From assembly GCA_049324415.1 (NCBI GenBank), contig JBMOOS010000042.1, positions 93,920 to 157,919 of the forward strand: 64,000 nucleotides of DNA, read 5' to 3'. The translations under genes were made by a program, and so were the position numbers. How positions within the stretch are numbered: the stretch's first letter is position 1; every line of letters begins with the position of its first letter. The notes below the pieces were generated by a model. The model ran no database searches. It was not told the origin of the DNA and saw only the letters and a list, made by a program, of their open reading frames with translations. Below are positions 1 to 64,000 of this stretch, piece after piece. The DNA comes from Pseudomonadota bacterium (GTDB lineage Bacteria > Pseudomonadota > Alphaproteobacteria > Sphingomonadales > CAKZYD01).

Positions 1-505
1 GCACCGCCTCATAATGGGCCAGCACCTTGAGGAGCGCCGGGTCGAAGCGGCCGGCGCGATAGCAATCGGTGGCCGAGAGAAATTCATAATCAAAGCCGAA
101 ATCGTCGAGAAAGGCGCGCAGCCGGGCGTTGTTGTGGTGGCCGAAGCTTTCATGGCTGCCGAAGGGGTCGGGCACCTGCGTCAACGGCTTGCCGAGATGG
201 CGCGCCATCATTTCCCTATTGGGCACATTGTCGGGCACCTTGCGCAGGCCGTCCATGTCGTCGGAAAAGCAGACGAGCTTGGTGGGAAGATCGGACAAGA
301 CGGAAAAAGCATGGCGCACCATGGTGGTGCGCACCACCTCGCCGAAGGTGCCGATATGCGGCAAGCCCGACGGGCCATAGCCGGTCTCGAACAGCACATG
401 GCCCTTTTCCGGAGGCTGGCCAGCGAAACGGGCGGTGAGCTTGCGCGCTTCCTCGAACGGCCAGGCCTTGGCGGCAAGGGCCAGCGCCTGCGCGTCTGAC
501 GTCAT
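1..505 (-). CDS. lysK: lysine--tRNA ligase, class I (N-terminal part; gene continues past left edge)
   Basis: Own translation of the minus strand from ATG 505..503: [23 protein letters not shown]...[26 protein letters not shown]...[10 protein letters not shown]. PSGxxHIG is the class-I LysRS HIGH-type motif. Absent from the ORF track because there is no stop inside the window. Confidence 0.85.
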
Positions 506-622
506 CTCCTGGTCCTTTCCCCGATGCGCTACCGGCGATGGACATAGCGGCCAGCGCCCGGCGGGGCAAGGGGCGTGCGCGGCATGTGGCTTTTCGCGCC
601 GCGCTCCTCTAACTTTACGATC

Positions 623-3406
623 ATGGGTGGTAACCAAAACATTCCCCCCTTAAAGCCCGTTTCCCTGCCGCCTGCCCTGGCCGTCGGCCGGCAGGGGGCG
701 GTGCTGCTGGCGGAAGACGGCGCGGTGGTTGCTTTAAGCCACCGCCTGGCGCGCGAGCGGCTGGCGGCGGCGCCGCATCTCGTCTTGTCGCGGCCACGCT
801 TGCGCCAGATGCTGGGGCTTGACCCCGCGACGGCGTGGGACGTGCTGGAGCTTTACGCCTTTGTCCATCCCGCCCGGCCGCTGGTGCCAACGGCCATGGG
901 CCTTGCCCGCGCTCTCGACTTGCCCGCGCCTCATGGTCTTGAGGGCGAAGCGGCGGTCATCCGCCAGGGGGCGGCGCAGATGCTCGGCCTTTTGCGCGAC
1001 CCTGGCTATGGCTTTGCCGCCGGCGCCCATGAAACGGCGGCGGCGCTTGCCCGCGCTGGCTGGGCCTGGGGGGAAGCGGTGAGCAATGCCTTGCCGCCGC
1101 CCAGCGGGCGCGCCCGCCCCTTGTGGGAGGCGCTGGGCGAATGGGAAAGCCAACCCCCGCCCCCGCCCCCTAAGGAGGTAACGCTCGATCCGGCGATGGT
1201 GACCGCGGCGCTAAAGGCGCTGTTGCCCCCGGACGCGGAGGAGCGGGAAGGGCAAAGAGCCTATGCCCTGGCCGCCGCCTTCGCCTTCGCCCCGCGCGAG
1301 GCGGCGGCGCCCAATGTGGCGCTGGCGGAAGCGGGCACCGGCATCGGCAAGACCCTGGGCTATGTCGCCCCGGCAAGCTTATGGGCGCAAGCGGCGCGCG
1401 GGACGGTGTGGATCGCCACCTATACCAAGGCTCTCCAGCGCCAGATCGACCAGGAGTTGGCCCGTCTCTATCCCAACCCGCGCCAGCGCGCCCGCAACGC
1501 CGTTGTCCGCAAGGGGCGGGAGAATTATCTGTGCCTTCTCAATCTCGAGGAGGCCCTGGCCCAAGCCGGGCTTGGCCTCGGCGGCGACGGGGCGGCGGTG
1601 CTCCTCCATCTGGTGGCGCGCTGGGCGCGTCACAGCCGGGATGGCGATATCATCGGCGGCGATTTTCCCGCCTGGCTCGCCGGGCATTTCCCCACCGCCC
1701 GGCTGGCCGGGCTCACCGACCGGCGCGGCGAGTGCCTTTATTCCGCCTGCCGCCATTATCGCCGCTGCTTCATCGAGAAAAGCCAACGCGCGGCCAGCCG
1801 TGCCCAGCTCGTCATCGCCAACCACGCCTTGGTCATGGTCCATGCCCGCGAGCGCGGGAGCGAGGGCGGCGGCCCTACCCGCTATGTGTTCGACGAGGCC
1901 CATCATCTGTTCGATGCCGCCGACGCCGCCTTTTCCGCCGCCCTCACCGGCGGGGAACTGCGCGAGCTGCGGCGCTGGCTCTTGGGGCCCGAAGGGGCGC
2001 GCCGCCGTGGCCGCGGCCTCGCTGCCCGGATCGACGCCCTCATCAGCGATGATGATGACTTGCGCGCCGCCTTGAACGCGGCCCTCCTGGCCGGGCGCGC
2101 CCTTCCTGGCGATGGCTGGCTTGCCCGGGTGCGCGAGGCAGCGGCGCATGGCCCGGCGGAGGCGTTTCTCGAACGGCTGCGGGCCCAGGTCCTGGCCCGC
2201 GCCCGCGGGCGCGATGGCGACCATGGACTGGAGGTGGAAGCCACCGCCCCCATCGGCGGCCTGGTCGAGGCAGCGCAAGCGCTGCTTGAAGCCCTGGACA
2301 AGCTTTTGCGCCCCTTGGCGACGCTGGCGGCGGGGCTTGCCCGCGCCCTGGAGGACAAGACGGAAAGCCTCGATGGCGACAGCCGTGCGCGCATCGAAGG
2401 CGCCGTGCGCGGCCTGCGCGCCCGCCTCGAAGGCGGGCTTGCCGCCTGGACCGCCATGCTTGCCGGCATTGGCGGCGCCGGGGAAGAAGAAGGCACGGGT
2501 TTCGTCGATTGGTTCGCCATCATCCGTACCGCCGGGCGGGAGATGGAGGTGGGCATGTTCCGCCATCTGATCGACCCTACCTTGCCCTTTGCCCGCTTGG
2601 TGCTGAGCCCGGCGCAAGGGGTGTTGATGACTTCGGCGACCCTGCGCGACAAGGCCCCCAAGGCCAGCATGGAAGAGGGCGCCGACTGGCGCACGGCGGA
2701 AGTGCGCTCGGGCGCCACACATCTTTTATTGCCGCCGCGTCGGACGGCGATCACCTCGCCCTTCGCTTACCCCCGATTGACACGGGTATTTGTCGTCACC
2801 GACGTGGACAAGCGGGAACCGGGGCAGGTGGCGGCCGCCTATCGCGCGCTTTTCTTGGCTGCCGGCGGCGGCGCCTTGGGCCTTTTCACCGCCATCGCCC
2901 GCTTGAAAATGGTGCATGCCCGCCTTGCCGCGCCGCTCGCCAAGGCGGGCCTTGCGCTTTACGCCCAGCATGTGGACCCGATCGATACCGGCACCCTCAT
3001 CGATATCTTCCGGGCCGAGGAAAACGCTTGCCTCCTTGGCACCGACGCGGTGCGCGACGGCATCGACGTGCCAGGCCGGGCCTTGCGCCTCCTCGTCTTC
3101 GACCGGGTGCCCTGGCCGCGCCCCACCATCCTGCACCGCGCCCGCAAGGCCGCCTTCGGGCCGGGCTATGACGATTTGATCGCCCGCCTGCGCCTCACCC
3201 AGGCCTATGGCCGGCTGGTGCGCCGGGCGCATGACAGGGGGGTGTTTGTGATCCTCGACCCAGCGGCGCCATTGCGCCTCTTTTCCGGCCTTCCCGAAGG
3301 GGTTGCCATCACCCGCTTAAGCGTGGCGCAAGCGATTGCCGAGACCCGCGCGTTTCTGAACGATGAGGAAGCGCCCATGCTTGCGCCTGCCGACAAGCTT
3401 GCTTAA
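623..3406 (+). CDS. DinG/XPD(Rad3)-family ATP-dependent DNA helicase with Fe-S domain
   Basis: ORF 575..3406. Walker [18 protein letters not shown] box VFDEAHHL, four Cys spaced C-x66-C-x4-C-x5-C (NYLCLL...[14 protein letters not shown]). ATG 623 (MGGNQ) is preferred over 575, but the start is uncertain. Confidence 0.85.
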
Positions 3407-3445
3407 ACAAAGCCACGCCTCATCACGGAAAAGGAAGCACAATCC

Positions 3446-3871
3446 ATGGCCGAACTCGAATCCGGGTCGATTTCCCCCCACACCGCGCTGATTTACCTGA
3501 TGGTGGTGGTGGCGGGGGTCGACCGCGACCTGTCCGACAGCGAGCTCAAGCGCATCGGCCAGATCGTGCGCAACATGGCGATTTTCGAAGGCTATAATCA
3601 TGAAATGCTGGTGCCGGCGGCGGAGGACTGCGCCCAGATCCTCAACGAGGATGGCGGCCTCGAGGCTGTCCTTGCCCTGGTCTATGGCGCCTTGCCCGAC
3701 CATGTGCTGGAGACTGGCTATGCCATCGCCTGCGATGTCGCCGCCGTCGATGGCGCGCTCAGCCAGGAAGAGCTGCGGGTTCTCGAAATGATCCGTCACA
3801 AATTCCAGATCGACCGCTTGGTGGGGGCGGCGATCGAGCGGGCGACCGCCGTCCGCTATCGCACGCTTTAG
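3446..3871 (+). CDS. TerB-like (tellurite-resistance TerB family) small protein
   Basis: 141 aa with two D-x-x-L/S-x-x-E-L helix repeats (VDRDLSDSELKRIGQIV and VDGALSQEELRVLEMI) typical of the TerB fold. Lies 40 nt downstream of the helicase. Confidence 0.6.
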   Translation: MAELESGSISPHTALIYLMVVVAGVDRDLSDSELKRIGQIVRNMAIFEGYNHEMLVPAAEDCAQILNEDGGLEAVLALVYGALPDHVLETGYAIACDVAAVDGALSQEELRVLEMIRHKFQIDRLVGAAIERATAVRYRTL

Positions 3872-4114
3872 CCCCATCGGCCAGCGCGCCCAGGGTGTGG
3901 GCGCGGCATGCGTGCCTTGTTGGCATAGGATTTGCCGCGCCACGACATATGGGGCGGATAAGAGCCCGTCTTGAAACCGGGAGGCACGCATGGGCGAATG
4001 GATGCTGAGCCATGGGGTGGGCCTTCGCCTTGGCCTTCCTGCCGGTCTTGATGCCGCCCGTGCACTCGACTTTTCCGCCCCCTTCGCCAGCCCGTTCCAG
4101 CGCTGGAGCGGGCC

Positions 4115-4624
4115 ATGAAACGCCTCGGCTTATGGCGTCACGCCAAGTCTTCCTGGGACGACCCTTCCCTTGGTGATATCGATCGCCCGCTCAATGACCG
4201 TGGCAAGCGTGACGCGCCGCGCATGGCGCTGGCCATGGAGGAAATGGGCCTGCACTGGGACCTGGTGCTTTGTTCGCCCGCCCGGCGGGCGTGGCAAAGC
4301 GGCGCGGCCTTGGTGCCGGCCGGGGCTTGCGTTGAACTGGTCCCGGCCCTTTATCTGGCGTCGGCGACAACCCTGGTGGCGCTTATCCACGCCTTGCCGG
4401 ATGGCAAGCAGAGCGTTCTTATCATCGGCCATAATCCCGGGCTTCATGACCTGGCGCAGCGGTTGACGCAAAATGACAGCGGCGCGGCGCGAAAGGCCTT
4501 GGCGATGAAATTTCCCACCGCCGCCCTCGCCGTCATCGCCTGCAAGACCGCGCATTGGTCCGATATCGCCCCTGGACACTGCCAGCTTAGCCATTTCGTG
4601 CGGCCACATGATCTTAAGGGGTAA
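4115..4624 (+). CDS. histidine phosphatase family protein, SixA-like
   Basis: N-terminus MKRLGLWRHAKS (RHxxS catalytic His motif), later IIGHNPG, and ~170 aa size typical of SixA-type phosphohistidine phosphatases. Confidence 0.7.
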   Translation: MKRLGLWRHAKSSWDDPSLGDIDRPLNDRGKRDAPRMALAMEEMGLHWDLVLCSPARRAWQSGAALVPAGACVELVPALYLASATTLVALIHALPDGKQSVLIIGHNPGLHDLAQRLTQNDSGAARKALAMKFPTAALAVIACKTAHWSDIAPGHCQLSHFVRPHDLKG

Positions 4625-5564
4625 CGCCAACCAAGGCCGTGGCGAAGGCGGCGGCGTCAAAGGCCTGTAAGTCATCGATCTTCTCGCCAACGCCGATGGC
4701 CAGGATGGGAAGCCGGTATTTCTCCGCCGCCGCCACCAGCACCCCGCCCCGCGCCGTGCCGTCGAGCTTGGTCATGGCAAGGCCGGTGACCCCCGCCACC
4801 TCGCCAAAGACGGCGATTTGGTTAAGGGCATTCTGCCCCGTCGTCGCGTCAAGGACGAGGAGCACGTCATGGGGCGCTGTCGGGTCCTGCTTGGCAAGGA
4901 CGCGGCGAATCTTGGCCAGCTCGGCCATCAGCGTCGCCTTGTTCTGCAAGCGCCCGGCGGTATCGATGAGAAGGACATCGATGCCTTGCGCCCTGGCCGC
5001 TTCATAGGCGTCATAGGCGAGCCCCGCCGGGTCGCCGCCGACCTTCGCGGGAACGAAGGCGGCGCCGGCGCGGCTTGCCCAAACGCCGAGCTGCTCGATG
5101 GCGGCGGCGCGGAACGTATCGCCCGCGGCCAGCATCACCGACTGCCCATCGTCCTTGAGACGCTTGGCGAGCTTGCCGATGGTGGTGGTCTTGCCGGTGC
5201 CGTTGACCCCGACGATAAGGACCACATGAGGCTTGCCCTTGCCCTTGAAAACCAGCGGCCGGGCGAGCGGCGCCAGGGTTTCGGCCACCACTTCGGCAAG
5301 GGTGGCGCGCACCTCGGCGGCGCTGATCGCCTTATCGAGCCGGCGGGCGGCCAGACGCTCGCACACCCGCGCCGCCGTCGCGACGCCGAGATCGGCGGCG
5401 ATCAGCACCTCTTCCAACTCTTCTAATGCCGTGGCATCGAGCTTGGCCTTGGTGAAAAGGGCGCCGATGCCCTCCGACAGCCGGGCGCTCGACTTGGCAA
5501 GGCCCTGGCGCAGCCGCGCCGCCCAGCTTGGCTTGGCGCGTGGTTGGGATGGGGACTGCGTCAT
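4614..5564 (-). CDS. ftsY: signal recognition particle receptor FtsY
   Basis: SRP GTPase motifs GVNGTGKTTTIGKLA, DTAGRL and TKLDGTARGG. ORF is open to 5798, but GC3 drops upstream, so I start at ATG 5564 (MTQSPSQP). Confidence 0.9.
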   Translation of the reverse strand: MTQSPSQPRAKPSWAARLRQGLAKSSARLSEGIGALFTKAKLDATALEELEEVLIAADLGVATAARVCERLAARRLDKAISAAEVRATLAEVVAETLAPLARPLVFKGKGKPHVVLIVGVNGTGKTTTIGKLAKRLKDDGQSVMLAAGDTFRAAAIEQLGVWASRAGAAFVPAKVGGDPAGLAYDAYEAARAQGIDVLLIDTAGRLQNKATLMAELAKIRRVLAKQDPTAPHDVLLVLDATTGQNALNQIAVFGEVAGVTGLAMTKLDGTARGGVLVAAAEKYRLPILAIGVGEKIDDLQAFDAAAFATALVGVTP

Positions 5565-6004
5565 GATCTGTCCACTATCGTCCGCTTGCTGATCAATGGC
5601 GGCCACGCCCAAGGCGGCGCCGGCGCAACTCAACACCAATGGAACGGGAATGACAAGCAAGGGGTGGTATTTTTCCCCGCCCCCCGGGTCTTTTGCACAG
5701 GACGCCGAAACGAAAAAACCGCGTGACGGCGCTGACGCCTGGCCGCAGACAAGGGCGACAATGCCAAGCCAGTCCCTTCTGCCGCTGCGTCTTGCCATAA
5801 CCCATCCCTGCCCCGCGCCCTAAAATCATGACCAAGAAATAGCCTTCCCGCCGTGCCATATTGAAGCGCGGCTGTCGGCCTGCTTGACAGTCGGCCTTGA
5901 GGCCTTGCCAGCGTTAATGGTTAATATTTCGTAAATTCAAGCGCTTCCCATCTTTGGCATCACCCTTGCCTTGTAAATATGCAAAAGGCGGAGGGAGAAA
6001 AGAC

Positions 6005-6112
6005 ATGTTGCGCATGCTGGGTCTGGTTTGTTGCGTCGCGGTATTAGGCATTGCCATGGCGCAGGCCAATGCGCCGGTGCGTCCGTCAAGCCAAGTGGCG
6101 ACGGTTCACTAG
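6005..6112 (+). CDS. hypothetical small secreted peptide (35 codons)
   Basis: ATG 6005 is preceded by GGAGGGAG (5990s). Translation is MLRMLGLVCCVAVLGIAMAQANAPVRPSSQVATVH, i.e. hydrophobic core plus an AMA-Q cleavage-like site. A strong terminator follows 110 nt downstream. Too short for the ORF track. Confidence 0.35.
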   Translation: MLRMLGLVCCVAVLGIAMAQANAPVRPSSQVATVH

Positions 6113-6221
6113 TGTTCTTGCGAATGGTTAAGTTCGCTTGCGAGCGCGCCCCAATAATGGAACGAACTTCAAATCCAGAACCACATTAGCTTCACCACCC
6201 GAGGCGTGAAGGCTGGGGCGT

Positions 6222-6257
6222 GGGCGCGGAGGGCGTTCCCTCCGCGCCCGTTTTTTC
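6222..6257 (+). terminator. Rho-independent terminator
   Basis: Perfect 12-bp GC stem GGGCGCGGAGGG / CCCTCCGCGCCC with loop CGTT, followed by G TTTTTT. Confidence 0.65.
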
Positions 6258-6352
6258 GCGGTTGCTTCTCCCCCCTTATCGCTGGCTGACAGGCGGGTTG
6301 TGACGCGCTAAGCTGGCGCGGCAAAATCAAAACATAAACAAGGACCCCCGCC

Positions 6353-8017
6353 ATGTCCGCCCCCCGCCCCCAGCCTCTTTTCACCACCCATGAGGTGACC
6401 AACCAGCCGCCGCCGCTCCTCGACTATAATCTTTTCACCAGCGACGCCGCGCTCGGCGCCGCCCTGGCGGCGGCGCGCAAGGCCCCGGACTGGGCAGCGC
6501 TGCAAGCCTATGGCGCCGTCTTGGGGGCGGCCGAAACCCTCCAGGCGGCGGAGGACGCCAACCGCCATGTCCCGGAACTCAAGACCCACGACCGCTATGG
6601 TCACCGCATCGACGAAGTCAGCTTTCATCCCGCCTATCACCACATGATGGGTTTGGGGGTTGCCCACCGCCAGCCGTCAATGGCCTGGATCGATGCCCCC
6701 GGCGCCGGTCATGTCGCCCATTGCGCGCTGGAGTTTCTCATGCACCAGGTGGAGCCGGGGGTCTGCTGTCCCCTTTCCATGACCTATGCCGGGGTGCCGG
6801 CGCTCAAGCACGAGCCGATGGTTGCCGAGGAATGGCTGCCCCGTCTCCTCAGCGACCGATATGACCCCGCCTTTCGCCCGGCGGCGGAAAAGGCCGGCGC
6901 CACCATGGGCATGGCGATGACGGAAAAGCAGGGCGGCTCCGACGTGCGCGCCAACACCACGCAGGCCAAGGCGCTTGACGCGCGCCGCGATGAATTCACG
7001 CTCATCGGCCATAAATGGTTCTGCTCGGCGCCCATGTGCGATGCTTTCCTGACCCTCGCCTACAGCGACAAAGGCCTCACCTGCTTCCTGGTGCCGCGCT
7101 GGACGCCCGAGGGCAAGCGCAACCGCATCTTCATCCAGCGCCTCAAGGACAAGCTGGGCAACCGCGCCAACGCCTCCTCGGAAATCGAATATCACGGCAC
7201 CTGGGCGCGCCGGGTGGGGGAAGAAGGGCGCGGCGTTGCCACCATCATCGACATGGTCCATCACACGCGGCTCGATTGCGCCGTCGGCTCGGCCTCGCTG
7301 ATGCGCGCCGCCTTGGTCCAGGCGGTACACCATTGCCGCCACCGCCGGGTGTTTCAGAAGACGCTTATCGATCAGCCGCTGATGCAAAATGTCCTTGCCG
7401 ACCTGGCGCTCGAGGTGGAGGCGGCGACCCTGCTCGCCTTCCACGTCGCCGACGCCTTCGACGCCAGTGACGACGATCCCGCTGTCCGTGGCTATGCCCG
7501 CCTCGCCGTCGCCATCGCCAAATACTGGCTGGGCAAGCGGGCGCCCAATTTCGTCTACGAGGCGATGGAGTGCCTGGGCGGCGGCGGCTATGTCGAGGAA
7601 GCGCCGATGGCCCGCCTCTATCGCGAGGCGCCGCTCAATTCCATCTGGGAAGGCTCGGGCAACGTCATTTGCCTCGATATCCTGCGCACCTTGGAAAAGG
7701 AGCCGCACGCGCTGGCCGCGCTGATGAGCGGGCTTGACGCCATGCGCGGCGGCGATGCCGTGTTCGATGCCACGCTCGACGATGTGACGGCGTCGATCAA
7801 AGCCCCCCAGGCCATGCATCTGGGCGCCCGCCGTCTGGTCGAGCGCTTGGCGCTTCTCCTGCAAAGCGCGCTGATGCTGCGCCACGCGCCGCCCCCGGTG
7901 GCCGACGCTTTCCTCGCCAGCCGCCTCCATGGCGACTGGGGCAGGGTCTATGGCACCTTGCCGTCGGGGCTGGCGTTAAGGGCCATCATCGAGCGCGCCT
8001 TGGCCCCTGCCGGTTAG
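6353..8017 (+). CDS. acyl-CoA dehydrogenase family protein, AidB-like
   Basis: 554 aa. The N-terminal extension before the ACAD core, GGSD nucleotide-contact motif (TEKQGGSDV), WEGSGNV and C-terminal helical domain resemble AidB-type ACADs. Confidence 0.75.
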   Translation: MSAPRPQPLFTTHEVTNQPPPLLDYNLFTSDAALGAALAAARKAPDWAALQAYGAVLGAAETLQAAEDANRHVPELKTHDRYGHRIDEVSFHPAYHHMMGLGVAHRQPSMAWIDAPGAGHVAHCALEFLMHQVEPGVCCPLSMTYAGVPALKHEPMVAEEWLPRLLSDRYDPAFRPAAEKAGATMGMAMTEKQGGSDVRANTTQAKALDARRDEFTLIGHKWFCSAPMCDAFLTLAYSDKGLTCFLVPRWTPEGKRNRIFIQRLKDKLGNRANASSEIEYHGTWARRVGEEGRGVATIIDMVHHTRLDCAVGSASLMRAALVQAVHHCRHRRVFQKTLIDQPLMQNVLADLALEVEAATLLAFHVADAFDASDDDPAVRGYARLAVAIAKYWLGKRAPNFVYEAMECLGGGGYVEEAPMARLYREAPLNSIWEGSGNVICLDILRTLEKEPHALAALMSGLDAMRGGDAVFDATLDDVTASIKAPQAMHLGARRLVERLALLLQSALMLRHAPPPVADAFLASRLHGDWGRVYGTLPSGLALRAIIERALAPAG

Positions 8018-8020
8018 GCG

Positions 8021-8911
8021 ATGAACCCGAAGGCTCCGCCCGGGCGCGGCTTCACGCGCGGCATATTCTACATGGTCTTGTCCTGCGTCGCCTTTGCCGG
8101 GCTGTGGGCGCTCATCCGGATTACCGCGGCGGACGTGAGTTTTACCCTCATGGTATTCTACCGCAATCTATTCGGCGCCTTGTTCCTTGTTCCCATGCTG
8201 TGGCGCAGCGATTTTTCCCTGTTGCGCACCGCCCGGCCGCTGGGCCATGGCCTGCGCGCCACCTCCGGGCTCATCGCCACCTACGCCACCTTCTTTGCCA
8301 TCGCCGCGGCGCCGCTCGCCGATGTCGTCGCCATCAGCTACGCTGCGCCCCTGTTCGCGACGCTCGCCGCTGCCTTTTTGTTGGGCGAGCGCATTCGCGT
8401 CCGGCGCATCGCCGCGGTCAGCATCGGCCTTGCCGGCATGCTGCTGGTCTTGCGGCCAGGCGACGAAACATTGACCGCCGGCCATTGGGCGGCGCTTGGC
8501 GCGGCGCTCGCCGTCGCGGTCTCGCTCTTGATGATCAAGCAGCTCACCCGCTCCGAGGACCCGCGCACGGTGGTGACCTATTCCTTCGTCCTCATGCTGC
8601 CCATAAGCTTCGTCATCGCCTTGCCCTTCTGGCGGTGGCCTTCGCCTCGCGAGCTGGGGCTGCTCGCCGCCATCGGCCTTGTCGCCAGCATTGGCCAGAT
8701 GTTTCTGGCCCGCAGCTTTGCCGCCGCCGAGGCGAGCGCCGTCCTGCCCTTCGACTTTATCCGCTTGGTGCTGGCGACCGCCCTTGGCGCCTGGCTGTTC
8801 GGCGAGCGCCTCGATGGCCTCACCATCCTGGGCGCAAGCGTCATTCTTCTCGCCACCGTCTATCTTGCCCATCGCGAAGCGGTGTTGGCGCGGCGCGCGC
8901 ATGATAAATGA
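8021..8911 (+). CDS. DMT superfamily (EamA-like) transporter
   Basis: 296 aa with ~10 hydrophobic segments in two similar halves. Starts 3 nt after the upstream gene. Confidence 0.7.
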   Translation: MNPKAPPGRGFTRGIFYMVLSCVAFAGLWALIRITAADVSFTLMVFYRNLFGALFLVPMLWRSDFSLLRTARPLGHGLRATSGLIATYATFFAIAAAPLADVVAISYAAPLFATLAAAFLLGERIRVRRIAAVSIGLAGMLLVLRPGDETLTAGHWAALGAALAVAVSLLMIKQLTRSEDPRTVVTYSFVLMLPISFVIALPFWRWPSPRELGLLAAIGLVASIGQMFLARSFAAAEASAVLPFDFIRLVLATALGAWLFGERLDGLTILGASVILLATVYLAHREAVLARRAHDK

Positions 8912-9001
8912 CGGCGCGGGCCGACAGTCCGCGCTTGGGTTGTCTCTTTAAGGTCAAAGCTTGGGCTTGACGAGGGCGTGTAAGGAGCGCACTTCTAGTC
9001 C

Positions 9002-10645
9002 ATGCCCTCCTTCCGCCCCATTGGCCTTTTCATGGGCGCGTTCCTCATGGCTGGCGCGCTTGCCGGTTGTGACCGCGCGCCCCGGCAGGCGGCGGAGGAA
9101 GGCCCGTCCGAGGCGGCCGCGCCGGCGCGCAAAATCATCACCATCGCCAATGGCGCGGAGCCGTCCTCGCTCGACCCCCAGCGCACCAACCTTGTCGCCG
9201 ATCGGCGAGTGGTGGGCTCGCTGTTCGCCGGGCTGGTCGAAGTGGATGGCGCTGGCAACCTCATCCCCGGCATCGCGCAAAGCTGGGATGTCTCCGAGGA
9301 CGGCAAGGTCTATGTTTTCACCCTGCGCCAGGCCCGCTGGTCGGACGGCGCGCCCATCACCGCGCAGGATTTCGTGTTCAGCTTTCGCCGCTTGCTGGCG
9401 CCGGCGACCCAAAGCCCCTTTGCCGCTTATTATTTCGTCCTGCGCAACGGCAAGGCGGTCCATGACGGAACGATGCTGCCCGACAGCCTGGGCGTGGAGG
9501 CGTTGTCGGCGCATATCCTGCGCCTCACCCTGGAGCAGCCCATGCCTGCGCTCATGGGCCTCTTAAGCCACCAATCGGCGCTTCCCGTGCCGCGCCATGT
9601 GGTCGGCCGCTTCGGCGCCGCCTGGACCGAGCTCCGCCACCTGGTGGTGAGCGGCCCCTTCCGCCTGGTGGAATGGCAAGCCGGCGTCCGGCTTGAACTG
9701 GCGCGCAATCCCCTCTTTTACGACGCCGACAGCCTTGCCCTCGATGGCGTGGTGTTTTTGCCCGGGGAAGACATGGCCCTCACCTTACGCGCCTTCGATG
9801 AAGGCGAGGTCGATATCGTCGAAGGACTGCCGGCGGACAGCGTCGCGCGCTATCGCCGCGCCAGGGGGGAAGCGGTTCGCATCGAACCCTATTGGGCGCT
9901 TTATTGGTATGTCTTCAACACCGCGCGCCCGCCTTTCGATGATGTGCGGGTGCGCCGCGCCCTTGCCATGGCGGTCGACCGCCAGCACATCGTCGAGCAA
10001 GCGCTGGGCGCGGGCGGCGTGCCGGCGACCGGCATCGTCCCCCCGTCAATGCCGAGCTACGGCCCGCCGATGGCGCCCGCCTGGGCCGAGCTGAGCCTTG
10101 CCGCCCGCCGCGCCGAGGCCAAGCGCCTGCTCGAGGACGCCGGCTATGGCTCCGGCCATGCGCTTAGCGTCACCATATCCTATAACCCTTCGCCCGACCA
10201 CGACCGGGTCTTTGCTGCGGTCGCCGCCGATTGGCGCGCTCTTGGCGTCACCGTCAGCGCCCATGTCGCCTCGTTTCGCGAGCATGTCCAGGCGTTGGAA
10301 GCGGGCGACTTTGAAGTCGCCCGCCGCACCTGGGTCACAAGCTTCGACATGCCGGAATATTTTCTCGGGCTATTCGTCTCGAGCGCCGGTTCGCTCAACG
10401 TCGGGCGCTACGCCAACCCGGCGGTGGACGCGCTTTACGCGCAGGCCTTGGAGACCGCCGACCTGGCAACCCGCACCCGGCTGCTGAAAGCGGCGGAGGC
10501 GATCTTGCTCGACGATGCCGTCGCCGTCACCATTTACAACGATGTCAACCGCACTCTGGTGGGCCCCCGCGTTATCGGCTGGACAAACAATCCGACGGGC
10601 CGCCATCCCCTTCGCTTTCTCGATCTCGCGCCAGGGCAAGATTAG
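9002..10645 (+). CDS. ABC transporter substrate-binding protein, family 5 (peptide/nickel type), solitary
   Basis: 547 aa with lipoprotein-like N-terminus (LMAGALAGC). Overall pattern is that of OppA/DppA-type SBPs. No permease or ATPase genes are adjacent. Confidence 0.75.
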   Translation: MPSFRPIGLFMGAFLMAGALAGCDRAPRQAAEEGPSEAAAPARKIITIANGAEPSSLDPQRTNLVADRRVVGSLFAGLVEVDGAGNLIPGIAQSWDVSEDGKVYVFTLRQARWSDGAPITAQDFVFSFRRLLAPATQSPFAAYYFVLRNGKAVHDGTMLPDSLGVEALSAHILRLTLEQPMPALMGLLSHQSALPVPRHVVGRFGAAWTELRHLVVSGPFRLVEWQAGVRLELARNPLFYDADSLALDGVVFLPGEDMALTLRAFDEGEVDIVEGLPADSVARYRRARGEAVRIEPYWALYWYVFNTARPPFDDVRVRRALAMAVDRQHIVEQALGAGGVPATGIVPPSMPSYGPPMAPAWAELSLAARRAEAKRLLEDAGYGSGHALSVTISYNPSPDHDRVFAAVAADWRALGVTVSAHVASFREHVQALEAGDFEVARRTWVTSFDMPEYFLGLFVSSAGSLNVGRYANPAVDALYAQALETADLATRTRLLKAAEAILLDDAVAVTIYNDVNRTLVGPRVIGWTNNPTGRHPLRFLDLAPGQD

Positions 10646-12327
10646 GCGCTGGCATTGGTGTCCTTGATGCCGGCGATGGTAAAAAGCGCCATCAGCTTTT
10701 GCAGCTTGGCGGTCATCTCCGCCTGGTCCTTGGCGCCGGCGAGGTAATTGTCGAGGAGTTTGCTGCCGCGCATCAGGTCGCGGGTTTGCGCCCGCGCCAT
10801 GTCGAGTGTGAGGCCGACGCAAAAATAGCCATCGGCGATGAGCTGCAAGAGGCGCAAGGCCTTTTCCCAACGTTCGCTCGTCCCCGCCGCCAGGCGACCG
10901 AGAAGGCCGCTCTCCTTCATCACCCGCGCGGCGATGGCATCGAGCTCGCTGGTCATGCGTCCGCGCTGAACCTCATCGAAGTCGGATGCCGCCAACACCC
11001 CTTGCAGGGAGGCAAGGCGGCGCAGGCGCCGCATCACTTTGCCCTCGGTCGCCGCGATCTGCGCCTGGGTCGGCGGCGAGGTAAGAAGCAGCAGGATGAA
11101 GTTGGCCAATTGCCGCCGGCTGGCGTGACCAAGAGCGAAGCCCGCCAAATGAGCAAGGCGTTCCAAGCGAACGAGCGGATCGTCGTCATCATCGAGATGC
11201 TGCGAGACCGCCTGGACCGACAGGGTGCGCTCCGAACGGCGGCTGAAGGCCTCTTCCATCTGCCAGGAAAAATCGGTATCGGCCTTGATGTCGTCGGCGA
11301 AATCGTTCCACGCGCCGCGCATGTGTTCAAGCTCGCACAACAGACTGCCATCGCCCAGCTTGCCTGGCGACTTCACGATATGCACCGCTGCCCGCTCGAG
11401 GGTGAGGCGGCATTCGACGAGGGTATTCTCGGCAATGAGCCGGGCGACCGTCGCGTGGCCCGCCCGCGAGACGCCGCGGCGCAGCCCCTGCAAGGCCTGA
11501 ATCATGTCCAACCCTTCGCCCGCCTCGCCCACCATCTGGCGCATATGCGTGGGGTTGGCGATGATTTCGGCGAGCAGTGGGTCGAGCGCGCGCAATGCCC
11601 ATTTCGGCGGCGCGGCTTCGATCAAGCGCAGGACGATGGGCAATTTCGCTTCCAGGGTCTCGACTTGGCTGAGATAGCCGGCAAGCCCCATCATGAGGAG
11701 AAGACCGCGCTCCTCATGCTTGGCAAGGCCGCGCACGACGGCATCGAAAGTCTCCGGCGTGACCGGCGGCACGGCTCCGTCTTTGACGGCTTGCGTCAAG
11801 CGCCGCGCGGCCTGTCCGATGATGTCATAGATCTGGCGCATGCGCTCTTGCACCGAGATGTCCATTTCCTGGACCTGGATGATCGCCACCTTTTGCACCG
11901 CGTGTTGCAGGCTGGTGCCCTCGCTGTCGAGGCGCGTGTGATAGTCGGGGTGGTGCAGAAGCTCGGTCGGGGTGATCTGCCATTGGCCAAGGTTGCGCGC
12001 CAAAAGGCGGGCGAGGGTGCGGCGCCCCTCATAGGAATAAAGATCGCTCAGCTTCCAGCAATTGGCGGGGCGCTCGTTTTCATCCTCCATCTTGCCGCCG
12101 CCCTCGCCGCCGGCGACCTTGACCCCGTCATAATAGACCTGGATGGTTTGCACCTCGCCGTCCTGGCCGAGTTTGCGTTCGCGCAAGACCCGCACGGCGC
12201 GGTTGCGCCCCCCTTGACGCGCCGCCTTGGCGTTGGCGATAGCCGCCTTTTCCGACTGCGCGACCTCGATGAGGGTCCATTTGCGCCCGTCATAACCCAG
12301 CACTTCGTAGTGGACGTCGTGCGCCAT
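10642..12327 (-). CDS. hypothetical protein, 561 aa, partner of HerA-like ATPase
   Basis: High GC3 and balanced composition, unlike the R/G/A-rich antisense ORF 10699..12522. Its ATG lies 1 nt after the stop of the upstream ATPase gene. No motif recognised. Confidence 0.75.
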   Translation of the reverse strand: MAHDVHYEVLGYDGRKWTLIEVAQSEKAAIANAKAARQGGRNRAVRVLRERKLGQDGEVQTIQVYYDGVKVAGGEGGGKMEDENERPANCWKLSDLYSYEGRRTLARLLARNLGQWQITPTELLHHPDYHTRLDSEGTSLQHAVQKVAIIQVQEMDISVQERMRQIYDIIGQAARRLTQAVKDGAVPPVTPETFDAVVRGLAKHEERGLLLMMGLAGYLSQVETLEAKLPIVLRLIEAAPPKWALRALDPLLAEIIANPTHMRQMVGEAGEGLDMIQALQGLRRGVSRAGHATVARLIAENTLVECRLTLERAAVHIVKSPGKLGDGSLLCELEHMRGAWNDFADDIKADTDFSWQMEEAFSRRSERTLSVQAVSQHLDDDDDPLVRLERLAHLAGFALGHASRRQLANFILLLLTSPPTQAQIAATEGKVMRRLRRLASLQGVLAASDFDEVQRGRMTSELDAIAARVMKESGLLGRLAAGTSERWEKALRLLQLIADGYFCVGLTLDMARAQTRDLMRGSKLLDNYLAGAKDQAEMTAKLQKLMALFTIAGIKDTNASA

Positions 12328-12328
12328 T

Positions 12329-14023
12329 TTAGCGGGGCTCCGGGGCAGGTCCCGCCTTGCCGGCGCTGCGCCAGCGCTCGATCACCTTGGCGACGAAGCC
12401 GGCGGTGCCGCCAGGGGCGCGCCAGGCTTCGGAGAATTTGGGGTTGGAGCTGTTGGGGCGGAACTCCGGGGGTAAGTCGAAGACGGCGACGCGCGATGGC
12501 GCGGCGATGCCTTCGCCGATGACGAGGCATTCCTGGTTGCGCAAGGAGGGCAGAGCGGAAAGGAGGGCGCCGGAGCCTTCCGGCATCGCTTTCGCCACAT
12601 AACGCTGGTCGCGCTCGTTGTTCATGCGCATCGCCAGCATGGTGCCGCATTGCGAGAGCACCGATTCGGAAATATCGGCCGGGCGCTGCGAGACTAGGCC
12701 GAGGCTGACGCCATATTTACGCCCTTCCTTGGCGATCCGGTCGAGCATCCGCTTGGCGGCGTCGGCGCCTTGCGGGGCGTGCTCCGGCACATAGCGATGC
12801 GCTTCCTCGCAAATGAGCAGAACCGGGCGCATGTCCTTTTCCTCACGGCTCCACAAAGCAAAGTCAAAGACCACACGCGCAAGCATGGCGACGATGACGT
12901 TGACCACCTCGGAGGGAACCCCGGACAAATCGAGGATCGACACCGGCTTGCCGTCGGCGGGAAAGCGGAACATCTGGGCGAGGAACCCGGCAAGGTCATC
13001 GTTGACGACGAAGCCGGGGAACATGAAATTGTAGCGGGTGTCGGCCTTCAGCTCCTCGATCTTGGCCTTGAGCTTGAGATAAGGCGCGGCAGTGTCGGGC
13101 TTGTCGAGCTTGCCCACCGCCTTGTGGATTTCCCCGATGAGGTCGGAGAGAAGATAAGGCACCGGAGTGTCGGCGGTGATCCTGCTGTGCTGGCTCGAGG
13201 GCTTGCCCTTGCGCCGCGCGGCCAAAAGGCAGCGTTTCAGGATATCCACTTCGATCTCGCGATCCGGGGTGCGCGGGCCGATGAACATTTCCATGTGCTC
13301 TTCTAGGTTCATCAGCCAGAAGGGGATTTGCAGCGCGTTGATGTCAAAGCGCACGCCGATATCGGCAAAGCCGGCGGCGTATTCATTGTGCGGGTCCATG
13401 ATGAGGACATGGCCGTGGGGCGCCTGCTCCACAAGCTGGCGCACGAGAAGCGCGACCACGCTCGACTTGCCCGAGCCGGTCGAGCCGAGGACGGCGAAAT
13501 GCTTGCCCAAAAGGGGGTCGATCAACAACGCCGCCGGCACCGAATCCGTGGGATAGACATGGCCAACGTCGATATGGGCAAGGCCGCGCGGGGCAAAGAT
13601 CGCGCGCAAGTCCTCCGGCGTCGTCGTGTAAAAACACTGGCCGGGCACGGGATATTTGGTGATGCCGCGGCGAAAGGCCATGATCGTTGCGCCTTCGCGC
13701 AGCGCTTCGCCGACAAAGTCGATCTCGGCCATCAGGGCGGCGTGCATGCCAAGCCCCGCCTCCTTCAACGAGCGGACGACGCCGAACACATAGCGATTGC
13801 CGACGGCGACCTTGAGAAAGGAGCCCATCTGCCCGGTCATGGCGGAGCCTTTTTCACCTTCGGCGATGGCGGCGTTGCGGGCATCCTCGTTAAAGGTGCA
13901 GACGCAGGCCGCGCCCGAGGTTTCAAGGATTTCGCCAATCAGCCGGCCGCTATGGCTTGCGCTGGATGGGGAAGGGCGCGTCGGCGCGTCGGCGTCGATC
14001 GACAAGTCGATGGGCCTTTCCAC
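12329..14023 (-). CDS. HerA/FtsK-superfamily ATPase (DUF87-type)
   Basis: Walker A LGSTGSGKSS, Walker B region HVLIMDPHNEY, LLICEEAHRYVP and GLVSQRPADIS motifs. An N-terminal ~170 aa region precedes the P-loop, as in the HerA HAS-barrel region. Confidence 0.8.
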   Translation of the reverse strand: MERPIDLSIDADAPTRPSPSSASHSGRLIGEILETSGAACVCTFNEDARNAAIAEGEKGSAMTGQMGSFLKVAVGNRYVFGVVRSLKEAGLGMHAALMAEIDFVGEALREGATIMAFRRGITKYPVPGQCFYTTTPEDLRAIFAPRGLAHIDVGHVYPTDSVPAALLIDPLLGKHFAVLGSTGSGKSSVVALLVRQLVEQAPHGHVLIMDPHNEYAAGFADIGVRFDINALQIPFWLMNLEEHMEMFIGPRTPDREIEVDILKRCLLAARRKGKPSSQHSRITADTPVPYLLSDLIGEIHKAVGKLDKPDTAAPYLKLKAKIEELKADTRYNFMFPGFVVNDDLAGFLAQMFRFPADGKPVSILDLSGVPSEVVNVIVAMLARVVFDFALWSREEKDMRPVLLICEEAHRYVPEHAPQGADAAKRMLDRIAKEGRKYGVSLGLVSQRPADISESVLSQCGTMLAMRMNNERDQRYVAKAMPEGSGALLSALPSLRNQECLVIGEGIAAPSRVAVFDLPPEFRPNSSNPKFSEAWRAPGGTAGFVAKVIERWRSAGKAGPAPEPR

Positions 14024-14171
14024 GGCGCGATCCTTTCGGTTTTACTTTTTGCAAACCATGAAAGCTTGCCATGGCGCGGCTTAACATTCGGTGAAATCGC
14101 CGCTTTGCCACATTGCCGCCATGCTTGGCCGCAAGGTGCCCGCGGCAGATCCGCAATCGTGAGGAAAAACC

Positions 14172-15161
14172 ATGTTCCGCCATGTCCTTATCCTGGCGCT
14201 CGCGCTGTCTTTGCCGCCGCTTGCCTGGGCGCAAGCGCCAAGCGAGCCCTTGGCCCGGATGATCGACAAGGCCGCTGTCCGGGAGAAGGGCAAATATCTC
14301 GTTCCCACCCTGATGATGGCGATCGAAACGGCGCCGGAACAAGCGGCCATGCTGGCGGAGCGCGCCATCATGGCGGCGCCGGCCAAGGAGAAAGCCATTC
14401 TAAAAGCGCTGGCGGCGGGCAAGGTGGAGGTCCGCTTTGGCGATGGGGCAACGCCGAAGGATCGGCTCGCCACCGTGGCGGCGCGGGAGGCGGCGCGCCC
14501 GAAGCCTGGCTTTTTCGCGGCCGAAAGCTGGGACGGCGAGGTTACGCTCGGCGGCTCTCTCCTCACCGGCAATACCAAGGAAAAAGCGGTGACCGCCGGC
14601 GTAAAGCTTGACCGCGCGGTGGGCAGGCGGGAGCATCGCTTCGCCGCCACCGGCGATTATTCCACCAACGAAGGGGTGACCACCAAGGAGCGTCTGCTTG
14701 CCTCATACAGCACCAAATGGTTCGTCGGGACGCGCGGCTATGTCTTCGGACTCATCGATTTCGAGCTCGATACCTTTTCCGAATTCGACTGGCGGCTGTC
14801 GGAGGCCGGCGGGCTTGGCTATCGGTTGATCGAGCGCGACGGACTGGGTTGGGACCTTGAAGGCGGCCCCGGCGCCCGGCAAACGCGGCTCGAGGACAAC
14901 GGCACCGGCACCGAGTTCATTTTCGTCGGCCGCTCAGACCTTCTCTGGACGGTGAATGAAAACCTTAAATTCACCAACAAGACGACGGCCTTTTTTGGCT
15001 CGACGCGCATCACCCTCACCAACGATGCGGGATTTACCGCCAGCCTTACCGAACGCCTTGCCGGGCGGCTCAGTTTTTATATCAAGCACGACAGCGCGGT
15101 GCCGCCTGGCCAAGTCAAGACCGATACGGCGACGCGGGCGAGCCTGGTCTACGGCTTTTGA
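14172..15161 (+). CDS. DUF481-family outer-membrane beta-barrel protein
   Basis: Signal peptide MFRHVLILALALSLPPLAWA-QA, alternating beta-strand pattern, C-terminal ...ASLVYGF aromatic terminus. Confidence 0.65.
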   Translation: MFRHVLILALALSLPPLAWAQAPSEPLARMIDKAAVREKGKYLVPTLMMAIETAPEQAAMLAERAIMAAPAKEKAILKALAAGKVEVRFGDGATPKDRLATVAAREAARPKPGFFAAESWDGEVTLGGSLLTGNTKEKAVTAGVKLDRAVGRREHRFAATGDYSTNEGVTTKERLLASYSTKWFVGTRGYVFGLIDFELDTFSEFDWRLSEAGGLGYRLIERDGLGWDLEGGPGARQTRLEDNGTGTEFIFVGRSDLLWTVNENLKFTNKTTAFFGSTRITLTNDAGFTASLTERLAGRLSFYIKHDSAVPPGQVKTDTATRASLVYGF

Positions 15162-15201
15162 AAAAACCCGCGCGCCACATGGCCTTGCGGCGCGTCGCGG
15201 G
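15161..15201 (-). terminator. terminator-like hairpin reading on the minus strand
   Basis: Plus strand reads AAAAAA CCCGCGCGCC acatggccttgc GGCGCG(tc)GCGGG. On the minus strand this is a GC stem followed by TTTTTT. No annotated minus-strand gene ends here. Confidence 0.35.
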
Positions 15202-15293
15202 CTATACTCGTTGACTTGACGTGGGCCTTGTCCATGGTCCGCGCCGCAGAGGGGCATGCTCTCGCGTCAGCGACCGGGTGGGAAGGGTAAGCC

Positions 15294-16643
15294 ATGGGTC
15301 TTCGCGGCGGCAATGACAAAAAGCCCGGCGACCGGCTCAGCGTCATCGGTACGGCGCCCGGCGTACGGCTGAAAACGCTTGTCAATTTGCGTTGGGTGGC
15401 GGTCACTGGCCAGACCCTGGCGCTCCTCTTCGTGCGTTTCTATTTAGGCTACCCCTTCGCCGAGCTTCCCGCCGCCGCCGCCGCCGTGGCGGCGCTTGCC
15501 GCGACCAATCTCTATCTTCAGCTCAGCCACCCCGCCGAGCGTCAGTTGACCGGGCGCGAGGCCAGCTTGCAGCTGGCCTTCGACCTATTGCAGCTTACAC
15601 TGCTCTTGTTCCTCACCGGCGGCCTCACCAACCCCTTCGCCCTTCTCATTTTAGTGCCGGTGACCATTTCCGCGACCATCTTGAGCGGGCGTTCCACCGT
15701 CTCGCTCCTCGTCCTTGCCGGGCTTTGCCTTGCTTTTCTCGCGCGGTTTCATCTGCCGCTGCCTTGGGGAGCGGAGCCCTTGCAGCTTGCCCCCACCTAT
15801 CTTGTCGGCGTTGGCGTCGCGCTGGTCATCGCCATGGGTTTCGTCGCCGCCTATGCCTGGCGGGTGTCGGCGGAAGGGCGGCGGCGCAGCCAGGCCTTGG
15901 TGGCGACCCAGGAAGCCCTGGCGCGCGAGCAGAAGCTGTCCGCCCTGGGCAGCCTTGCCGCCGCCGCCGCCCACGAGCTGGGCACGCCCTTGGGCACCAT
16001 CACCCTCATCAGCAAGGAATTGCTGCGCGAGCACGGCAACGACCCGGTGCTGGCCGAGGATTTGCGCTTGCTGGAAAGCCAATCGCAGCGCTGCCGGGAA
16101 ATCCTTGCCAATCTTTCACGCCGGGCGGAAAGCGAGGACGCCCATTTCAAGCGGGCGCCCATCGAGGCGGTTTTACGGGAAGTGGCAAAGCCCCATGAGG
16201 ACAGCGGGCTGCTGATTGTCGTCACCGCTCGGCCTGCGGCCACCACGGACGGCGCGCAGCCGGTGATCGCGCGGCGGCCGGAAATCCTTCATAGCCTGGG
16301 TAATTTCATCGAAAACGCCTCGCGCTTTGCCCATAGCCGTGTCGACCTCGATTTGGAATGGGACGCAAGCCGCGTGCGCCTCGTCATTTCCGACGATGGG
16401 CCCGGCTTTGACGCCGATATCCTCAACGCCTTGGGCGAGCCTTATTTGCCCAGCCGCGCCGGCGTCCGCGGCGCCGGCGGCGGCATGGGGCTTGGCGTTT
16501 TCATCGCCGCGACTTTGCTTGAGCGCACGGGGGCGACTATACTCTATCATAACGGACCGGAAGGCGGGGCGGTGGTGGACATCGCCTGGCCGCGCTCCGC
16601 CATAGAAGAAAAGGGTGAGGCATGGGAGACAGCGACACGCTAG
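15294..16643 (+). CDS. regB: redox-responsive sensor histidine kinase, RegB/PrrB/ActS family
   Basis: Multi-TM N-terminus, H-box AAAAHELGTPLGTI, and ATPase G-box GMGLGVF. Paired with a RegA-like regulator. Confidence 0.85.
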   Translation: MGLRGGNDKKPGDRLSVIGTAPGVRLKTLVNLRWVAVTGQTLALLFVRFYLGYPFAELPAAAAAVAALAATNLYLQLSHPAERQLTGREASLQLAFDLLQLTLLLFLTGGLTNPFALLILVPVTISATILSGRSTVSLLVLAGLCLAFLARFHLPLPWGAEPLQLAPTYLVGVGVALVIAMGFVAAYAWRVSAEGRRRSQALVATQEALAREQKLSALGSLAAAAAHELGTPLGTITLISKELLREHGNDPVLAEDLRLLESQSQRCREILANLSRRAESEDAHFKRAPIEAVLREVAKPHEDSGLLIVVTARPAATTDGAQPVIARRPEILHSLGNFIENASRFAHSRVDLDLEWDASRVRLVISDDGPGFDADILNALGEPYLPSRAGVRGAGGGMGLGVFIAATLLERTGATILYHNGPEGGAVVDIAWPRSAIEEKGEAWETATR

Positions 16644-17173
16644 ATTTGGGTCCGGATCGACGCCTGCTCATCGTCGATGACGACAGGCCCTTTCGCGAGC
16701 GCCTGGCGCGGGCCATGGAAAGCCGGGGCTTTACGCCGCTGCCGGCGGAAGGGTTTGCCGAGGCGCTTGGCCTCGTGCGCGCCAGCCCGCCGGCCTATGC
16801 CGTTGTCGACATGCGCCTTGGCGATGGCAACGGGGTGGATCTGATGGCTGAATTGCGCCGCCTGCGGCCCGACATGCGGATCATCATGCTCACCGGCTAT
16901 GGCAATATCGCCACCGCGGTCGCTGCGGTGAAAACCGGCGCCACCGATTATCTCGCCAAGCCCGCCGATCCCGATGACGTGGTGAAGGCGCTGACCCAGC
17001 AGGGGGCGCGCGCGGCGCCTCCGGAAGAGCCGATGTCGGCCGACCGGGTGCGCTGGGAGCATATCCAGCGGGTCTATGAGTTGTGCGACCGCAATGTGTC
17101 GGAGACGGCGCGGCGGCTGAAGATGCATCGCCGCACCTTGCAGCGGATCCTCGCCAAGCGCTCGCCGCGCTAA
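16622..17173 (+). CDS. regA: response regulator RegA/PrrA/ActR
   Basis: Receiver domain (LLIVDDD...VVDMRLGDG...KP) plus a short Fis-type HTH (NVSETARRLKMHRRTLQRIL). Overlaps regB by 22 nt. Confidence 0.9.
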   Translation: MGDSDTLDLGPDRRLLIVDDDRPFRERLARAMESRGFTPLPAEGFAEALGLVRASPPAYAVVDMRLGDGNGVDLMAELRRLRPDMRIIMLTGYGNIATAVAAVKTGATDYLAKPADPDDVVKALTQQGARAAPPEEPMSADRVRWEHIQRVYELCDRNVSETARRLKMHRRTLQRILAKRSPR

Positions 17174-17226
17174 TATGAGGCCGGGCGCGGCGGTTGGCAT
17201 GACCAAGGCGATGGGGAGATCGGCGA

Positions 17227-17772
17227 ATGGTTGGCAAAGCCTCTTGGGTAGGGTTGGCATCGCTTTTCACCCTTGGCGGATGCGTGCAAAGCTGCCCTGT
17301 CCTCGATTATGGCGCGGCCTATGGCAGCCAGGACGAGGCCTATCGCCAGGTCCGCGTTATCGGCGATGCGCCGCTTTATGACGCGGTGCGCTGCCGCGCC
17401 CGTGCCGGGGACGCGCAAGCGCGCTATGTCATGGGCCAGTTCTATCAATATGGGGTCAATGTCATCGCTGATCAAAGGCTGGCGATTGATTGGTATGAAA
17501 GCGCGGCAACGCCAAGCTCGGGTCGGAGGTACTATTATGCCCCGCCGGTGGGCAAGGAAAAATACGGCCATGTGCGTTCGGTGCCGGCGGGCACCGCCAG
17601 CCCCGGCCACGCCGGGGCGCAAATGGCCTTGGCGCGGGCCTATTTCGATGGCAATGGGGTCGCGCGCGACCTCGACAAAGCCCGGCTCTGGGCGTCCCGT
17701 GCCCTTGTCCAGGGCTATCCCGGCGCTTTTCAACTGATGCAGGCGATCGAGGCGGCGCAAGCGGGGAAGTGA
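17227..17772 (+). CDS. Sel1-repeat lipoprotein
   Basis: Lipobox LFTLGGC. Sel1-like repeats GDAQARYVMGQFYQYGVNV..DQRLAIDWYESAA and GHAGAQMALARAYFDGNGVARDLDKARLWASRA. Confidence 0.7.
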   Translation: MVGKASWVGLASLFTLGGCVQSCPVLDYGAAYGSQDEAYRQVRVIGDAPLYDAVRCRARAGDAQARYVMGQFYQYGVNVIADQRLAIDWYESAATPSSGRRYYYAPPVGKEKYGHVRSVPAGTASPGHAGAQMALARAYFDGNGVARDLDKARLWASRALVQGYPGAFQLMQAIEAAQAGK

Positions 17773-17795
17773 GGCTTGTTGCCCCTCGCCGCCGC

Positions 17796-19031
<1,236 letters not shown>

Positions 19032-19178
19032 CGCCTCCCGCTGCTGGGGCTTATCCCGTTGAAAGCGGCGCACTATAGAAAGATGGGCCGCCGACGCAAG
19101 GCCTATTCGGCACATGATTCCGATTTAATTTCGTTATCAGAACTTAGTGCCGGCCCGTTTCCATGCCGGCGCAAGACC

Positions 19179-21392
19179 TCAAAAAACGCCCCCGATGAAC
19201 AGGAAGAGGTTGCGCGAGCCGGCGGAATTGATGCCGCCGCCAAGATATATCGGGCCGAGGAAGCTTTCCGCGCCAAGGAAGATCGAGCCGCCATAAATGA
19301 GGTTCCCAAAACGAAAATCCGCAAGGTCGTTCCAGGCATTGCCGGCCTCGAAGCTGGCGCCGATGTAAAAGGGCATGTCGGTAAGGGGCGAGCGCTCCTG
19401 CGACAGGCGGCGGTAATAGGCAAGCCCGGCGCGGGTGAGGTGCGGCCCGAACAGGGCGTCGCGCGAAAAGCCGGACATGTTGAAAAAGCCGCCCAGCCCG
19501 AAGAAATTCTGCAGCTCCTCGGCGTCCGACAGGTTGGTGGCAAACTCGCCGGTATAAAGCAGCCGCCCGCCGGCAAGGGGGCGGGCGCCGACAAAAGAGA
19601 CTTCCAGCGCCCCGGTATTCAGCGCCGAGCCCTCGTTGAGCTGGACCAGATAATTGGCGGTCAAGCTCAACCCCTGGGTGGGAAAGTTCAAGTTATCGAG
19701 GGTATCGACCTCGAACAGGACAAAAGCATCGCTCTCCCCCGCGCCGCCGGGATCGGGCGTCGCCCCTTCAAGGCGCGGGTCGACGTCGGCATAACGATAG
19801 CGCAAGCCCGCCGACAGCGCCCCCCAATTGCCGAAGATGCGCCCGGCGCGCAGAAGGGTGTTGAACTCGGCAACCCGGAACAGCCCCACCAGCGCCTTGC
19901 CCTCGCGCAGGAAAAGATTGCGCCGCGCGCCTTCCACCGCCAGCGCCGCGAAATAGCGCTGGCGCGGGTCGAGCGGCTGGTAAAGCTCGCTCGACAGGAG
20001 AAGATTGTCGCCAATCTGCAGCCGGCTGCGCCATTCGCCGCCCAGCCGGTTAAGGCCAAGGTCGGTATAGCTCAACGCCAGGCGGTAATAGGCGTCACCC
20101 TCGAAATTATCCTCGATGCCAACGCCAAAGCGCACATAGTCGGGTCCCCAGTCGCGCTGGCGGGCGGTGACGAGGAGCGCGGCGGTGCCGTCGTCCTTGC
20201 TGTCGATGGCGTAATCGACGCTGTCGAAATAATCGAGGCCGTAGATCCGGGCGATCCCTTCGCGCAAGGCCGCGCGGTCGAGCGGCTTGCCCACGTCAAG
20301 GGCCAGCATGTCCCGCAGCAGCGCTTCATCAAGAACGGAATCATGGGCAATCTTGATGGTGGTGATGACCGGCTCCAAGGCCTCAATCCGGGGGCGGTGG
20401 GCGATCCGCCAAGCGCGCCAATCGAAGGCGTCAAGGCTTAGGCTGCGCAAGCGCTCAAGCTGGGCGTTGGCCGCCGCCGTGCCGGCGGGAATGGCTTCTC
20501 CGGCCCGCTTGAAGTCGGCAAAGCCCAAGTCGTCGAGGCTGGGGCGGATGACGATGTCGCGCGCCGGGTCAAGGCTCGTCAGTTGCGCCCGCGCGTTGCG
20601 TGTCGTCATGATCGAGATCATCTGGCCAAGGACATCGGCAAAGGAGCTGGTTTCCAGCGCCGTCAGGGGCGGCTCTGAGACATCGACCACGATGACGATA
20701 TCGGCGCACAAGGCGCGGGCGACGGAAACCGGCACATTGTTGGCGATGCCGCCATCGACCAAAAGCGTCTCGCCACGCTGGACCGGCGGGAACAGGCCAG
20801 GCACCGACATCGAGGCGATGAGCGCGTCCGCCAGATTGCCGTCGCGCAACACCACTTCATCGCCGGTGGCAAGATCGGCGGCGACGGCGCGGAAAGGGAT
20901 CGGCAGGCGGTCGAAATCCTCGTGGCGCTCCACGGTCTCGGCCAGATCGCGGATCAACTGGCCGAAATTGCCGCCAAGGATAAGGCCCGGCGGCGGCGTC
21001 AGCGCGCCGTCATGCACCCCCATCTTGAAGGGGACGAGGAAATCCTTGTCGTCTTCCTTGCGCCGAAAGGTGCGGGCGCGCCGCGGCGCGGTGTTGTCGA
21101 GGACCGCGTCCCAATCGATGCGGGCAAGCATGGCTTCGAGCGCGTCCGGCTCGGCGCCGCTGGCGTAAAGGCCGCCGATGATGGCGCCAAAACTGGTGCC
21201 GGCGATGCAATCGATGGGCACCTGCGCTTCCTCGAGGACCTTGAGAACCCCGATATGGGCGGCGCCGCGGGCGCCGCCGCCGGACAGGACAAGGCCGATG
21301 CGCGGCCGCGCCTCTTGCGCTGCAAGGCCTGGCGCCGGCAAGGCGAGGATGAGGCCAGCCAGCGTCAGCGCCCTCGGCCACCCCCGGATCAT
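19179..21392 (-). CDS. patatin-like phospholipase fused to Omp85-type beta-barrel (PlpD-like, type Vd autotransporter)
   Basis: Signal peptide MIRGWPRALTLAGLILALPAPGLAA. Patatin motifs GGGARG, GTSFG (GxSxG) and DGG. C-terminal barrel ends ...LFLFIGGVF. ATG 21392 overlaps the upstream stop (ATGA). Confidence 0.8.
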   Translation of the reverse strand: MIRGWPRALTLAGLILALPAPGLAAQEARPRIGLVLSGGGARGAAHIGVLKVLEEAQVPIDCIAGTSFGAIIGGLYASGAEPDALEAMLARIDWDAVLDNTAPRRARTFRRKEDDKDFLVPFKMGVHDGALTPPPGLILGGNFGQLIRDLAETVERHEDFDRLPIPFRAVAADLATGDEVVLRDGNLADALIASMSVPGLFPPVQRGETLLVDGGIANNVPVSVARALCADIVIVVDVSEPPLTALETSSFADVLGQMISIMTTRNARAQLTSLDPARDIVIRPSLDDLGFADFKRAGEAIPAGTAAANAQLERLRSLSLDAFDWRAWRIAHRPRIEALEPVITTIKIAHDSVLDEALLRDMLALDVGKPLDRAALREGIARIYGLDYFDSVDYAIDSKDDGTAALLVTARQRDWGPDYVRFGVGIEDNFEGDAYYRLALSYTDLGLNRLGGEWRSRLQIGDNLLLSSELYQPLDPRQRYFAALAVEGARRNLFLREGKALVGLFRVAEFNTLLRAGRIFGNWGALSAGLRYRYADVDPRLEGATPDPGGAGESDAFVLFEVDTLDNLNFPTQGLSLTANYLVQLNEGSALNTGALEVSFVGARPLAGGRLLYTGEFATNLSDAEELQNFFGLGGFFNMSGFSRDALFGPHLTRAGLAYYRRLSQERSPLTDMPFYIGASFEAGNAWNDLADFRFGNLIYGGSIFLGAESFLGPIYLGGGINSAGSRNLFLFIGGVF

Positions 21393-22102
21393 CGCGCCCG
21401 CAGCCAACCGGTAACGGCATAACGGCTGCCGGCATAAGGCGGCAGGTAGCTGACCGCGTGACGCTGCGGCACGGCGAAAATGTTGAGCGCGTTGAAGGCC
21501 GGCACATAGCCGCCGACGATTTCGCTGGCCTTGTCCAGAAAAAGAAGATTGCCGCCCCAGTCGGGCCGCCAATAGGAGGTGAGGTTCAGCACATAGGCGG
21601 CGCGGCGGTTCTTGCCGGCCACGTTATCGTCATGGGCGGTCAGGAAATGGCCTGGGCCATAGAAGGTCGCTTGAGCATCGCAATAGGCGATGTCGGCAAA
21701 GCCGGTCAAAGCGCGGATGAAATCGAGATAGCGCGCCGAGTTAAGGAAGGTGAAAAGCTGCTCCAAAAGCGGATAGGCGTTGGTTTTGTGGGCGATTTTG
21801 TCGGCGATCGGATAGCTGTGGTAAAGATATTGGAAATGGTCTCGCGCCCGGGTCAGAACATGGCCCATGAGCTGCTGCCGCTGGGTGGCCGGCATGGCGT
21901 CGGTCTGTTCCGGGTGCAGGTCGTAATGCTTGTCGCCATCGTTGAACACGAGGCTCCAGGTCACCTCATTGGCAAGGCAGGCCTGGACGCGCCGCGCGGC
22001 CTCGTGCGCAAGGACCGGCTTGACTTGGACCCGCCCGTCGCGCGCAAAGCGCTCGGCCAGGCGGTCGATGTCGATGCCGTCGGCGAGCGCGAAACTGCTC
22101 AT
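21389..22102 (-). CDS. 2-oxoglutarate/Fe(II)-dependent oxygenase family protein
   Basis: 237 aa. HxD (LTAHDDN), distal His (PQRHAVS) and Arg (GSRYAVTGW) in the order expected for the P4H/PhyH-like double-stranded beta-helix. Confidence 0.65.
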   Translation of the reverse strand: MSSFALADGIDIDRLAERFARDGRVQVKPVLAHEAARRVQACLANEVTWSLVFNDGDKHYDLHPEQTDAMPATQRQQLMGHVLTRARDHFQYLYHSYPIADKIAHKTNAYPLLEQLFTFLNSARYLDFIRALTGFADIAYCDAQATFYGPGHFLTAHDDNVAGKNRRAAYVLNLTSYWRPDWGGNLLFLDKASEIVGGYVPAFNALNIFAVPQRHAVSYLPPYAGSRYAVTGWLRAR

Positions 22103-22109
22103 GGATGGC

Positions 22110-23270
22110 TCATGGAACTTTGGTTCGCTTGCTGGCGCGCGGTTTTTGCGAGGCCGATTTCAGCTGGCCGCAGGCGGCCATGATGTCGCGCCCGCGCGGG
22201 GTGCGGATGGGGGCGGAAATGCCGGACTGGAAGACGATGTCGGAAAAGCGCTCGATGCGCGTCCAGTCGGCGCAGGCATAAGGCGCCCCGGGCCAGGGGT
22301 TGAAGGGAATCAAGTTCACCTTGGCGGGGATTTTATATTGCCGCAGCAGGCGCACCAGTTCGCGGGCATCCTCATCGCTGTCGTTCTTGTCCTTGAGCAT
22401 CACATATTCAAAGGTGATGCGCCGGGCGTTGTGGGTGCCGGGATAGGCGGCGCAGGCGGCGAGCAGCTCCTCGATCCCGTATTTTTTGTTCAGCGGCACG
22501 ATCTCGTCGCGCACCGCCTTGGTCACGGCGTGCAGCGAGACAGCGAGGTTGACCCCGATCTCGGCGCCGCAGCGGGCCATCATCGGCACCACTCCGGCGG
22601 TCGACAGGGTGATGCGCCGGCGCGACATCTGGATGCCCGCTTCGTCCATGATGATGTTAAGGGCTTGTTTTACATTGTCGAAATTATAGAGCGGCTCGCC
22701 CATCCCCATCATGACGATGTTGGTGATGAAGCGCCCTTGGGTCGAGGCCGGCCACTCGCCGACATCGTCGCGCGCCACCATCAACTGGCCGACGATCTCG
22801 CCCGCCGTCAGGTTGCGCACCAGCTTTTGCGTGCCGGTATGGCAGAAGCGGCAGGACAAGGTGCAGCCCACTTGCGAGGAAATGCACAGAGTGCCGCGGT
22901 CCTCGTCGGGGATGAAGACGCACTCGGCTTCCTCGCCATCGGCAAAGCGCAGCAGCCATTTGCGGGTGCCGTCGGTGGAGGCCTGGGCGGCGACCACCTG
23001 GGGCCGGGCGATGGAAAAATGCGTCTCCATCAAGGCGCGCACCGGCTTTGAGACATTGGCCATGGCGGTAAAATCGGTGATGCCGCGGTGAAACACCCAG
23101 TGCCAGATTTGCCCCATGCGCATGCCCGCCTGCTTCTCCGGCACCCCCAGAGCGACGAGCGCCTGGCGCAGCTCTTCCCGGCCCATGCCCAGAAGGTCGT
23201 GCTTGCCGGCGGCGAGCACGGGGTCGCGGCGGGGGGCGACGATGGGGTCGGCAAGGCCGGAAACATGCAT
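22110..23270 (-). CDS. rlmN: 23S rRNA/tRNA adenine-C2 methyltransferase RlmN (radical SAM)
   Basis: [11 protein letters not shown] (Cx3Cx2C), GMGEPLYN, C-terminal catalytic Cys region AACGQL. Confidence 0.9.
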
Positions 23271-23413
23271 GGGCTATAGGTTCCAAAAAGGGCTAACGGG
23301 CGCGGATATAATGGAATTGGCGGCAAAATCCAATGGCGATGCCACGCTTTTTGGCGCTGGTTTGCCGCCATTTCCTCCGCCAAGGGGGCGAATTGTCTTG
23401 AAATTTTCCGGAA

Positions 23414-23965
23414 TTACTTGCGGCAAGCCGCGCTGATCGCGTTATAGGCGGCGGTAAAGCCGTGCAGGGAATAGGTGTCGGTGGAGGAAAAGCCCCGCGC
23501 CGCCACCGCCTTGACGCTGAGGCTGATCCCGCTTTTCATCGCCGCGACGAGGGCGGCGTCGTCTTCGAGGCCATAGGTCCAGGCGGTCGCCTTGTCGCCA
23601 TAAAGCTCGAAGCTTTTCTCGCCCACGGTGATGACGACATCGGCGTTGCGGCGCAGGTCATAGCCGGCCGAGACCGAGACCACCCCACGCTCGCTCCGGC
23701 GCGGCCAATGGCTGACCATGAAATAGGGCTTGTCGCGCTTGACGCCCCTTTCGCTAAGGCGCGTCTCCTTCGGCATCGAGATCATATAGCACACCATGGC
23801 GCCGTTATCCTCGACATCGCGAAAGGTCGACCAATCGCGAAAATCGCCGAGATGATCGCGTTTTGTGGCGGCGCTCGCTGGACTTGCCAAGCTCGGCAAT
23901 ACCGCCCATGCGACCATGAGGACGCTGGTGATTTTCCGCCTCGTCTTCACGCTTCGCTCCCTCAT
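23414..23965 (-). CDS. invasion-associated locus B (IalB) family periplasmic protein
   Basis: Signal peptide then ...DFRDWSTFRDVEDNGAMVCYMIS..., a pattern typical of IalB-family proteins. ATG 23965 lies 2 nt after the upstream stop. Confidence 0.65.
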   Translation of the reverse strand: MRERSVKTRRKITSVLMVAWAVLPSLASPASAATKRDHLGDFRDWSTFRDVEDNGAMVCYMISMPKETRLSERGVKRDKPYFMVSHWPRRSERGVVSVSAGYDLRRNADVVITVGEKSFELYGDKATAWTYGLEDDAALVAAMKSGISLSVKAVAARGFSSTDTYSLHGFTAAYNAISAACRK

Positions 23966-23967
23966 CT

Positions 23968-24501
23968 TCAATCCTTCGCCTGGCGTCGTTGCCTTGGCCC
24001 GCCATAGGCATGGGGCGGTGCCTTGCCAGGCGGCGCGAGGCTGCTCATCGCCCGATCCGGCCAGCGGCCCAGCATGCGCAGGCGGTCATACATGACGATG
24101 GCGCCGGCGGTCGCCACGTTGAGGGAAAAGCGTGTCGGGATTTTGACCACATGGTCACACCGCGCAAGGGTCGCTTCGCTCACCGACAAACGCTCGCCGC
24201 CCAGGATATAGGCTGCCTGCAAAGGGTGGTGAAAGGCGGGGAGATCAACGGCATCCTCGACGAGCTCGACGGCGACCAGCCGGCAATGGCGCGGCAGGGC
24301 GAGGTCATGGAGCGTGGCATATTCGTAAAACGGCAGCGCGGCGTCGGATTTGGCGGTGTCGCTGGATTGGCTCATGCGGCCATAGTGGGCGCCGATGGTG
24401 AAGACGAAGGCGGCGCCAAAGCCATGGGCGGTGCGGATGAGATTGCCCACATTGCCGGCCTTCGAGGCCCGTTCGATGCCAATTGCGAAATAGCCGCGCA
24501 T
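23968..24501 (-). CDS. SpoU/TrmH-family RNA 2'-O-methyltransferase
   Basis: MRGYFAIGIERASKAGNVGNLIRTAHGFG... and C-terminal IPT..SLNVATAGAIVMYD knot motifs. Confidence 0.75.
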   Translation of the reverse strand: MRGYFAIGIERASKAGNVGNLIRTAHGFGAAFVFTIGAHYGRMSQSSDTAKSDAALPFYEYATLHDLALPRHCRLVAVELVEDAVDLPAFHHPLQAAYILGGERLSVSEATLARCDHVVKIPTRFSLNVATAGAIVMYDRLRMLGRWPDRAMSSLAPPGKAPPHAYGGPRQRRQAKD

Positions 24502-24552
24502 CCGCCTGCCATATAGTGCCGGTATCCGGCGAACCCTCCGCCGCGCCTTTCT

Positions 24553-25185
24553 TCAGCCCGCGATCCTGGCCTGGGTTTTCGCCTTCACCTCATCAAGGGT
24601 GACGCCTGGGGCAAGCTCTATCACCTTGAGCCCACCGGGAGCGATATCGAAGACGCCGAGATCGGTGATGACGCGGTCGACGACCCCGGCGCCGGTCAAG
24701 GGGAGGGTGCATTTTTGCAAAATCTTGGGCTCGCCCGCCTTGTTGGTGTGGTCCATCACCACCACCACCCGCTTCACCCCGGCCACCAAGTCCATCGCCC
24801 CGCCCATCCCCTTCACCATCTTGCCGGGGATCATCCAATTGGCAAGGTCGCCGTTTTCCGCGACTTCCATGGCCCCCAAAATCGAAATGTCGATGTGGCC
24901 GCCGCGAATCATGGCGAAGCTGTCGGCGGAGGAAAAATAGCTGGTGCGCTCAAGCTCGGTGATGGTCTGCTTGCCGGCGTTGATGAGGTCGGGGTCCTCC
25001 TCCCCTTCATAGGGGAAGGGCCCCATGCCCAGCATGCCGTTTTCCGATTGCAAGGTGACGTCGATGTCGTCCGGAATGTAATTGGCGACGAGGGTTGGAA
25101 TGCCAATGCCGAGATTGACGTAAAAGCCGTCTTGCAGCTCCTTGGCGGCGCGCGCCGCCATCTGATTGCGATCCCATGCCATCAC
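24553..25185 (-). CDS. scoB: 3-oxoacid CoA-transferase subunit B
   Basis: SENGMLG motif with the catalytic Glu. Overlaps subunit A by 4 nt. Confidence 0.9.
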
Positions 25186-25892
25186 GCCGTCTCCCGCTTG
25201 CGGACCGTGCGCTGCTCGATGCGCTTTTCATAGGCCGCGCCCTTGATGATGCGCTGGACGAAGATGCCGGGGGTGTGGACCTGATCGGGGTCGAGGGCGC
25301 CGGTCTCCACCAGCTCCTCGACCTCGGCGACGGTGACCTTGCCCGCGCTCGCCATCATCGGGTTGAAGTTGCGCGCCGTCTTGCGATAAACAAGATTGCC
25401 TTCCCGGTCGCCCTTCCATGCCTTGACCAGCGCCACATCCGCGGTAAGGCCGCGTTCCAGGATGTAGGTCTCGCCGTCGAACGTCTTGTGCTCCTTGCCC
25501 TCGGCGATGAGGGTGCCGACCCCGGTCTTGGTGTAAAAGCCGGGAATGCCGGCGCCGCCGGCGCGGATACGCTCGGCAAGGGTGCCTTGCGGGTTGAACT
25601 CCAGCTCCAGCTCGCCGTTCAGATATTGCTGCTCGAAAGTCTTGTTCTCGCCGACATAGGAGGAAACCATTTTCCTGATCTGGCGGGTCTTGAGGAGAAG
25701 GCCAAGCCCGAAATCATCGACCCCGGCATTGTTGGAGATGACGGTGAGGCCCTTCACCCCGGACGCGCGCAAGGCAAGGATGAGGTTTTCCGGAATGCCG
25801 CACAGGCCAAAGCCGCCGGCCATGAGGGTCATGCCATCGAACAGCAGCCCTTCAAGCGCGGACGCTGCGTCGGAATAGACCTTGCTCGCCAT
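25182..25892 (-). CDS. scoA: 3-oxoacid CoA-transferase subunit A
   Basis: [17 protein letters not shown]...[10 protein letters not shown]. Start at ATG 25892 with GGAGGA upstream. Confidence 0.9.
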
Positions 25893-25968
25893 CCATTCAT
25901 CCTCCACAAGGGGTGCCCCCTTGTGTAAGCAGGGGGGCAAAACCGGTCAAGGGAGGTAACGTCGCGCT

Positions 25969-26625
25969 ATGTCGGCACCGCTCTATATCGTGCGCCACGG
26001 CGAGACGGTCTACAACCGCGCCGCGCGCATGCAGGGCCGCCAGCCGCACACCCCCTTGACCCGCGCCGGCATGCGCCAGGCCGAAGCCATGGGCCGCCGC
26101 TTGCGCGCCGAACTGGGCGCCAGGCCGGATATCGACCTGTGGTGCTCCACCGCGGGGCGGGCGCGCCAGACCATGGCGCTGATCTGCGATATCTTAGAAT
26201 GCGACTATTTCTCAGTGCGCTTCGATGATCGGCTGGTGGAAATCGACGTCGCCGGCTGGACCGAGCGCCATTATCATGAGATCGAGGCCGAGATCGGACC
26301 CTTTGTCGATCAGGCGCGCCAGCTTTACACCCGCTTTCCCGAAGGCGGCGAGGATTATCAGGCGATCGCCCGCCGGGTGGATGACTGGCTCAAGGCCCGC
26401 GACCCTCATCGCGCCGCGCTGGTGGTCAGCCACGGCATGACGGGGCGGGTCCTGCGCGGCCTTCTGGTCGGCGGTGACGGCGCGCCGGCAATGCCGGCGG
26501 ATGCGCCTCAGGGGACGATTTTTCGCATCCGGGACGGCCGGGAAGAGAGGATAGGCCCCGCCGCGCGCGATGGCCTTGCTGGCTTGAAAAGGGGCGATGC
26601 CGGCGTTTTCAAACCAAGATATTGA
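25969..26625 (+). CDS. histidine phosphatase (phosphoglycerate mutase) family protein
   Basis: LYIVRHGETVYN (RHGE motif) and a later SHG motif (VVSHGMT). Confidence 0.8.
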   Translation: MSAPLYIVRHGETVYNRAARMQGRQPHTPLTRAGMRQAEAMGRRLRAELGARPDIDLWCSTAGRARQTMALICDILECDYFSVRFDDRLVEIDVAGWTERHYHEIEAEIGPFVDQARQLYTRFPEGGEDYQAIARRVDDWLKARDPHRAALVVSHGMTGRVLRGLLVGGDGAPAMPADAPQGTIFRIRDGREERIGPAARDGLAGLKRGDAGVFKPRY

Positions 26626-26884
26626 GCACTTGGCCAGGGGCGACATATTTGGGACGGGCGCCGGCGGTCGGCGCCTCGCGGCCGAAGGGGATGGCGCGCG
26701 CCGCCTGGGCGGTTTTGCCTGGCGCATCCTCTTGCGGCTGGGGGTGCACGCTTTGCGCCGCTGGTCGGGCGGCGCCCTTGTCGCGGGCCTGCCTTTGCGC
26801 TGGCGTCTCGGGGCCCGTGCCGCGCAAGGCTTCGGCGGCCCCGTAAAGCGTCCTTAAAATGGCGGCGTCGGGTTGGACTTTCAT
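26609..26884 (-). CDS. hypothetical small low-complexity protein (91 aa)
   Basis: ATG 26884 (MKVQPDAAILRTLYGAAEAL...). Pro/Ala/Gln-rich and not recognised. Its 3' end overlaps the convergent phosphatase gene by 17 nt. Confidence 0.35.
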   Translation of the reverse strand: MKVQPDAAILRTLYGAAEALRGTGPETPAQRQARDKGAARPAAQSVHPQPQEDAPGKTAQAARAIPFGREAPTAGARPKYVAPGQVLNILV

Positions 26885-27136
26885 GGCTGTTATGCGTTTC
26901 CTGCCCGAGGCGCTTTGCAAGATGATGGTTCGTCAACCCGCCACCCTAGGGGCCATGGGTAAAGAGGCGCTAAACGAAGTCGGTTAAAATTTTAGCAATT
27001 TCGCCACTGAGGCCGAAGGCTCAGCGGCAGCGACCGGATTTATCGTCATGCGACCATGGCAACTCTTGTGACGGGACGGGTTTTGCGGCAGAACCAGCGG
27101 CACGACCGCACCGATTGACGCTTGGGAGACTTCGCC

Positions 27137-29824
27137 GTGACAGCCACCGGTTCCAACAGCCTCAAAACCCGCCGCACGCTCAAGGTCGGCGCCAAGACCT
27201 ATGCCTATTACAGCCTTGGCGCGGCGGCGAGGAAGCTGGGCGATATTTCGCGCCTGCCGTTTTCCCTGAAAGTGCTTCTGGAAAACCTCCTGCGCTTTGA
27301 GGACGGCCGCACCGTCACCGTCGCCGACATCAAGGCGGTCATCGCCTGGCAGAAAAAGCGTACCTCGACCCGCGAGATCGCCTACCGCCCGGCGCGGGTG
27401 CTGATGCAGGACTTCACCGGAGTGCCGGCGGTGGTCGACCTTGCGGCGATGCGCGCGGCGATGCGTGAGCTCAACGGCAATGTGCGCAAGATCAACCCCC
27501 TGGTGCCGGTGGACCTCGTCATCGACCATTCGGTGATGGTGGACTATTTCGGGGGCAAGGATTCCTTCAAGAAGAACGTGGCGCTGGAAATGCAGCGCAA
27601 CAAGGAACGCTATGAATTCCTGCGCTGGGGCCAGGGCGCGTTCAAGAATTTCCGGGTGGTCCCGCCCGGCACCGGCATCTGCCACCAGGTCAATCTTGAG
27701 TATCTGGCGCAAACGGTATGGACGTCGAAGGACGAGAAAGGCGCCGAGGTCGCTTATCCCGACACCCTCGTGGGCACCGACAGCCACACCACCATGGTCA
27801 ACGGCCTCTCCGTCCTCGGCTGGGGGGTGGGCGGCATCGAGGCGGAGGCGGCGATGCTTGGCCAGCCGGTCTCGATGCTGATCCCGGAAGTCGTCGGCTT
27901 CAAGCTCGTGGGCGCCCTTAAGGAAGGCGCGAGCGCCACCGACCTCGTGCTCACCGTCACCCAGATGCTGCGCAAGAAAGGGGTGGTCGGCAAGTTCGTC
28001 GAGTTTTACGGCCCCGGCCTTGATCATCTCAGCCTCGCCGATCAAGCGACGATCGCCAACATGGCGCCCGAATATGGCGCCACTTGCGGCTTCTTTCCCA
28101 TCGACCAGTCGACCCTCGATTATCTCGCATTCACCGGGCGCAAGCCGTCCCGCGTCAAGCTGGTGGAGGCCTATGCCAAGAAGCAAGGCCTGTGGCGCGA
28201 CGCCAAGACGCCGGACCCGGTTTTCACCGACACCTTGGAGTTGGACCTTGCCACGGTGGAGCCGTCCCTTGCCGGGCCGAAGCGGCCCCAGGACAGGGTC
28301 AAGCTGTCGCAGGCGACGGCCGCTTTCATGCAGGAGCTGGCGGGCGGCTTTGGCAAGGCGGGCGAGGAGGAAAAGCAAGTCCCGGTCGCTGGCGCCAATT
28401 ATGGCTTGCGCCACGGCGATGTGGTGATCGCCGCCATCACCTCGTGCACCAACACCTCCAACCCGACGGTGATGCTGGCCGCCGGCCTCGTCGCCAAGAA
28501 GGCGCTCGCCAAGGGGCTCAAGGTCAAGCCCTGGGTCAAGACCTCGCTGGCGCCCGGCTCCCAGGTGGTGACGGAGTATTTGCGCAAATCCGGTTTGCAA
28601 AAGTCCCTCGACCAGCTTGGCTTTAACCTTGTTGGCTATGGCTGCACCACCTGCATCGGCAATTCCGGGCCACTGCCCGACGCCATCTCCAAGGCGGTGA
28701 ACGCCAACGACATGGTCGCGGTCTCGGTGTTGTCGGGCAACCGCAACTTCGAAGGCCGGGTGAGCCCCGATGTGCGCGCCAATTATCTCGCTTCGCCGCC
28801 GCTGGTCGTTGCTTATGCCCTCCTTGGCTCGATGAAGAAGGACATCACCACCGAGCCCCTCGGCATGGGCAAGAATGGCAAGCCGGTTTATCTCAAGGAT
28901 ATCTGGCCGACCAACGCCGAAATCGCGGCGGTGGTCGCTAAATCGGTGACCCGCGAGCAGTTCCGCAAACGCTATGCCGACGTCTTCTCGGGCGACGCCG
29001 CCTGGCGCAAGATCAAGATCGCCAAGGGGCTGACCTATGACTGGGACGCCGGCTCGACCTATGTTCAGCACCCTCCTTATTTCGCGGCGATTGCCATGAC
29101 CCCGGCGTCCATCGGCGACGTCAAGGGGGCAAGGGCCCTGGCCATCCTCGGCGATTCGGTGACCACCGACCATATCTCGCCCGCGGGGTCGATCAAGGAG
29201 ACGAGCCCGGCGGGCCAATATCTCCTCCAGCATGGGGTCGCGCGCGCCGACTTCAACTCCTATGGCTCGCGCCGGGGCAACCATGAAGTGATGATGCGCG
29301 GCACCTTCGCCAATATCCGCATCCGCAACGAAATGCTTGCCGATGTGGAAGGCGGCTTCACCCGTCATGTGCCCTCGGGGGCGCAAATGCCGATCTATGA
29401 CGCGGCGATGAAATATCAGGGGGAAGGCACGCCCCTTGTGATCATCGCCGGCAAGGAATACGGCACCGGCTCAAGCCGCGACTGGGCGGCCAAGGGGACG
29501 CGGCTGTTGGGGGTGAAGGCGGTGATCGTCGAAAGCTTCGAGCGTATCCACCGCTCCAACCTTGTCGGCATGGGGGTGCTGCCCTTGCAATTCCCGGCCG
29601 GGGTGACCCGCAAGACCTTGCGGCTTGACGGCAGCGAGACCTTCGACATCGAAGGCATCAAGGGAAGGCTGAAACCCCGCCAGAAGGTGAAGCTGACTAT
29701 CCATCGGGGGGATGGCAGAACGGAAACGGTGAGCCTTTTGTGCCGCATCGACACCCTCGATGAGGCGGACTATTTCAAGCATGGCGGCATCCTTCATTAT
29801 GTGCTGAGGAGCCTCGCCGCCTGA
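27137..29824 (+). CDS. acnA: aconitate hydratase AcnA
   Basis: [30 protein letters not shown], ~895 aa. GTG 27137 is preceded by GGGAGA; the ORF track starts at 27122. Confidence 0.95.
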
Positions 29825-29924
29825 CGCCTTGGGAGACAGGGCGGCGCGGGAATGGGTTCCCGCATGTGCTTTGGCGCGGCCTTATCCGCGGAACGCGCCG
29901 CTGCGGCCAGCTGGGGACATCGGG

Positions 29925-32207
29925 TCAGTCGGCGCTGCTTTCTTGCGCCCCGGCGGCGGCGACGGCGGCGATATTGAGAAGGCCGCGCGCGGTCACCGTC
30001 GGGGTCACGATATGCGCCGGCTTTGCCGTGCCCAGGAGAATGGGGCCAATGGGCAAGCCATCGCCCAACGCCTTCAAGAGCGAATAGGCGATGTTGGCGG
30101 CTTCCATGGTGGGCATGATGAGAAGATTGGCGGCGCCAGCGAGGCGGGAGTTGGGGAAAAGCTGGTGGCGCAAGGCGGGATCGATGGCGACTTCGCCCGA
30201 CATTTCCCCTTCCGCCTCCAACTCCGGCGCCGCGGCGTGCAGCATGCTGAGCGCCTCGCGCATCTTGTGCGCCGAAGGGGCTGGCGAGGCGCCGAAATCG
30301 GAATGGGACAAAAGGGCGACCTTGGGGCTGAGTCCGAAGTGGCGCACTTGCTTGGCGGCGAGCAATGTCGCCTGGACGATTTCCTGCGCCGTCGGGTCGG
30401 CGCCGACAAAGGTGTCGCACAGGAAAAAGCTGCCCTTGGGCATGATGAGGACCGAAAGGGCGGCGGCGGCCGTCACGCCGTCTTCAAGGCCGATGACGTC
30501 GAGCACGTGGCGCAAATGAAAATCATAGCGCCCATAGCTGCCGCAGATCATGGCGTCGGCCTCGCCGCGATAAAGGCTCAAGGCGGCGATGACGGTGGAA
30601 TTGGTGCGCACCACGGTGCGCGCCACTTCGGGCGAGACGCCGCGCCGCTCCATCAGCTTGTGGTAAGTCTGCCAATAGTCCCGGTAACGCTTGTCGCGCT
30701 CGGGGTTCACCACCTCGATCGCCTCCAGCATGTCGGGGGCAAGCGCCGCCTCCTCGGCGCGCCGGGCGATGACGGTGGGCCGGCCCACCAAAATCGGGCG
30801 GCCCAGCCCTTCGCTCAGCATGGCGCGGGCGGCGCGCAGCACCCGCACGTCTTCCCCTTCCGCGAACACCACCCGCCGGGCGGCGCGCTTGGCGCGCACG
30901 AAAACGGGGCCCATGAGGGCGCCGGAGCGGAAGACGAAGGTCGCGAGCTTGTCGCGATAGGCGGCAAAGTCGGTGATCGGCCGGGTGGCGACGCCGCTGT
31001 CCATCGCCGCCTTGGCGACCGCCGGGGCGATTTCCAGGATAAGCCGCGGATCGAGCGGCTTGGGCAGCAGATAATTGGCGCTAAGCTTTAAATATTCGTC
31101 CGGATAGGCACGGGCCACCACCTCGCTGGCTTCCGCTTCGGTAAGGCGGGTCAAGGCATCGACGCAGGCAATCTCCATCTCGCGGTTGATCGCGGTCGCG
31201 CCCACGTCTAGGGCGCCGCGAAAGATGAAGGGAAAGCACAGCACATTGTTGACCTGGTTGGGATAGTCCGAGCGCCCGGTGGCGATCATCGCGTCGGGCC
31301 GGGCGGCGCGCGCTAGTCCAGGGTCGATCTCCGGCTCGGGGTTGGCGAGGGCGAGGATGATCGGCTTGTCGGCCATTGCTTTAAGGTGCGCCGGGGTCAG
31401 CACATTGGGCGCCGAAAGCCCCAGGAACACGTCCGCCCCCGCGATCGCCTGCGCAAGGCTGCGCACCGTGCCGGTTGTCGCATAGCGCGCCTTATGGGGG
31501 TTCATCCCTTCCGCGCGGCCGTCATGGACCACGCCGTGGATGTCGATAAGAACGATGTTCTCGCGCTTGACGCCGAGATCGACGAGAAGATCAAGGCAGG
31601 CAATGCCGGCGGCGCCGCCGCCGGTGGACACCAGCTTGATGGCGTCAAACCGTCGTCCCGTCAGCTTCAAGGCCGCTTTCAACGCCGCCGCGGCGACGAT
31701 GGCGGTGCCGTGCTGATCGTCGTGGAAAACCGGGATCTTCATCCGCTGGCGCAAGGCGGCCTCGATGGCGAAGCAGTCCGGGCCCTTGATGTCCTCAAGA
31801 TTGATCGCGCCGAAGGAAGGCTCGAGGGCGGCGACGGCATCGCAAAAGCGTTCAATATCGGTCTCCGCCACTTCCAAATCGATGGCGTCGACCTGGGCGA
31901 ACTTCTTGAACAGGACCGCCTTTCCCTCCATCACCGGCTTGGCCGCCAGGGGCCCAATATCGCCCAGCCCGAGAACCGCAGTGCCGTTGGTCACCACGGC
32001 GACGAGATTGCCGCGCGCGGTAAGGCTTGCCGCTTCTTGCGGGTCGTCCTTGATGGCAAGGCAGGCGGCGGCGACGCCAGGGGAATAAGCCAGGCTCAAA
32101 TCGCGTTGGCTGGCCAAGGGCTTGGTGGGGGTGATGGCGATTTTACCCGCCACCCCCTCGCGATGATAGCGCAAGGCGGAGGCGTAAAGGTCTTCCTTGG
32201 CGGACAT
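29925..32207 (-). CDS. maeB: NADP-dependent malic enzyme with C-terminal phosphotransacetylase-like domain
   Basis: 760 aa. N-terminal malic-enzyme region (YSPGVA, GTAIV, GGGAAG) plus a PTA-like C-terminal half. Confidence 0.9.
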
Positions 32208-32254
32208 GGTCGGCGGTCTTTCTCGTCTGTGCTCGGCCGTGCTGTGATAGCAGC

Positions 32255-33169
32255 CTATTCCTCTGGCGCAAGGGGCGGCGGGCGAAGCGGCCCTTTGAGG
32301 ATGCGCAAGGCAAGGGTGGGATTTTGCCGCTGGTCTGTCTTGAAGCGGGCGACGGTGAGCGGCCTGTGCGCTTGCCCGGCGGCGATGAGCACATGGCGCG
32401 GCTCGACCGCCTCACCGTCATCAGGCAGAAAAGCGAAGGTCGCGGTCTCGCCCGGCAGCAAGCCGGTGACCTGCAGGCGAACCGTCCGCCAAGCCTCCTC
32501 TTCGCCGGCGGGATCGACGGACAGGCGGTAGGACCAGGCGGGAACGGCGGCGTGCAGCGGCGCCATGCCGGGCGCGCTTAAGGCAAGGCGCAGGGCGCCA
32601 TCGCTTGCCACCAGCGGCTGGTCAAGGCTCATCAGGGCAACCTCGCTCCTTTGCACCGCGACCACGTCAAGGGCGCGTTCGTCGGCGCGCGCGGCAAAGC
32701 CCATGGGGTGGCGCAGCGCCGGTTCTTCCAGCGGCGCAGGCAAGGCAAAAGTTTCGACAAGGCGGCCGTTTTCCACATCGACCAAGCCATCGCGCGGCCA
32801 CAGCATGGCTGGCGGCGCCAGGTTGGGCGCTGGCGCGCGGGCAAGGTCGAGAACGCCGGCATCGCCCGTCACGCGCACCCGCGCCAGCGCTTCGGCGCCG
32901 GGGAGGATGAGGCGCAAGACCCCGTCCTGCGCCTTAACCTCGGCCTTCACCGCCTCCGGCGTCAGGCGGCGCCCATCCACTGCCAGCATGTCGATTTCCC
33001 GCAGGGCGCCGATGAAGCGCGCGGCGACCACGGTTTCTCCCGCGAGGCTGGTGAATTCAACCCGCAGCGAAGGGAAAGGGGTATGCGTTTGCGCCGCGCT
33101 GGGCGGCCCCCAGGCCATCCCCCCTATAGCCGCGCTCAAGATGAAAAGTCGCGCTATGCTTGGATCCAT
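32255..33169 (-). CDS. hypothetical secreted protein (304 aa)
   Basis: Signal-like N-terminus MDPSIARLFILSAAIGGMAWGPPSAA-Q and good GC3. No recognised motif. Confidence 0.6.
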   Translation of the reverse strand: MDPSIARLFILSAAIGGMAWGPPSAAQTHTPFPSLRVEFTSLAGETVVAARFIGALREIDMLAVDGRRLTPEAVKAEVKAQDGVLRLILPGAEALARVRVTGDAGVLDLARAPAPNLAPPAMLWPRDGLVDVENGRLVETFALPAPLEEPALRHPMGFAARADERALDVVAVQRSEVALMSLDQPLVASDGALRLALSAPGMAPLHAAVPAWSYRLSVDPAGEEEAWRTVRLQVTGLLPGETATFAFLPDDGEAVEPRHVLIAAGQAHRPLTVARFKTDQRQNPTLALRILKGPLRPPPLAPEE

Positions 33170-33231
33170 CGCCCCGCTCCCGACAGGATAGCTTAGAGCG
33201 TTTTCAGCAAAAATGTGAGCGGTTTTGGAGT

Positions 33232-33315
33232 TTGGAGTCGCACCACAGATTCAATAACTTAAGTGGTCCACTTTTCCCAAACGGATGGATTTATCCGTTT
33301 GGGGCGGACCACTAG
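33232..33315 (+). repeat. structured palindromic intergenic repeat, copy 1 (MITE/REP-like)
   Basis: 78 nt (33238..33315) match 43080..43157 with a single substitution. Nested hairpin AGTGGTCC..CCC AAACGGAT ggattt ATCCGTTT GGG..GGACCACT. Confidence 0.85.
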
Positions 33316-33375
33316 CATAATGGACGGTAAGGGTTTAGGGCCAGACTTTGCATCGTCAAGCGCCGCGGCGATCCG

Positions 33376-33852
33376 TCAGATATCCCCGGCGGGGGCGCGC
33401 CCGCCGATTTTGCGCAAAGTTCCGGAAAAATTGAGCACAGGCCGGCCCTCTTGCGTTGCCAGGGCGCGGATGAAGATGGTCTTGCCGGTTTCGTGCACCA
33501 CCTCGCCCAGGGCCTCGATGGGGATGTCGGGATAGCCAACGCCGAGAAATTCGAAATTGCAGGTCACCGTCACCGCATGGCTGGCGGCAAGGGACTGATA
33601 GGCGATGGCGAAAAGCGCCATGTCGGCGAACGACATGAGAAAGCCGCCGTGAAGAACGCCGCCATTATTGGTATGGGCGTGGCTGGTCGCCATGCGCGCC
33701 CGCACCCTGCCCTTTCCTTCCTCGCGCCACAGAATGGGGGGAAGGGCGGCTTGCGCGAAACGGCCTTCATGGCCTGGCGTTGCTTGCCAGCGCAGCCACC
33801 CCGCATCCGGGCCTTGGGTTATGGTGATGGGGGGCATGGCCCTCGACCTCAC
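33376..33852 (-). CDS. PaaI/hotdog-fold thioesterase
   Basis: NNGGVLHGGFLMSFADMALFAIA motif. The start may be ATG 33837. Confidence 0.75.
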   Translation of the reverse strand: MRSRAMPPITITQGPDAGWLRWQATPGHEGRFAQAALPPILWREEGKGRVRARMATSHAHTNNGGVLHGGFLMSFADMALFAIAYQSLAASHAVTVTCNFEFLGVGYPDIPIEALGEVVHETGKTIFIRALATQEGRPVLNFSGTLRKIGGRAPAGDI

Positions 33853-33865
33853 GAGCCGCTCAGCG

Positions 33866-34645
33866 CTATACCTGCCGCTCCAGCATCATCTTCTTGATCT
33901 CGGCGATCGCCTTGGCGGGGTTGAGGCCCTTGGGGCAAGCGTTGGCGCAGTTCATGATGGTGTGGCAGCGATAGAGCCGGAAGGGGTCTTCCAGCGCGTC
34001 GAGCCGCTCGCCGGTCATTTCATCGCGGCTGTCCACCAGCCAGCGATAGGCCTGTAAGAGGACCGCCGGACCAAGATATCTATCGCCGTTCCACCAATAG
34101 GAGGGACAGGAGGTGGAGCAGCAGGCGCACAAAATGCATTCATAGAGCCCGTCGAGCTTTTCCCGGTCCTCGCGCGACTGCAAGCGCTCCTTGGTGGGCG
34201 CCGGGGTTTGCGTCTGCATCCAGGGCTTGATGGCGGCGTATTGGGCATAGAAACGGGTGAAATCGGGGACGAGATCCTTGACCACCTCCATATGCGGCAA
34301 GGGGGTGATTTTCACCGTCCCCTTCACATCCTCGATCGCCGTGGTGCAGGCAAGACCGTTCACCCCGTCGATATTCATCGAGCAGGAGCCGCACACCCCC
34401 TCCCGGCAGGAGCGGCGGAAGGTGAGGGTGGGATCGATCTCGTTCTTGATCTTGATGAGGGCATCAAGAACCATCGGCCCGCAACTGTCCATGTCGACAT
34501 GGTAAGTGTCCATGCGGGGGTTCTCGCCATCCTCCGGGTTCCAGCGATAGATCTGGAAAGCGCGGGTGTTCTTGGCCTCTGGCGGCGCCGGGTGGTCCTT
34601 GCCGCGTTTGACTTTGGAGTTGGCGGGCAACGTGAATTTAGCCAT
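33866..34645 (-). CDS. sdhB: succinate dehydrogenase iron-sulfur subunit
   Basis: Cys clusters [28 protein letters not shown] and [14 protein letters not shown]. Confidence 0.97.
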
Positions 34646-34672
34646 GTGTCGAACCTTCTTTGCTCCCGTGCG

Positions 34673-36475
34673 TCAATAAACCCGCGCCTTGGGTTTGATA
34701 TAATCAATTTCCCGCGTCAGCGTGAAATCATGCACCGGGCGATAATCGAGGGTAACGGCGCCGTCCGAAAACCAGGCAAGGCTGTGTTTCATCCAGTCGG
34801 CATCGTTGCGCTCGGGATGATCTTCCCGCTTGTGGGCGCCGCGGCTTTCGGTGCGCGCCGCCGCGCCATGGATGGTGACCATGGCCTGGGCGATGAGGTT
34901 GTCGAGCTCGAGGGTTTCAACAAGGTCGGTGTTCCAGATCAACGAGCGGTCGGTGACGCCGATATCCGCCATCGAGGCATAGATATCGGCCATCTTGGCC
35001 TTGCCTTCGTCAAGGCTTTCCTGGGTGCGGAAGACGGCGCAATCGGCTTGCATGGTCTTTTGCATCCGCAACCTTATTTGCGCCGTCGGCGTTGCGCCCT
35101 TGGCGTGGCGCAATCTGTCAAACCGGCTAAGCGCCCTATCCGCATGGTCGGCGGGAAGGGGGGCATGGGGTTCGCCAGGTGTCACCATCTTAGCTACCCG
35201 CTTGGCCGCCGCCCGCCCGAAGACCACAAGGTCGATCAACGAATTGGAGCCCAGCCGATTGGCGCCGTGCACCGACACGCAGGCCGCTTCGCCAACCGCG
35301 AACAAACCCGGCACCACGGCGTCGGGGTCGCCGTCCTTCAAGGTCAAGGCCTCGCCATGATAGTTGGTCGGGATGCCGCCCATATTATAGTGCGCGGTCG
35401 GCACCACCGGCACCGGTTGCTTGCGCAAGTCGACGCCAGCGAAAATCTTGGCGGTCTCGGTGATGCCCGGAAGCCGCTCGGCGAGGATGGCGGGGTCGAT
35501 ATGATCGAGGTGCAGATGGATATGGTCCTTTTCCGGCCCGACGCCGCGCCCCTCGCGGATTTCCTGGGCCATGGCGCGGGAGACCACGTCGCGGCTGGCA
35601 AGATCCTTGGCCGAGGGGGCATAGCGCTCCATGAAGCGCTCGCCCTGGGCGTTGGTGAGATAACCGCCCTCGCCGCGGGCGCCTTCGGTGATGAGCACCC
35701 CAGCGCCATAAACGCCAGTGGGATGGAACTGGACGAACTCCATGTCCTGAAGGGGCAGGCCGGCGCGCAGCACCATGCCGCCGCCATCGCCAGTGCAGGT
35801 ATGGGCGGAGGTGGCGGAAAAATAAGTCCGGCCGTAGCCGCCGGTGGCCAGCACCACCGCCTTGGCGCGGAAGCGGTGGATGGTGCCGTCCTCAAGGCAC
35901 CAAGCGATGACGCCGCGGCATTCGCCGTTCGCCATGATGAGGTCGATGGCGAAATACTCGATGAAGAAATCGGCGTCGTGTTTCAAGGACTGCTGGTAAA
36001 GCGCGTGCAGCATGGCATGGCCGGTGCGGTCGGCGGCGGCGCAGGTGCGCTGGGCGGCGGGCCCTTCCCCGAAGTCGGTGGTCATGCCGCCGAAGGCGCG
36101 CTGATAGATCTTGCCTTCCTCGGTGCGTGAGAAAGGCACGCCATAATGCTCGAGCTCATAGACCGCGGCGGGCGCCTCGCGGCACATATATTCGATGGCG
36201 TCCTGGTCGCCGAGCCAGTCGGAGCCCTTGACCGTGTCGTACATGTGCCATTGCCAGCGGTCCTCCCCCATATTGCCGAGCGCGGCGGCGATGCCGCCTT
36301 GCGCGGCGACGGTGTGGGAGCGGGTGGGAAACACCTTGGTGATGCAGGCGGTCTTGAGCCCGGCCTCGGCAAGGCCCATGGTGGCGCGCAAGCCCGAGCC
36401 GCCGGCGCCGACGACCACGGCGTCATAGAGATGATCGATGATGGGATAAGCAGCGGCCACGGGCTCAGCCTCCAA
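34673..36475 (-). CDS. sdhA: succinate dehydrogenase flavoprotein subunit
   Basis: [12 protein letters not shown] dinucleotide fold and [10 protein letters not shown] (covalent FAD His), 600 aa. Confidence 0.97.
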
Positions 36476-36845
36476 ATGCGATGCGTAAAACGGAAAAGAT
36501 GCAGGCAGCGCCCAAGGCGATGCTCAGGAAGGTGACGAAGAGAAGGGCGGCGATCTTGGCCCCCTCGCCATGCACATAATCCTCGATCACCACCTGCAGG
36601 CCAAGCCGGACATGATAGAAGAGATTGGTGATGAAAAGAATGAGCAGGATGGCGCTCACCGGCTCGCTGATCCAGGCCACCACCACGTCATGCTCGGCGG
36701 GGGCCAAGGCAATGACCGCGCTCGCGAACCAGATGGCGAGCGGCACCATGGCGATTGCCGTCACCCGTTGCATCCACCAGTGATGGGTGCCGGCCTTGGC
36801 GGAGCCGAGTCCCCGCACCTGGCTTAAGGCGCTACGCAGGCTCAT
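36465..36845 (-). CDS. sdhD: succinate dehydrogenase membrane anchor subunit
   Basis: Position in the sdhCDAB operon, three hydrophobic helices and [10 protein letters not shown]. Start at ATG 36845. Confidence 0.85.
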
Positions 36846-36892
36846 GGGCGTTCCTTTCTTTAATTGAGGTGCCTTGCCATCCTTCAAGAACC

Positions 36893-37294
36893 CTAAATGA
36901 GGCCATAGCCCGCAAGCCAGGCAAACAGGGTCAGTGTCGTCGACGCGATGAGCGTGGCGACCGCCGAGCGCCGGTTGCCGACGATTTCATAGCCGGCGCC
37001 GGTGTCGAGATAAAGATGGCGCAGGCCGCTGGCGAGGTGCTGGAAGAAGGCAAAGCTGAGACCGAAGAGGATGAACCGGCCTAGGGGGGAAGCGAGAAAG
37101 CCGTGAAACTGCGCATAGGCCGTCGCGCCGCTCGCCGTCGCGACCAGCCCCCAGGCAAGAAACAGGGTGCCGACGGCGAGGCCAAAACCGGTCAGGCGGT
37201 GGAGGATGGAGACCAGCATGTGCGGCCCCCAGCGATAGACGGTGAGATGCGGTGACAGCGGGCGCTTGCCCGGAGCGGCCGGTTTTTCCTGCAT
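36893..37294 (-). CDS. sdhC: succinate dehydrogenase cytochrome b556 subunit
   Basis: RPLSPHLTVYRW motif and three TM helices. Start at ATG 37294 (MQEKPAAPGKRPLSPHL). Confidence 0.9.
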   Translation of the reverse strand: MQEKPAAPGKRPLSPHLTVYRWGPHMLVSILHRLTGFGLAVGTLFLAWGLVATASGATAYAQFHGFLASPLGRFILFGLSFAFFQHLASGLRHLYLDTGAGYEIVGNRRSAVATLIASTTLTLFAWLAGYGLI

Positions 37295-37579
37295 GGCGTT
37301 TGTTCCTCTTGCCTTATTCCTCTTGCCCGCGGGCCTTGCCCTGGGGGCGCCGCCGCGCGCCCCGGCCAGGCCGTCATGATCTTGCGCTGCACTATTGCGC
37401 CAATCACCGGCGCAATCAACTCCGCTCATGGTCTGCCCCCAGGCTGGGCCCAAATTTATTCGAATGGCACCATTTGGCGATTTTTAGCGGAACTCCCCGC
37501 CGTTGTGTGGTGGCGACTTCCACTCGGCCGCGACGCACGATATGGTTGCAGAAAATCAAGGGACTAAAGGGGGCGGAAA

Positions 37580-39580
37580 GTGCGGCGGCATATTCTCGCT
37601 ATTTTGCTGATCGGCGGCGCAATAATTACAGCTTCTGGCGGTGCGGGGGCGCAAACGCAGGCGCCGCCGCGCCTTGACATCGCGCTTTTCGCGCGGCTGC
37701 CCACCATGTCGCAGCTCCAAATCTCGCCGCAAGGCACGTATTTTTCCTGGGTGACCCAGCATAACGGCCGCAAGCATGTGGTCATCAAGCCGCGGGATCC
37801 AGCGCGGGGGCAAGCCCTCGCCATTCCGCCTGGCGAGGCAGCGGAGATCCAATGGACCCAATGGGCCAATGACGATTATCTTTTGATTTCCTATGGCTAT
37901 GACAGCCAGAGAATAGAGTTTCGCCGCGAGCGGGCGCGCGAGACCCGGCTTGTCTCGGTCGAGGCGGCGACGGGAAAAGTCGTCAACATCGTAAAGCCGA
38001 AAGCCACCAATCGCATAGGCAGCAGGCTGCAAAAAAACGAAATACAAGCCCAGTACCAAGACAGCGTGGTCGACTGGTTGCCCGACGAGCCCAACCATAT
38101 CTTGCTGGAATTAAACGAAGATCAGGACTTCGCCAGCGGTTTTGTCATTCGCAAGATCGATATAAGGTCAGGGCAATATAACATCGTTGCAAGCCGGCGC
38201 TGGGTCAATTCCTGGATGGTCGATCGCAGCCATCAACCCCGCCTGGGCCTGGGCCTCATCCTGGTGGGGGATCAACAAAAGAAATACATGGCCTATCGGA
38301 ACCCCGGCACCGGCGATTGGGTGGAGCGCAAGGGCGAGGACGTGCCCATGGTCACCTTGCTCGATTTTTTCGCGGACCCGCGCTATGCCTATGCCTGGGG
38401 AAGCTCCGAAGAAGGGCGGCAAGGCATCCTTAAATACGACTTGGTCGCGGAGCGGCTGGTGGAATGGGTCTATATTCACCCCGAATATGACGTGGAGGAT
38501 GTTCTTCTCGATCCCATAGACGGGAGGGTGATCGGCGCCCAGTATATCGCGGACAGGCCGACCAATGTCTATTTCGACGATAAGCTGCAACAAAGGCAGC
38601 AGGTCCTTGATAGGGCGCTTGTCAGCTACTCCAACGACATCGTCAGCAGCACGCGGGATGGAAAGCTGCATATTGTTCTTGTCTCCAGCGATGTCGAGCC
38701 CGGCATATTCCTGCTGTACGACGAGCCGGGCCGGCAGTTGACCGAGCTGGGCGCCGTCCGGGAAAAAATCCTGCCCGAGCATTTAAGCCCGATGACCGAT
38801 GTCACCTACAAGGCACGCGATGGGCTTGAGATCCACGCTTTCCTGACCGTGCCCAAGGGGCGGGAGGCGAGGAATCTTCCCACCGTCATCCTCCCCCATG
38901 GCGGACCCTGGGCGCGGGACTATAAGCGCTTCGATTATCTGGTGCAGTTCCTTGCCAATCGCGGCTATGCGGTGTTGCAGCCCAACTTCCGCGGCTCCAC
39001 CGGCTATGGCGCGGCGTTCAAGGATGCCGGCCACAAGCAATGGGGAGGGGCCATGCAGGACGATGTAACCGATGGCACGCAGTGGCTGATCGACCAGGGC
39101 ATCGCCGATCCGCGGCGCATCTGCATCGTGGGCGCTTCCTATGGCGGCTATGCCGCCCTGATGGGGGCGGTGAAGACCCCGGATTTGTTCCGCTGCGCCG
39201 TCAGCCTCAATGGGGTTTCCGACCTTTTCGACCTGATTGCCGACGATCGGCGGACGATCGGCCTGCGCGATTGGATCGCCATGATCGGCGATACGCGCGA
39301 GGACAGGGAAAGCCTTGAACAAAATTCACCCGCCCGGCAAGCGGACAAAATCAAGGTGCCGGTTCTTTTGTTCCACGCCAAGGATGATACCCGCGTCGAT
39401 GTCGAGCAGGCGCGCAACATGGCGCGCGCGCTTAAAAAGCGGAACAAGCCGGTGACGCTCGTCGAGGTGGAGGAGGGCGACCACAGCCTGGAAATCGAAT
39501 CAGCGCGGCTTGCCTTTCTCAAGGCTCTGGAAGCGTTTCTGGAGGACAATCTCGGCCCCGAAACGGCTTTGCCGGGCTAA
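37580..39580 (+). CDS. S9-family serine peptidase (prolyl oligopeptidase/DPP type), secreted
   Basis: Signal peptide, N-terminal beta-propeller-length region, GASYGGYAA (GxSxGG), and later D and H (EGDHSL). Confidence 0.85.
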   Translation: MRRHILAILLIGGAIITASGGAGAQTQAPPRLDIALFARLPTMSQLQISPQGTYFSWVTQHNGRKHVVIKPRDPARGQALAIPPGEAAEIQWTQWANDDYLLISYGYDSQRIEFRRERARETRLVSVEAATGKVVNIVKPKATNRIGSRLQKNEIQAQYQDSVVDWLPDEPNHILLELNEDQDFASGFVIRKIDIRSGQYNIVASRRWVNSWMVDRSHQPRLGLGLILVGDQQKKYMAYRNPGTGDWVERKGEDVPMVTLLDFFADPRYAYAWGSSEEGRQGILKYDLVAERLVEWVYIHPEYDVEDVLLDPIDGRVIGAQYIADRPTNVYFDDKLQQRQQVLDRALVSYSNDIVSSTRDGKLHIVLVSSDVEPGIFLLYDEPGRQLTELGAVREKILPEHLSPMTDVTYKARDGLEIHAFLTVPKGREARNLPTVILPHGGPWARDYKRFDYLVQFLANRGYAVLQPNFRGSTGYGAAFKDAGHKQWGGAMQDDVTDGTQWLIDQGIADPRRICIVGASYGGYAALMGAVKTPDLFRCAVSLNGVSDLFDLIADDRRTIGLRDWIAMIGDTREDRESLEQNSPARQADKIKVPVLLFHAKDDTRVDVEQARNMARALKKRNKPVTLVEVEEGDHSLEIESARLAFLKALEAFLEDNLGPETALPG

Positions 39581-39594
39581 GCTTAAAGTGCCTG

Positions 39595-40443
39595 TTATTC
39601 CGCGGCCAGGGGTTTGGACGCCGAAGACTCGGTGGTTCTCGCTGGGCGCTCGACGAGGCGCATCAAGCCCGCAAGGATGACGACGACGGCGCCATAGGTG
39701 ATGGCTTGCAGCCCCGAGGGACGCTCCATATAGCCGATGAGGGTGTGCAGGATCTGGCCAAGCCAGCCTTGCTCGTCAAGCAGCCAGCTTGAGTCCCACA
39801 GGGCGCCGCCCAGTGCGGGGAGAAGGCCGGCCTGGGCCAGATAGCGCGCGGCCTGGGCGGCGAGCCCCGCGGCAAGGAGCACGATCAGCCAGTTGGTGAC
39901 GGTGAAGAAATGGCGCAAGGGGATGCGCACCAGGCCGAAATAGAGCACAAGGCCCACCGCCACCCCGGCGCCAAGGCCAGCAAGGCCGCCCGCCGCCATC
40001 GCCGGCGCGCCGGCAGCGCCCGCCGCGGCAAGGCCGTAAAGAAAGAGCACCACTTCCGAGCCTTCGCGCAAAACCGCAAGGGCGACGACGGCGCTGAGAG
40101 CGGTGAGCGGCCGTTCGCCCGCGGTGACGCCGGCGCCAAGCTCTCGCATCTGGCCGGCAAGGGCGCGGCCGTGACGGCCCATCCACACCACGTGCCAGGA
40201 CAGCATGGCGACCGCGAGGAGGAGAACGCCGGCGTTGAAAATCTCCTGCCCCGCGCCGGCCGCCGCGCCGGCGATGGCATCGGCGAGCAAAGCGACCAAA
40301 ACAGAGCCGGCAACGCCCGCAAGAATACCGGCGCCAACCCAGCGGGCGCGGGTGGCGACTCCGCGCGTCGCGGCCAGCACGATGGTGACGATGAGCGCGG
40401 CTTCGAGAACCTCGCGGAAAACGATGAGCGCGGTGGCTTCCAC
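39595..40443 (-). CDS. FTR1-family high-affinity iron permease
   Basis: REVLEAA (RExxE) in the first helix, a second LREGSEV motif and 7 hydrophobic segments. GTG 40443 is preceded by AGGGAGG; the ORF track starts at 40512. Confidence 0.8.
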   Translation of the reverse strand: MEATALIVFREVLEAALIVTIVLAATRGVATRARWVGAGILAGVAGSVLVALLADAIAGAAAGAGQEIFNAGVLLLAVAMLSWHVVWMGRHGRALAGQMRELGAGVTAGERPLTALSAVVALAVLREGSEVVLFLYGLAAAGAAGAPAMAAGGLAGLGAGVAVGLVLYFGLVRIPLRHFFTVTNWLIVLLAAGLAAQAARYLAQAGLLPALGGALWDSSWLLDEQGWLGQILHTLIGYMERPSGLQAITYGAVVVILAGLMRLVERPARTTESSASKPLAAE

Positions 40444-40575
40444 CGGAACCTCCCTAGAGCATTTTCCAACCAAGCGGACCCCGGTTGGTTGTAGAAAATG
40501 CGATAAGAACAAAGACCTGGAGCAAAACGGCGATTCTGATAAAACGCATTTTGCTCTAGGGTCCGCTGGGCAAGG

Positions 40576-40941
40576 CTATTCGACGATCAGCCGGCCTTGC
40601 GCGGTATCGGGGTTGAATTCGCCGAAAAAGCCGTAGGTGCCGGCTTCCAACGGCCCGACATAGAGCGTTGCTTCCTTACCGCCATTGATGATTTTTTCCA
40701 AATCAAGGTCGTGGCTTTCGAACTCCTCCGCCGTTGCGTCGCTGTTGCGCACGATGAGCTTGAGCCGCTTGCCGGCCGGGGCGGTGACGTCCGCCGGCTC
40801 GAATCTATGGTCGCGAAGGGTGATGGTGACTTCCGCCTCGGCCTCTGGCGCCGCGCTGCAAGCGGCGAGGGTGAAAGCCCCGATGAGGGCCAAACCGCCG
40901 AGCCGCCACGCCAAGCCGCTTCTTCCATGCCGTCGCGTCAT
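40576..40941 (-). CDS. cupredoxin-like periplasmic lipoprotein (FtrB-like partner of FTR1)
   Basis: Lipobox FTLAAC. Single beta-sandwich-length domain with ...RFEPADVTAPAGKRLKLIVRNSD...TYGFFGEF. Lies upstream of the FTR1 permease. Confidence 0.6.
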   Translation of the reverse strand: MTRRHGRSGLAWRLGGLALIGAFTLAACSAAPEAEAEVTITLRDHRFEPADVTAPAGKRLKLIVRNSDATAEEFESHDLDLEKIINGGKEATLYVGPLEAGTYGFFGEFNPDTAQGRLIVE

Positions 40942-40995
40942 GCCGTCATTCTCCCGCCATTCGTCATCGTTGAAATAAGCTCTTGAGGCGTTTTT

Positions 40996-41015
40996 TGATA
41001 ATCACTCTCATTCTT
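40996..41015. promoter_or_regulatory. putative iron-responsive operator (Fur-box-like / TGA-N9-TCA)
   Basis: GATAATCACTCTCATTCTT matches 13-14 of 19 positions of GATAATGATAATCATTATC, depending on strand. It also reads TGA-N9-TCA. It lies 55-75 nt upstream of the cupredoxin-FTR1 operon in an AT-rich patch. Confidence 0.3.
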
Positions 41016-41061
41016 AATGTCAAAGATATTCGGTGGGGCCAGAATAATGGCGCCCTACCCT

Positions 41062-41946
41062 TCAATTGGCATGAGCGCGGGCGGCGATCGCCTGGCCGAG
41101 CGCGATGAGGCGCCGCGCTTCGGCGACGTGGAGGTTTTCCACCAGCCTGCCGTCGAGGACGGCGACCCCCTTGCCGGCGGCCTCGGCGGCCTCGAATGCG
41201 GCGATTTGCCGCCGCGCCAGTTCAAGGGCGGCGGGCGACGGCGCGAACACTTTGTTGGCCGCCTCGATCTGCTTGGGGTGGATGAGGGTCTTGCCGTCGA
41301 AACCTAGTTGCGCGCCCTGGAGGCAGGCCTCGTGAAAGCCGGTGGCGTCCTCAAGGTCGAGATGCACCCCGTCAAGGGCGGCAAGACCCGCCGCGCGGGC
41401 GGCAAGAAGGCACCAGGACAAGGCGGTCATCACCGGCAGGCGGTCGGCGCTGTGGCGGGCGCGCAGGTCCTTCACCAGGTCGGACGTGCCCATGACCAAG
41501 CAGGCAAGGCGGGGGTGCGCCTGGGCGATCTCCTCGGCCTTGAGCACCCCGCGCGGCGTCTCGATCATGCACCAGATGGCCATGGTAGCGCTTGCCCCTC
41601 CTTCGGCCATCGCTTCGCCAAGCGCGGCGACCATGGGCGCGTTTTCCACCTTGGGAAGAAGGATGGCGTCGGGTCCGGCGGCGCAAGCGGCGGCGACATC
41701 GGCCCGCCCCCAAGGGCTATCGAGGGGGTTGACGCGAACGATGACCTCGCGCGGGCCATAGCCGCCGGCGGCGACGGCGGCGCATACTTGCGCCCTCGCT
41801 TGCTGCTTGGCGTCGGGGGCGACGGCATCCTCAAGGTCGAGGATGAGGGCGTCCGCCGGCAGGTCTTTGGCTTTTTCAAGGGCGCGGGGGTTGGCTCCTG
41901 GCATGTAGAGCACCGAGCGGCGGGGGCGGGGTGGGGTCATGGACAA
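41062..41946 (-). CDS. HpcH/HpaI aldolase / citrate-lyase beta (CitE)-like CoA-ester lyase
   Basis: RRSVLYMPGANPRALEKAKDLPADALILDLEDAV... is the characteristic CitE-like N-terminus; 294 aa. Confidence 0.75.
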   Translation of the reverse strand: MSMTPPRPRRSVLYMPGANPRALEKAKDLPADALILDLEDAVAPDAKQQARAQVCAAVAAGGYGPREVIVRVNPLDSPWGRADVAAACAAGPDAILLPKVENAPMVAALGEAMAEGGASATMAIWCMIETPRGVLKAEEIAQAHPRLACLVMGTSDLVKDLRARHSADRLPVMTALSWCLLAARAAGLAALDGVHLDLEDATGFHEACLQGAQLGFDGKTLIHPKQIEAANKVFAPSPAALELARRQIAAFEAAEAAGKGVAVLDGRLVENLHVAEARRLIALGQAIAARAHAN

Positions 41947-42085
41947 TCCTTCCCATGGGCGACCTCATCAGCCCCTACACGGATTACCCGATGACGGCAA
42001 GCTGCCGCTCTCGCCGCCGCTATGGCAAACGTTGTTTGCCTGTCACGGCTGGGTTAGGCTGGCGGCGGTTGCGAGGGGCCATGTC

Positions 42086-43039
42086 TTGATCTGGGAATTC
42101 ATCGTCGGTCTTATCATCCTTACCCTGGGCTCCGAAGCGCTGTTGCGGGGCGCGGCCGGGGTCAAGCGGCGCTTCGGGGTGCCCGACTTCATCATCGGCC
42201 TTGTCATCGTCGGTTTCGGCACCTCCTTGCCCGAGCTGGTGATTGGCTTCGGCGCGGCCAGCGTCGGGGCCGAGGAATTGGCCCTTGGCATGGTGATGGG
42301 CTCCAATATCTTCAACCTTCTCGGGGTGCTTGGCCTTGCCGCTCTCATCGCTCCCCTTGCCACCGACGAACGGGCGTTGAAGCGCGATGGCCTGTTCATG
42401 GCCGCCGCCGCCCTAAGCTTGGCCGCGCTTTCCATGACCGGCCGCCTCGACCGCTGGGGCGGTCTTCTTCTGCTCGCCGGTTTGGCGGTTTACATCGCCA
42501 CGGTGTTCATCGATGAAAAACGCCTGCCCGTGGGGCGCGTCAGCCTCTACCGCGCCAAGGCCGATTTCGCCCGCCATGGCCCACGCGCGCCGTGGCTTGC
42601 CGGCCTTTTTCTTTTGGCCGGCGGCCTCCTGGTGACGCTGGGCGCCGGCTGGGTCATAGAAGCGACGGTGGGCCTTGCCTTCGACCTCGGGGTGGGCGAG
42701 GACGTGCTGGGCCTCACCCTCGTCGCCATCGCGACGTCCCTGCCGGAATTCCTCGTCAGCATCATCGCCGCCCAGCGCCGCCAATATGGCGTTGCCTGCG
42801 GCAGCATCCTTGGCTCCAATATCTTCAATATTTTCGGCGTCGGCGGGCTCATCGCGCTGGTTTTCCCCGCCGTCTTTCCCACCCGCCTGGCCGGACCCGA
42901 CATGGCGGTGCTGGTGGGCGTCAGCCTCATCATCCTCATCGCCCTTGCCACCGGCCGGCGTTTGAGCCGCGGCGAAGGCGGCCTTGCCCTTGCCGCTTAT
43001 GCCGTCTATGGGCTGTGGCGCACCGGTGCCTTTGTCTAG
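42086..43039 (+). CDS. CaCA-family calcium/sodium antiporter (YrbG-like), paralogue 1
   Basis: Alpha-repeat motifs GFGTSLPEL and AIATSLPEF with ~10 TM segments. The ORF is open from 41939, but I start at in-frame TTG 42086 to give ~318 aa, matching the paralogue. Start is uncertain. Confidence 0.8.
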   Translation: MIWEFIVGLIILTLGSEALLRGAAGVKRRFGVPDFIIGLVIVGFGTSLPELVIGFGAASVGAEELALGMVMGSNIFNLLGVLGLAALIAPLATDERALKRDGLFMAAAALSLAALSMTGRLDRWGGLLLLAGLAVYIATVFIDEKRLPVGRVSLYRAKADFARHGPRAPWLAGLFLLAGGLLVTLGAGWVIEATVGLAFDLGVGEDVLGLTLVAIATSLPEFLVSIIAAQRRQYGVACGSILGSNIFNIFGVGGLIALVFPAVFPTRLAGPDMAVLVGVSLIILIALATGRRLSRGEGGLALAAYAVYGLWRTGAFV

Positions 43040-43157
43040 TGGTGCGATTCCACCAGATGGTTCCCATCTATTGGAGAAATCGCACCACAGATTCAATAAC
43101 TTAAGTGGTCCACTTTTCCCAAACGGATGAATTTATCCGTTTGGGGCGGACCACTAG
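43036..43157 (+). repeat. structured palindromic intergenic repeat, copy 2 (full MITE-like unit with terminal inverted repeats)
   Basis: Ends CTAGTGGTGCG ... CGGACCACTAG are inverted repeats (8 perfect bp, 10 of 11). Internal hairpins GTGGTGCGATT/AATCGCACCAC and AGTGGTCC...GGACCACT. 43080..43157 match copy 1. Confidence 0.8.
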
Positions 43158-43276
43158 AACTGACAACCCCTCGTCATCGGTAAATGTGACGAGGCGATAA
43201 TCACGGACCGTGGGCTTGCGCCGGCGTCACGGCGCCGCCATATCAGCGCCGCTGCAACCGCCATGGGGGCATCGCT

Positions 43277-44224
43277 ATGGCATATGTGCAAATTCTCGCC
43301 GGCTTTATCCTGCTGTTGGGCGGCTCGACCATGCTGGTCTCCGGCGCGGTGGCGGTGGCCCAGCGCTTCAGGGTTTCCCCGATGGTGATCGGCCTCACGC
43401 TGGTCGGCTTTGGCACCTCGACTCCTGAATTGTCGGCGTCCTTGGGGGCGGCGCTCCTTGGCTCCAGCGGCATCGCGGTCGGCAATGTGGTCGGCTCCAA
43501 CATCGCCAATATCCTCCTCATCCTCGGTCTTGCCGCCTTGTTGCGGCCGATCCCGGTCGATGCCAAGGCGTTTCGCCGCGACGGCCTGGTGCTGCTGGCT
43601 GCCACCTTGCTGCTGATGGCGCTGGGCTGGCTGGGGATGGTCGAGCGCTGGCTAGGCCTTGCCATGGTGGCGGCGCTTGTCCTTTATACCGTCCATGCGA
43701 TACGGGCGGAGCGGCGCGCGGCGCGCAGCGACAGCGTCTATGTCCATGAAGCGGCGGTCGCCCCGCTGCCCCAGCGCAACCTCGCCCTTGCCGGCGCGGC
43801 GGCAGTCGCCGGGCTGGCCGCGCTCATCGGCGGCGCCGACCTCCTGGTGGAAGGCGCCGTCGTCCTGGCGCGCGCCTGGGGGGTCTCGGAAAGCGTCATT
43901 GGCCTGACCATCGTCGCCGTCGGCACCTCGTTGCCCGAGCTCGCCACCTCGATCGTTGCCGCCTGGCGGGGAGAGACCGATGTCGCCTTCGGCAATGTGG
44001 TGGGCTCCAACATCTACAACGCCCTCGGCATTCTCGGGGCCACCGCCCTGGTCCACCCCATCGCCTACCCCGCCGACATCGCCCAGCTTGATAATTGGCT
44101 GATGCTGGCGACGACTTTGCTGCTCCTTGTATTCGCCCGCTCCCGGCTCACCATTTCCCGCTGGGAGGGCGGCGTCTTCCTCGCCGCCTACCTCGTCTAT
44201 GTCGCGGCGATGGCGCTGCGCTGA
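43277..44224 (+). CDS. CaCA-family calcium/sodium antiporter (YrbG-like), paralogue 2
   Basis: GFGTSTPEL and AVGTSLPEL alpha-repeats; 315 aa. Confidence 0.85.
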   Translation: MAYVQILAGFILLLGGSTMLVSGAVAVAQRFRVSPMVIGLTLVGFGTSTPELSASLGAALLGSSGIAVGNVVGSNIANILLILGLAALLRPIPVDAKAFRRDGLVLLAATLLLMALGWLGMVERWLGLAMVAALVLYTVHAIRAERRAARSDSVYVHEAAVAPLPQRNLALAGAAAVAGLAALIGGADLLVEGAVVLARAWGVSESVIGLTIVAVGTSLPELATSIVAAWRGETDVAFGNVVGSNIYNALGILGATALVHPIAYPADIAQLDNWLMLATTLLLLVFARSRLTISRWEGGVFLAAYLVYVAAMALR

Positions 44225-44242
44225 AGAGTACCTGGTCCACGG

Positions 44243-44917
44243 CTACAGAAGCCGGCTTTCCTCTGCCCGCTCGGGTATGAGCCGCTGGGAATGGTTGGCG
44301 TAGGTCGCCCAGGACGGATAATAGCTTTCGCTCTGGTCGCCCCAGGCCATCCAATTTCGGCGCTGGCCTCGTGCGAACAGTTCTAGATAAGGCCCCGGAC
44401 TGCACGCCTCGATAATGCCGTAAAGCTCGTCTGGTTTGCGCGAATGCTCGCGTTTTCGTGATTTGATGATGTTGACCTGCCGGCGCCCAGGGGCAAGTGT
44501 GCGTGCGCTCTTCCCCCGCACGCCGAACAGCACCAACTCGGTCGTGTTACGGAAATAGAAGCCAACGCCGCGTCCATCCGGTCCGCCGTCCTTACGGATC
44601 TTGTGCCAAACCAGGTTGGTCTTGTATTCAAACCCCCAGGCCCGCATGACCGTCAGACCTTCGACCAGCAAGGCGTTTGGCACCCATAAATAGAGATGCG
44701 CCACGGGTGCGAGAAAAGACTTGACCGGAAGCCCAGCGATCTCGGGAAGTGTCATGGTCACATAGCGGTTGAGGCGCTTATGTTCCGGGGCCATCTTGCC
44801 GGTACGGTTCTGGAACTGCCACGGTGGATCGGCCAGCACCGTAGCAAATCTACACCCGCGCAGCGCGTCGGTCAGATTAGCTGAAGACATTGAGTTTTCC
44901 GCGCCGCTCATACTCAT
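44243..44917 (-). CDS. MT-A70-family DNA methyltransferase (type II R-M, beta-class)
   Basis: VLADPPWQF (DPPW) near the N-terminus and LELFARGQRRNWMAWGDQ near the C-terminus. ATG 44917 overlaps the endonuclease stop (ATGA). GC ~57% in a hand-counted 60-nt stretch. Confidence 0.8.
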   Translation of the reverse strand: MSMSGAENSMSSANLTDALRGCRFATVLADPPWQFQNRTGKMAPEHKRLNRYVTMTLPEIAGLPVKSFLAPVAHLYLWVPNALLVEGLTVMRAWGFEYKTNLVWHKIRKDGGPDGRGVGFYFRNTTELVLFGVRGKSARTLAPGRRQVNIIKSRKREHSRKPDELYGIIEACSPGPYLELFARGQRRNWMAWGDQSESYYPSWATYANHSQRLIPERAEESRLL

Positions 44918-45501
44918 TCCTCTACGAGAAGCCTTTTGGTTATCCCGAACACTAGCAGTGGACACCCCGCCCCGCCACCGCCTTCTATACGCGGCAAAAG
45001 TTTCGACATGTGCGTGGTCGAATTGCCATAGGACTTGCCGCGCCCCAGGCTGTTGAACGTTTCCTGCAACTCGTCGCTCCGCGTCACGATGATGCCGACC
45101 GACACCGCACGCAGATCAAACAGCAGCCGGAAATTATTAAGGTCCCGATCATAGAACGGATCCTTGTTGTTCCATTCGATCTCGAGAGCCACGCCGTTCT
45201 TGAAACAGTCAACCTTGTGTGTCGGCGACTTGAAATTCCGCTCGTCGACCTTGATCGAGGTCTCGAACTGGCGCTCCGTCCATCCGCGGGCGCACAAAAA
45301 GTCGTCGATCCATTTCGCGATCGGGGACTTGTTGCCACCGCCCGCCATGATCCATGCCATCGGGATCCGAAAGGTCTCTAGCATGGCGAGCACGTCCCGC
45401 CACTCGTTCGGAAAGTCGCCGTGCATGATCGTACAGGCATGCTTCCATTCGTACACTTCATAATTCTGCCGGATTTGCGGCGGGATTAGATCGGTCCCCA
45501 T
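44914..45501 (-). CDS. type II restriction endonuclease, BglII/BstYI-like fold
   Basis: HKVDCFKNGVALEIEWNNKDPFYDRDLNNF has the D-x8-E-x-E spacing and flanking pattern of the BglII catalytic core (D84-x8-E93-x-Q95), followed by VGIIVTRS. GC is 45-48% in two hand-counted stretches. The start may be 45546 or ATG 45501. Confidence 0.65.
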   Translation of the reverse strand: MGTDLIPPQIRQNYEVYEWKHACTIMHGDFPNEWRDVLAMLETFRIPMAWIMAGGGNKSPIAKWIDDFLCARGWTERQFETSIKVDERNFKSPTHKVDCFKNGVALEIEWNNKDPFYDRDLNNFRLLFDLRAVSVGIIVTRSDELQETFNSLGRGKSYGNSTTHMSKLLPRIEGGGGAGCPLLVFGITKRLLVEE

Positions 45502-45508
45502 CGGTATT

Positions 45509-47335
45509 TCACCAGCCGCACTGGCGGTTCTTGTTCTCATTTTCAAGCCAGGTCATCAGCGGCTGGAAATAGGCGATGATCGCCGCCCCGTCCATTTCCC
45601 GGCTGCCGGTGAAGGCCGCCAGCGCTTCCGGCCAGGGCTTGGACGCGCCCATTTCCAGCATGGCGTTGAATTTCTCGCCCACCGCCTTGTTGCCGTAGAT
45701 CGAGCAGCGGTGCAGCGGTCCTTCCCAGCCAGCGGCCTCGCACGCCGCCTTCTGGAACTGGAATTGCAGGATATGGGCAAGGAAATAGCGCATATAGGGG
45801 GTGTTGCCGGGGATATGGAATTTGGCGCCGGGGTCGAAATCGGCTTCCGAGCGCGCGACCGGCGGGGTAATGCCCTGATACTGGGTGCGCAAGGCCCACC
45901 AGGCGGCGTTGTAGTTTTCCGGCGTCACCTCGCCGGCAAACACCTGCCAGCGCCATTTGTCGACGAGAAGGCCAAAGGGCAGGAACGCCACCTTATCGAG
46001 GGCGCGGGCGAGGAGAAGGCCGATGTCGGCATCGGCGCTGGGCATCTTGTCGCGGCTGAGAAGGCCGATTTGGACGAGATATTCCGGGGTGATGGAAAGC
46101 GCCACCATGTCGCCGATGGCTTCGTGGAAGCCGTCATTGGCGCCGGTGAGGTAAAGCGGATCCTGGTTCTGATAGGCGCGCTGATAGAAATTATGCCCCA
46201 ATTCGTGATGGATGGTCTCGAAATCGTCGGCATTGACGAGGGTGCACATCTTGATCCGCACGTCGTTCTTGTTATCAAGGTCCCAGGCCGAGGCATGGCA
46301 GACCACTTCTCGATCGCGCGGCTTGGTGATGAGGGAGCGCTCCCAGAAGGTCTCGGGCAAGGGAGCAAAGCCAAGCGAGGTGAAAAAGCCCTCGCCGGTC
46401 TTCACCATTTTGACCGGGTCATAGCCGGCCTTGACCAGAAGCTCGGTAAGGTCATAGCCCGGCCCCGAGGTCTTGGGCGCCACCAGGGGATAGATGTTGC
46501 CCCACTGCTGGGCCCACATATTGCCGAGAAGATGCGCCGGGATGGGTCCGTCCTGGGGCACCAGGCGGGTGCCGTAATAATCGCCGAGCTTGGCGCGGGC
46601 ATAGCAATGGAGCTGGTCGTAAAGCGGCTTTACCTGCGCCCATAGTTTATCGGTCAAGGCAGCGAATTCGTCCGGGTCCATGTCGTAGTTGGAGCGCCAC
46701 ATCTGGCCCAAATCGGCATAGCCCAGCTCGCGCGCCCCTGCATTGGCGATTTCCACCATGCGGACATAGTCGGGCTTCATCGGCAGCGAAATCTCGCGCC
46801 AGGAGGTCCACATCTCCTCGAGCGCCGCCGGGTCGCGCTCGGTCCCCATCAGGGCTTCAAGCTCGTTGCCCGGCTTCACCTCGCCCTTGTAGCGGCCCTT
46901 GCCCTTGCCATAGGTGGACTGGAGCCTGGTGGCGATGTCGGAAAGCTCTTGCGCGGCGCCCGGCGTGTCCGGCGCCGGCAAGGTGATGCCAGCCTTCAGC
47001 ATCGCCATCTTGCGCGCCAGGTCCGGCGGCAGGTCAAGGTCCTGGTATTTCTTGGTCTCGTTGGCAAGCTTGACCGCCAGCTCGGTGAATTCGGCGCCGG
47101 AGCGCGACGCCAGCCAGTCGGTGTCCTCGGTGATGAAATTGGCGTTCACCCAGGCCACCCGGGCAGCATATTCCGACATGGCGTAAAGCTGGCTTTCGGC
47201 GTCCTTCATGAAGCCTTGCGCCTCGGCGAGCGTCGGAGCGGCATCGGCCACGCTTGCTTCGTCGCCCTTGCCGCACGCCGCCAGCCCGAGGGCGGCAATG
47301 AGGCCGAGCGCCGTCGTCGATTTGAAATGCGGCAT
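45509..47335 (-). CDS. M2-family zinc peptidyl-dipeptidase (angiotensin-converting-enzyme homologue), lipoprotein
   Basis: HHELGHNFY (HExxH) plus downstream HEAIGD glutamate ligand. Lipobox LGLAAC; 608 aa. Confidence 0.85.
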
Positions 47336-47476
47336 TATCGTCTCCTCAAACTTATTGTTCCGTGGTTATTGCCATAGGGAGCTTAACCCCCAGCCGTGGC
47401 GGCGATGGAAGCCGCCAGCGCGCCGTCTGTCAACTGCCTTGCGGCGGATGCCGCATGAATTTACATCTGCTGCTCC

Positions 47477-49003
47477 ATGAAGCTCAGCGTCACCATAAGC
47501 GATGCCCTTCCCCCCCTTGCCTGGCTGGCGATGGCGGAACCGGGCCAAAATAGGGTCGCGCTTACCGCCGGGCGCGGGGTTGAGGTCGGCGATGGCTGGT
47601 GGTTCGAAGGGGTCTGGGCCGGTGATTTTGGTCAAGCCGGGTTCGGGCAAAGCGATGCCGTGTGCGGCTCGGGCGGGCGCATCGAGGGCAATATGGTGCG
47701 TTTCGTGCCGCCCACCCATAGCCTTGAAGCGCTTTACTGGACGGCGCGCCAAGGGCGATTTTGGGTCAGCAATTCCCTCGCCTTTCTTCTGGAGGCGCTG
47801 GGCGATGCGCCAGACCTTGCCTATGCCCGTTATAGTCCACTGTTCGACAGCATTGTTTATGGCCTTAAATGGTATCGGCCAACCATCCCGACCCAAAAAG
47901 GCGCGGTGCTCCGCCGCGTCCACGACCCGCTGGTGATGGGGCGAGAAGGGAGCGAGCGCCAGGCGCGCGCGCCGCTCGCGCCGCCCTTCGCCGCTTTCGC
48001 CCACTATCAGGCCTATCTTGAGGCCCGCGCCCATGCCTTGGTCGAAAATGGGCGCGCGCTTACCCGGAAAAGCGTCTTTTCGCCGCTCACCGCGATTTCC
48101 TCGGGCTATGATTCGCCGGCGGTGGCGCAGGTTGCGCGCAAGGCTGGCTGCACGCGGGCCTTTAGCTTCACCACGGCCCGCGAAAGCGTGGGCCGCGGCG
48201 CGCTCGATGATTCCGGCATCGCCATTGGCCGCGCCCTTGGCTATGAGGTCGCGGCGCTCGACCGGCAGCATTATCGCAGTGCGGCCATCGGCACGGGGGG
48301 CGAGTTCTTCGCCACCGGCATGCCAGGGGAGGAGTTGTTGTTTGCCCCCTTCGAAGAACTTTTCGCCGGGGCGTTGTTTTTCACGGGCTTTCATGGCGAT
48401 AAGGCCTGGGACAAAGCCAATGGCTCTTTCCATATTCCACTGCTGCGTGGGGATTCCAGCGGCTCGAGCTTTACCGAGTTCCGGCTGCGCGTCGGTTTCG
48501 CCCATTGCCCGCTGCCCTTTCTCGGCGCCCTGCGGCAGGCCGATTTGACCCGCATTTCCAACGCGCCAGAAATGCGGCCCTGGTCGGTGGGCGGCGCCTA
48601 TGACCGCCCGATTGCGCGCCGCCTCGCCGAGGAGGCCGGGGTGCCGCGGGCGCTGTTCGGGCAGGTCAAGAAGGCGGTCAGCACGCCGGTGCACGAAGGC
48701 CGGCAGATGAGCCCTGCTGGCGAGGCCGCCTATCGCCGCTTTCTTGCCTCCCACGGCCTTGATCCGCGGCGTCCCTCGCTCACCGCTCCGTTACGGGCGC
48801 TTGCCGATCAAGCCTGGCGCCGCGTCTTCTGGCGGCGCAAATGGATCTTGAAGCGCACCGGCCTCGATGTCCTGATGCTGGATCGGTTCATGCCGACGCC
48901 GCTCCTCAACCCCGGCAATCTTGCCGCCTTCCAGCCGTGGAAGCGCTATTTCTTCGCTTGGGGCTTTGCCGAGACAAGGGCCCGCTACGAGGCCGCGCGA
49001 TGA
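47477..49003 (+). CDS. hypothetical protein with degenerate PP-loop (asparagine-synthase-like ATP pyrophosphatase superfamily?)
   Basis: 508 aa. VFSPLTAISSGYDSPAVAQVARKAG resembles the SGGxDS PP-loop with following helix. Composition is far more protein-like than the antisense ORF. No SD sequence before the ATG. Confidence 0.6.
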   Translation: MKLSVTISDALPPLAWLAMAEPGQNRVALTAGRGVEVGDGWWFEGVWAGDFGQAGFGQSDAVCGSGGRIEGNMVRFVPPTHSLEALYWTARQGRFWVSNSLAFLLEALGDAPDLAYARYSPLFDSIVYGLKWYRPTIPTQKGAVLRRVHDPLVMGREGSERQARAPLAPPFAAFAHYQAYLEARAHALVENGRALTRKSVFSPLTAISSGYDSPAVAQVARKAGCTRAFSFTTARESVGRGALDDSGIAIGRALGYEVAALDRQHYRSAAIGTGGEFFATGMPGEELLFAPFEELFAGALFFTGFHGDKAWDKANGSFHIPLLRGDSSGSSFTEFRLRVGFAHCPLPFLGALRQADLTRISNAPEMRPWSVGGAYDRPIARRLAEEAGVPRALFGQVKKAVSTPVHEGRQMSPAGEAAYRRFLASHGLDPRRPSLTAPLRALADQAWRRVFWRRKWILKRTGLDVLMLDRFMPTPLLNPGNLAAFQPWKRYFFAWGFAETRARYEAAR

Positions 49004-49134
49004 AGGGCGGTGATTTTTTCAACGCCCCATGGCGAGGCCTCGCCACGGCGGCGCGCCGGCCAGGAAGGCAGCGATTGAGCACGAATGACCGCCAACGGTC
49101 AAAAGGCATGCCGCAGGCTTCTTATGCCGGACCC

Positions 49135-50160
49135 CTAGGCCGCCTTCTTCAAGTGCCGGCGGCCCAGGAGCTCGGCGATCTGCACCGCGTTCAAGGCCGC
49201 GCCTTTGCGCAAATTGTCAGAGACCACCCATAGGGCAAGGCCATGCTTCACGGTGGGGTCGACGCGGATGCGTGAAATATAGGTGGCATAGTCGCCAACG
49301 CATTCGACCGGCGTCACATAGCCGCCATCCTCGCGCTTGTCGACGACCAGGCAGCCGGGCGCCTCACGCAATATCTCGCGCGCCTCCTCGGGGCTGATGG
49401 GGCGCTTGAACTCGACGCACAAGGCCTCGCTGTGGCCAACGAACACCGGCACCCGCACGCAGGTCGCCACCAGCGCGATGGCGGGGTCGAGAATTTTCGC
49501 CGTCTCGACCTGCATTTTCCATTCCTCCTTGGTCGCGCCGTCGGCCATGAAGACGTCGATATGGGGAATGACGTTGAAGGCGATCTGCTTGGTGAACTTG
49601 GCCTTCTCCAGGGGATCGTTGACGAAGATCGCCCGGGTCTGGGTGAAAAGCTCGTCCATCGCCGCGTTGCCGGCGCCCGAGACCGACTGGTAGGTCGCCA
49701 CCACCACCCGCTTGATGATGGCCCGGTCATGAAGCGGTTTGAGCGCCACCACCATCTGCGCGGTGGAGCAGTTGGGATTGGCGATGATATGCTTTTTCTT
49801 GTAATCGTCGATCGCGTCCGGGTTCACTTCCGGCACGATCAGGGGCACGTCCTTGTCCATGCGGAAATGGGAGGAGTTGTCGATCACCACGCAGCCCGCG
49901 GCGGCGGCCTTGGGGGCGTAGTCCCTGGCGACCCCGGAGCCCGCGGCGAACAGGGCGATGTCCCAGCCGGCAAAGTCGAAATGCTCGAGGCTCTGCGCTT
50001 TCAACACCCGCTCCTCGCCATAATGGACCTGCGTGCCGATGGAGCGGGAAGACGCAACCACCGCCACCTCGTCCGCCGGAAACTGGCGCTCGGCGAGGAT
50101 GTTGAGCATTTCGCGGCCCACCTGGCCAGTGGCGCCGACCACCACCACACGATATCCCAT
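49135..50160 (-). CDS. asd: aspartate-semialdehyde dehydrogenase
   Basis: VVVGATGQVGREM and NPNCSTAQM (active-site Cys). Start at ATG 50160. Confidence 0.95.
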   Translation of the reverse strand: MGYRVVVVGATGQVGREMLNILAERQFPADEVAVVASSRSIGTQVHYGEERVLKAQSLEHFDFAGWDIALFAAGSGVARDYAPKAAAAGCVVIDNSSHFRMDKDVPLIVPEVNPDAIDDYKKKHIIANPNCSTAQMVVALKPLHDRAIIKRVVVATYQSVSGAGNAAMDELFTQTRAIFVNDPLEKAKFTKQIAFNVIPHIDVFMADGATKEEWKMQVETAKILDPAIALVATCVRVPVFVGHSEALCVEFKRPISPEEAREILREAPGCLVVDKREDGGYVTPVECVGDYATYISRIRVDPTVKHGLALWVVSDNLRKGAALNAVQIAELLGRRHLKKAA

Positions 50161-50240
50161 GACCGTCTCCAAGGCTGGCGCCGCCCCGCATGATGCAGCG
50201 CAAAAAAGCGCGGTCTTATGGACGCGGCGTAAGGGTTTTG

Positions 50241-51371
50241 TCAACCGCGCAGCCAGGACGCCGCCATCTTGTCGATCTGGCTGATGATGGCGTCGGCCAT
50301 CACGCTGGTCGAGACCCGGGCCTTGCCGGGCTGCATGATGTCCTGGGTGCGCATGCCGCCGTTGAGCGTCGTTTCGATGGCGAGATGGATCGCCCGCGCC
50401 GCTTCCCTAAGGCCCAGGCTGTGCTCCATCGCCATGGCGACGCTCAAAATCGCCGCGATCGGATTGGCAAGGCCGCGCCCGGCGATGTCGGGAGCCGAGC
50501 CATGGACCGGCTCGTAAAGCGCCGCTGGCCGCCCGCTCTCGCCCGGTGCGCCGAGCGAGGCCGAGGGCAGCATGCCGATGGAGCCGGTCAGCATGGCGGC
50601 TTCGTCGGAAAGGATGTCGCCGAACAGATTGTCGGTAAGGATGACGTCGAAATGCTTGGGGTCGCGGATGAGCTGCATGGCGCAGTTGTCGGCGTACATA
50701 TGCTCCAGCGTCACATCGGCATAGTCGGCGGCGTGAAGCTCGCTCACCACCTCGCGCCACAAGGCGCCGGCCTCCATGACATTGGCCTTGTCGACCGATG
50801 TGACCCGGCCCTGGCGCTGGCGCGCCATGTCGAAGGCGACGCGGGCGACGCGGATAATCTCGGCCGTCGTATAGCTGTGGGTGTTAAAGCCGCGCCTTTG
50901 CCCATCGCTCAAGGTCTCGATGCCGCGCGGGGTGCCAAAGTAAACCCCGCCGGTGAGCTCGCGGACGATGACAAGGTCAAGCCCGGCGACGACGTCGCGT
51001 TTGAGGCTCGAACCCTCGGCCAGCGCGTCGAAGCAATAGGCCGGCCGCAGATTGGCGTAAACGCCAAGGGCCTGGCGCAGCTTCAAAAGGCCGCGCTCGG
51101 GGCGCAAGGCGTAGTCGCATTTTTCCCATTTCGGCCCGCCGACGGCGCCCAGGAAGACGGCGTCGGCCTCTTTCGCCGCGGCGATCGTCTCCTCGCTGAT
51201 GGGCGCGCCATGAGCGTCGAGGGCGGCGCCGCCGACAAGGTCGAGGGAAATATCGACCCTCAGGTTGAAAGCATAGGCGATGCAGTGGAGAATGCGTTCC
51301 GCCTGGGCCATCACCTCCGGCCCGATACCGTCGCCAGGCAGGATCAGGAACTTAAAAGCTTGGGTGGACAC
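50241..51371 (-). CDS. leuB: 3-isopropylmalate dehydrogenase
   Basis: [10 protein letters not shown] and [25 protein letters not shown]. Confidence 0.95.
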
Positions 51372-51418
51372 GACTGTCCCTTCCTATGTTACGCAACACA
51401 ACAGCGGCACAACAACAC

Positions 51419-52018
51419 TTACAGCCACGGCAGCCGTGCCTTGCGCCGGGCCTCAAAGGCCGCGATCTTGGCAGCGGATTGCAAGGTGATGCCAATCTCG
51501 TCCAGGCCGTTCAGCAGACAGTAACGCTTGAAGGGATCATAGTCGAATCCAATGACTTGATGATTGGGGCGGCTGATGGTTTGCGCCGCCAAGTCGATGG
51601 TGATCGCCCTTCCCGCGGCGGCATCCGCCAGCAAAAGGGCGACCTTGTCCCGGTCAAGGGTGATGGTGAGAAGGCCGTTCTTGAAGGCGTTGGAGGCGAA
51701 AATATCGGCAAAGGAGGGGGCGATGACGGCCTTGAGCCCGATGTCGGTGAGCGCCCAGGCGGCATGCTCGCGGCTCGACCCGCAGCCGAAATTCTCGCCC
51801 GTGATGAGGATCTTGGCGCCCTTGTAGGTGGGATCGTTGAAGACGCAGGCTTCATCGCGGCTGCCGTCCGGCCTGTAGCGCAAGGCGGCAAAAGCGCCCT
51901 TGCCAAGGCCTTCGCGGCTGGTGGTCTTCAAATAGGCCGCCGGGATGATGAGGTCGGTATCGACATTGGCGCGGTCGAAGGGAATGGCGGTGGCGGTAAG
52001 GCGCGTGAACTTTTCCAT
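51419..52018 (-). CDS. leuD: 3-isopropylmalate dehydratase small subunit
   Basis: MEKFTRLTATAIPFDRANVDTDLIIP...GENFGCGSSREHA. Start at ATG 52018 inside the longer track ORF. Confidence 0.93.
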   Translation of the reverse strand: MEKFTRLTATAIPFDRANVDTDLIIPAAYLKTTSREGLGKGAFAALRYRPDGSRDEACVFNDPTYKGAKILITGENFGCGSSREHAAWALTDIGLKAVIAPSFADIFASNAFKNGLLTITLDRDKVALLLADAAAGRAITIDLAAQTISRPNHQVIGFDYDPFKRYCLLNGLDEIGITLQSAAKIAAFEARRKARLPWL

Positions 52019-52026
52019 GGCCGCCC

Positions 52027-53442
52027 CTAGCGCATCAATTGCCGAACGTCGGTGAGCCGGCCGGTCACCGCCGCTGCCGCCGCCATCGCCGGGGATAACA
52101 GATGGGTGCGCGCGCCGGGCCCCTGGCGGCCGACGAAATTGCGGTTGGAGGTGGAGGCGCAGCGCTCCCCGGGACCTACCTTGTCGGGGTTCATGCCAAG
52201 GCACATCGAGCAGCCGGGCTCGCGCCAGGAAAAGCCGGCCTCGGTAAAGACCCGGTCCAGCCCTTCTTCTTCCGCCTGATGCTTGACAAGACCGGAACCG
52301 GGCACCACCAGCGCCTCGATGATGTTGGAGGCAAGGCGGCGGCCCTCCACCACCGCGGCGGCGGCGCGCAAGTCCTCGATGCGGGCGTTGGTGCACGAGC
52401 CGATGAAGACGCGGTCGATGGCGATATCGGCCATCGCGGTGCCGGGAACAAGGCCCATATAGATAAGCGCCTTTTGCGCCGCCGCTTGTCTTGCCGGGTT
52501 GGTAAAGGCGGCGGGGTCGGGGACGCGGCCGGTGATGGCAACCACGTCCTCGGGGCTGGTGCCCCAGGTGACCATCGGCGCAACAGTGCTGGCATCGATG
52601 TGGATTTCCCGGTCGAAAATGGCCGCCTCGTCGCTTTTGAGGCCACGCCAATAGGCAAGGGCGGCCTCCCATTGTCCCGCCTTGGGTGCGCGCGGCCGGC
52701 CTTCAAGATAGGCAAAAGTGGTCTCGTCAGGGGCCACCATGCCGGCCCGCGCGCCGGCCTCGATCGCCATGTTGCACAGGGTCATGCGCCCTTCCATGCT
52801 GAGCGCGGCGACCGCCGGCCCGCGATATTCGATGACATGGCCGGCGCCGCCCGCCGCGCCCAAGGCGTTGATGACGGCAAGCGTCAAATCCTTGGCGGTG
52901 ACGCCAAAGCCCAGCGCCCCCTCTATGGTGACCGCCAGGGTCTTGGATTTTTTAAGAAGCAGGGTCTGGGTCGCCAGCACATGCTCCACCTCCGAAGTGC
53001 CGATGCCGAAGGCAAGCGCTCCGAAGGCGCCATGGGTGGCGGTGTGGGAATCGCCGCAGACAATGGTCATCCCCGGCTGTGTCAGGCCCTGCTCGGGGCC
53101 GATGACATGGACGATGCCCTGGCGGATGTCGGTCATCGCGATATGCTCGATGCCGAATTCGGCGCAGTTTTTCTCGAGCAGCGTGACTTGCGCCGCCGAC
53201 TGTGCATCGGCGATCGGGACGCTGCGGTCGGTGGTCGGCACATTATGGTCGGGCACCGCCAGCGTCGCTTGGGGCTGGCGCACCCGCCGCCCGGCGGCGC
53301 GCAGGCCGGCAAAGGCCTGCGGCGTCGTCACCTCATGAATTAAGTGCCGGTCGATATAAACAAGGCAAGTGCCGTCAGGCCGGGCATCGACCACATGATC
53401 GTCCCAGATTTTTTCATAAAGGGTTCTGGGCCGGTTCGCCAT
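52027..53442 (-). CDS. leuC: 3-isopropylmalate dehydratase large subunit
   Basis: [28 protein letters not shown] and NRNFVGRQG. Confidence 0.95.
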
Positions 53443-53461
53443 GTTCTACGCGCCGCGCCGC

Positions 53462-53866
53462 TCAGTCCTCGGCCTTTTCCGCCATGCCCTCCCCGCGTGG
53501 GGCGCGGAAGTCCTGCTTTTCCGCAATGCGCGCCGCCTTGCCTTTCAGGCCACGCAGATAATAGAGCTTGGCGCGGCGCACCTTGCCGCGGCGGACAAGG
53601 GTGATCGAATCGATGATCGGGGCATAAAGCGGGAACACCCGTTCCACCCCCTCGCCGAACGAGATCTTGCGCACGGTGAAAGCGGAGTTGAGGCCGCGAT
53701 TGCTGCGGGCGATGCACAGGCCTTCGAAATTCTGCACCCGCTCGCGGGTGCCTTCCACCACCTTGACGCCGACCCGCACGGTATCGCCCGGGCGGAAATC
53801 GGGAATGTCCTTGCCTTGCGCCAGCTTGGCGATCTGTTCTTTTTCCAGCGTGTCGATGATATCCAT
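53462..53866 (-). CDS. rplS: 50S ribosomal protein L19
   Basis: [11 protein letters not shown]...[30 protein letters not shown] lies 9 nt upstream of ATG 53866. The alternative ATG 53875 overlaps the trmD stop. Confidence 0.9.
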
Positions 53867-53871
53867 CGCCG

Positions 53872-54597
53872 TCATCCTTTCTTGTCCGTGCCCGGAAGAG
53901 GGCGACCGGCCAGATAGCGCTGCCACAGGTCCGGCCGCCGTTCGCGGGTCTTTTGTTCCGCCTGGGCCAAGCGCCAGGCCTTGATCTTGCCATGGTCCCC
54001 CGAGGTCAGCACCTCGGGGACGGTCCGCCCCTCCCAGCATTGCGGACGGGTATAATGCGGGTATTCCAAGAGCCCGCGGGCAAAGCTTTCTTCCTCCAGC
54101 GTCGCCGCCTCTCCCACCACCCCGGGGAGGAGGCGAACGATCGCGTCCAAAACCACCATCGCCGCCGGCTCGCCGCCCGACAGCACATAATCGCCGATCG
54201 AGACCTCCTCGATCGGCCGGGCGAGAAGCAGGCGCTCATCGATCCCTTCGAAGCGCCCGGCGATCAACGTTATCCCCGGCCCCTTGGCCAGCCGTTCAGC
54301 CATGGCCTGGGTGAAGAGCGCACCGCGCGGGCTTAAATAAACCAGTGGCGCCGCCGGCTGGCGCGCCAAGGCTTCATCCACCCCCCGCGCCAAAACATCG
54401 CAGCGCAGCACCATTCCCGGCCCGCCGCCCGCTGGCGTGTCGTCGACGGCGCGGTGTTTATCATATGCGAAATCGCGAATGTCCAGCGATTCCAGCGTCC
54501 AAATCCCCTCTTTCAGCGCCTTGCCGGCGAGGGAAAAGCCCAGCGGCCCGGGAAACATCGCGGGGAAAAGGCTGAGAATTTGCGCGTGCCAGGCCAT
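53872..54597 (-). CDS. trmD: tRNA (guanine37-N1)-methyltransferase
   Basis: [10 protein letters not shown]..., [10 protein letters not shown] and [11 protein letters not shown] motifs. Conserved operon position. Confidence 0.93.
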
Positions 54598-54611
54598 GGT
54601 TCACCAAGGAC

Positions 54612-55142
54612 TTAGGCGATGAACGCCGGGTCAACGGTCACTTTACGCGCCTTTTCATCGACCACCGGCACCGCTTGCCGGGTAAAGGGCACGAGAGCGG
54701 TGCCGCCCGCGCTCAAGGCGATTTCCAGAAGGTCGCCGCCGCCGTAATTCGCCACCCCATCCACCATACCCAAGGGCGCGCCAGTGGAATCGGCGACCGC
54801 CATGCCGATGAGGTCGGCATGAAAGATGCCTTCCCGCGCTTGTCCCAGCGCCGCGCGCGGCACGAAAAGCCGGACGCCCTTGTGCGTCTCGGCCGCGCTG
54901 CGGTCGGCAACGCCATCAAGCCGGGCAATGAGGCCGCGCTTGTGCGGCCGGGCGGCGACAATCCGCAGCGGCGCGCCGCCGGCGCCAAGCGCCAAGCCTT
55001 GAAGGCCGGCCAGGGTTTCCGGCCTTTGGGTGAAGCTTTCGATCATGACCTCGCCCTTGATGCCATGGGCGCCGGCGATGCGCCCGACGCAAACCCAGCC
55101 GGGCACCCCGTCCTCATCGCGCGAGCCGCGTCCGGCTGTCAT
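54612..55142 (-). CDS. rimM: ribosome maturation factor RimM
   Basis: VGRIAGAHGIKGEV, a PRC-barrel C-terminus, and position between rpsP and trmD. Confidence 0.88.
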   Translation of the reverse strand: MTAGRGSRDEDGVPGWVCVGRIAGAHGIKGEVMIESFTQRPETLAGLQGLALGAGGAPLRIVAARPHKRGLIARLDGVADRSAAETHKGVRLFVPRAALGQAREGIFHADLIGMAVADSTGAPLGMVDGVANYGGGDLLEIALSAGGTALVPFTRQAVPVVDEKARKVTVDPAFIA

Positions 55143-55144
55143 CG

Positions 55145-55522
55145 TCAGCCTTCAGCCGCATCGCCCGCGGCGGCTTCGGCGGCTTGCGCTTCCTTGGCGC
55201 GCAAGGCCTCGGCGCGTTCCTGCGCCTTCTTTTTCGGCTTCGCCTTGTCGGGATTGGCGCGCGCCGAACGCTGCATCAGGCCGGCGGCATCGAGAAAGCG
55301 CGCCACCCGGTCGGTCGGCTGGGCGCCTTGCGCCAGCCAGTAGCGCGCCCGCTCGGCGTCGAGCACGACGCGGCCTTCATGCTCCTTGGGGAGCAGCGGG
55401 TTATAGGTCCCCAGCTTCTCGATGAAGCGGCCGTCGCGGGCGGCGCGGCTGTTGGCGACGACGATGCGGTAGAAGGGCCGCTTCTTGGCGCCGCCGCGGG
55501 ACAATCTGATTGCTATGGCCAT
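55145..55522 (-). CDS. rpsP: 30S ribosomal protein S16
   Basis: [42 protein letters not shown], with a Lys/Ala-rich C-terminal tail. Confidence 0.93.
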
Positions 55523-55580
55523 GGTTGCATATCCTTTCCTGTGAAGTGCTGGTTGGTCAGTGCTGGTCTTCCGCCACGCC

Positions 55581-56945
55581 TCAGCGGCGCGGGATGAGGT
55601 TTTCCATGCCGGGGGGCAACATGCCGGGGGCGATGCCACGCTTGCCCATTTTCTTCATGCGCTTCATCATGCCGCCCATTTGCTGGTGCATTTTCAAAAG
55701 CTTGTTGACATCAGCAACGCTGGTGCCGGAGCCGGCGGCGATGCGCCGCTTGCGGCTGGCGGCGATGATTTTGGGGTTGGCCCGCTCATGGGGCGTCATC
55801 GAGCCGATGATCGCTTCCTGGCGCTTCAAGATGGCGTCGTCGAGCTTGGCGTCCTTGAGCTGGCTTTTCAGCTTGCCAACGCCCGGCAGCATGGCAAGAA
55901 CGCCTTGCATGCCGCCCAATTTGCGCATTTGCTGCAACTGGCTTTTAAGGTCGTTCAAATCGAAGGCGCCGCGGGCAAGCTTGCGGGCAAGCTTTTCCGC
56001 GTCTTCCTGCGCGATGGTCTCGGCCGCCTTTTCGACCAGCGACACCACATCGCCCATGCCCAGGATGAGGCCGGCCACCCGCTCGGGGTGAAAGGGCTCG
56101 ATGGCGTCGAGCTTTTCGCCCACCCCGATCAGCTTGATGGGCTTCTTGGTCACCGCCCGCAAGGACAAGGCGGCGCCGCCCCGCCCGTCGCCGTCCATGC
56201 GGGTGAGGACCGCGCCGGTGATGCCCACCTTCTCGTCAAAGTCGCGCGCCACATTGACCGCGTCCTGGCCGGTGAGGGCGTCGGCGACGAGGAGGGTCTC
56301 CAAGGGCTCGGCGGCGCGCTTGACGGCGCCGAGCTCGGCCATCAGCGAAGCGTCCACATGCAGCCGGCCTGCGGTATCGAGGAGGACGACATCAAAGCCT
56401 TGCAGGCGCGCGGCGTTGACCGCCCGCCTGGCGATGTCCACCGGCATCTGGCCGGCGATGATGGGCAAGGTCGGCACCTTGGCCTCGCCGCCCAGAATCT
56501 TCAGCTGCTCCTGGGCGGCCGGCCGGGCGACGTCGAGCGAGGCCATGAGCACCCGCTTTTTGTCCTTGTCCTTGAGCTGCTTGGCGATCTTGGCGGTGGT
56601 CGTCGTCTTGCCCGAGCCTTGCAGGCCGACCATCATGATGACCACCGGCGGGGTGCCCGCAAGGTCGAGGGCGGCGGTTTCAGCCCCCAAGGTGGCGACC
56701 AGCTCGTCATGGACGATTTTCACCACCTGCTGGCCCGGGGTGACCGAGCGCAGGACGTCGCGCCCCACCGCCTTGGCCTTCACCCGCGCGATGAAGTCCT
56801 TGACCACGGGAAGCGCGACGTCGGCCTCAAGAAGGGCGACGCGCACCTCGCGCAGCGCCTCGCCGACGTCCGACTCGCTGAGCGCGCCGCGCCCGCGCAA
56901 GCGGTCGAAGACCTGACCCAGCCTTTCGCTCAAACTGTCGAACAT
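55581..56945 (-). CDS. ffh: signal recognition particle protein Ffh
   Basis: [35 protein letters not shown] and a Met-rich M domain. Confidence 0.95.
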
Positions 56946-57287
56946 CGCCTTGCCTTAACCCTTCATCGCCTTGTCACGCATAAAACACCAACGGCACCGG
57001 CGGGCGAATCCTCGCTGGCCGGTGGGCATCCTCGGACGCGTCAGTCTTGCTTCTGGCACTAAACAGCCGAGCACATAGACCGAAAGGTTTGCCGAAGTCA
57101 AGAAAAGCGGGTTTTTCCGCGCCCGCCCCATGACGCCGCATGGCCGTCAACTGTCGTTATGCAAATTTTAAGTATTTTCCCTGAAAAGTTGTGTCGCTCG
57201 TTCACGAGCAGGCGATAGGGAATAGTTCGGTCTTGGCGTCTTGGGACCCTCTTTGGACGCGCGGACCATTGAGTGGAGTATACACGG

Positions 57288-57827
57288 ATGAGGTTGTCTC
57301 GCGTTGCGTTTCTCGTTGCCTCGACATGGGCGACGATCCTTGGCGGTCCCGCCACGGTTCAAGCGGAAACGACAGAAAAAGACATTCAAGTGGCGGCGCG
57401 CGCCGTCGCTTTCATGGAAAATGCGCCGTCCGGGGATACGCCGGCGGCGATCATTTACGACCCGGCCAATGGCGCCACCAAGGCGGAGGCCGAAGCCATT
57501 CAGAAAGCGATGGGCGCAGGCCTTAAGGCAGGCAACGCCAATTTGCAGCCCAAGCTGGTCGCGGTCGGCTCCCTTGGCGACCTTGCTGGCGCCAGGGTCG
57601 CTTTCGTGACCGGCGGGCTTGGCGCGCAGCATGGGGCGATTTTCGCCGCCGCGGCGCCGAAATCCATTCTCACCGTCTCGACGGACATGAGCTGTGTCGA
57701 CGCCGGCAAATGCGTGGTCGGGGTGATGACCCAGCCCAAGGTCGAGATCATCGTCAGCAAGGCCGCGCGCGATGCCTCCAGCATCAGCTTCGCCGCCGCC
57801 TTCCTGATGATGGTCAAAGAGAAATAA
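57288..57827 (+). CDS. YfiR-like (DUF4154) periplasmic protein
   Basis: Signal peptide MRLSRVAFLVASTWATILGGPATVQA. Size (~180 aa) and pattern (...VAFVTGG...ILTVS...G..VGV...KVEIIVSKAARDAS.ISFAAAFL) are as I recall for DUF4154. GGAG lies 9 nt before ATG 57288. Confidence 0.55.
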   Translation: MRLSRVAFLVASTWATILGGPATVQAETTEKDIQVAARAVAFMENAPSGDTPAAIIYDPANGATKAEAEAIQKAMGAGLKAGNANLQPKLVAVGSLGDLAGARVAFVTGGLGAQHGAIFAAAAPKSILTVSTDMSCVDAGKCVVGVMTQPKVEIIVSKAARDASSISFAAAFLMMVKEK

Positions 57828-57863
57828 GCGCTGCCGCGCTCAGTCAGACGAAAGAGAAATCCC

Positions 57864-59942
57864 ATGTACGCGTACAAAGCACTTCTCAGCCTCACCGCCG
57901 CCACCGGCGTCTTTGTCTTGGCCCAAGCGGCCAATGCGCAAACCATCGACTATGGCTCGCTCGAAATGCTGTTCGACGAGCCGGTGACCACCAGCGCCAC
58001 CGGCAAGCCGCAGCGCGCCGGCGACGCGCCGGTGACGATGGAAATCATCACCGCAGAGCAGATCCGCCGCTCCGGCGCCAGCGACATTCCGGAAGTCCTG
58101 CGCTTCGTCATCGGCATGTCGGTGCAGCGCTCGACCCTGGGCGGGGTCGATGTTGGCATGCGCGGCTATAACGGCGCCTTCAACGAGCGCATCCTGGTGC
58201 TGGTCAACGGCCGGCAGGCCTATCTCGATCATTTCGGCTATATCGAATGGGCATCGCTGCCGGTGGCGCTTGAGGAAATTCGCCAGATCGAGGTGGTGAA
58301 AGGCCCCAACACCGCGCTTTATGGCTTCAACGCCACCAGCGGGGTGATCAACATCATCACCTATAACCCGCTTTATGACACCAATGTGCAAGTGACGGCG
58401 CGGGGCGGCAATCTCGACTATCTGGAAGCGTCGGCGAACTTCACCAAGAAAATCTCCAACCGCCTGGGCGTGCGCGTCTCGGCCGGCGGCTGGCGCTCGA
58501 CCGATTTCACCACCCACCTCCACCACTTTCAGGAAAACGCCCTGCGCGACGACGCCAAGCGCAATTTCGTCGCCGGCGAGGTGATCGGCCAGGTGACCGA
58601 CAATATCCAGGCGGGCTTTGAGGCGACCTATAGCGAGGTCGACCAGGGCGAGCTGTTTTTCGACTACACATTTTCCTACAGCACCTATGAATCGAAGTCC
58701 TTCAAGGCCTTCGTCGCCGCCGAGACCAAGGCGGGGCTGACGGAAGTGAAAGCCTATCGCAATTCGACCGACCTGGTGAACACCTCGACCCTTGCCGGGG
58801 AAAGCCAGTTCATCACCATCCCGGTCGACACCAGGGTCTCGGTGGCCAGCATCAGCCATCTTTTCAAGGTGGGCGCTGATCACGCCTTCCGCGGCTCGGT
58901 CGAATACCGCAATAACGTCAACCCCACCTTCCCGGCCAATATCGGCGAGCTGCATTTCAAAAGCTGGTCGTTCAGCGGCATGTGGGACTGGGCCGTCAAC
59001 GACAAGCTCAGCTTCATCGCCGCCGGCCGCTACGACACGCTGGGCATGACCCGCACCGGCGATTTTCTCACCGGCCTGGTCTTCGACAACGACGACTTTG
59101 CCCGCCAGATCAAGGAATGGAGCCTCAATACCGGCCTTGTCTATAAGCCAACGGAGGAAGACACCATTCGCCTCACCATGGGCAAGGGGGTCGACCTCCC
59201 CTCGGCGACCGAATTCGGCCTCATGAAGCAGGTGGCGCAAACCGTGTTCCAGATCGGCAATCCGCTGCTCAAGACCTCGCGGGTATGGAATTTCGAGCTG
59301 GGCTATGACCATAGCATCGAGGCGATCGATGGTCAGTTCCGCAGCGCCCTTTTCTATTACAAGGCGAGCAATCTCCAGAATATCCAGCAGAACGAGCAAG
59401 AGGATCTGCCCGGCGGCATCGACGTCTTCGTGGCGGAAAACTCCCTCAACACCCGGGCCCTTGGTTTCGAGACCGGGCTTAAAGGCAAGGCGGGCGAGAA
59501 TATCGACTGGTTCGTCAACTATCTCTTCGTCGATGTGAAAGATACTTCCGGTGAAGACGATGGTGGCGCGGAAGCCCTTGGCCGGCTGGAAGCGGTGGAT
59601 TTCCAGAACAACGCCCCCAAGCACACCCTCAATTTCGGGCTTGGCTATAAAAAGGATAAGTTCAGCGTCGATCTTTACAACTCGCTCACCTCCTCGCGGC
59701 GGCAATTGCGCGGCAACCGCCGGCTGGTGATCGACGATGGCGGCGATGAGATCGAGATCATCGAGCTCATCTTCGTTCCCATCAGCACCCAATTGAAGGT
59801 CAACGGCCGCGCCGCCTATCAGGTGACCGACAACCTCACCGTGGCGATGGAAGGCCAGGGCCTCACGCAAAAAGACTTCCGCGAGACTTCGCTCGCCAAG
59901 ATCGAGCGGCGCTGGACCATATCCTTGAACTACCGGTTCTAG
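57864..59942 (+). CDS. TonB-dependent outer-membrane receptor
   Basis: Signal peptide, plug-domain motifs (IEVVKGPNTALYGFNATSGVINIIT), a long beta-barrel and the terminal ...SLNYRF. Confidence 0.88.
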   Translation: MYAYKALLSLTAATGVFVLAQAANAQTIDYGSLEMLFDEPVTTSATGKPQRAGDAPVTMEIITAEQIRRSGASDIPEVLRFVIGMSVQRSTLGGVDVGMRGYNGAFNERILVLVNGRQAYLDHFGYIEWASLPVALEEIRQIEVVKGPNTALYGFNATSGVINIITYNPLYDTNVQVTARGGNLDYLEASANFTKKISNRLGVRVSAGGWRSTDFTTHLHHFQENALRDDAKRNFVAGEVIGQVTDNIQAGFEATYSEVDQGELFFDYTFSYSTYESKSFKAFVAAETKAGLTEVKAYRNSTDLVNTSTLAGESQFITIPVDTRVSVASISHLFKVGADHAFRGSVEYRNNVNPTFPANIGELHFKSWSFSGMWDWAVNDKLSFIAAGRYDTLGMTRTGDFLTGLVFDNDDFARQIKEWSLNTGLVYKPTEEDTIRLTMGKGVDLPSATEFGLMKQVAQTVFQIGNPLLKTSRVWNFELGYDHSIEAIDGQFRSALFYYKASNLQNIQQNEQEDLPGGIDVFVAENSLNTRALGFETGLKGKAGENIDWFVNYLFVDVKDTSGEDDGGAEALGRLEAVDFQNNAPKHTLNFGLGYKKDKFSVDLYNSLTSSRRQLRGNRRLVIDDGGDEIEIIELIFVPISTQLKVNGRAAYQVTDNLTVAMEGQGLTQKDFRETSLAKIERRWTISLNYRF

Positions 59943-60039
59943 AACCCATGGGTGAGGTCACGAGATGGACCATGCGAAGCAAAAACAGCGGGAGAGGGGG
60001 CATCCTCCTCTCCCTCACCTAAGCCAAAGGATGTCACCG

Positions 60040-61824
60040 ATGTTGCGTATGAATGATTTGCCCCTGCTCATCAAAGTCAGCCTGGCGCCAGCCATTGCCT
60101 TTGTCATTCTCCTCGCCCTGGCGCTGTTCGCCAATTTCGGCTTGACCCGCGCTTCCGGCGGGGTCGGGCAAATTGTCGATAATGACATGAAGATCACCCG
60201 CCAGCTCGCCGCCGCCGATAGCCAGTTCAAGGAACTGGACGGCGATCTTTATCGCCTTATCACCCTTTACGCCGCGGGCGATAAGTCGGTCGAGCTTGCC
60301 ACTGGCGTCAAGGCGCTCAAGGACCATCTGGCCGAGGTGCGGGGCAGGCTCGACCATTTGAAAACCGACTTTTCGGGGCAGGTCGATGAAGACAATTTGA
60401 ACGCCATCGAGGCCGAGCTCGTCAAATATGGCGAGGCCATCGATGTCGTGACCTCGATGCTGGAGATCGATTTTGCCAGCGCTGTCTCCTTCATCCAGCC
60501 GTTTCGCGAGAACGCCGCCAAGGTGGCATCGACCATCGAGGCCTTGGCGATCCAGGCGCAGGAGCGCTCGGATGAGCGCGCCGCCACCATTCAGGAAAGC
60601 GTTTCCAGCATCACCATCACCTTTCTCGTGACCACGGCGGTCGCCGGCCTCATGGTCGCTGCCCTCGCTTGGCTCATCGGGCGCAAGACCAGCACCTCGA
60701 TCACCGAGATCGCCAAGGCCACCGCCCGCCTCGCCGATGGCGACCGGGCGGTTGACGTCAATGCCCTTGCGCGCAAGGACGAGCTGGGAACGGTGGTCGA
60801 CGCCTTGCGGCAGTTCCGCGAGCAAATGCTGGAGAACGATCGCCTGCAGCAAGAGCAGCAAGCGATGCGCGCCAAGGCGGAAGAAGAAGAAAAGCGGCGC
60901 CGCGAGGAAGCCCGCCAGGCCGAGCAAGCGCAGCGCGCCCAGGAAGAGGAGCGGCGGCGCAAGGCCGAGGAAGAGAAAAAGGAGATGCTGCGCAAGCTCG
61001 CCGACGCCTTTGACCTCTCGGTCTCTTCCGTCGTCAAGGTGGTGCAGCAGTCGGCCGGCGACCTCGATACCCGCTCCGCCGGGGTCAAGGACCGCGCGGT
61101 CGATAATGAAGGTCTGTGCCGCTCGCTTTCCAGCGTCGCCGATGACGTCTCCGGCGGCATGCAGGTGGTGGCGACGGCGACCGAGGAGCTCTCCTCCTCG
61201 ATCAGCGAAATCTCGCGCCGGGTGAACGAGTCCTCGACCGCGGTGAAAAGCGCGGTTGAGCGCACCCGCGAGACCAACAACGCGGTGCTCGAGCTTGCCT
61301 CCACCGCCGAGCGCATCGGCCAGGTGGTGACGCTGATCAACGACATCGCCTCCCAGACCAACCTCCTCGCGCTCAACGCCACCATCGAGGCGGCGCGCGC
61401 CGGTGAGGCCGGCAAGGGCTTTGCCGTGGTGGCGAGCGAGGTGAAGAACCTTGCCGGCCAGACCGCCAAGGCGACCGACGAGATCGCCGAGCAGGTGGAA
61501 AGCGTGCAGTCGGTCACCGATATCGTGGTGAAATCGATGAAGCTCATCGGCGAGACCATCGACCAGGTGAACGGCATCGCCGCCGATATCGCCGCCGCGG
61601 TCGAGCAGCAAGCCAAGGCGACCGACGAGATCGCCCACACCGTGTCGGCGGCGACCAGCAAGATCAGCACCTTGTCGGGAAGCGCCGAGGAACTCACCCG
61701 TTCCTCCGTCGACAATGGCGATGCCGCCAGCAACCTCATCGAGATCGTCGCCGCGCTGCGCCAGCAGTTCGATGAATTGCAGAAGGAGGCCAACGGCTTC
61801 GTCGAAAAGATCCGCGCCGCCTGA
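60040..61824 (+). CDS. methyl-accepting chemotaxis protein (periplasmic helical sensor, HAMP, charged coiled-coil insert, MCP signalling domain)
   Basis: Two TM segments, a HAMP-like segment ([18 protein letters not shown]...[10 protein letters not shown]) and the highly conserved tip [35 protein letters not shown] 60040 follows AAAGGA by 8 nt; the track ORF starts at 59965. Confidence 0.88.
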
Positions 61825-61927
61825 CGGGCTGCAAGCCCTTTAGAGGCAAGCCCCGCCTTTGCCCCTTTGCCCGCCGCCGGCCGCTTGTTATAGTCGCCGG
61901 CGGCACCGGCAGAACGAAGGGAACGCC

Positions 61928-62329
61928 ATGGTCCGCGCCGTCATTGCGATCATCGCCGGTCTCGGCGGCGCTCTCATCGTCATCCTCGCCACCGAATGGC
62001 TGGGCCATATGCTGGCGCCGTCAATGGGGGCTGCTCCTGGTGAATTTGAGTCTGTGGCCATGGCGGGCGCCGCGCTGCCCCTTGCCAGTCTTGTGCTTGT
62101 GCTTCTTGCCTATGTGCTGGGTAGTTTGGCCGGCGGCTGGATCACGGCGCGTATCATGGGCGACAGGCAATGGTGGCCGTCGCTGACGGTGGGAGCGATG
62201 CTCCTTCTCGGCGTCATCATGAATCTGGAAGCCATTCCCCACCCCTTGTGGTTCGCCGTGCTTGCCCTTGTCATACCCCTGCCGTTGGCCTTGGCCGGGT
62301 TTCGCCTCGCGCGCAGTCTTGCCCGCTGA
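61928..62329 (+). CDS. hypothetical small membrane protein (133 aa, 4 predicted TM)
   Basis: MVRAVIAIIAGLGGALIVILATEWLG... is hydrophobic throughout. AAGGGA precedes the ATG. Stop lies 3 nt before the DASS transporter. Confidence 0.6.
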   Translation: MVRAVIAIIAGLGGALIVILATEWLGHMLAPSMGAAPGEFESVAMAGAALPLASLVLVLLAYVLGSLAGGWITARIMGDRQWWPSLTVGAMLLLGVIMNLEAIPHPLWFAVLALVIPLPLALAGFRLARSLAR

Positions 62330-62332
62330 TCC

Positions 62333-63829
62333 ATGACCGACCTTGGCATCGCTGCCCGCGCGGCCACCCGGGCAGGCTATCAGCGCATCGGCTTTGCCTT
62401 GGGGCCGCTTGTCGGGCTTTTGCTCCTCCTCCTGCCCGCGCCGGAGGGCCTCAGCCTTGAAGGCTGGCGTGTCGTCGCCCTTGCCGCCTGGATGGCGATC
62501 TGGTGGGCGACCGAGGCAATCCCGGTGCCGGCGACCTCGCTGCTCCCCATCATCGCCTTGCCGCTGCTGGGGGTTTCCGGCATCGCCGCCGCCACCGCCC
62601 CCTTTGCCAATCCAGTCATCTTCCTGTTGCTGGGTGGCTTCGTCATCGCCCTCAGCCTGGAGGAATGGGGCCTCCACCGCCGCATCGCCCTTGGCGTCCT
62701 TGCCCGGGTTGGCGACCATAAGCTTGCCATGCTCGCCGGCTTCATGGGGGTGGCGGCGTTCCTTTCCATGTGGATCTCCAACACCGCCACCACCATGATG
62801 ATGATGCCGATCGCCTTGTCGGTGGCGGGGGTCGTCGGCAAGGGCAAGGCGGGCACGCGCGATGGCGAGGCTTTCACCGTCATGCTGCTTTTGGGCATCG
62901 CCTATGCCGCTTCCATCGGCGGCATGGGAACCCTCATCGGCACCACCACCAACGCGGTCGCCGTCGGCTATTTGCGGGACGCCTTCGCCATGGATTTGGG
63001 CTTTGCCGATTGGCTCGCTTTCGGCCTGCCGGCGGTGGTCGTCCTCGTCCCTGCGGCATGGGCCATCCTCACCCTGCTGCTGCGCTGGCGCTTGGGGCCG
63101 CAAGGGCTTGCCGGCGCGCCCGACGCCAGCGCTTTCATCCGCCATGAACTGGCGTTGCTCGGCCCTATGACGCGGCCGGAAAAGCGGGTGGCCTGGCTGT
63201 GCTGCGCCGTCGCGCTTTTGTGGATCGCCCGCCCGGCGGTCAACGCCTTTCTCGGCGCCCGTTTTCTCACCGATGCCGGCATCGCCATTTTGGGCGCCGT
63301 CGCCCTCTTTGTCATTCCCGCAGGGGATAAACAAAAGCGCGATGCCTTTCTTCTCGACTGGCGCGCGACGACGCGCATGAACTGGGGGGTTTTATTGTTA
63401 TTCGGTGGCGGTATGTCGTTGGCGAGCGCGGTGGATGGCTCGGGGCTTGCCCTGTGGCTGGGCGGGGCCTTGGCCGGGCTCACCGCCCTGCCGCTCCCCC
63501 TGCTCATGCTCATCCTCGTCACCCTTGTCGTGTTTCTGACCGAGCTCACCAGCAATACGGCGACCATCGCCACCTTGATGCCGATCCTCGGGGCGCTCGC
63601 CACTGCCGGCGGCTTTGACCCCCTGCTGCTTGCCGCGCCGGTGGCGATGGCCGCTTCCGCAGCCTTCATGCTGCCGGTCGCCACCGGACCCAATGCCGTG
63701 GTCTTTGGCAGCGGCCATGTCCATGTGCCGGACATGGCGAAGACCGGCTTCTGGCTCAACCTTGCCGCCATCGCAGGGCTTACCGCCATCGGCGCCTTAT
63801 GGGTGCCGCTGCTGCTTGGCGTGCGTTGA
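62333..63829 (+). CDS. DASS/SLC13-family sodium-coupled anion symporter
   Basis: 498 aa, very hydrophobic, with the two hairpin-tip SNT motifs (MWISNTATTMMMMP and ELTSNTATIATLMP). Confidence 0.85.
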   Translation: MTDLGIAARAATRAGYQRIGFALGPLVGLLLLLLPAPEGLSLEGWRVVALAAWMAIWWATEAIPVPATSLLPIIALPLLGVSGIAAATAPFANPVIFLLLGGFVIALSLEEWGLHRRIALGVLARVGDHKLAMLAGFMGVAAFLSMWISNTATTMMMMPIALSVAGVVGKGKAGTRDGEAFTVMLLLGIAYAASIGGMGTLIGTTTNAVAVGYLRDAFAMDLGFADWLAFGLPAVVVLVPAAWAILTLLLRWRLGPQGLAGAPDASAFIRHELALLGPMTRPEKRVAWLCCAVALLWIARPAVNAFLGARFLTDAGIAILGAVALFVIPAGDKQKRDAFLLDWRATTRMNWGVLLLFGGGMSLASAVDGSGLALWLGGALAGLTALPLPLLMLILVTLVVFLTELTSNTATIATLMPILGALATAGGFDPLLLAAPVAMAASAAFMLPVATGPNAVVFGSGHVHVPDMAKTGFWLNLAAIAGLTAIGALWVPLLLGVR

Positions 63830-63871
63830 AAGCATGGACTTCACGCTGGCAATGGCCTTATAAGCCGGGCC

Positions 63872-64000
63872 ATGACGACAACAGCCAGCGCCGGCGCCCG
63901 CAGCTTTGTTAAGATGCACGGGCTTGGCAACGACTTCGCGATTTTCGATGCCCGCCGCCAGCCGCTTTCCCTGGTGCCGGAGCAGGTGCGCCTCCTTGCC
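63872..64000 (+). CDS. dapF: diaminopimelate epimerase (N-terminal part; runs off right edge)
   Basis: Own translation from ATG 63872: MTTTASAGARSFVKMHGLGNDFAIFDARRQ...; the KMHGLGNDF motif. Confidence 0.8.
   Translation, partial: MTTTASAGARSFVKMHGLGNDFAIFDARRQPLSLVPEQVRLLA

Follow-up and report, generated by a model that had tools for sequence, protein, structure and literature searches.

Between the convergent genes of an M2 peptidase and a Na/Ca exchanger lies a minus-strand cassette of two genes with a lower GC content than its surroundings, which raises the questions of what the pair encodes, which DNA sites it acts on, how it came to stand there and how it is expressed with almost no non-coding DNA on either side. 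We examined these questions in a 64-kb stretch of DNA from a metagenome-assembled genome (hereafter the window). The cassette, comprising an endonuclease gene (R) and a methyltransferase gene (M) at 44243-45501, is in all likelihood a complete and intact two-gene type IIP restriction-modification (R-M) system of an ordinary and widespread kind that was known before.

Layout and identity of the two genes

R and M are separate genes on one strand, M starting 2 nt past the R stop, and their pairing was seen again at all homologous loci examined (Table 1). The peptidase gene ends with a TGA at 45511..45509, which is followed by 7 nt and then by the ATG of R at 45501, where only a weak Shine-Dalgarno-like GGTGA was seen. 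An earlier, sequence-only reading of this DNA had preferred the same start, which stands, and had also named a TTG at 45546 that would overlap the peptidase gene by 38 nt; we rejected the latter, since the homologues are 195-197 aa long and align from ATG 45501. The same reading had R and M joined by an ATGA stop/start overlap. This tetranucleotide does exist (44917..44914), and an ATG start at 44917 would give an M of 224 aa, but it is probably not the functional start, as the Shine-Dalgarno sequence GAGGA (44922..44918) lies 0 nt from ATG 44917 and 6 nt from ATG 44911. Because of this spacing, the NCBI gene call (44911; P0121, 222 aa) and the likewise +2/+3 spacing of R and M in the nearest relatives, M probably starts at 44911. 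Of six homologous cassettes examined, five have a GGAGGA-like element at the corresponding position; it is missing from the Methylococcus copy L090, which has a divergent R.

Table 1. Features of the cassette and of the host genes on either side, in window coordinates
Feature	Position	Strand	Basis
R gene, 195-aa BglII/BstYI-family type II restriction endonuclease (predicted)	44914..45501	-	PF09195, fold, motifs
M gene, 222-aa MT-A70 (beta-class) N6-adenine DNA methyltransferase (predicted)	44243..44911	-	PF05063, PADLOC, homologues
Catalytic block VDCFKNGVALEIEW, D98-x8-E107-x-E109, R residues 97-110	45172..45213	-	Homologue alignment
DPPW (motif IV), M gene	44819..44830	-	Sequence reading; homologue alignment
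Shine-Dalgarno GAGGA for M, within the R 3' end	44918..44922	-	Sequence reading
7-nt spacer, peptidase stop to R start (upstream insertion junction)	45502..45508	-	Sequence reading
18-nt spacer, M stop to convergent Na/Ca exchanger stop (downstream insertion junction)	44225..44242	-	Sequence reading
M2 (ACE-like) metallopeptidase, flanking host gene	45509..47335	-	PF01401, 737 bits
Na/Ca exchanger, flanking host gene, convergent with the cassette	43277..44224	+	PF01699, TIGR00367

Non-coding DNA between the flanking genes is confined to the 7-nt and 18-nt spacers, which bears out anatomically the earlier description of a cassette with neither a controller (C) gene nor promoter space of its own. 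A C gene is absent, no small HTH controller ORF lies upstream of R or overlaps it, and there is no room for one. Beside the MT-A70-type cassettes in other hosts examined a C gene was absent as well; cassettes with an annotated 'DNA adenine methylase' did contain one.

The R protein matches Pfam family PF09195 with 157.1 bits (cut-off 26) over profile positions 1-163 of 163. When its AF2 model (pLDDT 81.5, pTM 0.82) was searched with Foldseek, the top matches were the BstYI structures 2p0j, 1vrr and 1sdo (E 3e-7 to 7e-7, probability 1.0, TM 0.57-0.62), BamHI came next (E 3.5e-4) and no fold besides the BstYI/BamHI type had E<0.1. Searches of PDB sequences with single-sequence phmmer and with a narrow profile (67-75% identity) returned nothing relevant. 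A broad profile, built from 50%-cluster representatives, matched BstYI (E 3e-5) with the D...ExE/Q block aligned, so that the VDCFKNGVALEIEW block of R corresponds to TDFVKDRVAIEVQF in BstYI. The D-x8-E-x-E core noted earlier is present in R as D98-x8-E107-x-E109; E76, D98, E107 and E109 are invariant in 39 R homologues, and all 68 columns invariant among these homologues are kept in the window protein (68/68). On the evidence of sequence and model, R is predicted to be a BstYI-like PD-(D/E)XK endonuclease with intact catalytic motifs, and would be expected to cleave DNA.

M matches PF05063 with 104.5 bits (cut-off 23.9) over profile positions 1-172 of 172 and the PADLOC model MTase_II with 282 bits, and its relatives in the PDB are MT-A70 proteins and METTL3. 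The DPPW motif was found as first described; it is invariant in 20 homologues, and the other invariant columns of M are kept too. M is 76% identical to AAU90596.1 of Methylococcus capsulatus Bath (216 aa, 'adenine-specific DNA methyltransferase') and 70% identical to the methyltransferases of phages NrS-3 and Lo5R7ANS. The profile scores of both proteins and the BstYI fold match uphold the type II R-M identity first proposed for the pair. Each of the two has >8,000 database proteins at E<=0.001, the best ones listed being 67-82% identical. The exact R protein is already in NCBI, named BglII/BstYI family REase, and the NCBI naming of both proteins is already correct. Neither R nor M is represented by a model in NCBIfam. 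R is also without a match among the models of PADLOC-DB 2.0, and a tool based on this database would therefore probably label such loci as orphan methylases.

Such a label would be apt if the endonuclease were inactive or silent and the locus in effect a solitary adenine methyltransferase. In one Methylococcus genome (L091) the upstream BglII-family ORF is indeed split in two, and the missing PADLOC model for R and the weak GGTGA before it point the same way. R in the window, however, is full length and free of frameshifts and stops, with every family-invariant column kept, including the catalytic E76, D98, E107 and E109, and we consider a loss of endonuclease function very unlikely.

Known relatives and the probable recognition site

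The Nitratiruptor phage NrS-3 has the same R-then-M order, with identities to the window proteins of 67% for R and 70% for M and with no C gene between the two. Its cassette is phage-borne, in a Campylobacterota host, with a GC content of ~38% and 12 nt between R and M, whereas the window copy is chromosomal and stands directly behind a host gene. In M. capsulatus Bath the 76% identical M is MCA0246, which we took AAU90596.1 to be by its size and name; it follows an R gene, downstream of the co-directional core gene clpX. The partner R has 266 aa, is 29% identical to the window R and overlaps M by 20 nt. MCA0246 has been regarded as not lying near a predicted REase (PMC13390346).

No PDB sequence other than that of BstYI (PDB 1SDO, 1VRR and 2P0J; cuts R^GATCY) was matched by the family profile, and BstYI is also the best structural match of R. 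The two enzymes share the D-x8-E-x-(E/Q) block and are of similar length (203 aa for BstYI, 195 aa for R), but they are only 14-18% identical, and BstYI has Q at the third catalytic position, where the window R has E. In BamHI the third catalytic position is E. BglII belongs to the same endonuclease family, PF09195, and recognizes a GATC-core site; it was not reached by the R profile, and it was absent from the fold matches at E<=0.001 and from the 50 listed. In the BglII system (bglIIC/R/M) the endonuclease is accompanied by the controller protein C and by a methyltransferase of another family, which modifies cytosine at N4; the window system, by contrast, lacks a C gene, and its m6A methylase is of the MT-A70 family. 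The RMC of Acinetobacter baumannii A118 (H0N27_10820-30) also includes a BglII/BstYI-family endonuclease, and its RGm6ATCY modification was shown via deletion of the cluster (PMC10287943). It is arranged differently from the window cassette: it includes a gene for an HTH controller, and its methylase, probably Dam-like, bears the annotation 'DNA adenine methylase'. An A118-like layout of C, R and a convergent 'DNA adenine methylase' was seen on the Dyadobacter plasmid NZ_CP099632.1.

The sequence-only reading had held that the specificity of the pair cannot be inferred. This proved too cautious: homology points to RGATCY with m6A, since M shares 70-76% identity with methyltransferases of M. 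capsulatus and of the Nitratiruptor phages NrS-2/3, and RGm6ATCY is part of the methylome in both cases. In M. capsulatus Bath, RGm6ATCY is modified at 99.98% of 5,438 sites, and RGATCY is also the REBASE prediction for MCA0246, an assignment matched to the methylome and not to a knockout (PMC13390346). In a Nitratiruptor lysogen of phage NrS-3, RGATCY was 100% methylated, and the closest characterised REBASE enzyme to the phage methylase is M.Dor12838I (RGATCY, m6A) (PMC9723563). Judged from these homologues, M most likely makes RGm6ATCY on both strands, and incoming DNA is most likely cut by R at unmethylated RGATCY or at some of the hexamers that it comprises. The specificity of R could be narrower than RGATCY, because the Methylococcus partner R is so distant from the window R (29% identity).

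We also considered another specificity for the system, be it AGATCT only (BglII-like), GGATCC or an unrelated site. The family PF09195 spans both BglII (AGATCT) and BstYI (RGATCY), the identity of R to BstYI is low, and among the four RGATCY hexamers AGATCT shows the strongest depletion in the window (4 versus 11.4 expected), although the z is about -2.2 and many motifs were tested in a sample of 64 kb. The authors of the NrS study remarked that RGATCY methylation also covers AGATCT (PMC9723563). Against a different site, M homologues of 70-76% identity co-occur with full RGATCY methylation in two unrelated organisms, among characterised REBASE enzymes the nearest one methylates RGATCY, the R of NrS and that of the window share 67% identity, and R has to cut within sites protected by M. 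A specificity other than RGATCY thus seems unlikely. In the window as a whole, RGATCY was observed 28 times versus 36.5 expected, which is no significant depletion and a point against RGATCY, and every palindrome was present, with no decisive depletion, so that such counts do not assign a specificity here. The RGATCY methylases of A. baumannii A118 and C. salexigens (DNA adenine methylase/GATC-methylase-like) and of R. blasticus (m4C) were set aside as having no bearing on the family of M, as were reports of RGm6ATCY in Burkholderia, Azospirillum and Sinorhizobium, which we could not link to gene sequences. The value of attaching a probable specificity, RGm6ATCY, to a very common and poorly labelled R-M pair is mostly one of annotation and leaves current understanding unchanged.

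An insertion between convergent host genes

The cassette, horizontally transferred in our reading, is an insertion between two convergent genes, those for the M2 peptidase and the Na/Ca exchanger, because the four closest relatives keep the flanking order without the R-M genes. In these relatives, whose peptidases are 81, 81, 76 and 74% identical to that of the window, the spacers between peptidase and exchanger measure 63, 63, 46 and 10 nt, respectively. The order of the peptidase, the convergent Na/Ca exchanger and HpcH was seen in the 81, 81 and 76% relatives, where the contig was long enough; the two 81% relatives have both tandem exchangers, like the window, and in L095 the gene order runs on to cupredoxin and FTR1. 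The contig of L001 stops within the exchanger gene. With four empty-site relatives, the earlier description of a cassette wedged in behind a core gene is confirmed, and neither R nor M was found at any of the 80 peptidase loci of relatives (0/80).

The base composition is that of a newcomer in direction, if less starkly than first described. R has a GC content of 56.1% and M of 58.8%, and the cassette as a whole (57.7%, against 64.3% for the window) falls in the lowest 0.8% of same-length windows. The 45-48% versus 72-78% of the sequence-only reading overstated the contrast, being taken from extremes only: single 60-nt stretches go down to 43% in R and up to 78-83% in the neighbours, while the means of the neighbouring genes are 63-70%. 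Cassette GC was likewise below that of the flanks in six other hosts. The remaining low-GC spots of the window are ordinary genes.

The spacers differ also in structure. The 63-nt spacers of two relatives contain a strong hairpin and a T-run (in L093, a 12-bp hairpin with a U-run, z -2.7), whereas at the window junctions no fold was better than that of shuffled sequence and no terminator-like structure was found, the 18-nt downstream spacer giving z +1.7/+1.8. The hexamer CCGTGG occurs both in this 18-nt spacer and in the L093 hairpin arm, a match too short for interpretation.

That the cassette was ancestral at this locus and was lost in the relatives is extremely improbable. The relatives are fairly distant, with peptidases 74-81% identical, which leaves some room for losses; yet the cassette is absent from all four closest relatives and from all 80 genome loci examined, its GC and GC3 are below those of its neighbours, the strong terminator-like hairpin is kept in the spacer of two relatives, and the nearest homologues of R and M are in unrelated phyla and phages. 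In keeping with mobility, homologous cassettes elsewhere stand between unrelated core genes and also on two phage genomes. The flanking host genes enclose no transposase or integrase gene, an attC would not fit into the 18-nt 3' spacer, and comparison by eye of the cassette ends revealed no shared motifs or flanking repeats, with nucleotide similarity only in the coding sequences and unrelated flanks. The locus is a clean natural case of an R-M unit that entered between convergent genes with next to no non-coding DNA around it.

Expression and a proposed scenario

With the R start 7 nt behind the peptidase stop and no terminator-like structure between them, the peptidase mRNA probably extends by read-through into R and M, as the sequence-only reading had suggested. 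This view is strengthened by the absence from the window of the hairpin and T-run seen in the spacers of the relatives. A scan of 43900-47600 for the sigma-70 consensus gave no minus-strand match, although the peptidase's own promoter is expected there.

Alternatively, the same R-M system may have a promoter of its own inside the 3' coding end of the peptidase gene (or a leaderless start) and be expressed independently of the peptidase. In the cassettes of Rhizobiaceae and Rhodobacteraceae a TTGCCA...TATATT-like element precedes R by 35-60 nt, which shows that a promoter of its own is available to the family, and alphaproteobacterial promoters fit the Escherichia coli consensus poorly, so that the empty sigma-70 scan weighs little. 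However, the similarity between cassettes is coding-only, so that the unit brought no upstream promoter along; the last 100 nt before R are peptidase codons conserved with the relatives; nothing terminator-like intervenes between peptidase and R; and the nearest R relative (L096) likewise stands 29 nt behind a co-directional host gene. We regard a separate promoter as possible but doubtful, and favour read-through from the peptidase.

In the scenario that we propose, the pair would have been horizontally acquired as a bare two-gene unit, with neither a C-protein gene nor mobility genes, and would have taken the place of the short spacer that set the convergent peptidase and exchanger genes apart. 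The peptidase transcript would read through into R and M, and M would be translationally coupled to R via the Shine-Dalgarno sequence in the R 3' end. M would then methylate RGm6ATCY, and R would cleave unmethylated RGATCY of incoming DNA. The locus could be used for testing the expression and establishment of C-less R-M systems.

A more general and speculative idea, which we put forward tentatively, is that the MT-A70/BstYI-like cassette spreads as a promoter-less two-gene unit that lands directly behind an expressed host gene and replaces its terminator. It would be transcribed, and possibly translationally re-initiated, as the 3' extension of a host operon, and a low, host-dependent level of R together with Shine-Dalgarno-driven M would take the place of a C protein in safe establishment. 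If this is true, the window, with its 7-nt gap, and the nearest R relative, in Ferrovibrio, with a 29-nt gap after gshB, are two independent examples.

Composition of the predicted R-M pair

Two intact ORFs on the minus strand, R and M, occupy window positions 44243-45501 (table) and have every feature of a type IIP R-M system that can be tested from sequence. The Pfam Endonuc-BglII profile (PF09195) matched R over its whole length (157 bits). An AlphaFold2 model of R, built from an alignment of 39 homologues (pLDDT 81.5, pTM 0.82), had significant matches in the PDB to BstYI (three entries, E 3e-7 to 7e-7, probability 1.0, TM ~0.6) and BamHI (E 3.5e-4) only, so that the predicted structure supports an endonuclease fold. 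Neither the single R sequence nor a narrow profile reached a match among the sequences of solved structures. A broader profile made from 50%-cluster representatives matched BstYI (E 3e-5), placing HKVD98CFKNGVALE107IE109W of R opposite TDFVKDRVAIEVQF of BstYI. Residues E76, D98, E107 and E109 are invariant across the close family, which bears out the BglII-like catalytic core (D98/E107/E109) proposed in the sequence-only reading. R is thus a predicted BglII/BstYI-family endonuclease by all the marks available.

M was likewise recognized, as had been proposed, as an MT-A70 protein (PF05063, 104 bits; PADLOC MTase_II, 282 bits) with its DPPW at 44830..44819 and every invariant family column kept, the full predicted signature of an MT-A70 m6A methyltransferase. 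Its nearest solved structures are the ciliate MT-A70 proteins and METTL3, and the eukaryotic MT-A70 clade is nested in a prokaryotic radiation that includes BglII-type R-M methyltransferases (Iyer et al., 2015; PMC4738411). No PADLOC-DB 2.0 model matches R, while the adjoining M scores well, and such loci would be labelled orphan methylases. NCBI already has exact matches to both proteins, on the same 211-kb 'Pseudomonadota bacterium' MAG contig, as 'BglII/BstYI family type II restriction endonuclease' and 'MT-A70 family methyltransferase'; databases therefore name both correctly, and assign no specificity.

Coordinates of the cassette, neighbouring genes and related loci
Feature	Sequence	Position	Strand	Remark
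R	window	45501..44914	-	195 aa
M	window	44911..44243	-	222 aa; alternative ATG at 44917
Na/Ca exchanger	window	41939-43039	+	tandem paralogue
Na/Ca exchanger	window	43277-44224	+	tandem paralogue
508-aa ORF	window	47477-49003	+	divergent from peptidase
NrS3_08, R homologue	phage NrS-3 (L106)	2501-3088		LC545444.1
Cassette	phage Lo5R7ANS (L107)	1326-3755		R then M
R homologue locus	Dyadobacter plasmid (L108)	2278-4322		NZ_CP099632.1
BglII-family R	Methylococcus (L090)	4220-5020
BglII-family R	Methylococcus (L091)	4308-5020		split into two ORFs

The ATGA overlap of R and M described previously (44917..44914) is present; as the M start, however, it is less likely than 44911, because the Shine-Dalgarno GAGGA (44922..44918) directly abuts ATG 44917 and lies 6 nt from ATG 44911, NCBI protein P0121 (222 aa) starts at 44911, and M begins 2-3 nt past the R stop in the two nearest relatives. 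Whichever start is used, R and M are translationally coupled. For R, the favoured start was retained, as homologues are 195-197 aa long and align from this ATG; the same evidence speaks against the alternative TTG at 45546.

The BglII system has a C protein and an N4-cytosine methylase, from which the window cassette differs in its MT-A70 m6A-type M and in having no C gene. The absence of a controller, already remarked on, sets the locus outside the C-protein-controlled R-M systems. The closest described system is that of phages NrS-2/3 and the closest solved enzyme is BstYI.

Insertion at the peptidase/exchanger junction

R begins 7 nt beyond the TGA stop (45511..45509) of an M2 peptidase gene (608 aa), and 18 nt separate the end of M from the stop of a convergent Na/Ca exchanger gene. 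A peptidase scan with one genome per species returned 80 loci, none with R or M alongside. The closest peptidases were P0248 and P0249 (81% identical), P0251 (76%) and that of locus L001 (74%). The order peptidase, convergent exchanger pair and HpcH/CitE-like gene is common to the window and relatives L093 and L094; L095 has one exchanger gene followed by HpcH, cupredoxin and FTR1, and the L001 contig stops within the exchanger gene. Between the convergent stops lie 63 (L093), 63 (L094), 46 (L095) and 10 nt (L001). In the window, the cassette (1,259 nt), bordered by 7 and 18 nt, takes the place of this spacer. The cassette is therefore an insertion, wedged behind the peptidase gene as first read, and the comparison with relatives lacking it, suggested at that time, supplies the evidence.

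In the L093 spacer, a GC-rich hairpin of 12 bp precedes a U-run (z = -2.7), in the form of a predicted intrinsic terminator for both genes, and a comparable hairpin and T-run was seen by eye in that of L095. Neither window junction was more stably folded than its shuffled versions (z = 0 to +1.8).

The GC content was 56.1% in R, 58.8% in M and 57.7% in the cassette compared with 64.3% in the window, and the cassette ranks among the lowest 0.8% of stretches of its length; GC3 was 69-75% as against 79-85% in neighbouring genes. The low GC reported earlier thus holds, and extreme 60-nt stretches exist (43-48% in R, 78-83% in neighbours), but the contrast was overstated, the real gap being ~7 points. 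GATC sites number 11.1 per kb in the cassette, 2.5 times the window-wide 4.5 per kb, and R alone has 11 of them. Other lowest-GC stretches (~37350-39100 and ~58550-60600) are ordinary genes encoding an S9 prolyl oligopeptidase-family protein, a TonB-dependent receptor and a methyl-accepting chemotaxis protein.

The exchanger paralogues are ~40% identical to each other; the pair is kept in L093 and L094, with a single copy in L095. Upstream of the peptidase, L093-L095 have a GFA-family gene in place of the 508-aa ORF, which may thus be a second lineage-specific acquisition; this ORF had no Pfam, NCBIfam or PADLOC matches. Despite 76-81% peptidase identity and conserved local order, locus GC is 51-55% in L093-L095 and 64% in the window, so the composition of otherwise syntenic genomes diverges strongly.

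Expression and predicted specificity

With 7 nt upstream of R, a promoter could fit only within the peptidase coding sequence, in agreement with the sequence-only reading. Rhizobiaceae and Rhodobacteraceae copies have 90-260 nt upstream with a TTGCCA...TATATT-like element, and the nearest R relative (Ferrovibrio, L096) lies 29 nt behind a co-directional gshB. Given the 7-nt gap, the lack of terminator-like structure and the Ferrovibrio placement, the simplest model would be read-through transcription from the peptidase promoter, and translation might re-initiate beyond the peptidase stop. A consensus promoter scan of the minus strand (43900-47600) found none, though the peptidase's own promoter is expected within this interval. 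The good Shine-Dalgarno of M, inside R, and the weak GGTGA of R would favour M over R.

Specificity had been considered beyond inference, but homology permits a moderately confident prediction of RGATCY. AAU90596.1/WP_010959610.1 of M. capsulatus Bath (216 aa, 'adenine-specific DNA methyltransferase') shares 76% identity with M and corresponds, judged by size (651 bp) and name, to MCA0246. REBASE predicts RGATCY for MCA0246, and the nanopore methylome of this strain showed RGm6ATCY modified at 99.98% of 5,438 sites (PMC13390346). Independent evidence comes from the NrS-3 lysogen, in which 100% of RGATCY was methylated, and the NrS phage methyltransferase is closest to the characterized M.Dor12838I (RGATCY, m6A) (PMC9723563). 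BstYI, the structure nearest R, is likewise an RGATCY recognizer; the Methylococcus partner R is just 29% identical to the window R. Three GATC sites in the cassette are RGATCY, so the predicted target occurs several times within the cassette itself. Avoidance of RGATCY in the window was not significant (28 observed, 36.5 expected); AGATCT occurred 4 times against 11.4 expected.

Distribution and possible vehicles

R-M pairs of this kind are already known and very common, and the sole mildly unusual aspect here is the terminator-replacing, promoter-less placement. R and M each had >8,000 database matches (E<=0.001), and identities among the best 120 listed were 67-75% for R and 70-82% for M. 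The R family forms 1,197 clusters at 50% identity. Named hosts among the matches listed were Rhodobacteraceae, Rhizobiaceae, Ferrovibrio, Methylococcus, Omnitrophota and Bacteroidota. Each homologous host locus examined had R then M, with a usual spacing of a 4-nt overlap or 2-3 nt gap, and C and mobility genes were absent from these loci. Flanking core genes vary by host (yajC/serS, DinB/YebC, clpX/iscS, gshB/methyltransferase, PNP/PRT), nucleotide similarity among copies (~68%) is restricted to coding sequences, and cassette GC lay below that of the flanking DNA in each of the six further hosts examined.

The same pair is carried by the Nitratiruptor temperate phages NrS-2/3 (R 67%, M 70% identical to those of the window) and Mesorhizobium phage vB_MloP_Lo5R7ANS (R 60%, M 70%), which makes phages one plausible vehicle. 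In Lo5R7ANS, a possible delivery route into Alphaproteobacteria, the cassette lies directly past the integrase gene and ahead of tRNA-Leu. On the Dyadobacter plasmid, the R homologue (58% identical) is arranged differently, overlapped by an HTH controller gene and accompanied by a convergent gene (396 aa) that carries the annotation 'DNA adenine methylase', so the same endonuclease clade pairs with two unrelated methylase families. The NrS-3 R homologue (67% identical) is labelled 'methyltransferase' in GenBank and correctly termed a BglII homologue in the accompanying paper (PMC9723563).

Follow-up and report, generated by a model that had tools for sequence, protein, structure and literature searches.

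A YfiR-like protein, a TonB-dependent receptor and a chemoreceptor form a conserved gene module in Alphaproteobacteria

Described systems that resemble the locus

The YfiBNR, TpbB, AwsXRO and HmsCDE systems of Pseudomonas, E. coli and Yersinia combine a YfiR-fold protein with an inner-membrane transducer and an outer-membrane partner. In YfiBNR, the C-terminus of YfiR binds YfiN, the Cys145-Cys152 disulfide is essential in YfiR, and YfiB, the outer-membrane partner, sequesters YfiR (PMC3375315, PMC4655355). Malone et al. 2012 (PMC3375315) also described, in silico, YfiR-YfiN modules with GGDEF-EAL, Hpt, kinase and MCP outputs; these carry YfiN-type PAS sensors, and a TonB-dependent receptor partner is not mentioned. 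Here, we analysed a 64,000-nucleotide stretch of alphaproteobacterial DNA (hereafter, the window), in which a comparable set of parts is encoded by genes for a YfiR-like periplasmic protein (Y), a TonB-dependent receptor (T) and a chemoreceptor (MCP). As in YfiBNR, the secreted YfiR-fold gene and the gene of a transducer with a periplasmic domain adjoin, Y has a hydrophobic C-terminus and, in its C-terminal part, a conserved pair of cysteines, and the output end is modular. In contrast to YfiBNR, the outer membrane contributes a 22-strand TonB-dependent receptor instead of the OmpA/Pal-like lipoprotein YfiB, the sensor is a four-helix bundle instead of the PAS-like domain of YfiN, and the output of the window module is chemotaxis. 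A preliminary description of this DNA had regarded the chemotaxis link as undescribed, which is too strong given the MCP outputs reported by Malone et al. 2012 (PMC3375315); the TonB-dependent receptor partner and the four-helix-bundle sensor do appear to be undescribed.

Other systems share single aspects of the arrangement. The proposed path from ligand occupancy of a TonB receptor through the periplasm to an inner-membrane protein and a cytoplasmic response resembles FecA-FecR-FecI. Unlike FecA, however, T lacks an STN domain; its TonB box is preceded by just a conserved stretch of 10-12 aa. A soluble periplasmic protein acts as go-between where the Fec system has a membrane-anchored anti-sigma factor, and CheA control, c-di-GMP or phosphorelay take the place of an ECF sigma factor at the output end. 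In chemoreception by MalE-Tar, RbsB/MglB-Trg, DppA-Tap and LsrB-Tsr, as presumed here, the chemoreceptor has a four-helix bundle on whose apex a periplasmic protein docks, and access depends on an outer-membrane channel (LamB as entry), but those binding proteins have two lobes where Y has the single-lobe YfiR fold, and the fixed three-gene module and the energy-coupled (TonB-dependent) outer-membrane component set our locus apart. In QseG-QseE, an outer-membrane-associated protein likewise acts on an inner-membrane sensor via a periplasmic four-helix bundle; that system, however, has two components without a soluble adaptor, and no homology to Y or T.

The best NCBIfam matches of Y and T are NF053591 (TOL_0243 family YfiR-like) and NF053590 (TOL_0244 family TonB-dependent receptor), the latter also being the best match of three other clade receptors scanned. 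These names indicate that the pairing of a YfiR-like protein with a TonB-dependent receptor had been noticed by annotators before. Scores lie far below the curated cutoffs, at 16.9 versus 125 for Y and 126.8 bits versus 645 for T (127-149 among the clade receptors), so the window proteins are cousins rather than members of these families. No published function for the pair was found in the literature searched.

The three genes and their products

The trio lies on the + strand with spacers of 36 nt and 97 nt (Table 1), and the ORF coordinates confirmed the co-directional layout noted in the preliminary description. So did base composition for the AT-richer upstream region of about 340 bp, whose GC content is 0.55-0.56 versus 0.62-0.70 in the flanks. 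This region presumably contains the cluster promoter; a sigma-70 consensus scan across it found none. The hairpin in the T-MCP spacer lacks a U-tract, a terminator scan found no + strand terminator at this site, and the element may serve as an attenuator, stabilise the 3' end or terminate transcription weakly. In related loci a hairpin of different sequence again directly follows the T stop codon, and in some relatives (L041, L046) this hairpin is a true terminator; the MCP may thus have expression of its own.

Table 1. Coordinates of the module and its parts within the window
Feature	Position	Strand	Basis or detail
Intergenic region between divergent ffh (- strand) and gene Y (+ strand)	56946..57287	.	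342 bp
ffh leader motif RF01793	56986-57039	-	Rfam match, 47.8 bits
Gene Y, secreted YfiR-like (DUF4154-related) periplasmic protein, 179 aa	57288..57827	+	Pfam, AlphaFold2, Foldseek
Codons of Y Cys136/Cys142	within 57693-57713	+
Gene T, TonB-dependent receptor, 692 aa	57864..59942	+	Pfam Plug, TonB_dep_Rec_b-barrel
T conserved mature N-terminus QTIDYGSLEMLFDEPVTTSATGKPQR, including putative TonB box	57939-58019	+	clade conservation
T Plug, residues 54-161	58023-58346	+
T barrel, residues 227-662	58542-59849	+
T-MCP spacer hairpin, 11-bp, GC-rich, GGGAGAGGGGG-CAT-CCTCCTCTCCC	59990..60014	+	RNAfold -20.4 kcal/mol
MCP gene, 594 aa	60040..61824	+	Pfam HAMP, MCPsignal
MCP TM1	60064-60138	+
MCP periplasmic four-helix-bundle sensor (S), 157 aa	60139-60609	+
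S conserved apex motif 1, 11 residues	60247-60279	+
S conserved apex motif 2, 16 residues	60457-60504	+
MCP TM2	60610-60681	+
MCP HAMP	60673-60828	+
MCP charged coiled-coil insert	60844-60999	+
MCP signalling domain	61249-61704	+

Y, counted from its ATG (a GTG 15 nt upstream is a possible alternative start), begins with a Sec-type signal peptide of about residues 1-26, the cleavage site between ATVQA and ETTEK being read by eye. Its two cysteines are near-invariant, its conserved C-terminal motifs are PKVEI and F..AFLMMVKE, and its family comprises 754 clusters at 50% identity. Against the Pfam model DUF4154 ('YfiR/HmsC-like'), Y scored 21.2 bits (E 3.4e-4), just short of the 24.9 set as gathering score. 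A sequence-profile search of the PDB with Y did not reach YfiR, a divergence that separates it from the YfiR of YfiBNR. DUF4154 was matched by 16/16 of the closest Y homologues (best E 6.5e-7), and an AlphaFold2 model of Y (pLDDT 89) retrieved YfiR crystal structures (4yn9, 4xjy, 4zhu, 5eb1) and the Rhodothermus protein 6k1x as top Foldseek matches, with a probability of 1.0 and TM-scores of 0.62-0.71 for YfiR. The DUF4154/YfiR-like assignment made earlier thus holds by predicted fold and transitive homology, with the direct Pfam score of Y itself sub-threshold.

T has a signal peptide ending between ANA and QT, a complete Plug and barrel, and a C-terminal Phe as its last residue. A Pfam domain search found no FecA-type or other N-terminal signalling domain, in line with the receptor first described. 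The mature N-terminus is at least 80% conserved in a clade that is only ~34-40% identical overall; homologues at E<1e-10 number 1489.

For the MCP, we chose the ATG at 60040 over that at 59965 because an AAAGGA Shine-Dalgarno sequence lies 8 nt upstream and homologues align from residue 1-2. The gene product is a transmembrane chemoreceptor, as initially proposed, with two TM segments flanking the periplasmic S domain. S scored 18.4 bits against 4HB_MCP_1, below threshold, and its single-sequence AlphaFold2 model (pLDDT 84.5) showed four helices and matched, by Foldseek, the ligand-binding domains of PcaY, Vc1313, MCP2201 and Tar, as well as the QseG-QseE structure 9m08. Conserved positions of S fall where helix 1 ends and in the loop joining helices 3 and 4, both sites lying at the bundle's predicted membrane-distal apex, and the motif SMLEIDFxSAVxFxxPF is kept across MCP, kinase and GGDEF proteins.

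The apex is also where binding proteins dock on Tar. The concentration of S conservation at this place, together with Y-S pairs without T (L043, L059), would suit a maltose-like hand-off (LamB, MalE, Tar), in which T brings in a substrate for which porins do not suffice, because of its size or scarcity, and Y, a small solute-binding protein, captures it in the periplasm and, once loaded, docks on the MCP apex, Y-T contact being unneeded. The YfiR fold corresponds to one lobe of a periplasmic binding protein, and the Y model also matched the Rhodothermus 'substrate-binding protein' (6k1x/5z6v) and ABC-type binding proteins (3lkv/3lft), fold relatives likewise remarked on for YfiR in PMC4655355. 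We nevertheless consider a hand-off rather unlikely: Y, with its single lobe, has no two-lobe clamp of the kind through which binding proteins change shape with their ligand, ligand-site residues could not be identified, and both the very close, almost invariable pairing of the Y and T genes and the conserved N-terminus that T presents to the periplasm speak for a direct relationship of the two proteins.

Conservation and re-wiring of the module

Searches found 107 related loci, and the window plus 105 of them, grouped into 76 non-redundant groups, formed the tally set. Y-T adjacency was nearly universal. Tabulating the outputs, as had been proposed, gave an MCP in 30/76 groups, a PAS-GGDEF-EAL protein in 18/76, an S-domain histidine kinase in 4/76, an S-domain GGDEF protein in 1/76 and another kinase or cyclase in 2/76; four groups (L023, L081, L088, L097), with 2 kb or more of flanking sequence to either side, had no adjacent sensor, and 17 were too short to judge. 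The association of DUF4154 genes with TonB receptors and membrane sensors is therefore borne out for the Y subfamily, in which MCPs, GGDEF-EAL proteins and histidine kinases are the products of the third gene. Carriers of the trio, among metagenomic and genomic loci, include Kordiimonadales, Yunchengibacter, Vitreimonas, Acidocella, Azospirillum, Skermanella and Phenylobacterium. The trio was met again in ~30 non-redundant lineages whose flanking genes are unrelated, far exceeding what chance would produce, and Y-T-MCP is a module conserved across Alphaproteobacteria rather than a chance neighbourhood.

Gene order was either Y-T-MCP or T-Y-MCP, and partner type followed clades on the Y tree. 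The S domain was fused to four different outputs (MCP, hybrid kinase, kinase, GGDEF), each time adjoining Y, which strongly supports the earlier idea of a sensor slot. S-Y neighbours without T and Y-T pairs without a sensor together identify Y as the common element. Among 27 non-redundant trios, pairwise distances of Y, T and S correlated at 0.81-0.84, versus 0.64 against the MCP cytoplasmic domain (C), and the partial correlations Y-C|S and T-C|S were ~0; such mirror-tree values are non-independent observations, and domain shuffling of the cytoplasmic part would yield the same pattern.

Sensor genes might also adjoin Y-T merely through a shared nutrient response or co-regulation, with Y a T accessory (for example in gating, folding or TonB coupling) and the MCP sensing its ligand directly. 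The four sensor-free groups, the hairpin or terminator between T and MCP and the unrelated periplasmic folds of sensors adjoining Y-T would agree with such co-localisation. We still judge it improbable, as the same S stays beside Y on all four outputs even without T, the Y-MCP gap shrinks to 14-25 nt in T-Y-MCP loci, partner type is stable inside Y clades, S, unlike the cytoplasmic part of its own protein, tracks Y and T in divergence, and YfiR, to which Y is related by homology, has been proven to regulate a membrane sensor.

A possible relay from receptor to chemotaxis

Our preferred reading, to which we give an even chance, is that Y-T-MCP is a YfiBNR-like trans-envelope relay running from receptor to adaptor to transducer and ending in chemotaxis. 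T would bind or import a ligand at the outer membrane, Y would be the soluble periplasmic hub, as YfiR is in YfiBNR, and the MCP would receive the signal at the apex of S. In one state, Y would sit on this apex and set the MCP's control of CheA; ligand-loaded T would expose its periplasmic N-terminus (QTIDYG.LE.LF.EPVTTSA, the TonB-box region) and thereby capture or release Y, so that receptor occupancy would be translated into chemotaxis. Sister lineages would have this Y-T input wired to c-di-GMP enzymes or histidine kinases. The preliminary description had suggested such a relay, and its parts, their linkage and the re-use of the sensor slot stand; we infer the physical contacts, signalling direction, response sign and ligand from the conserved linkage, S re-use beside Y, apex conservation, clade coherence, correlated Y/T/S divergence, YfiR homology and the conserved T N-terminus. 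Several observations count against the relay. The periplasmic domains beside Y differ in fold (a four-helix bundle in the window MCP, a domain of ~110 aa in the clade with GGDEF-EAL proteins, and domains that are CHASE4-like or longer in some of the kinases), which makes a single conserved docking mode awkward; Y-T pairs without an adjacent sensor show that the pair can stand alone, so that Y may primarily serve T; the stable hairpin between T and the MCP may uncouple expression of the two; and the Pfam and NCBIfam scores of Y are sub-threshold, with YfiR unreached by the profile search.

Alternatively, T could report envelope stress or TonB energisation (proton-motive force), much as has been proposed for YfiB, with Y passing this state on to energy- or stress-taxis. 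YfiBNR answers envelope and redox stress via YfiR disulfides and YfiB (PMC3375315, PMC4655355), Y keeps its near-invariant Cys pair, and the neighbourhoods of the related loci showed no conserved genes for metabolism or uptake from which a substrate could be named. This reading appears very unlikely, however, as the plug, barrel and TonB-box-like segment of T are intact, as in a working transporter, and duplicated Y-T pairs or extra T copies within single loci (L012, L053, L022, L028) look like diversification of ligand specificity.

Together, the conserved module, with a sensor part that also occurs on kinases and c-di-GMP enzymes, suggests that the outer membrane may be linked to chemotaxis by a route so far undescribed.

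The three-gene locus and its proteins

The YfiR-like periplasmic protein (Y), the TonB-dependent receptor (T) and the chemoreceptor (MCP) are encoded by three ORFs separated by spacers of 36 nt (Y to T) and 97 nt (T to MCP). ATG 60040 is the likely start of MCP: the Shine-Dalgarno sequence AAAGGA precedes it by 8 nt, and alignments with homologues begin at residue 1 or 2. Upstream of Y, a 342-bp region of lower GC content (0.55-0.56 versus 0.62-0.70 in the flanks) is followed by the divergent ffh gene. This intergenic region, read in the preliminary description as the promoter region of the cluster, contains the Rfam ffh leader motif, and the minus-strand genes farther upstream resemble, by eye from ORF translations, the conserved ffh-rpsP-rimM-trmD-rplS cluster. 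Scanning for promoter and terminator consensus sequences returned nothing informative within the cluster. Neither of the two genes 3' of MCP was kept beside the module in other loci, and the nearest relatives at this locus came from alphaproteobacterial genomes, Kordiimonadales among them. The window itself belongs to the metagenome-assembled genome of a Pseudomonadota bacterium.

The T-MCP spacer carries a GC-rich hairpin without a U-tract. Hairpins of differing sequence also lie just 3' of the receptor stop codon in nine of the numbered related loci with Y homologues (L002, L004, L007, L009, L011, L012, L024, L041 and L046), those of L041 and L046 looking like true intrinsic terminators. Judged from sequence, this hairpin and its analogues in relatives, some with U-tracts, are a point against an obligatory operon; the element may set the ratio of receptor to MCP expression.

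Coordinates of features in the window and in numbered related loci
Sequence	Feature	Coordinates	Strand	Description
Window	Genes upstream of the cluster	53462-56945	-	
Window	Rfam ffh leader motif RF01793 (ffh sRNA/leader)	56986-57039	-	47.8 bits; 5' region of ffh
Window	Y-T-MCP cluster	57288-61824	+	Three ORFs
Window	Y	57288-57827	+	179 aa
Window	T	57864-59942	+	692 aa
Window	GC-rich hairpin, T-MCP spacer	59990-60014	+	-20.4 kcal/mol; after T stop codon
Window	MCP	60040-61824	+	594 aa
Window	Charged insert of MCP	60844-60999	+	52 residues, nearly all E, K, R, A, Q
Window	Hydrophobic protein	61859-62329	+	156 aa; weak DUF3792 match; 3' of MCP
Window	DASS-family anion:sodium symporter	62333-63829	+	TIGR00785, 279 bits; 3' of MCP
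L012	Duplication or extra receptor	11893-14462		
L022	Duplication or extra receptor	11494-13386		
L028	Duplication or extra receptor	10318-12321		
L030	Y	2322-2834		MCP-type locus
L041, L042	Protoglobin-GGDEF gene	10779-12005		After MCP
L049	Hpt gene	3591-3953	-	
L049	Cys/Met PLP enzyme gene	4034-5371		

Y had been described as resembling YfiR/DUF4154, an assignment that stood by fold and by homologues and fell short in its own HMM score: against Pfam PF13689 (DUF4154, YfiR/HmsC-like), Y scored 21.2 bits (E 3.4e-4), below the gathering score of 24.9. All 16 of its 16 closest homologues matched PF13689 at E<=0.1 (best E 6.5e-7), and several homologues of 44-61% identity carry precomputed PF13689 matches, one being named 'YfiR/HmsC family' by NCBI. 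At the level of sequence, membership of Y in PF13689 holds through transitive homology, not through direct score. The AlphaFold2 model (pLDDT 89) showed the single alpha/beta-domain YfiR fold, and its top Foldseek matches in the PDB were YfiR structures (4yn9, 4xjy, 4zhu, 4yn7, 5eb1 and 6ikk) together with the Rhodothermus YfiR homologue (6k1x/5z6v), at E ~3e-5, probability 1.0 and TM-scores of 0.62-0.71. A sequence-profile search of the PDB with the Y alignment did not reach YfiR, the best hit being a de novo design at E 0.24. Y bears a visible Sec-type signal peptide ahead of the mature protein (residues 27-179), and its conservation peaks at Cys136, Cys142 and the C-terminal motifs PKVEI and F..AF.MM..E; each of the two cysteines is invariant across 16 homologues and almost so across 173. 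Their C-terminal pairing makes them candidate counterparts of Cys145-Cys152 of YfiR, whose C-terminal disulfide is essential and whose C-terminus forms the face binding its partner (PMC4655355, PMC3375315). Full HMMER searches recovered 754 clusters (50% identity) at E<=1e-3 and 588 at E<=1e-10, placing Y in a distinct branch of considerable size within the YfiR superfamily; a word-index profile search, which under-reports the family relative to HMMER, gave 30 clusters only, all at E<1e-33.

T is by its domains a complete TonB-dependent receptor, with predicted TonB dependence: it matched Pfam Plug (68 bits) and TonB_dep_Rec_b-barrel (100 bits), the latter being the 22-strand barrel domain, and carries a TonB-box-like N-terminal segment and a C-terminal aromatic residue (...LNYRF, ending in Phe). 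The mature N-terminus, Q(T/S)IDYG.LE.LF.EPVTTSATG.PQR, with its conserved EPVTTSA segment, is at least 80% conserved within a clade of receptors only ~34-40% identical overall. Taking an N-terminal STN domain of ~80 aa ahead of the TonB box as the mark of a FecA-type transducer, we rejected this role for T, in agreement with the preliminary description: the domain search gave no STN match, and Plug begins at residue 54, ~28 residues past the signal-peptide cleavage site. The best NCBIfam match of T was the TOL_0244 family TonB-dependent receptor (NF053590), a model paired by name with the TOL_0243 YfiR-like periplasmic protein family (NF053591). Equivalog status was rejected for both proteins, Y scoring 16.9 against a cutoff of 125 and T 126.8 against 645; three other receptors of the clade scored 127-149 against TOL_0244. 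These family names show that annotators were already aware of a YfiR-like/receptor pair, with no function attached.

Conservation of the module and census of its outputs

Loci L001-L021 came from look-ups of identical proteins and from scanning genomes with close homologues of Y (a nine-sequence alignment); every sufficiently long locus among them carried all three genes, in the order Y-T-MCP or T-Y-MCP, amid unrelated flanks. Following receptor homologues of ~40% identity recovered this trio also in Skermanella pratensis (CP030265.1, ~2.745-2.750 Mb), Azospirillum halopraeferens (KE386927.1) and a Phenylobacterium-related sequence. A metagenome scan with another Y branch added 80 further loci. 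For a census of outputs, clustering the window plus 105 related loci at 90% Y identity left 76 groups. The neighbourhood of the three genes is strongly conserved.

An adjacent MCP partnered the Y-T pair in 30 of the 76 groups, and a ~990-aa TM-periplasmic-TM-GAF-PAS-GGDEF-EAL protein, encoded immediately upstream on the same strand, in 18. The other partners were a histidine kinase bearing the periplasmic four-helix-bundle sensor domain of MCP, hereafter S (four groups), a GGDEF protein bearing S (one group) and another kinase or GGDEF-EAL protein nearby (two groups). In four groups, each flank extended for 2 kb or more and contained no sensor, and 17 groups were too short to judge. The unbiased metagenome subset comprised 14 MCP, 18 GGDEF-EAL, four kinase-S and one GGDEF-S partners, and three without any. 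Of the groups whose length allowed a judgement, only L043 and L059 broke Y-T adjacency; in a Micavibrio genome, Y and a hybrid kinase form an operon that diverges from T. The preliminary description's placement of DUF4154 genes beside a TonB receptor and a membrane sensor thus holds within this subfamily, and the MCP proposed to occupy the sensor slot is no oddity but one of the two commonest outputs. The conserved neighbours gave no clue to the substrate of T, the flanks of related loci being heterogeneous.

Copies of the input pair often repeat within one locus (Y-T-MCP-Y-T, Y-T-Y-T or Y-T-Y), or a paralogous second receptor lies after the MCP; loci with either arrangement are L012, L022, L028, L049, L053 and L071. 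Such duplicated inputs look as if ligand specificity had diversified, all inputs feeding a single transducer. Two outputs are also combined in some loci: L045 has an upstream GGDEF gene and a downstream MCP; a protoglobin-GGDEF gene follows the MCP in L041 and L042; and a second PAS-GAF-GGDEF-EAL gene, convergent in orientation, lies directly against the receptor, downstream of T, in L066, L087, L092 and L095. In a low-GC, marine-type subgroup (L049, L051, L071 and L083), a conserved wider block adjoins Y-T. It comprises a hybrid kinase with a ~280-aa uncharacterised periplasmic domain, a small Hpt protein, a PLP enzyme of Cys/Met metabolism and, except in L083, a divergent MCP.

The S domain and its divergence with Y and T

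MCP has two transmembrane segments and matches to HAMP (30.6 bits) and MCPsignal (110.9 bits), as expected of a chemotaxis protein, arranged as TM1, a 157-aa periplasmic domain (residues 34-190), TM2, HAMP, a charged coiled coil and the signalling domain. The coiled-coil insert coincides with the AT-skew peak of the composition profile. S scored 18.4 bits against 4HB_MCP_1, below the gathering score of 27, over model positions 8-175 of 181. A single-sequence AlphaFold2 model (pLDDT 84.5) gave four long helices, and Foldseek aligned it with the ligand-binding domains of PcaY, Vc1313, MCP2201 and Tar at TM-scores of 0.65-0.78, with E-values of only 0.015-0.2. S is thus predicted to adopt the four-helix-bundle fold, with a sub-threshold match to the 4HB_MCP_1/TarH sequence family.

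The S motif SMLEIDF.SAV.F..PF occurs once in the 64-kb window. Conserved positions fall where helix 1 ends and in the loop joining helices 3 and 4, two sites at the membrane-distal apex of the predicted bundle; the apex motifs are this one and LYRL.T..AA. This concentration at the apex is the one observation in favour of binding-protein-dependent chemoreception, in which a periplasmic protein would bind a ligand and dock on the receptor apex. A maltose-like hand-off of ligand via Y is a rival explanation of the module.

S recurred on a hybrid kinase-REC-Hpt protein in L056 and L082 (order Y-T-kinase), on a plain kinase divergent from Y and without T in L043 and L059, and on a GGDEF domain upstream of Y-T in L101; every S-domain protein found with a non-MCP output lay beside Y. 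A sensor domain shared by four outputs, with one neighbour unchanged throughout, classically marks what would be a cognate sensor-partner pair. As Y-T was found without S and Y-S without T, Y is the common element.

When Y proteins were arranged by neighbour joining, partner type tracked the clades. All 18 of the 18 GGDEF-EAL-linked Y proteins fell into one clade, within which the MCP-type locus L030 is nested and appears to be a partner switch, and the four sensor-less Y-T pairs formed one clade within an MCP clade. Across 27 non-redundant trios, pairwise distances among Y, T and S correlated at 0.81-0.84, and those of each with the MCP cytoplasmic domain at only 0.64. Controlling for S abolished the correlations with the cytoplasmic domain (Y, 0.04; T, -0.03), whereas those with S persisted when controlling for the cytoplasmic domain (Y, 0.64; T, 0.71). 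This pattern fits co-evolution of the three periplasm-facing parts, with the qualification that the pairs are non-independent and that domain shuffling could contribute. A further rival is co-localisation only, in which Y would serve T as an accessory. Chance adjacency was rejected: S always lay beside Y, even where T is absent, Y and the MCP gene are just 14-25 nt apart in T-Y-MCP loci, partner type was clade-stable, S divergence tracked that of Y and T whereas that of the cytoplasmic domain did not, and Y is homologous to YfiR, a proven regulator of a membrane sensor.

A candidate relay from receptor to chemotaxis

By analogy, we favour a YfiBNR-like relay ending in chemotaxis as the best-supported reading. 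T would take the place of YfiB, Y would be the shuttling adaptor, the S apex would be its receiver and chemotaxis would be the output in the window. The conserved N-terminal peptide of T (residues 26-52) is the candidate Y-binding element because it adjoins the TonB box, a region whose exposure on ligand binding is established for BtuB, FhuA and FecA. The presence of several different periplasmic folds among Y-linked sensors points against a single docking mode, and sensing of envelope state or energy state is a rival to the relay. The module differs from YfiBNR on both sides of Y. The outer-membrane partner of YfiBNR is the OmpA/Pal-like lipoprotein YfiB, whereas the window and nearly all related loci have a TonB-dependent receptor, and no yfiB-like gene was found within the cluster; the YfiN-type PAS-like periplasmic domain with HAMP and GGDEF is replaced by a four-helix bundle with HAMP and MCPsignal.

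By in silico analysis alone, Malone et al. 2012 (PMC3375315) presented YfiR-YfiN[PAS] as a modular core that is widespread and joined to GGDEF-EAL, Hpt, kinase and MCP outputs, so that a YfiR-type protein paired to an MCP has some precedent. The earlier impression that such a link was undescribed must be narrowed to its receptor partner and four-helix-bundle sensor: in the literature searched, coverage of which was incomplete, we found no description of a receptor/YfiR-like/MCP module, of a TonB-dependent receptor as outer-membrane partner of a YfiR-type protein, of a four-helix-bundle sensor family with the MLEIDF motif, or of any link from a TonB receptor to chemotaxis.

Periplasmic chemoreceptor domains sense only what enters the periplasm. 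To our knowledge, whether and how bacteria perform chemotaxis to TonB-dependent substrates (siderophores, haem, cobalamin and complex chelates) is largely unexplored, and the FecA-FecR-ECF sigma pathway is the sole established signalling route from TonB-dependent receptors. That the TonB receptor is the primary chemotaxis sensor, with the YfiR-like adaptor reporting its ligand state to the four-helix-bundle apex of the MCP, in a second, sigma-factor-independent form of cell-surface signalling whose input is re-plugged to c-di-GMP enzymes and phosphorelays, is a tentative proposal, somewhat more apt to be wrong than right. A dedicated receptor-adaptor-MCP module would make chemotaxis to TonB-dependent substrates directly testable, and the cultured carriers Skermanella pratensis, Azospirillum halopraeferens and Yunchengibacter salinarum render it tractable. 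If the proposal is true, bacteria could swim toward substrates unable to pass porins, and the receptor and YfiR-like input pair, wired to chemotaxis, c-di-GMP turnover or phosphorelays, would be a second general trans-envelope solution, extending the role of YfiR past YfiB/YfiN and bearing on biofilm and motility decisions.
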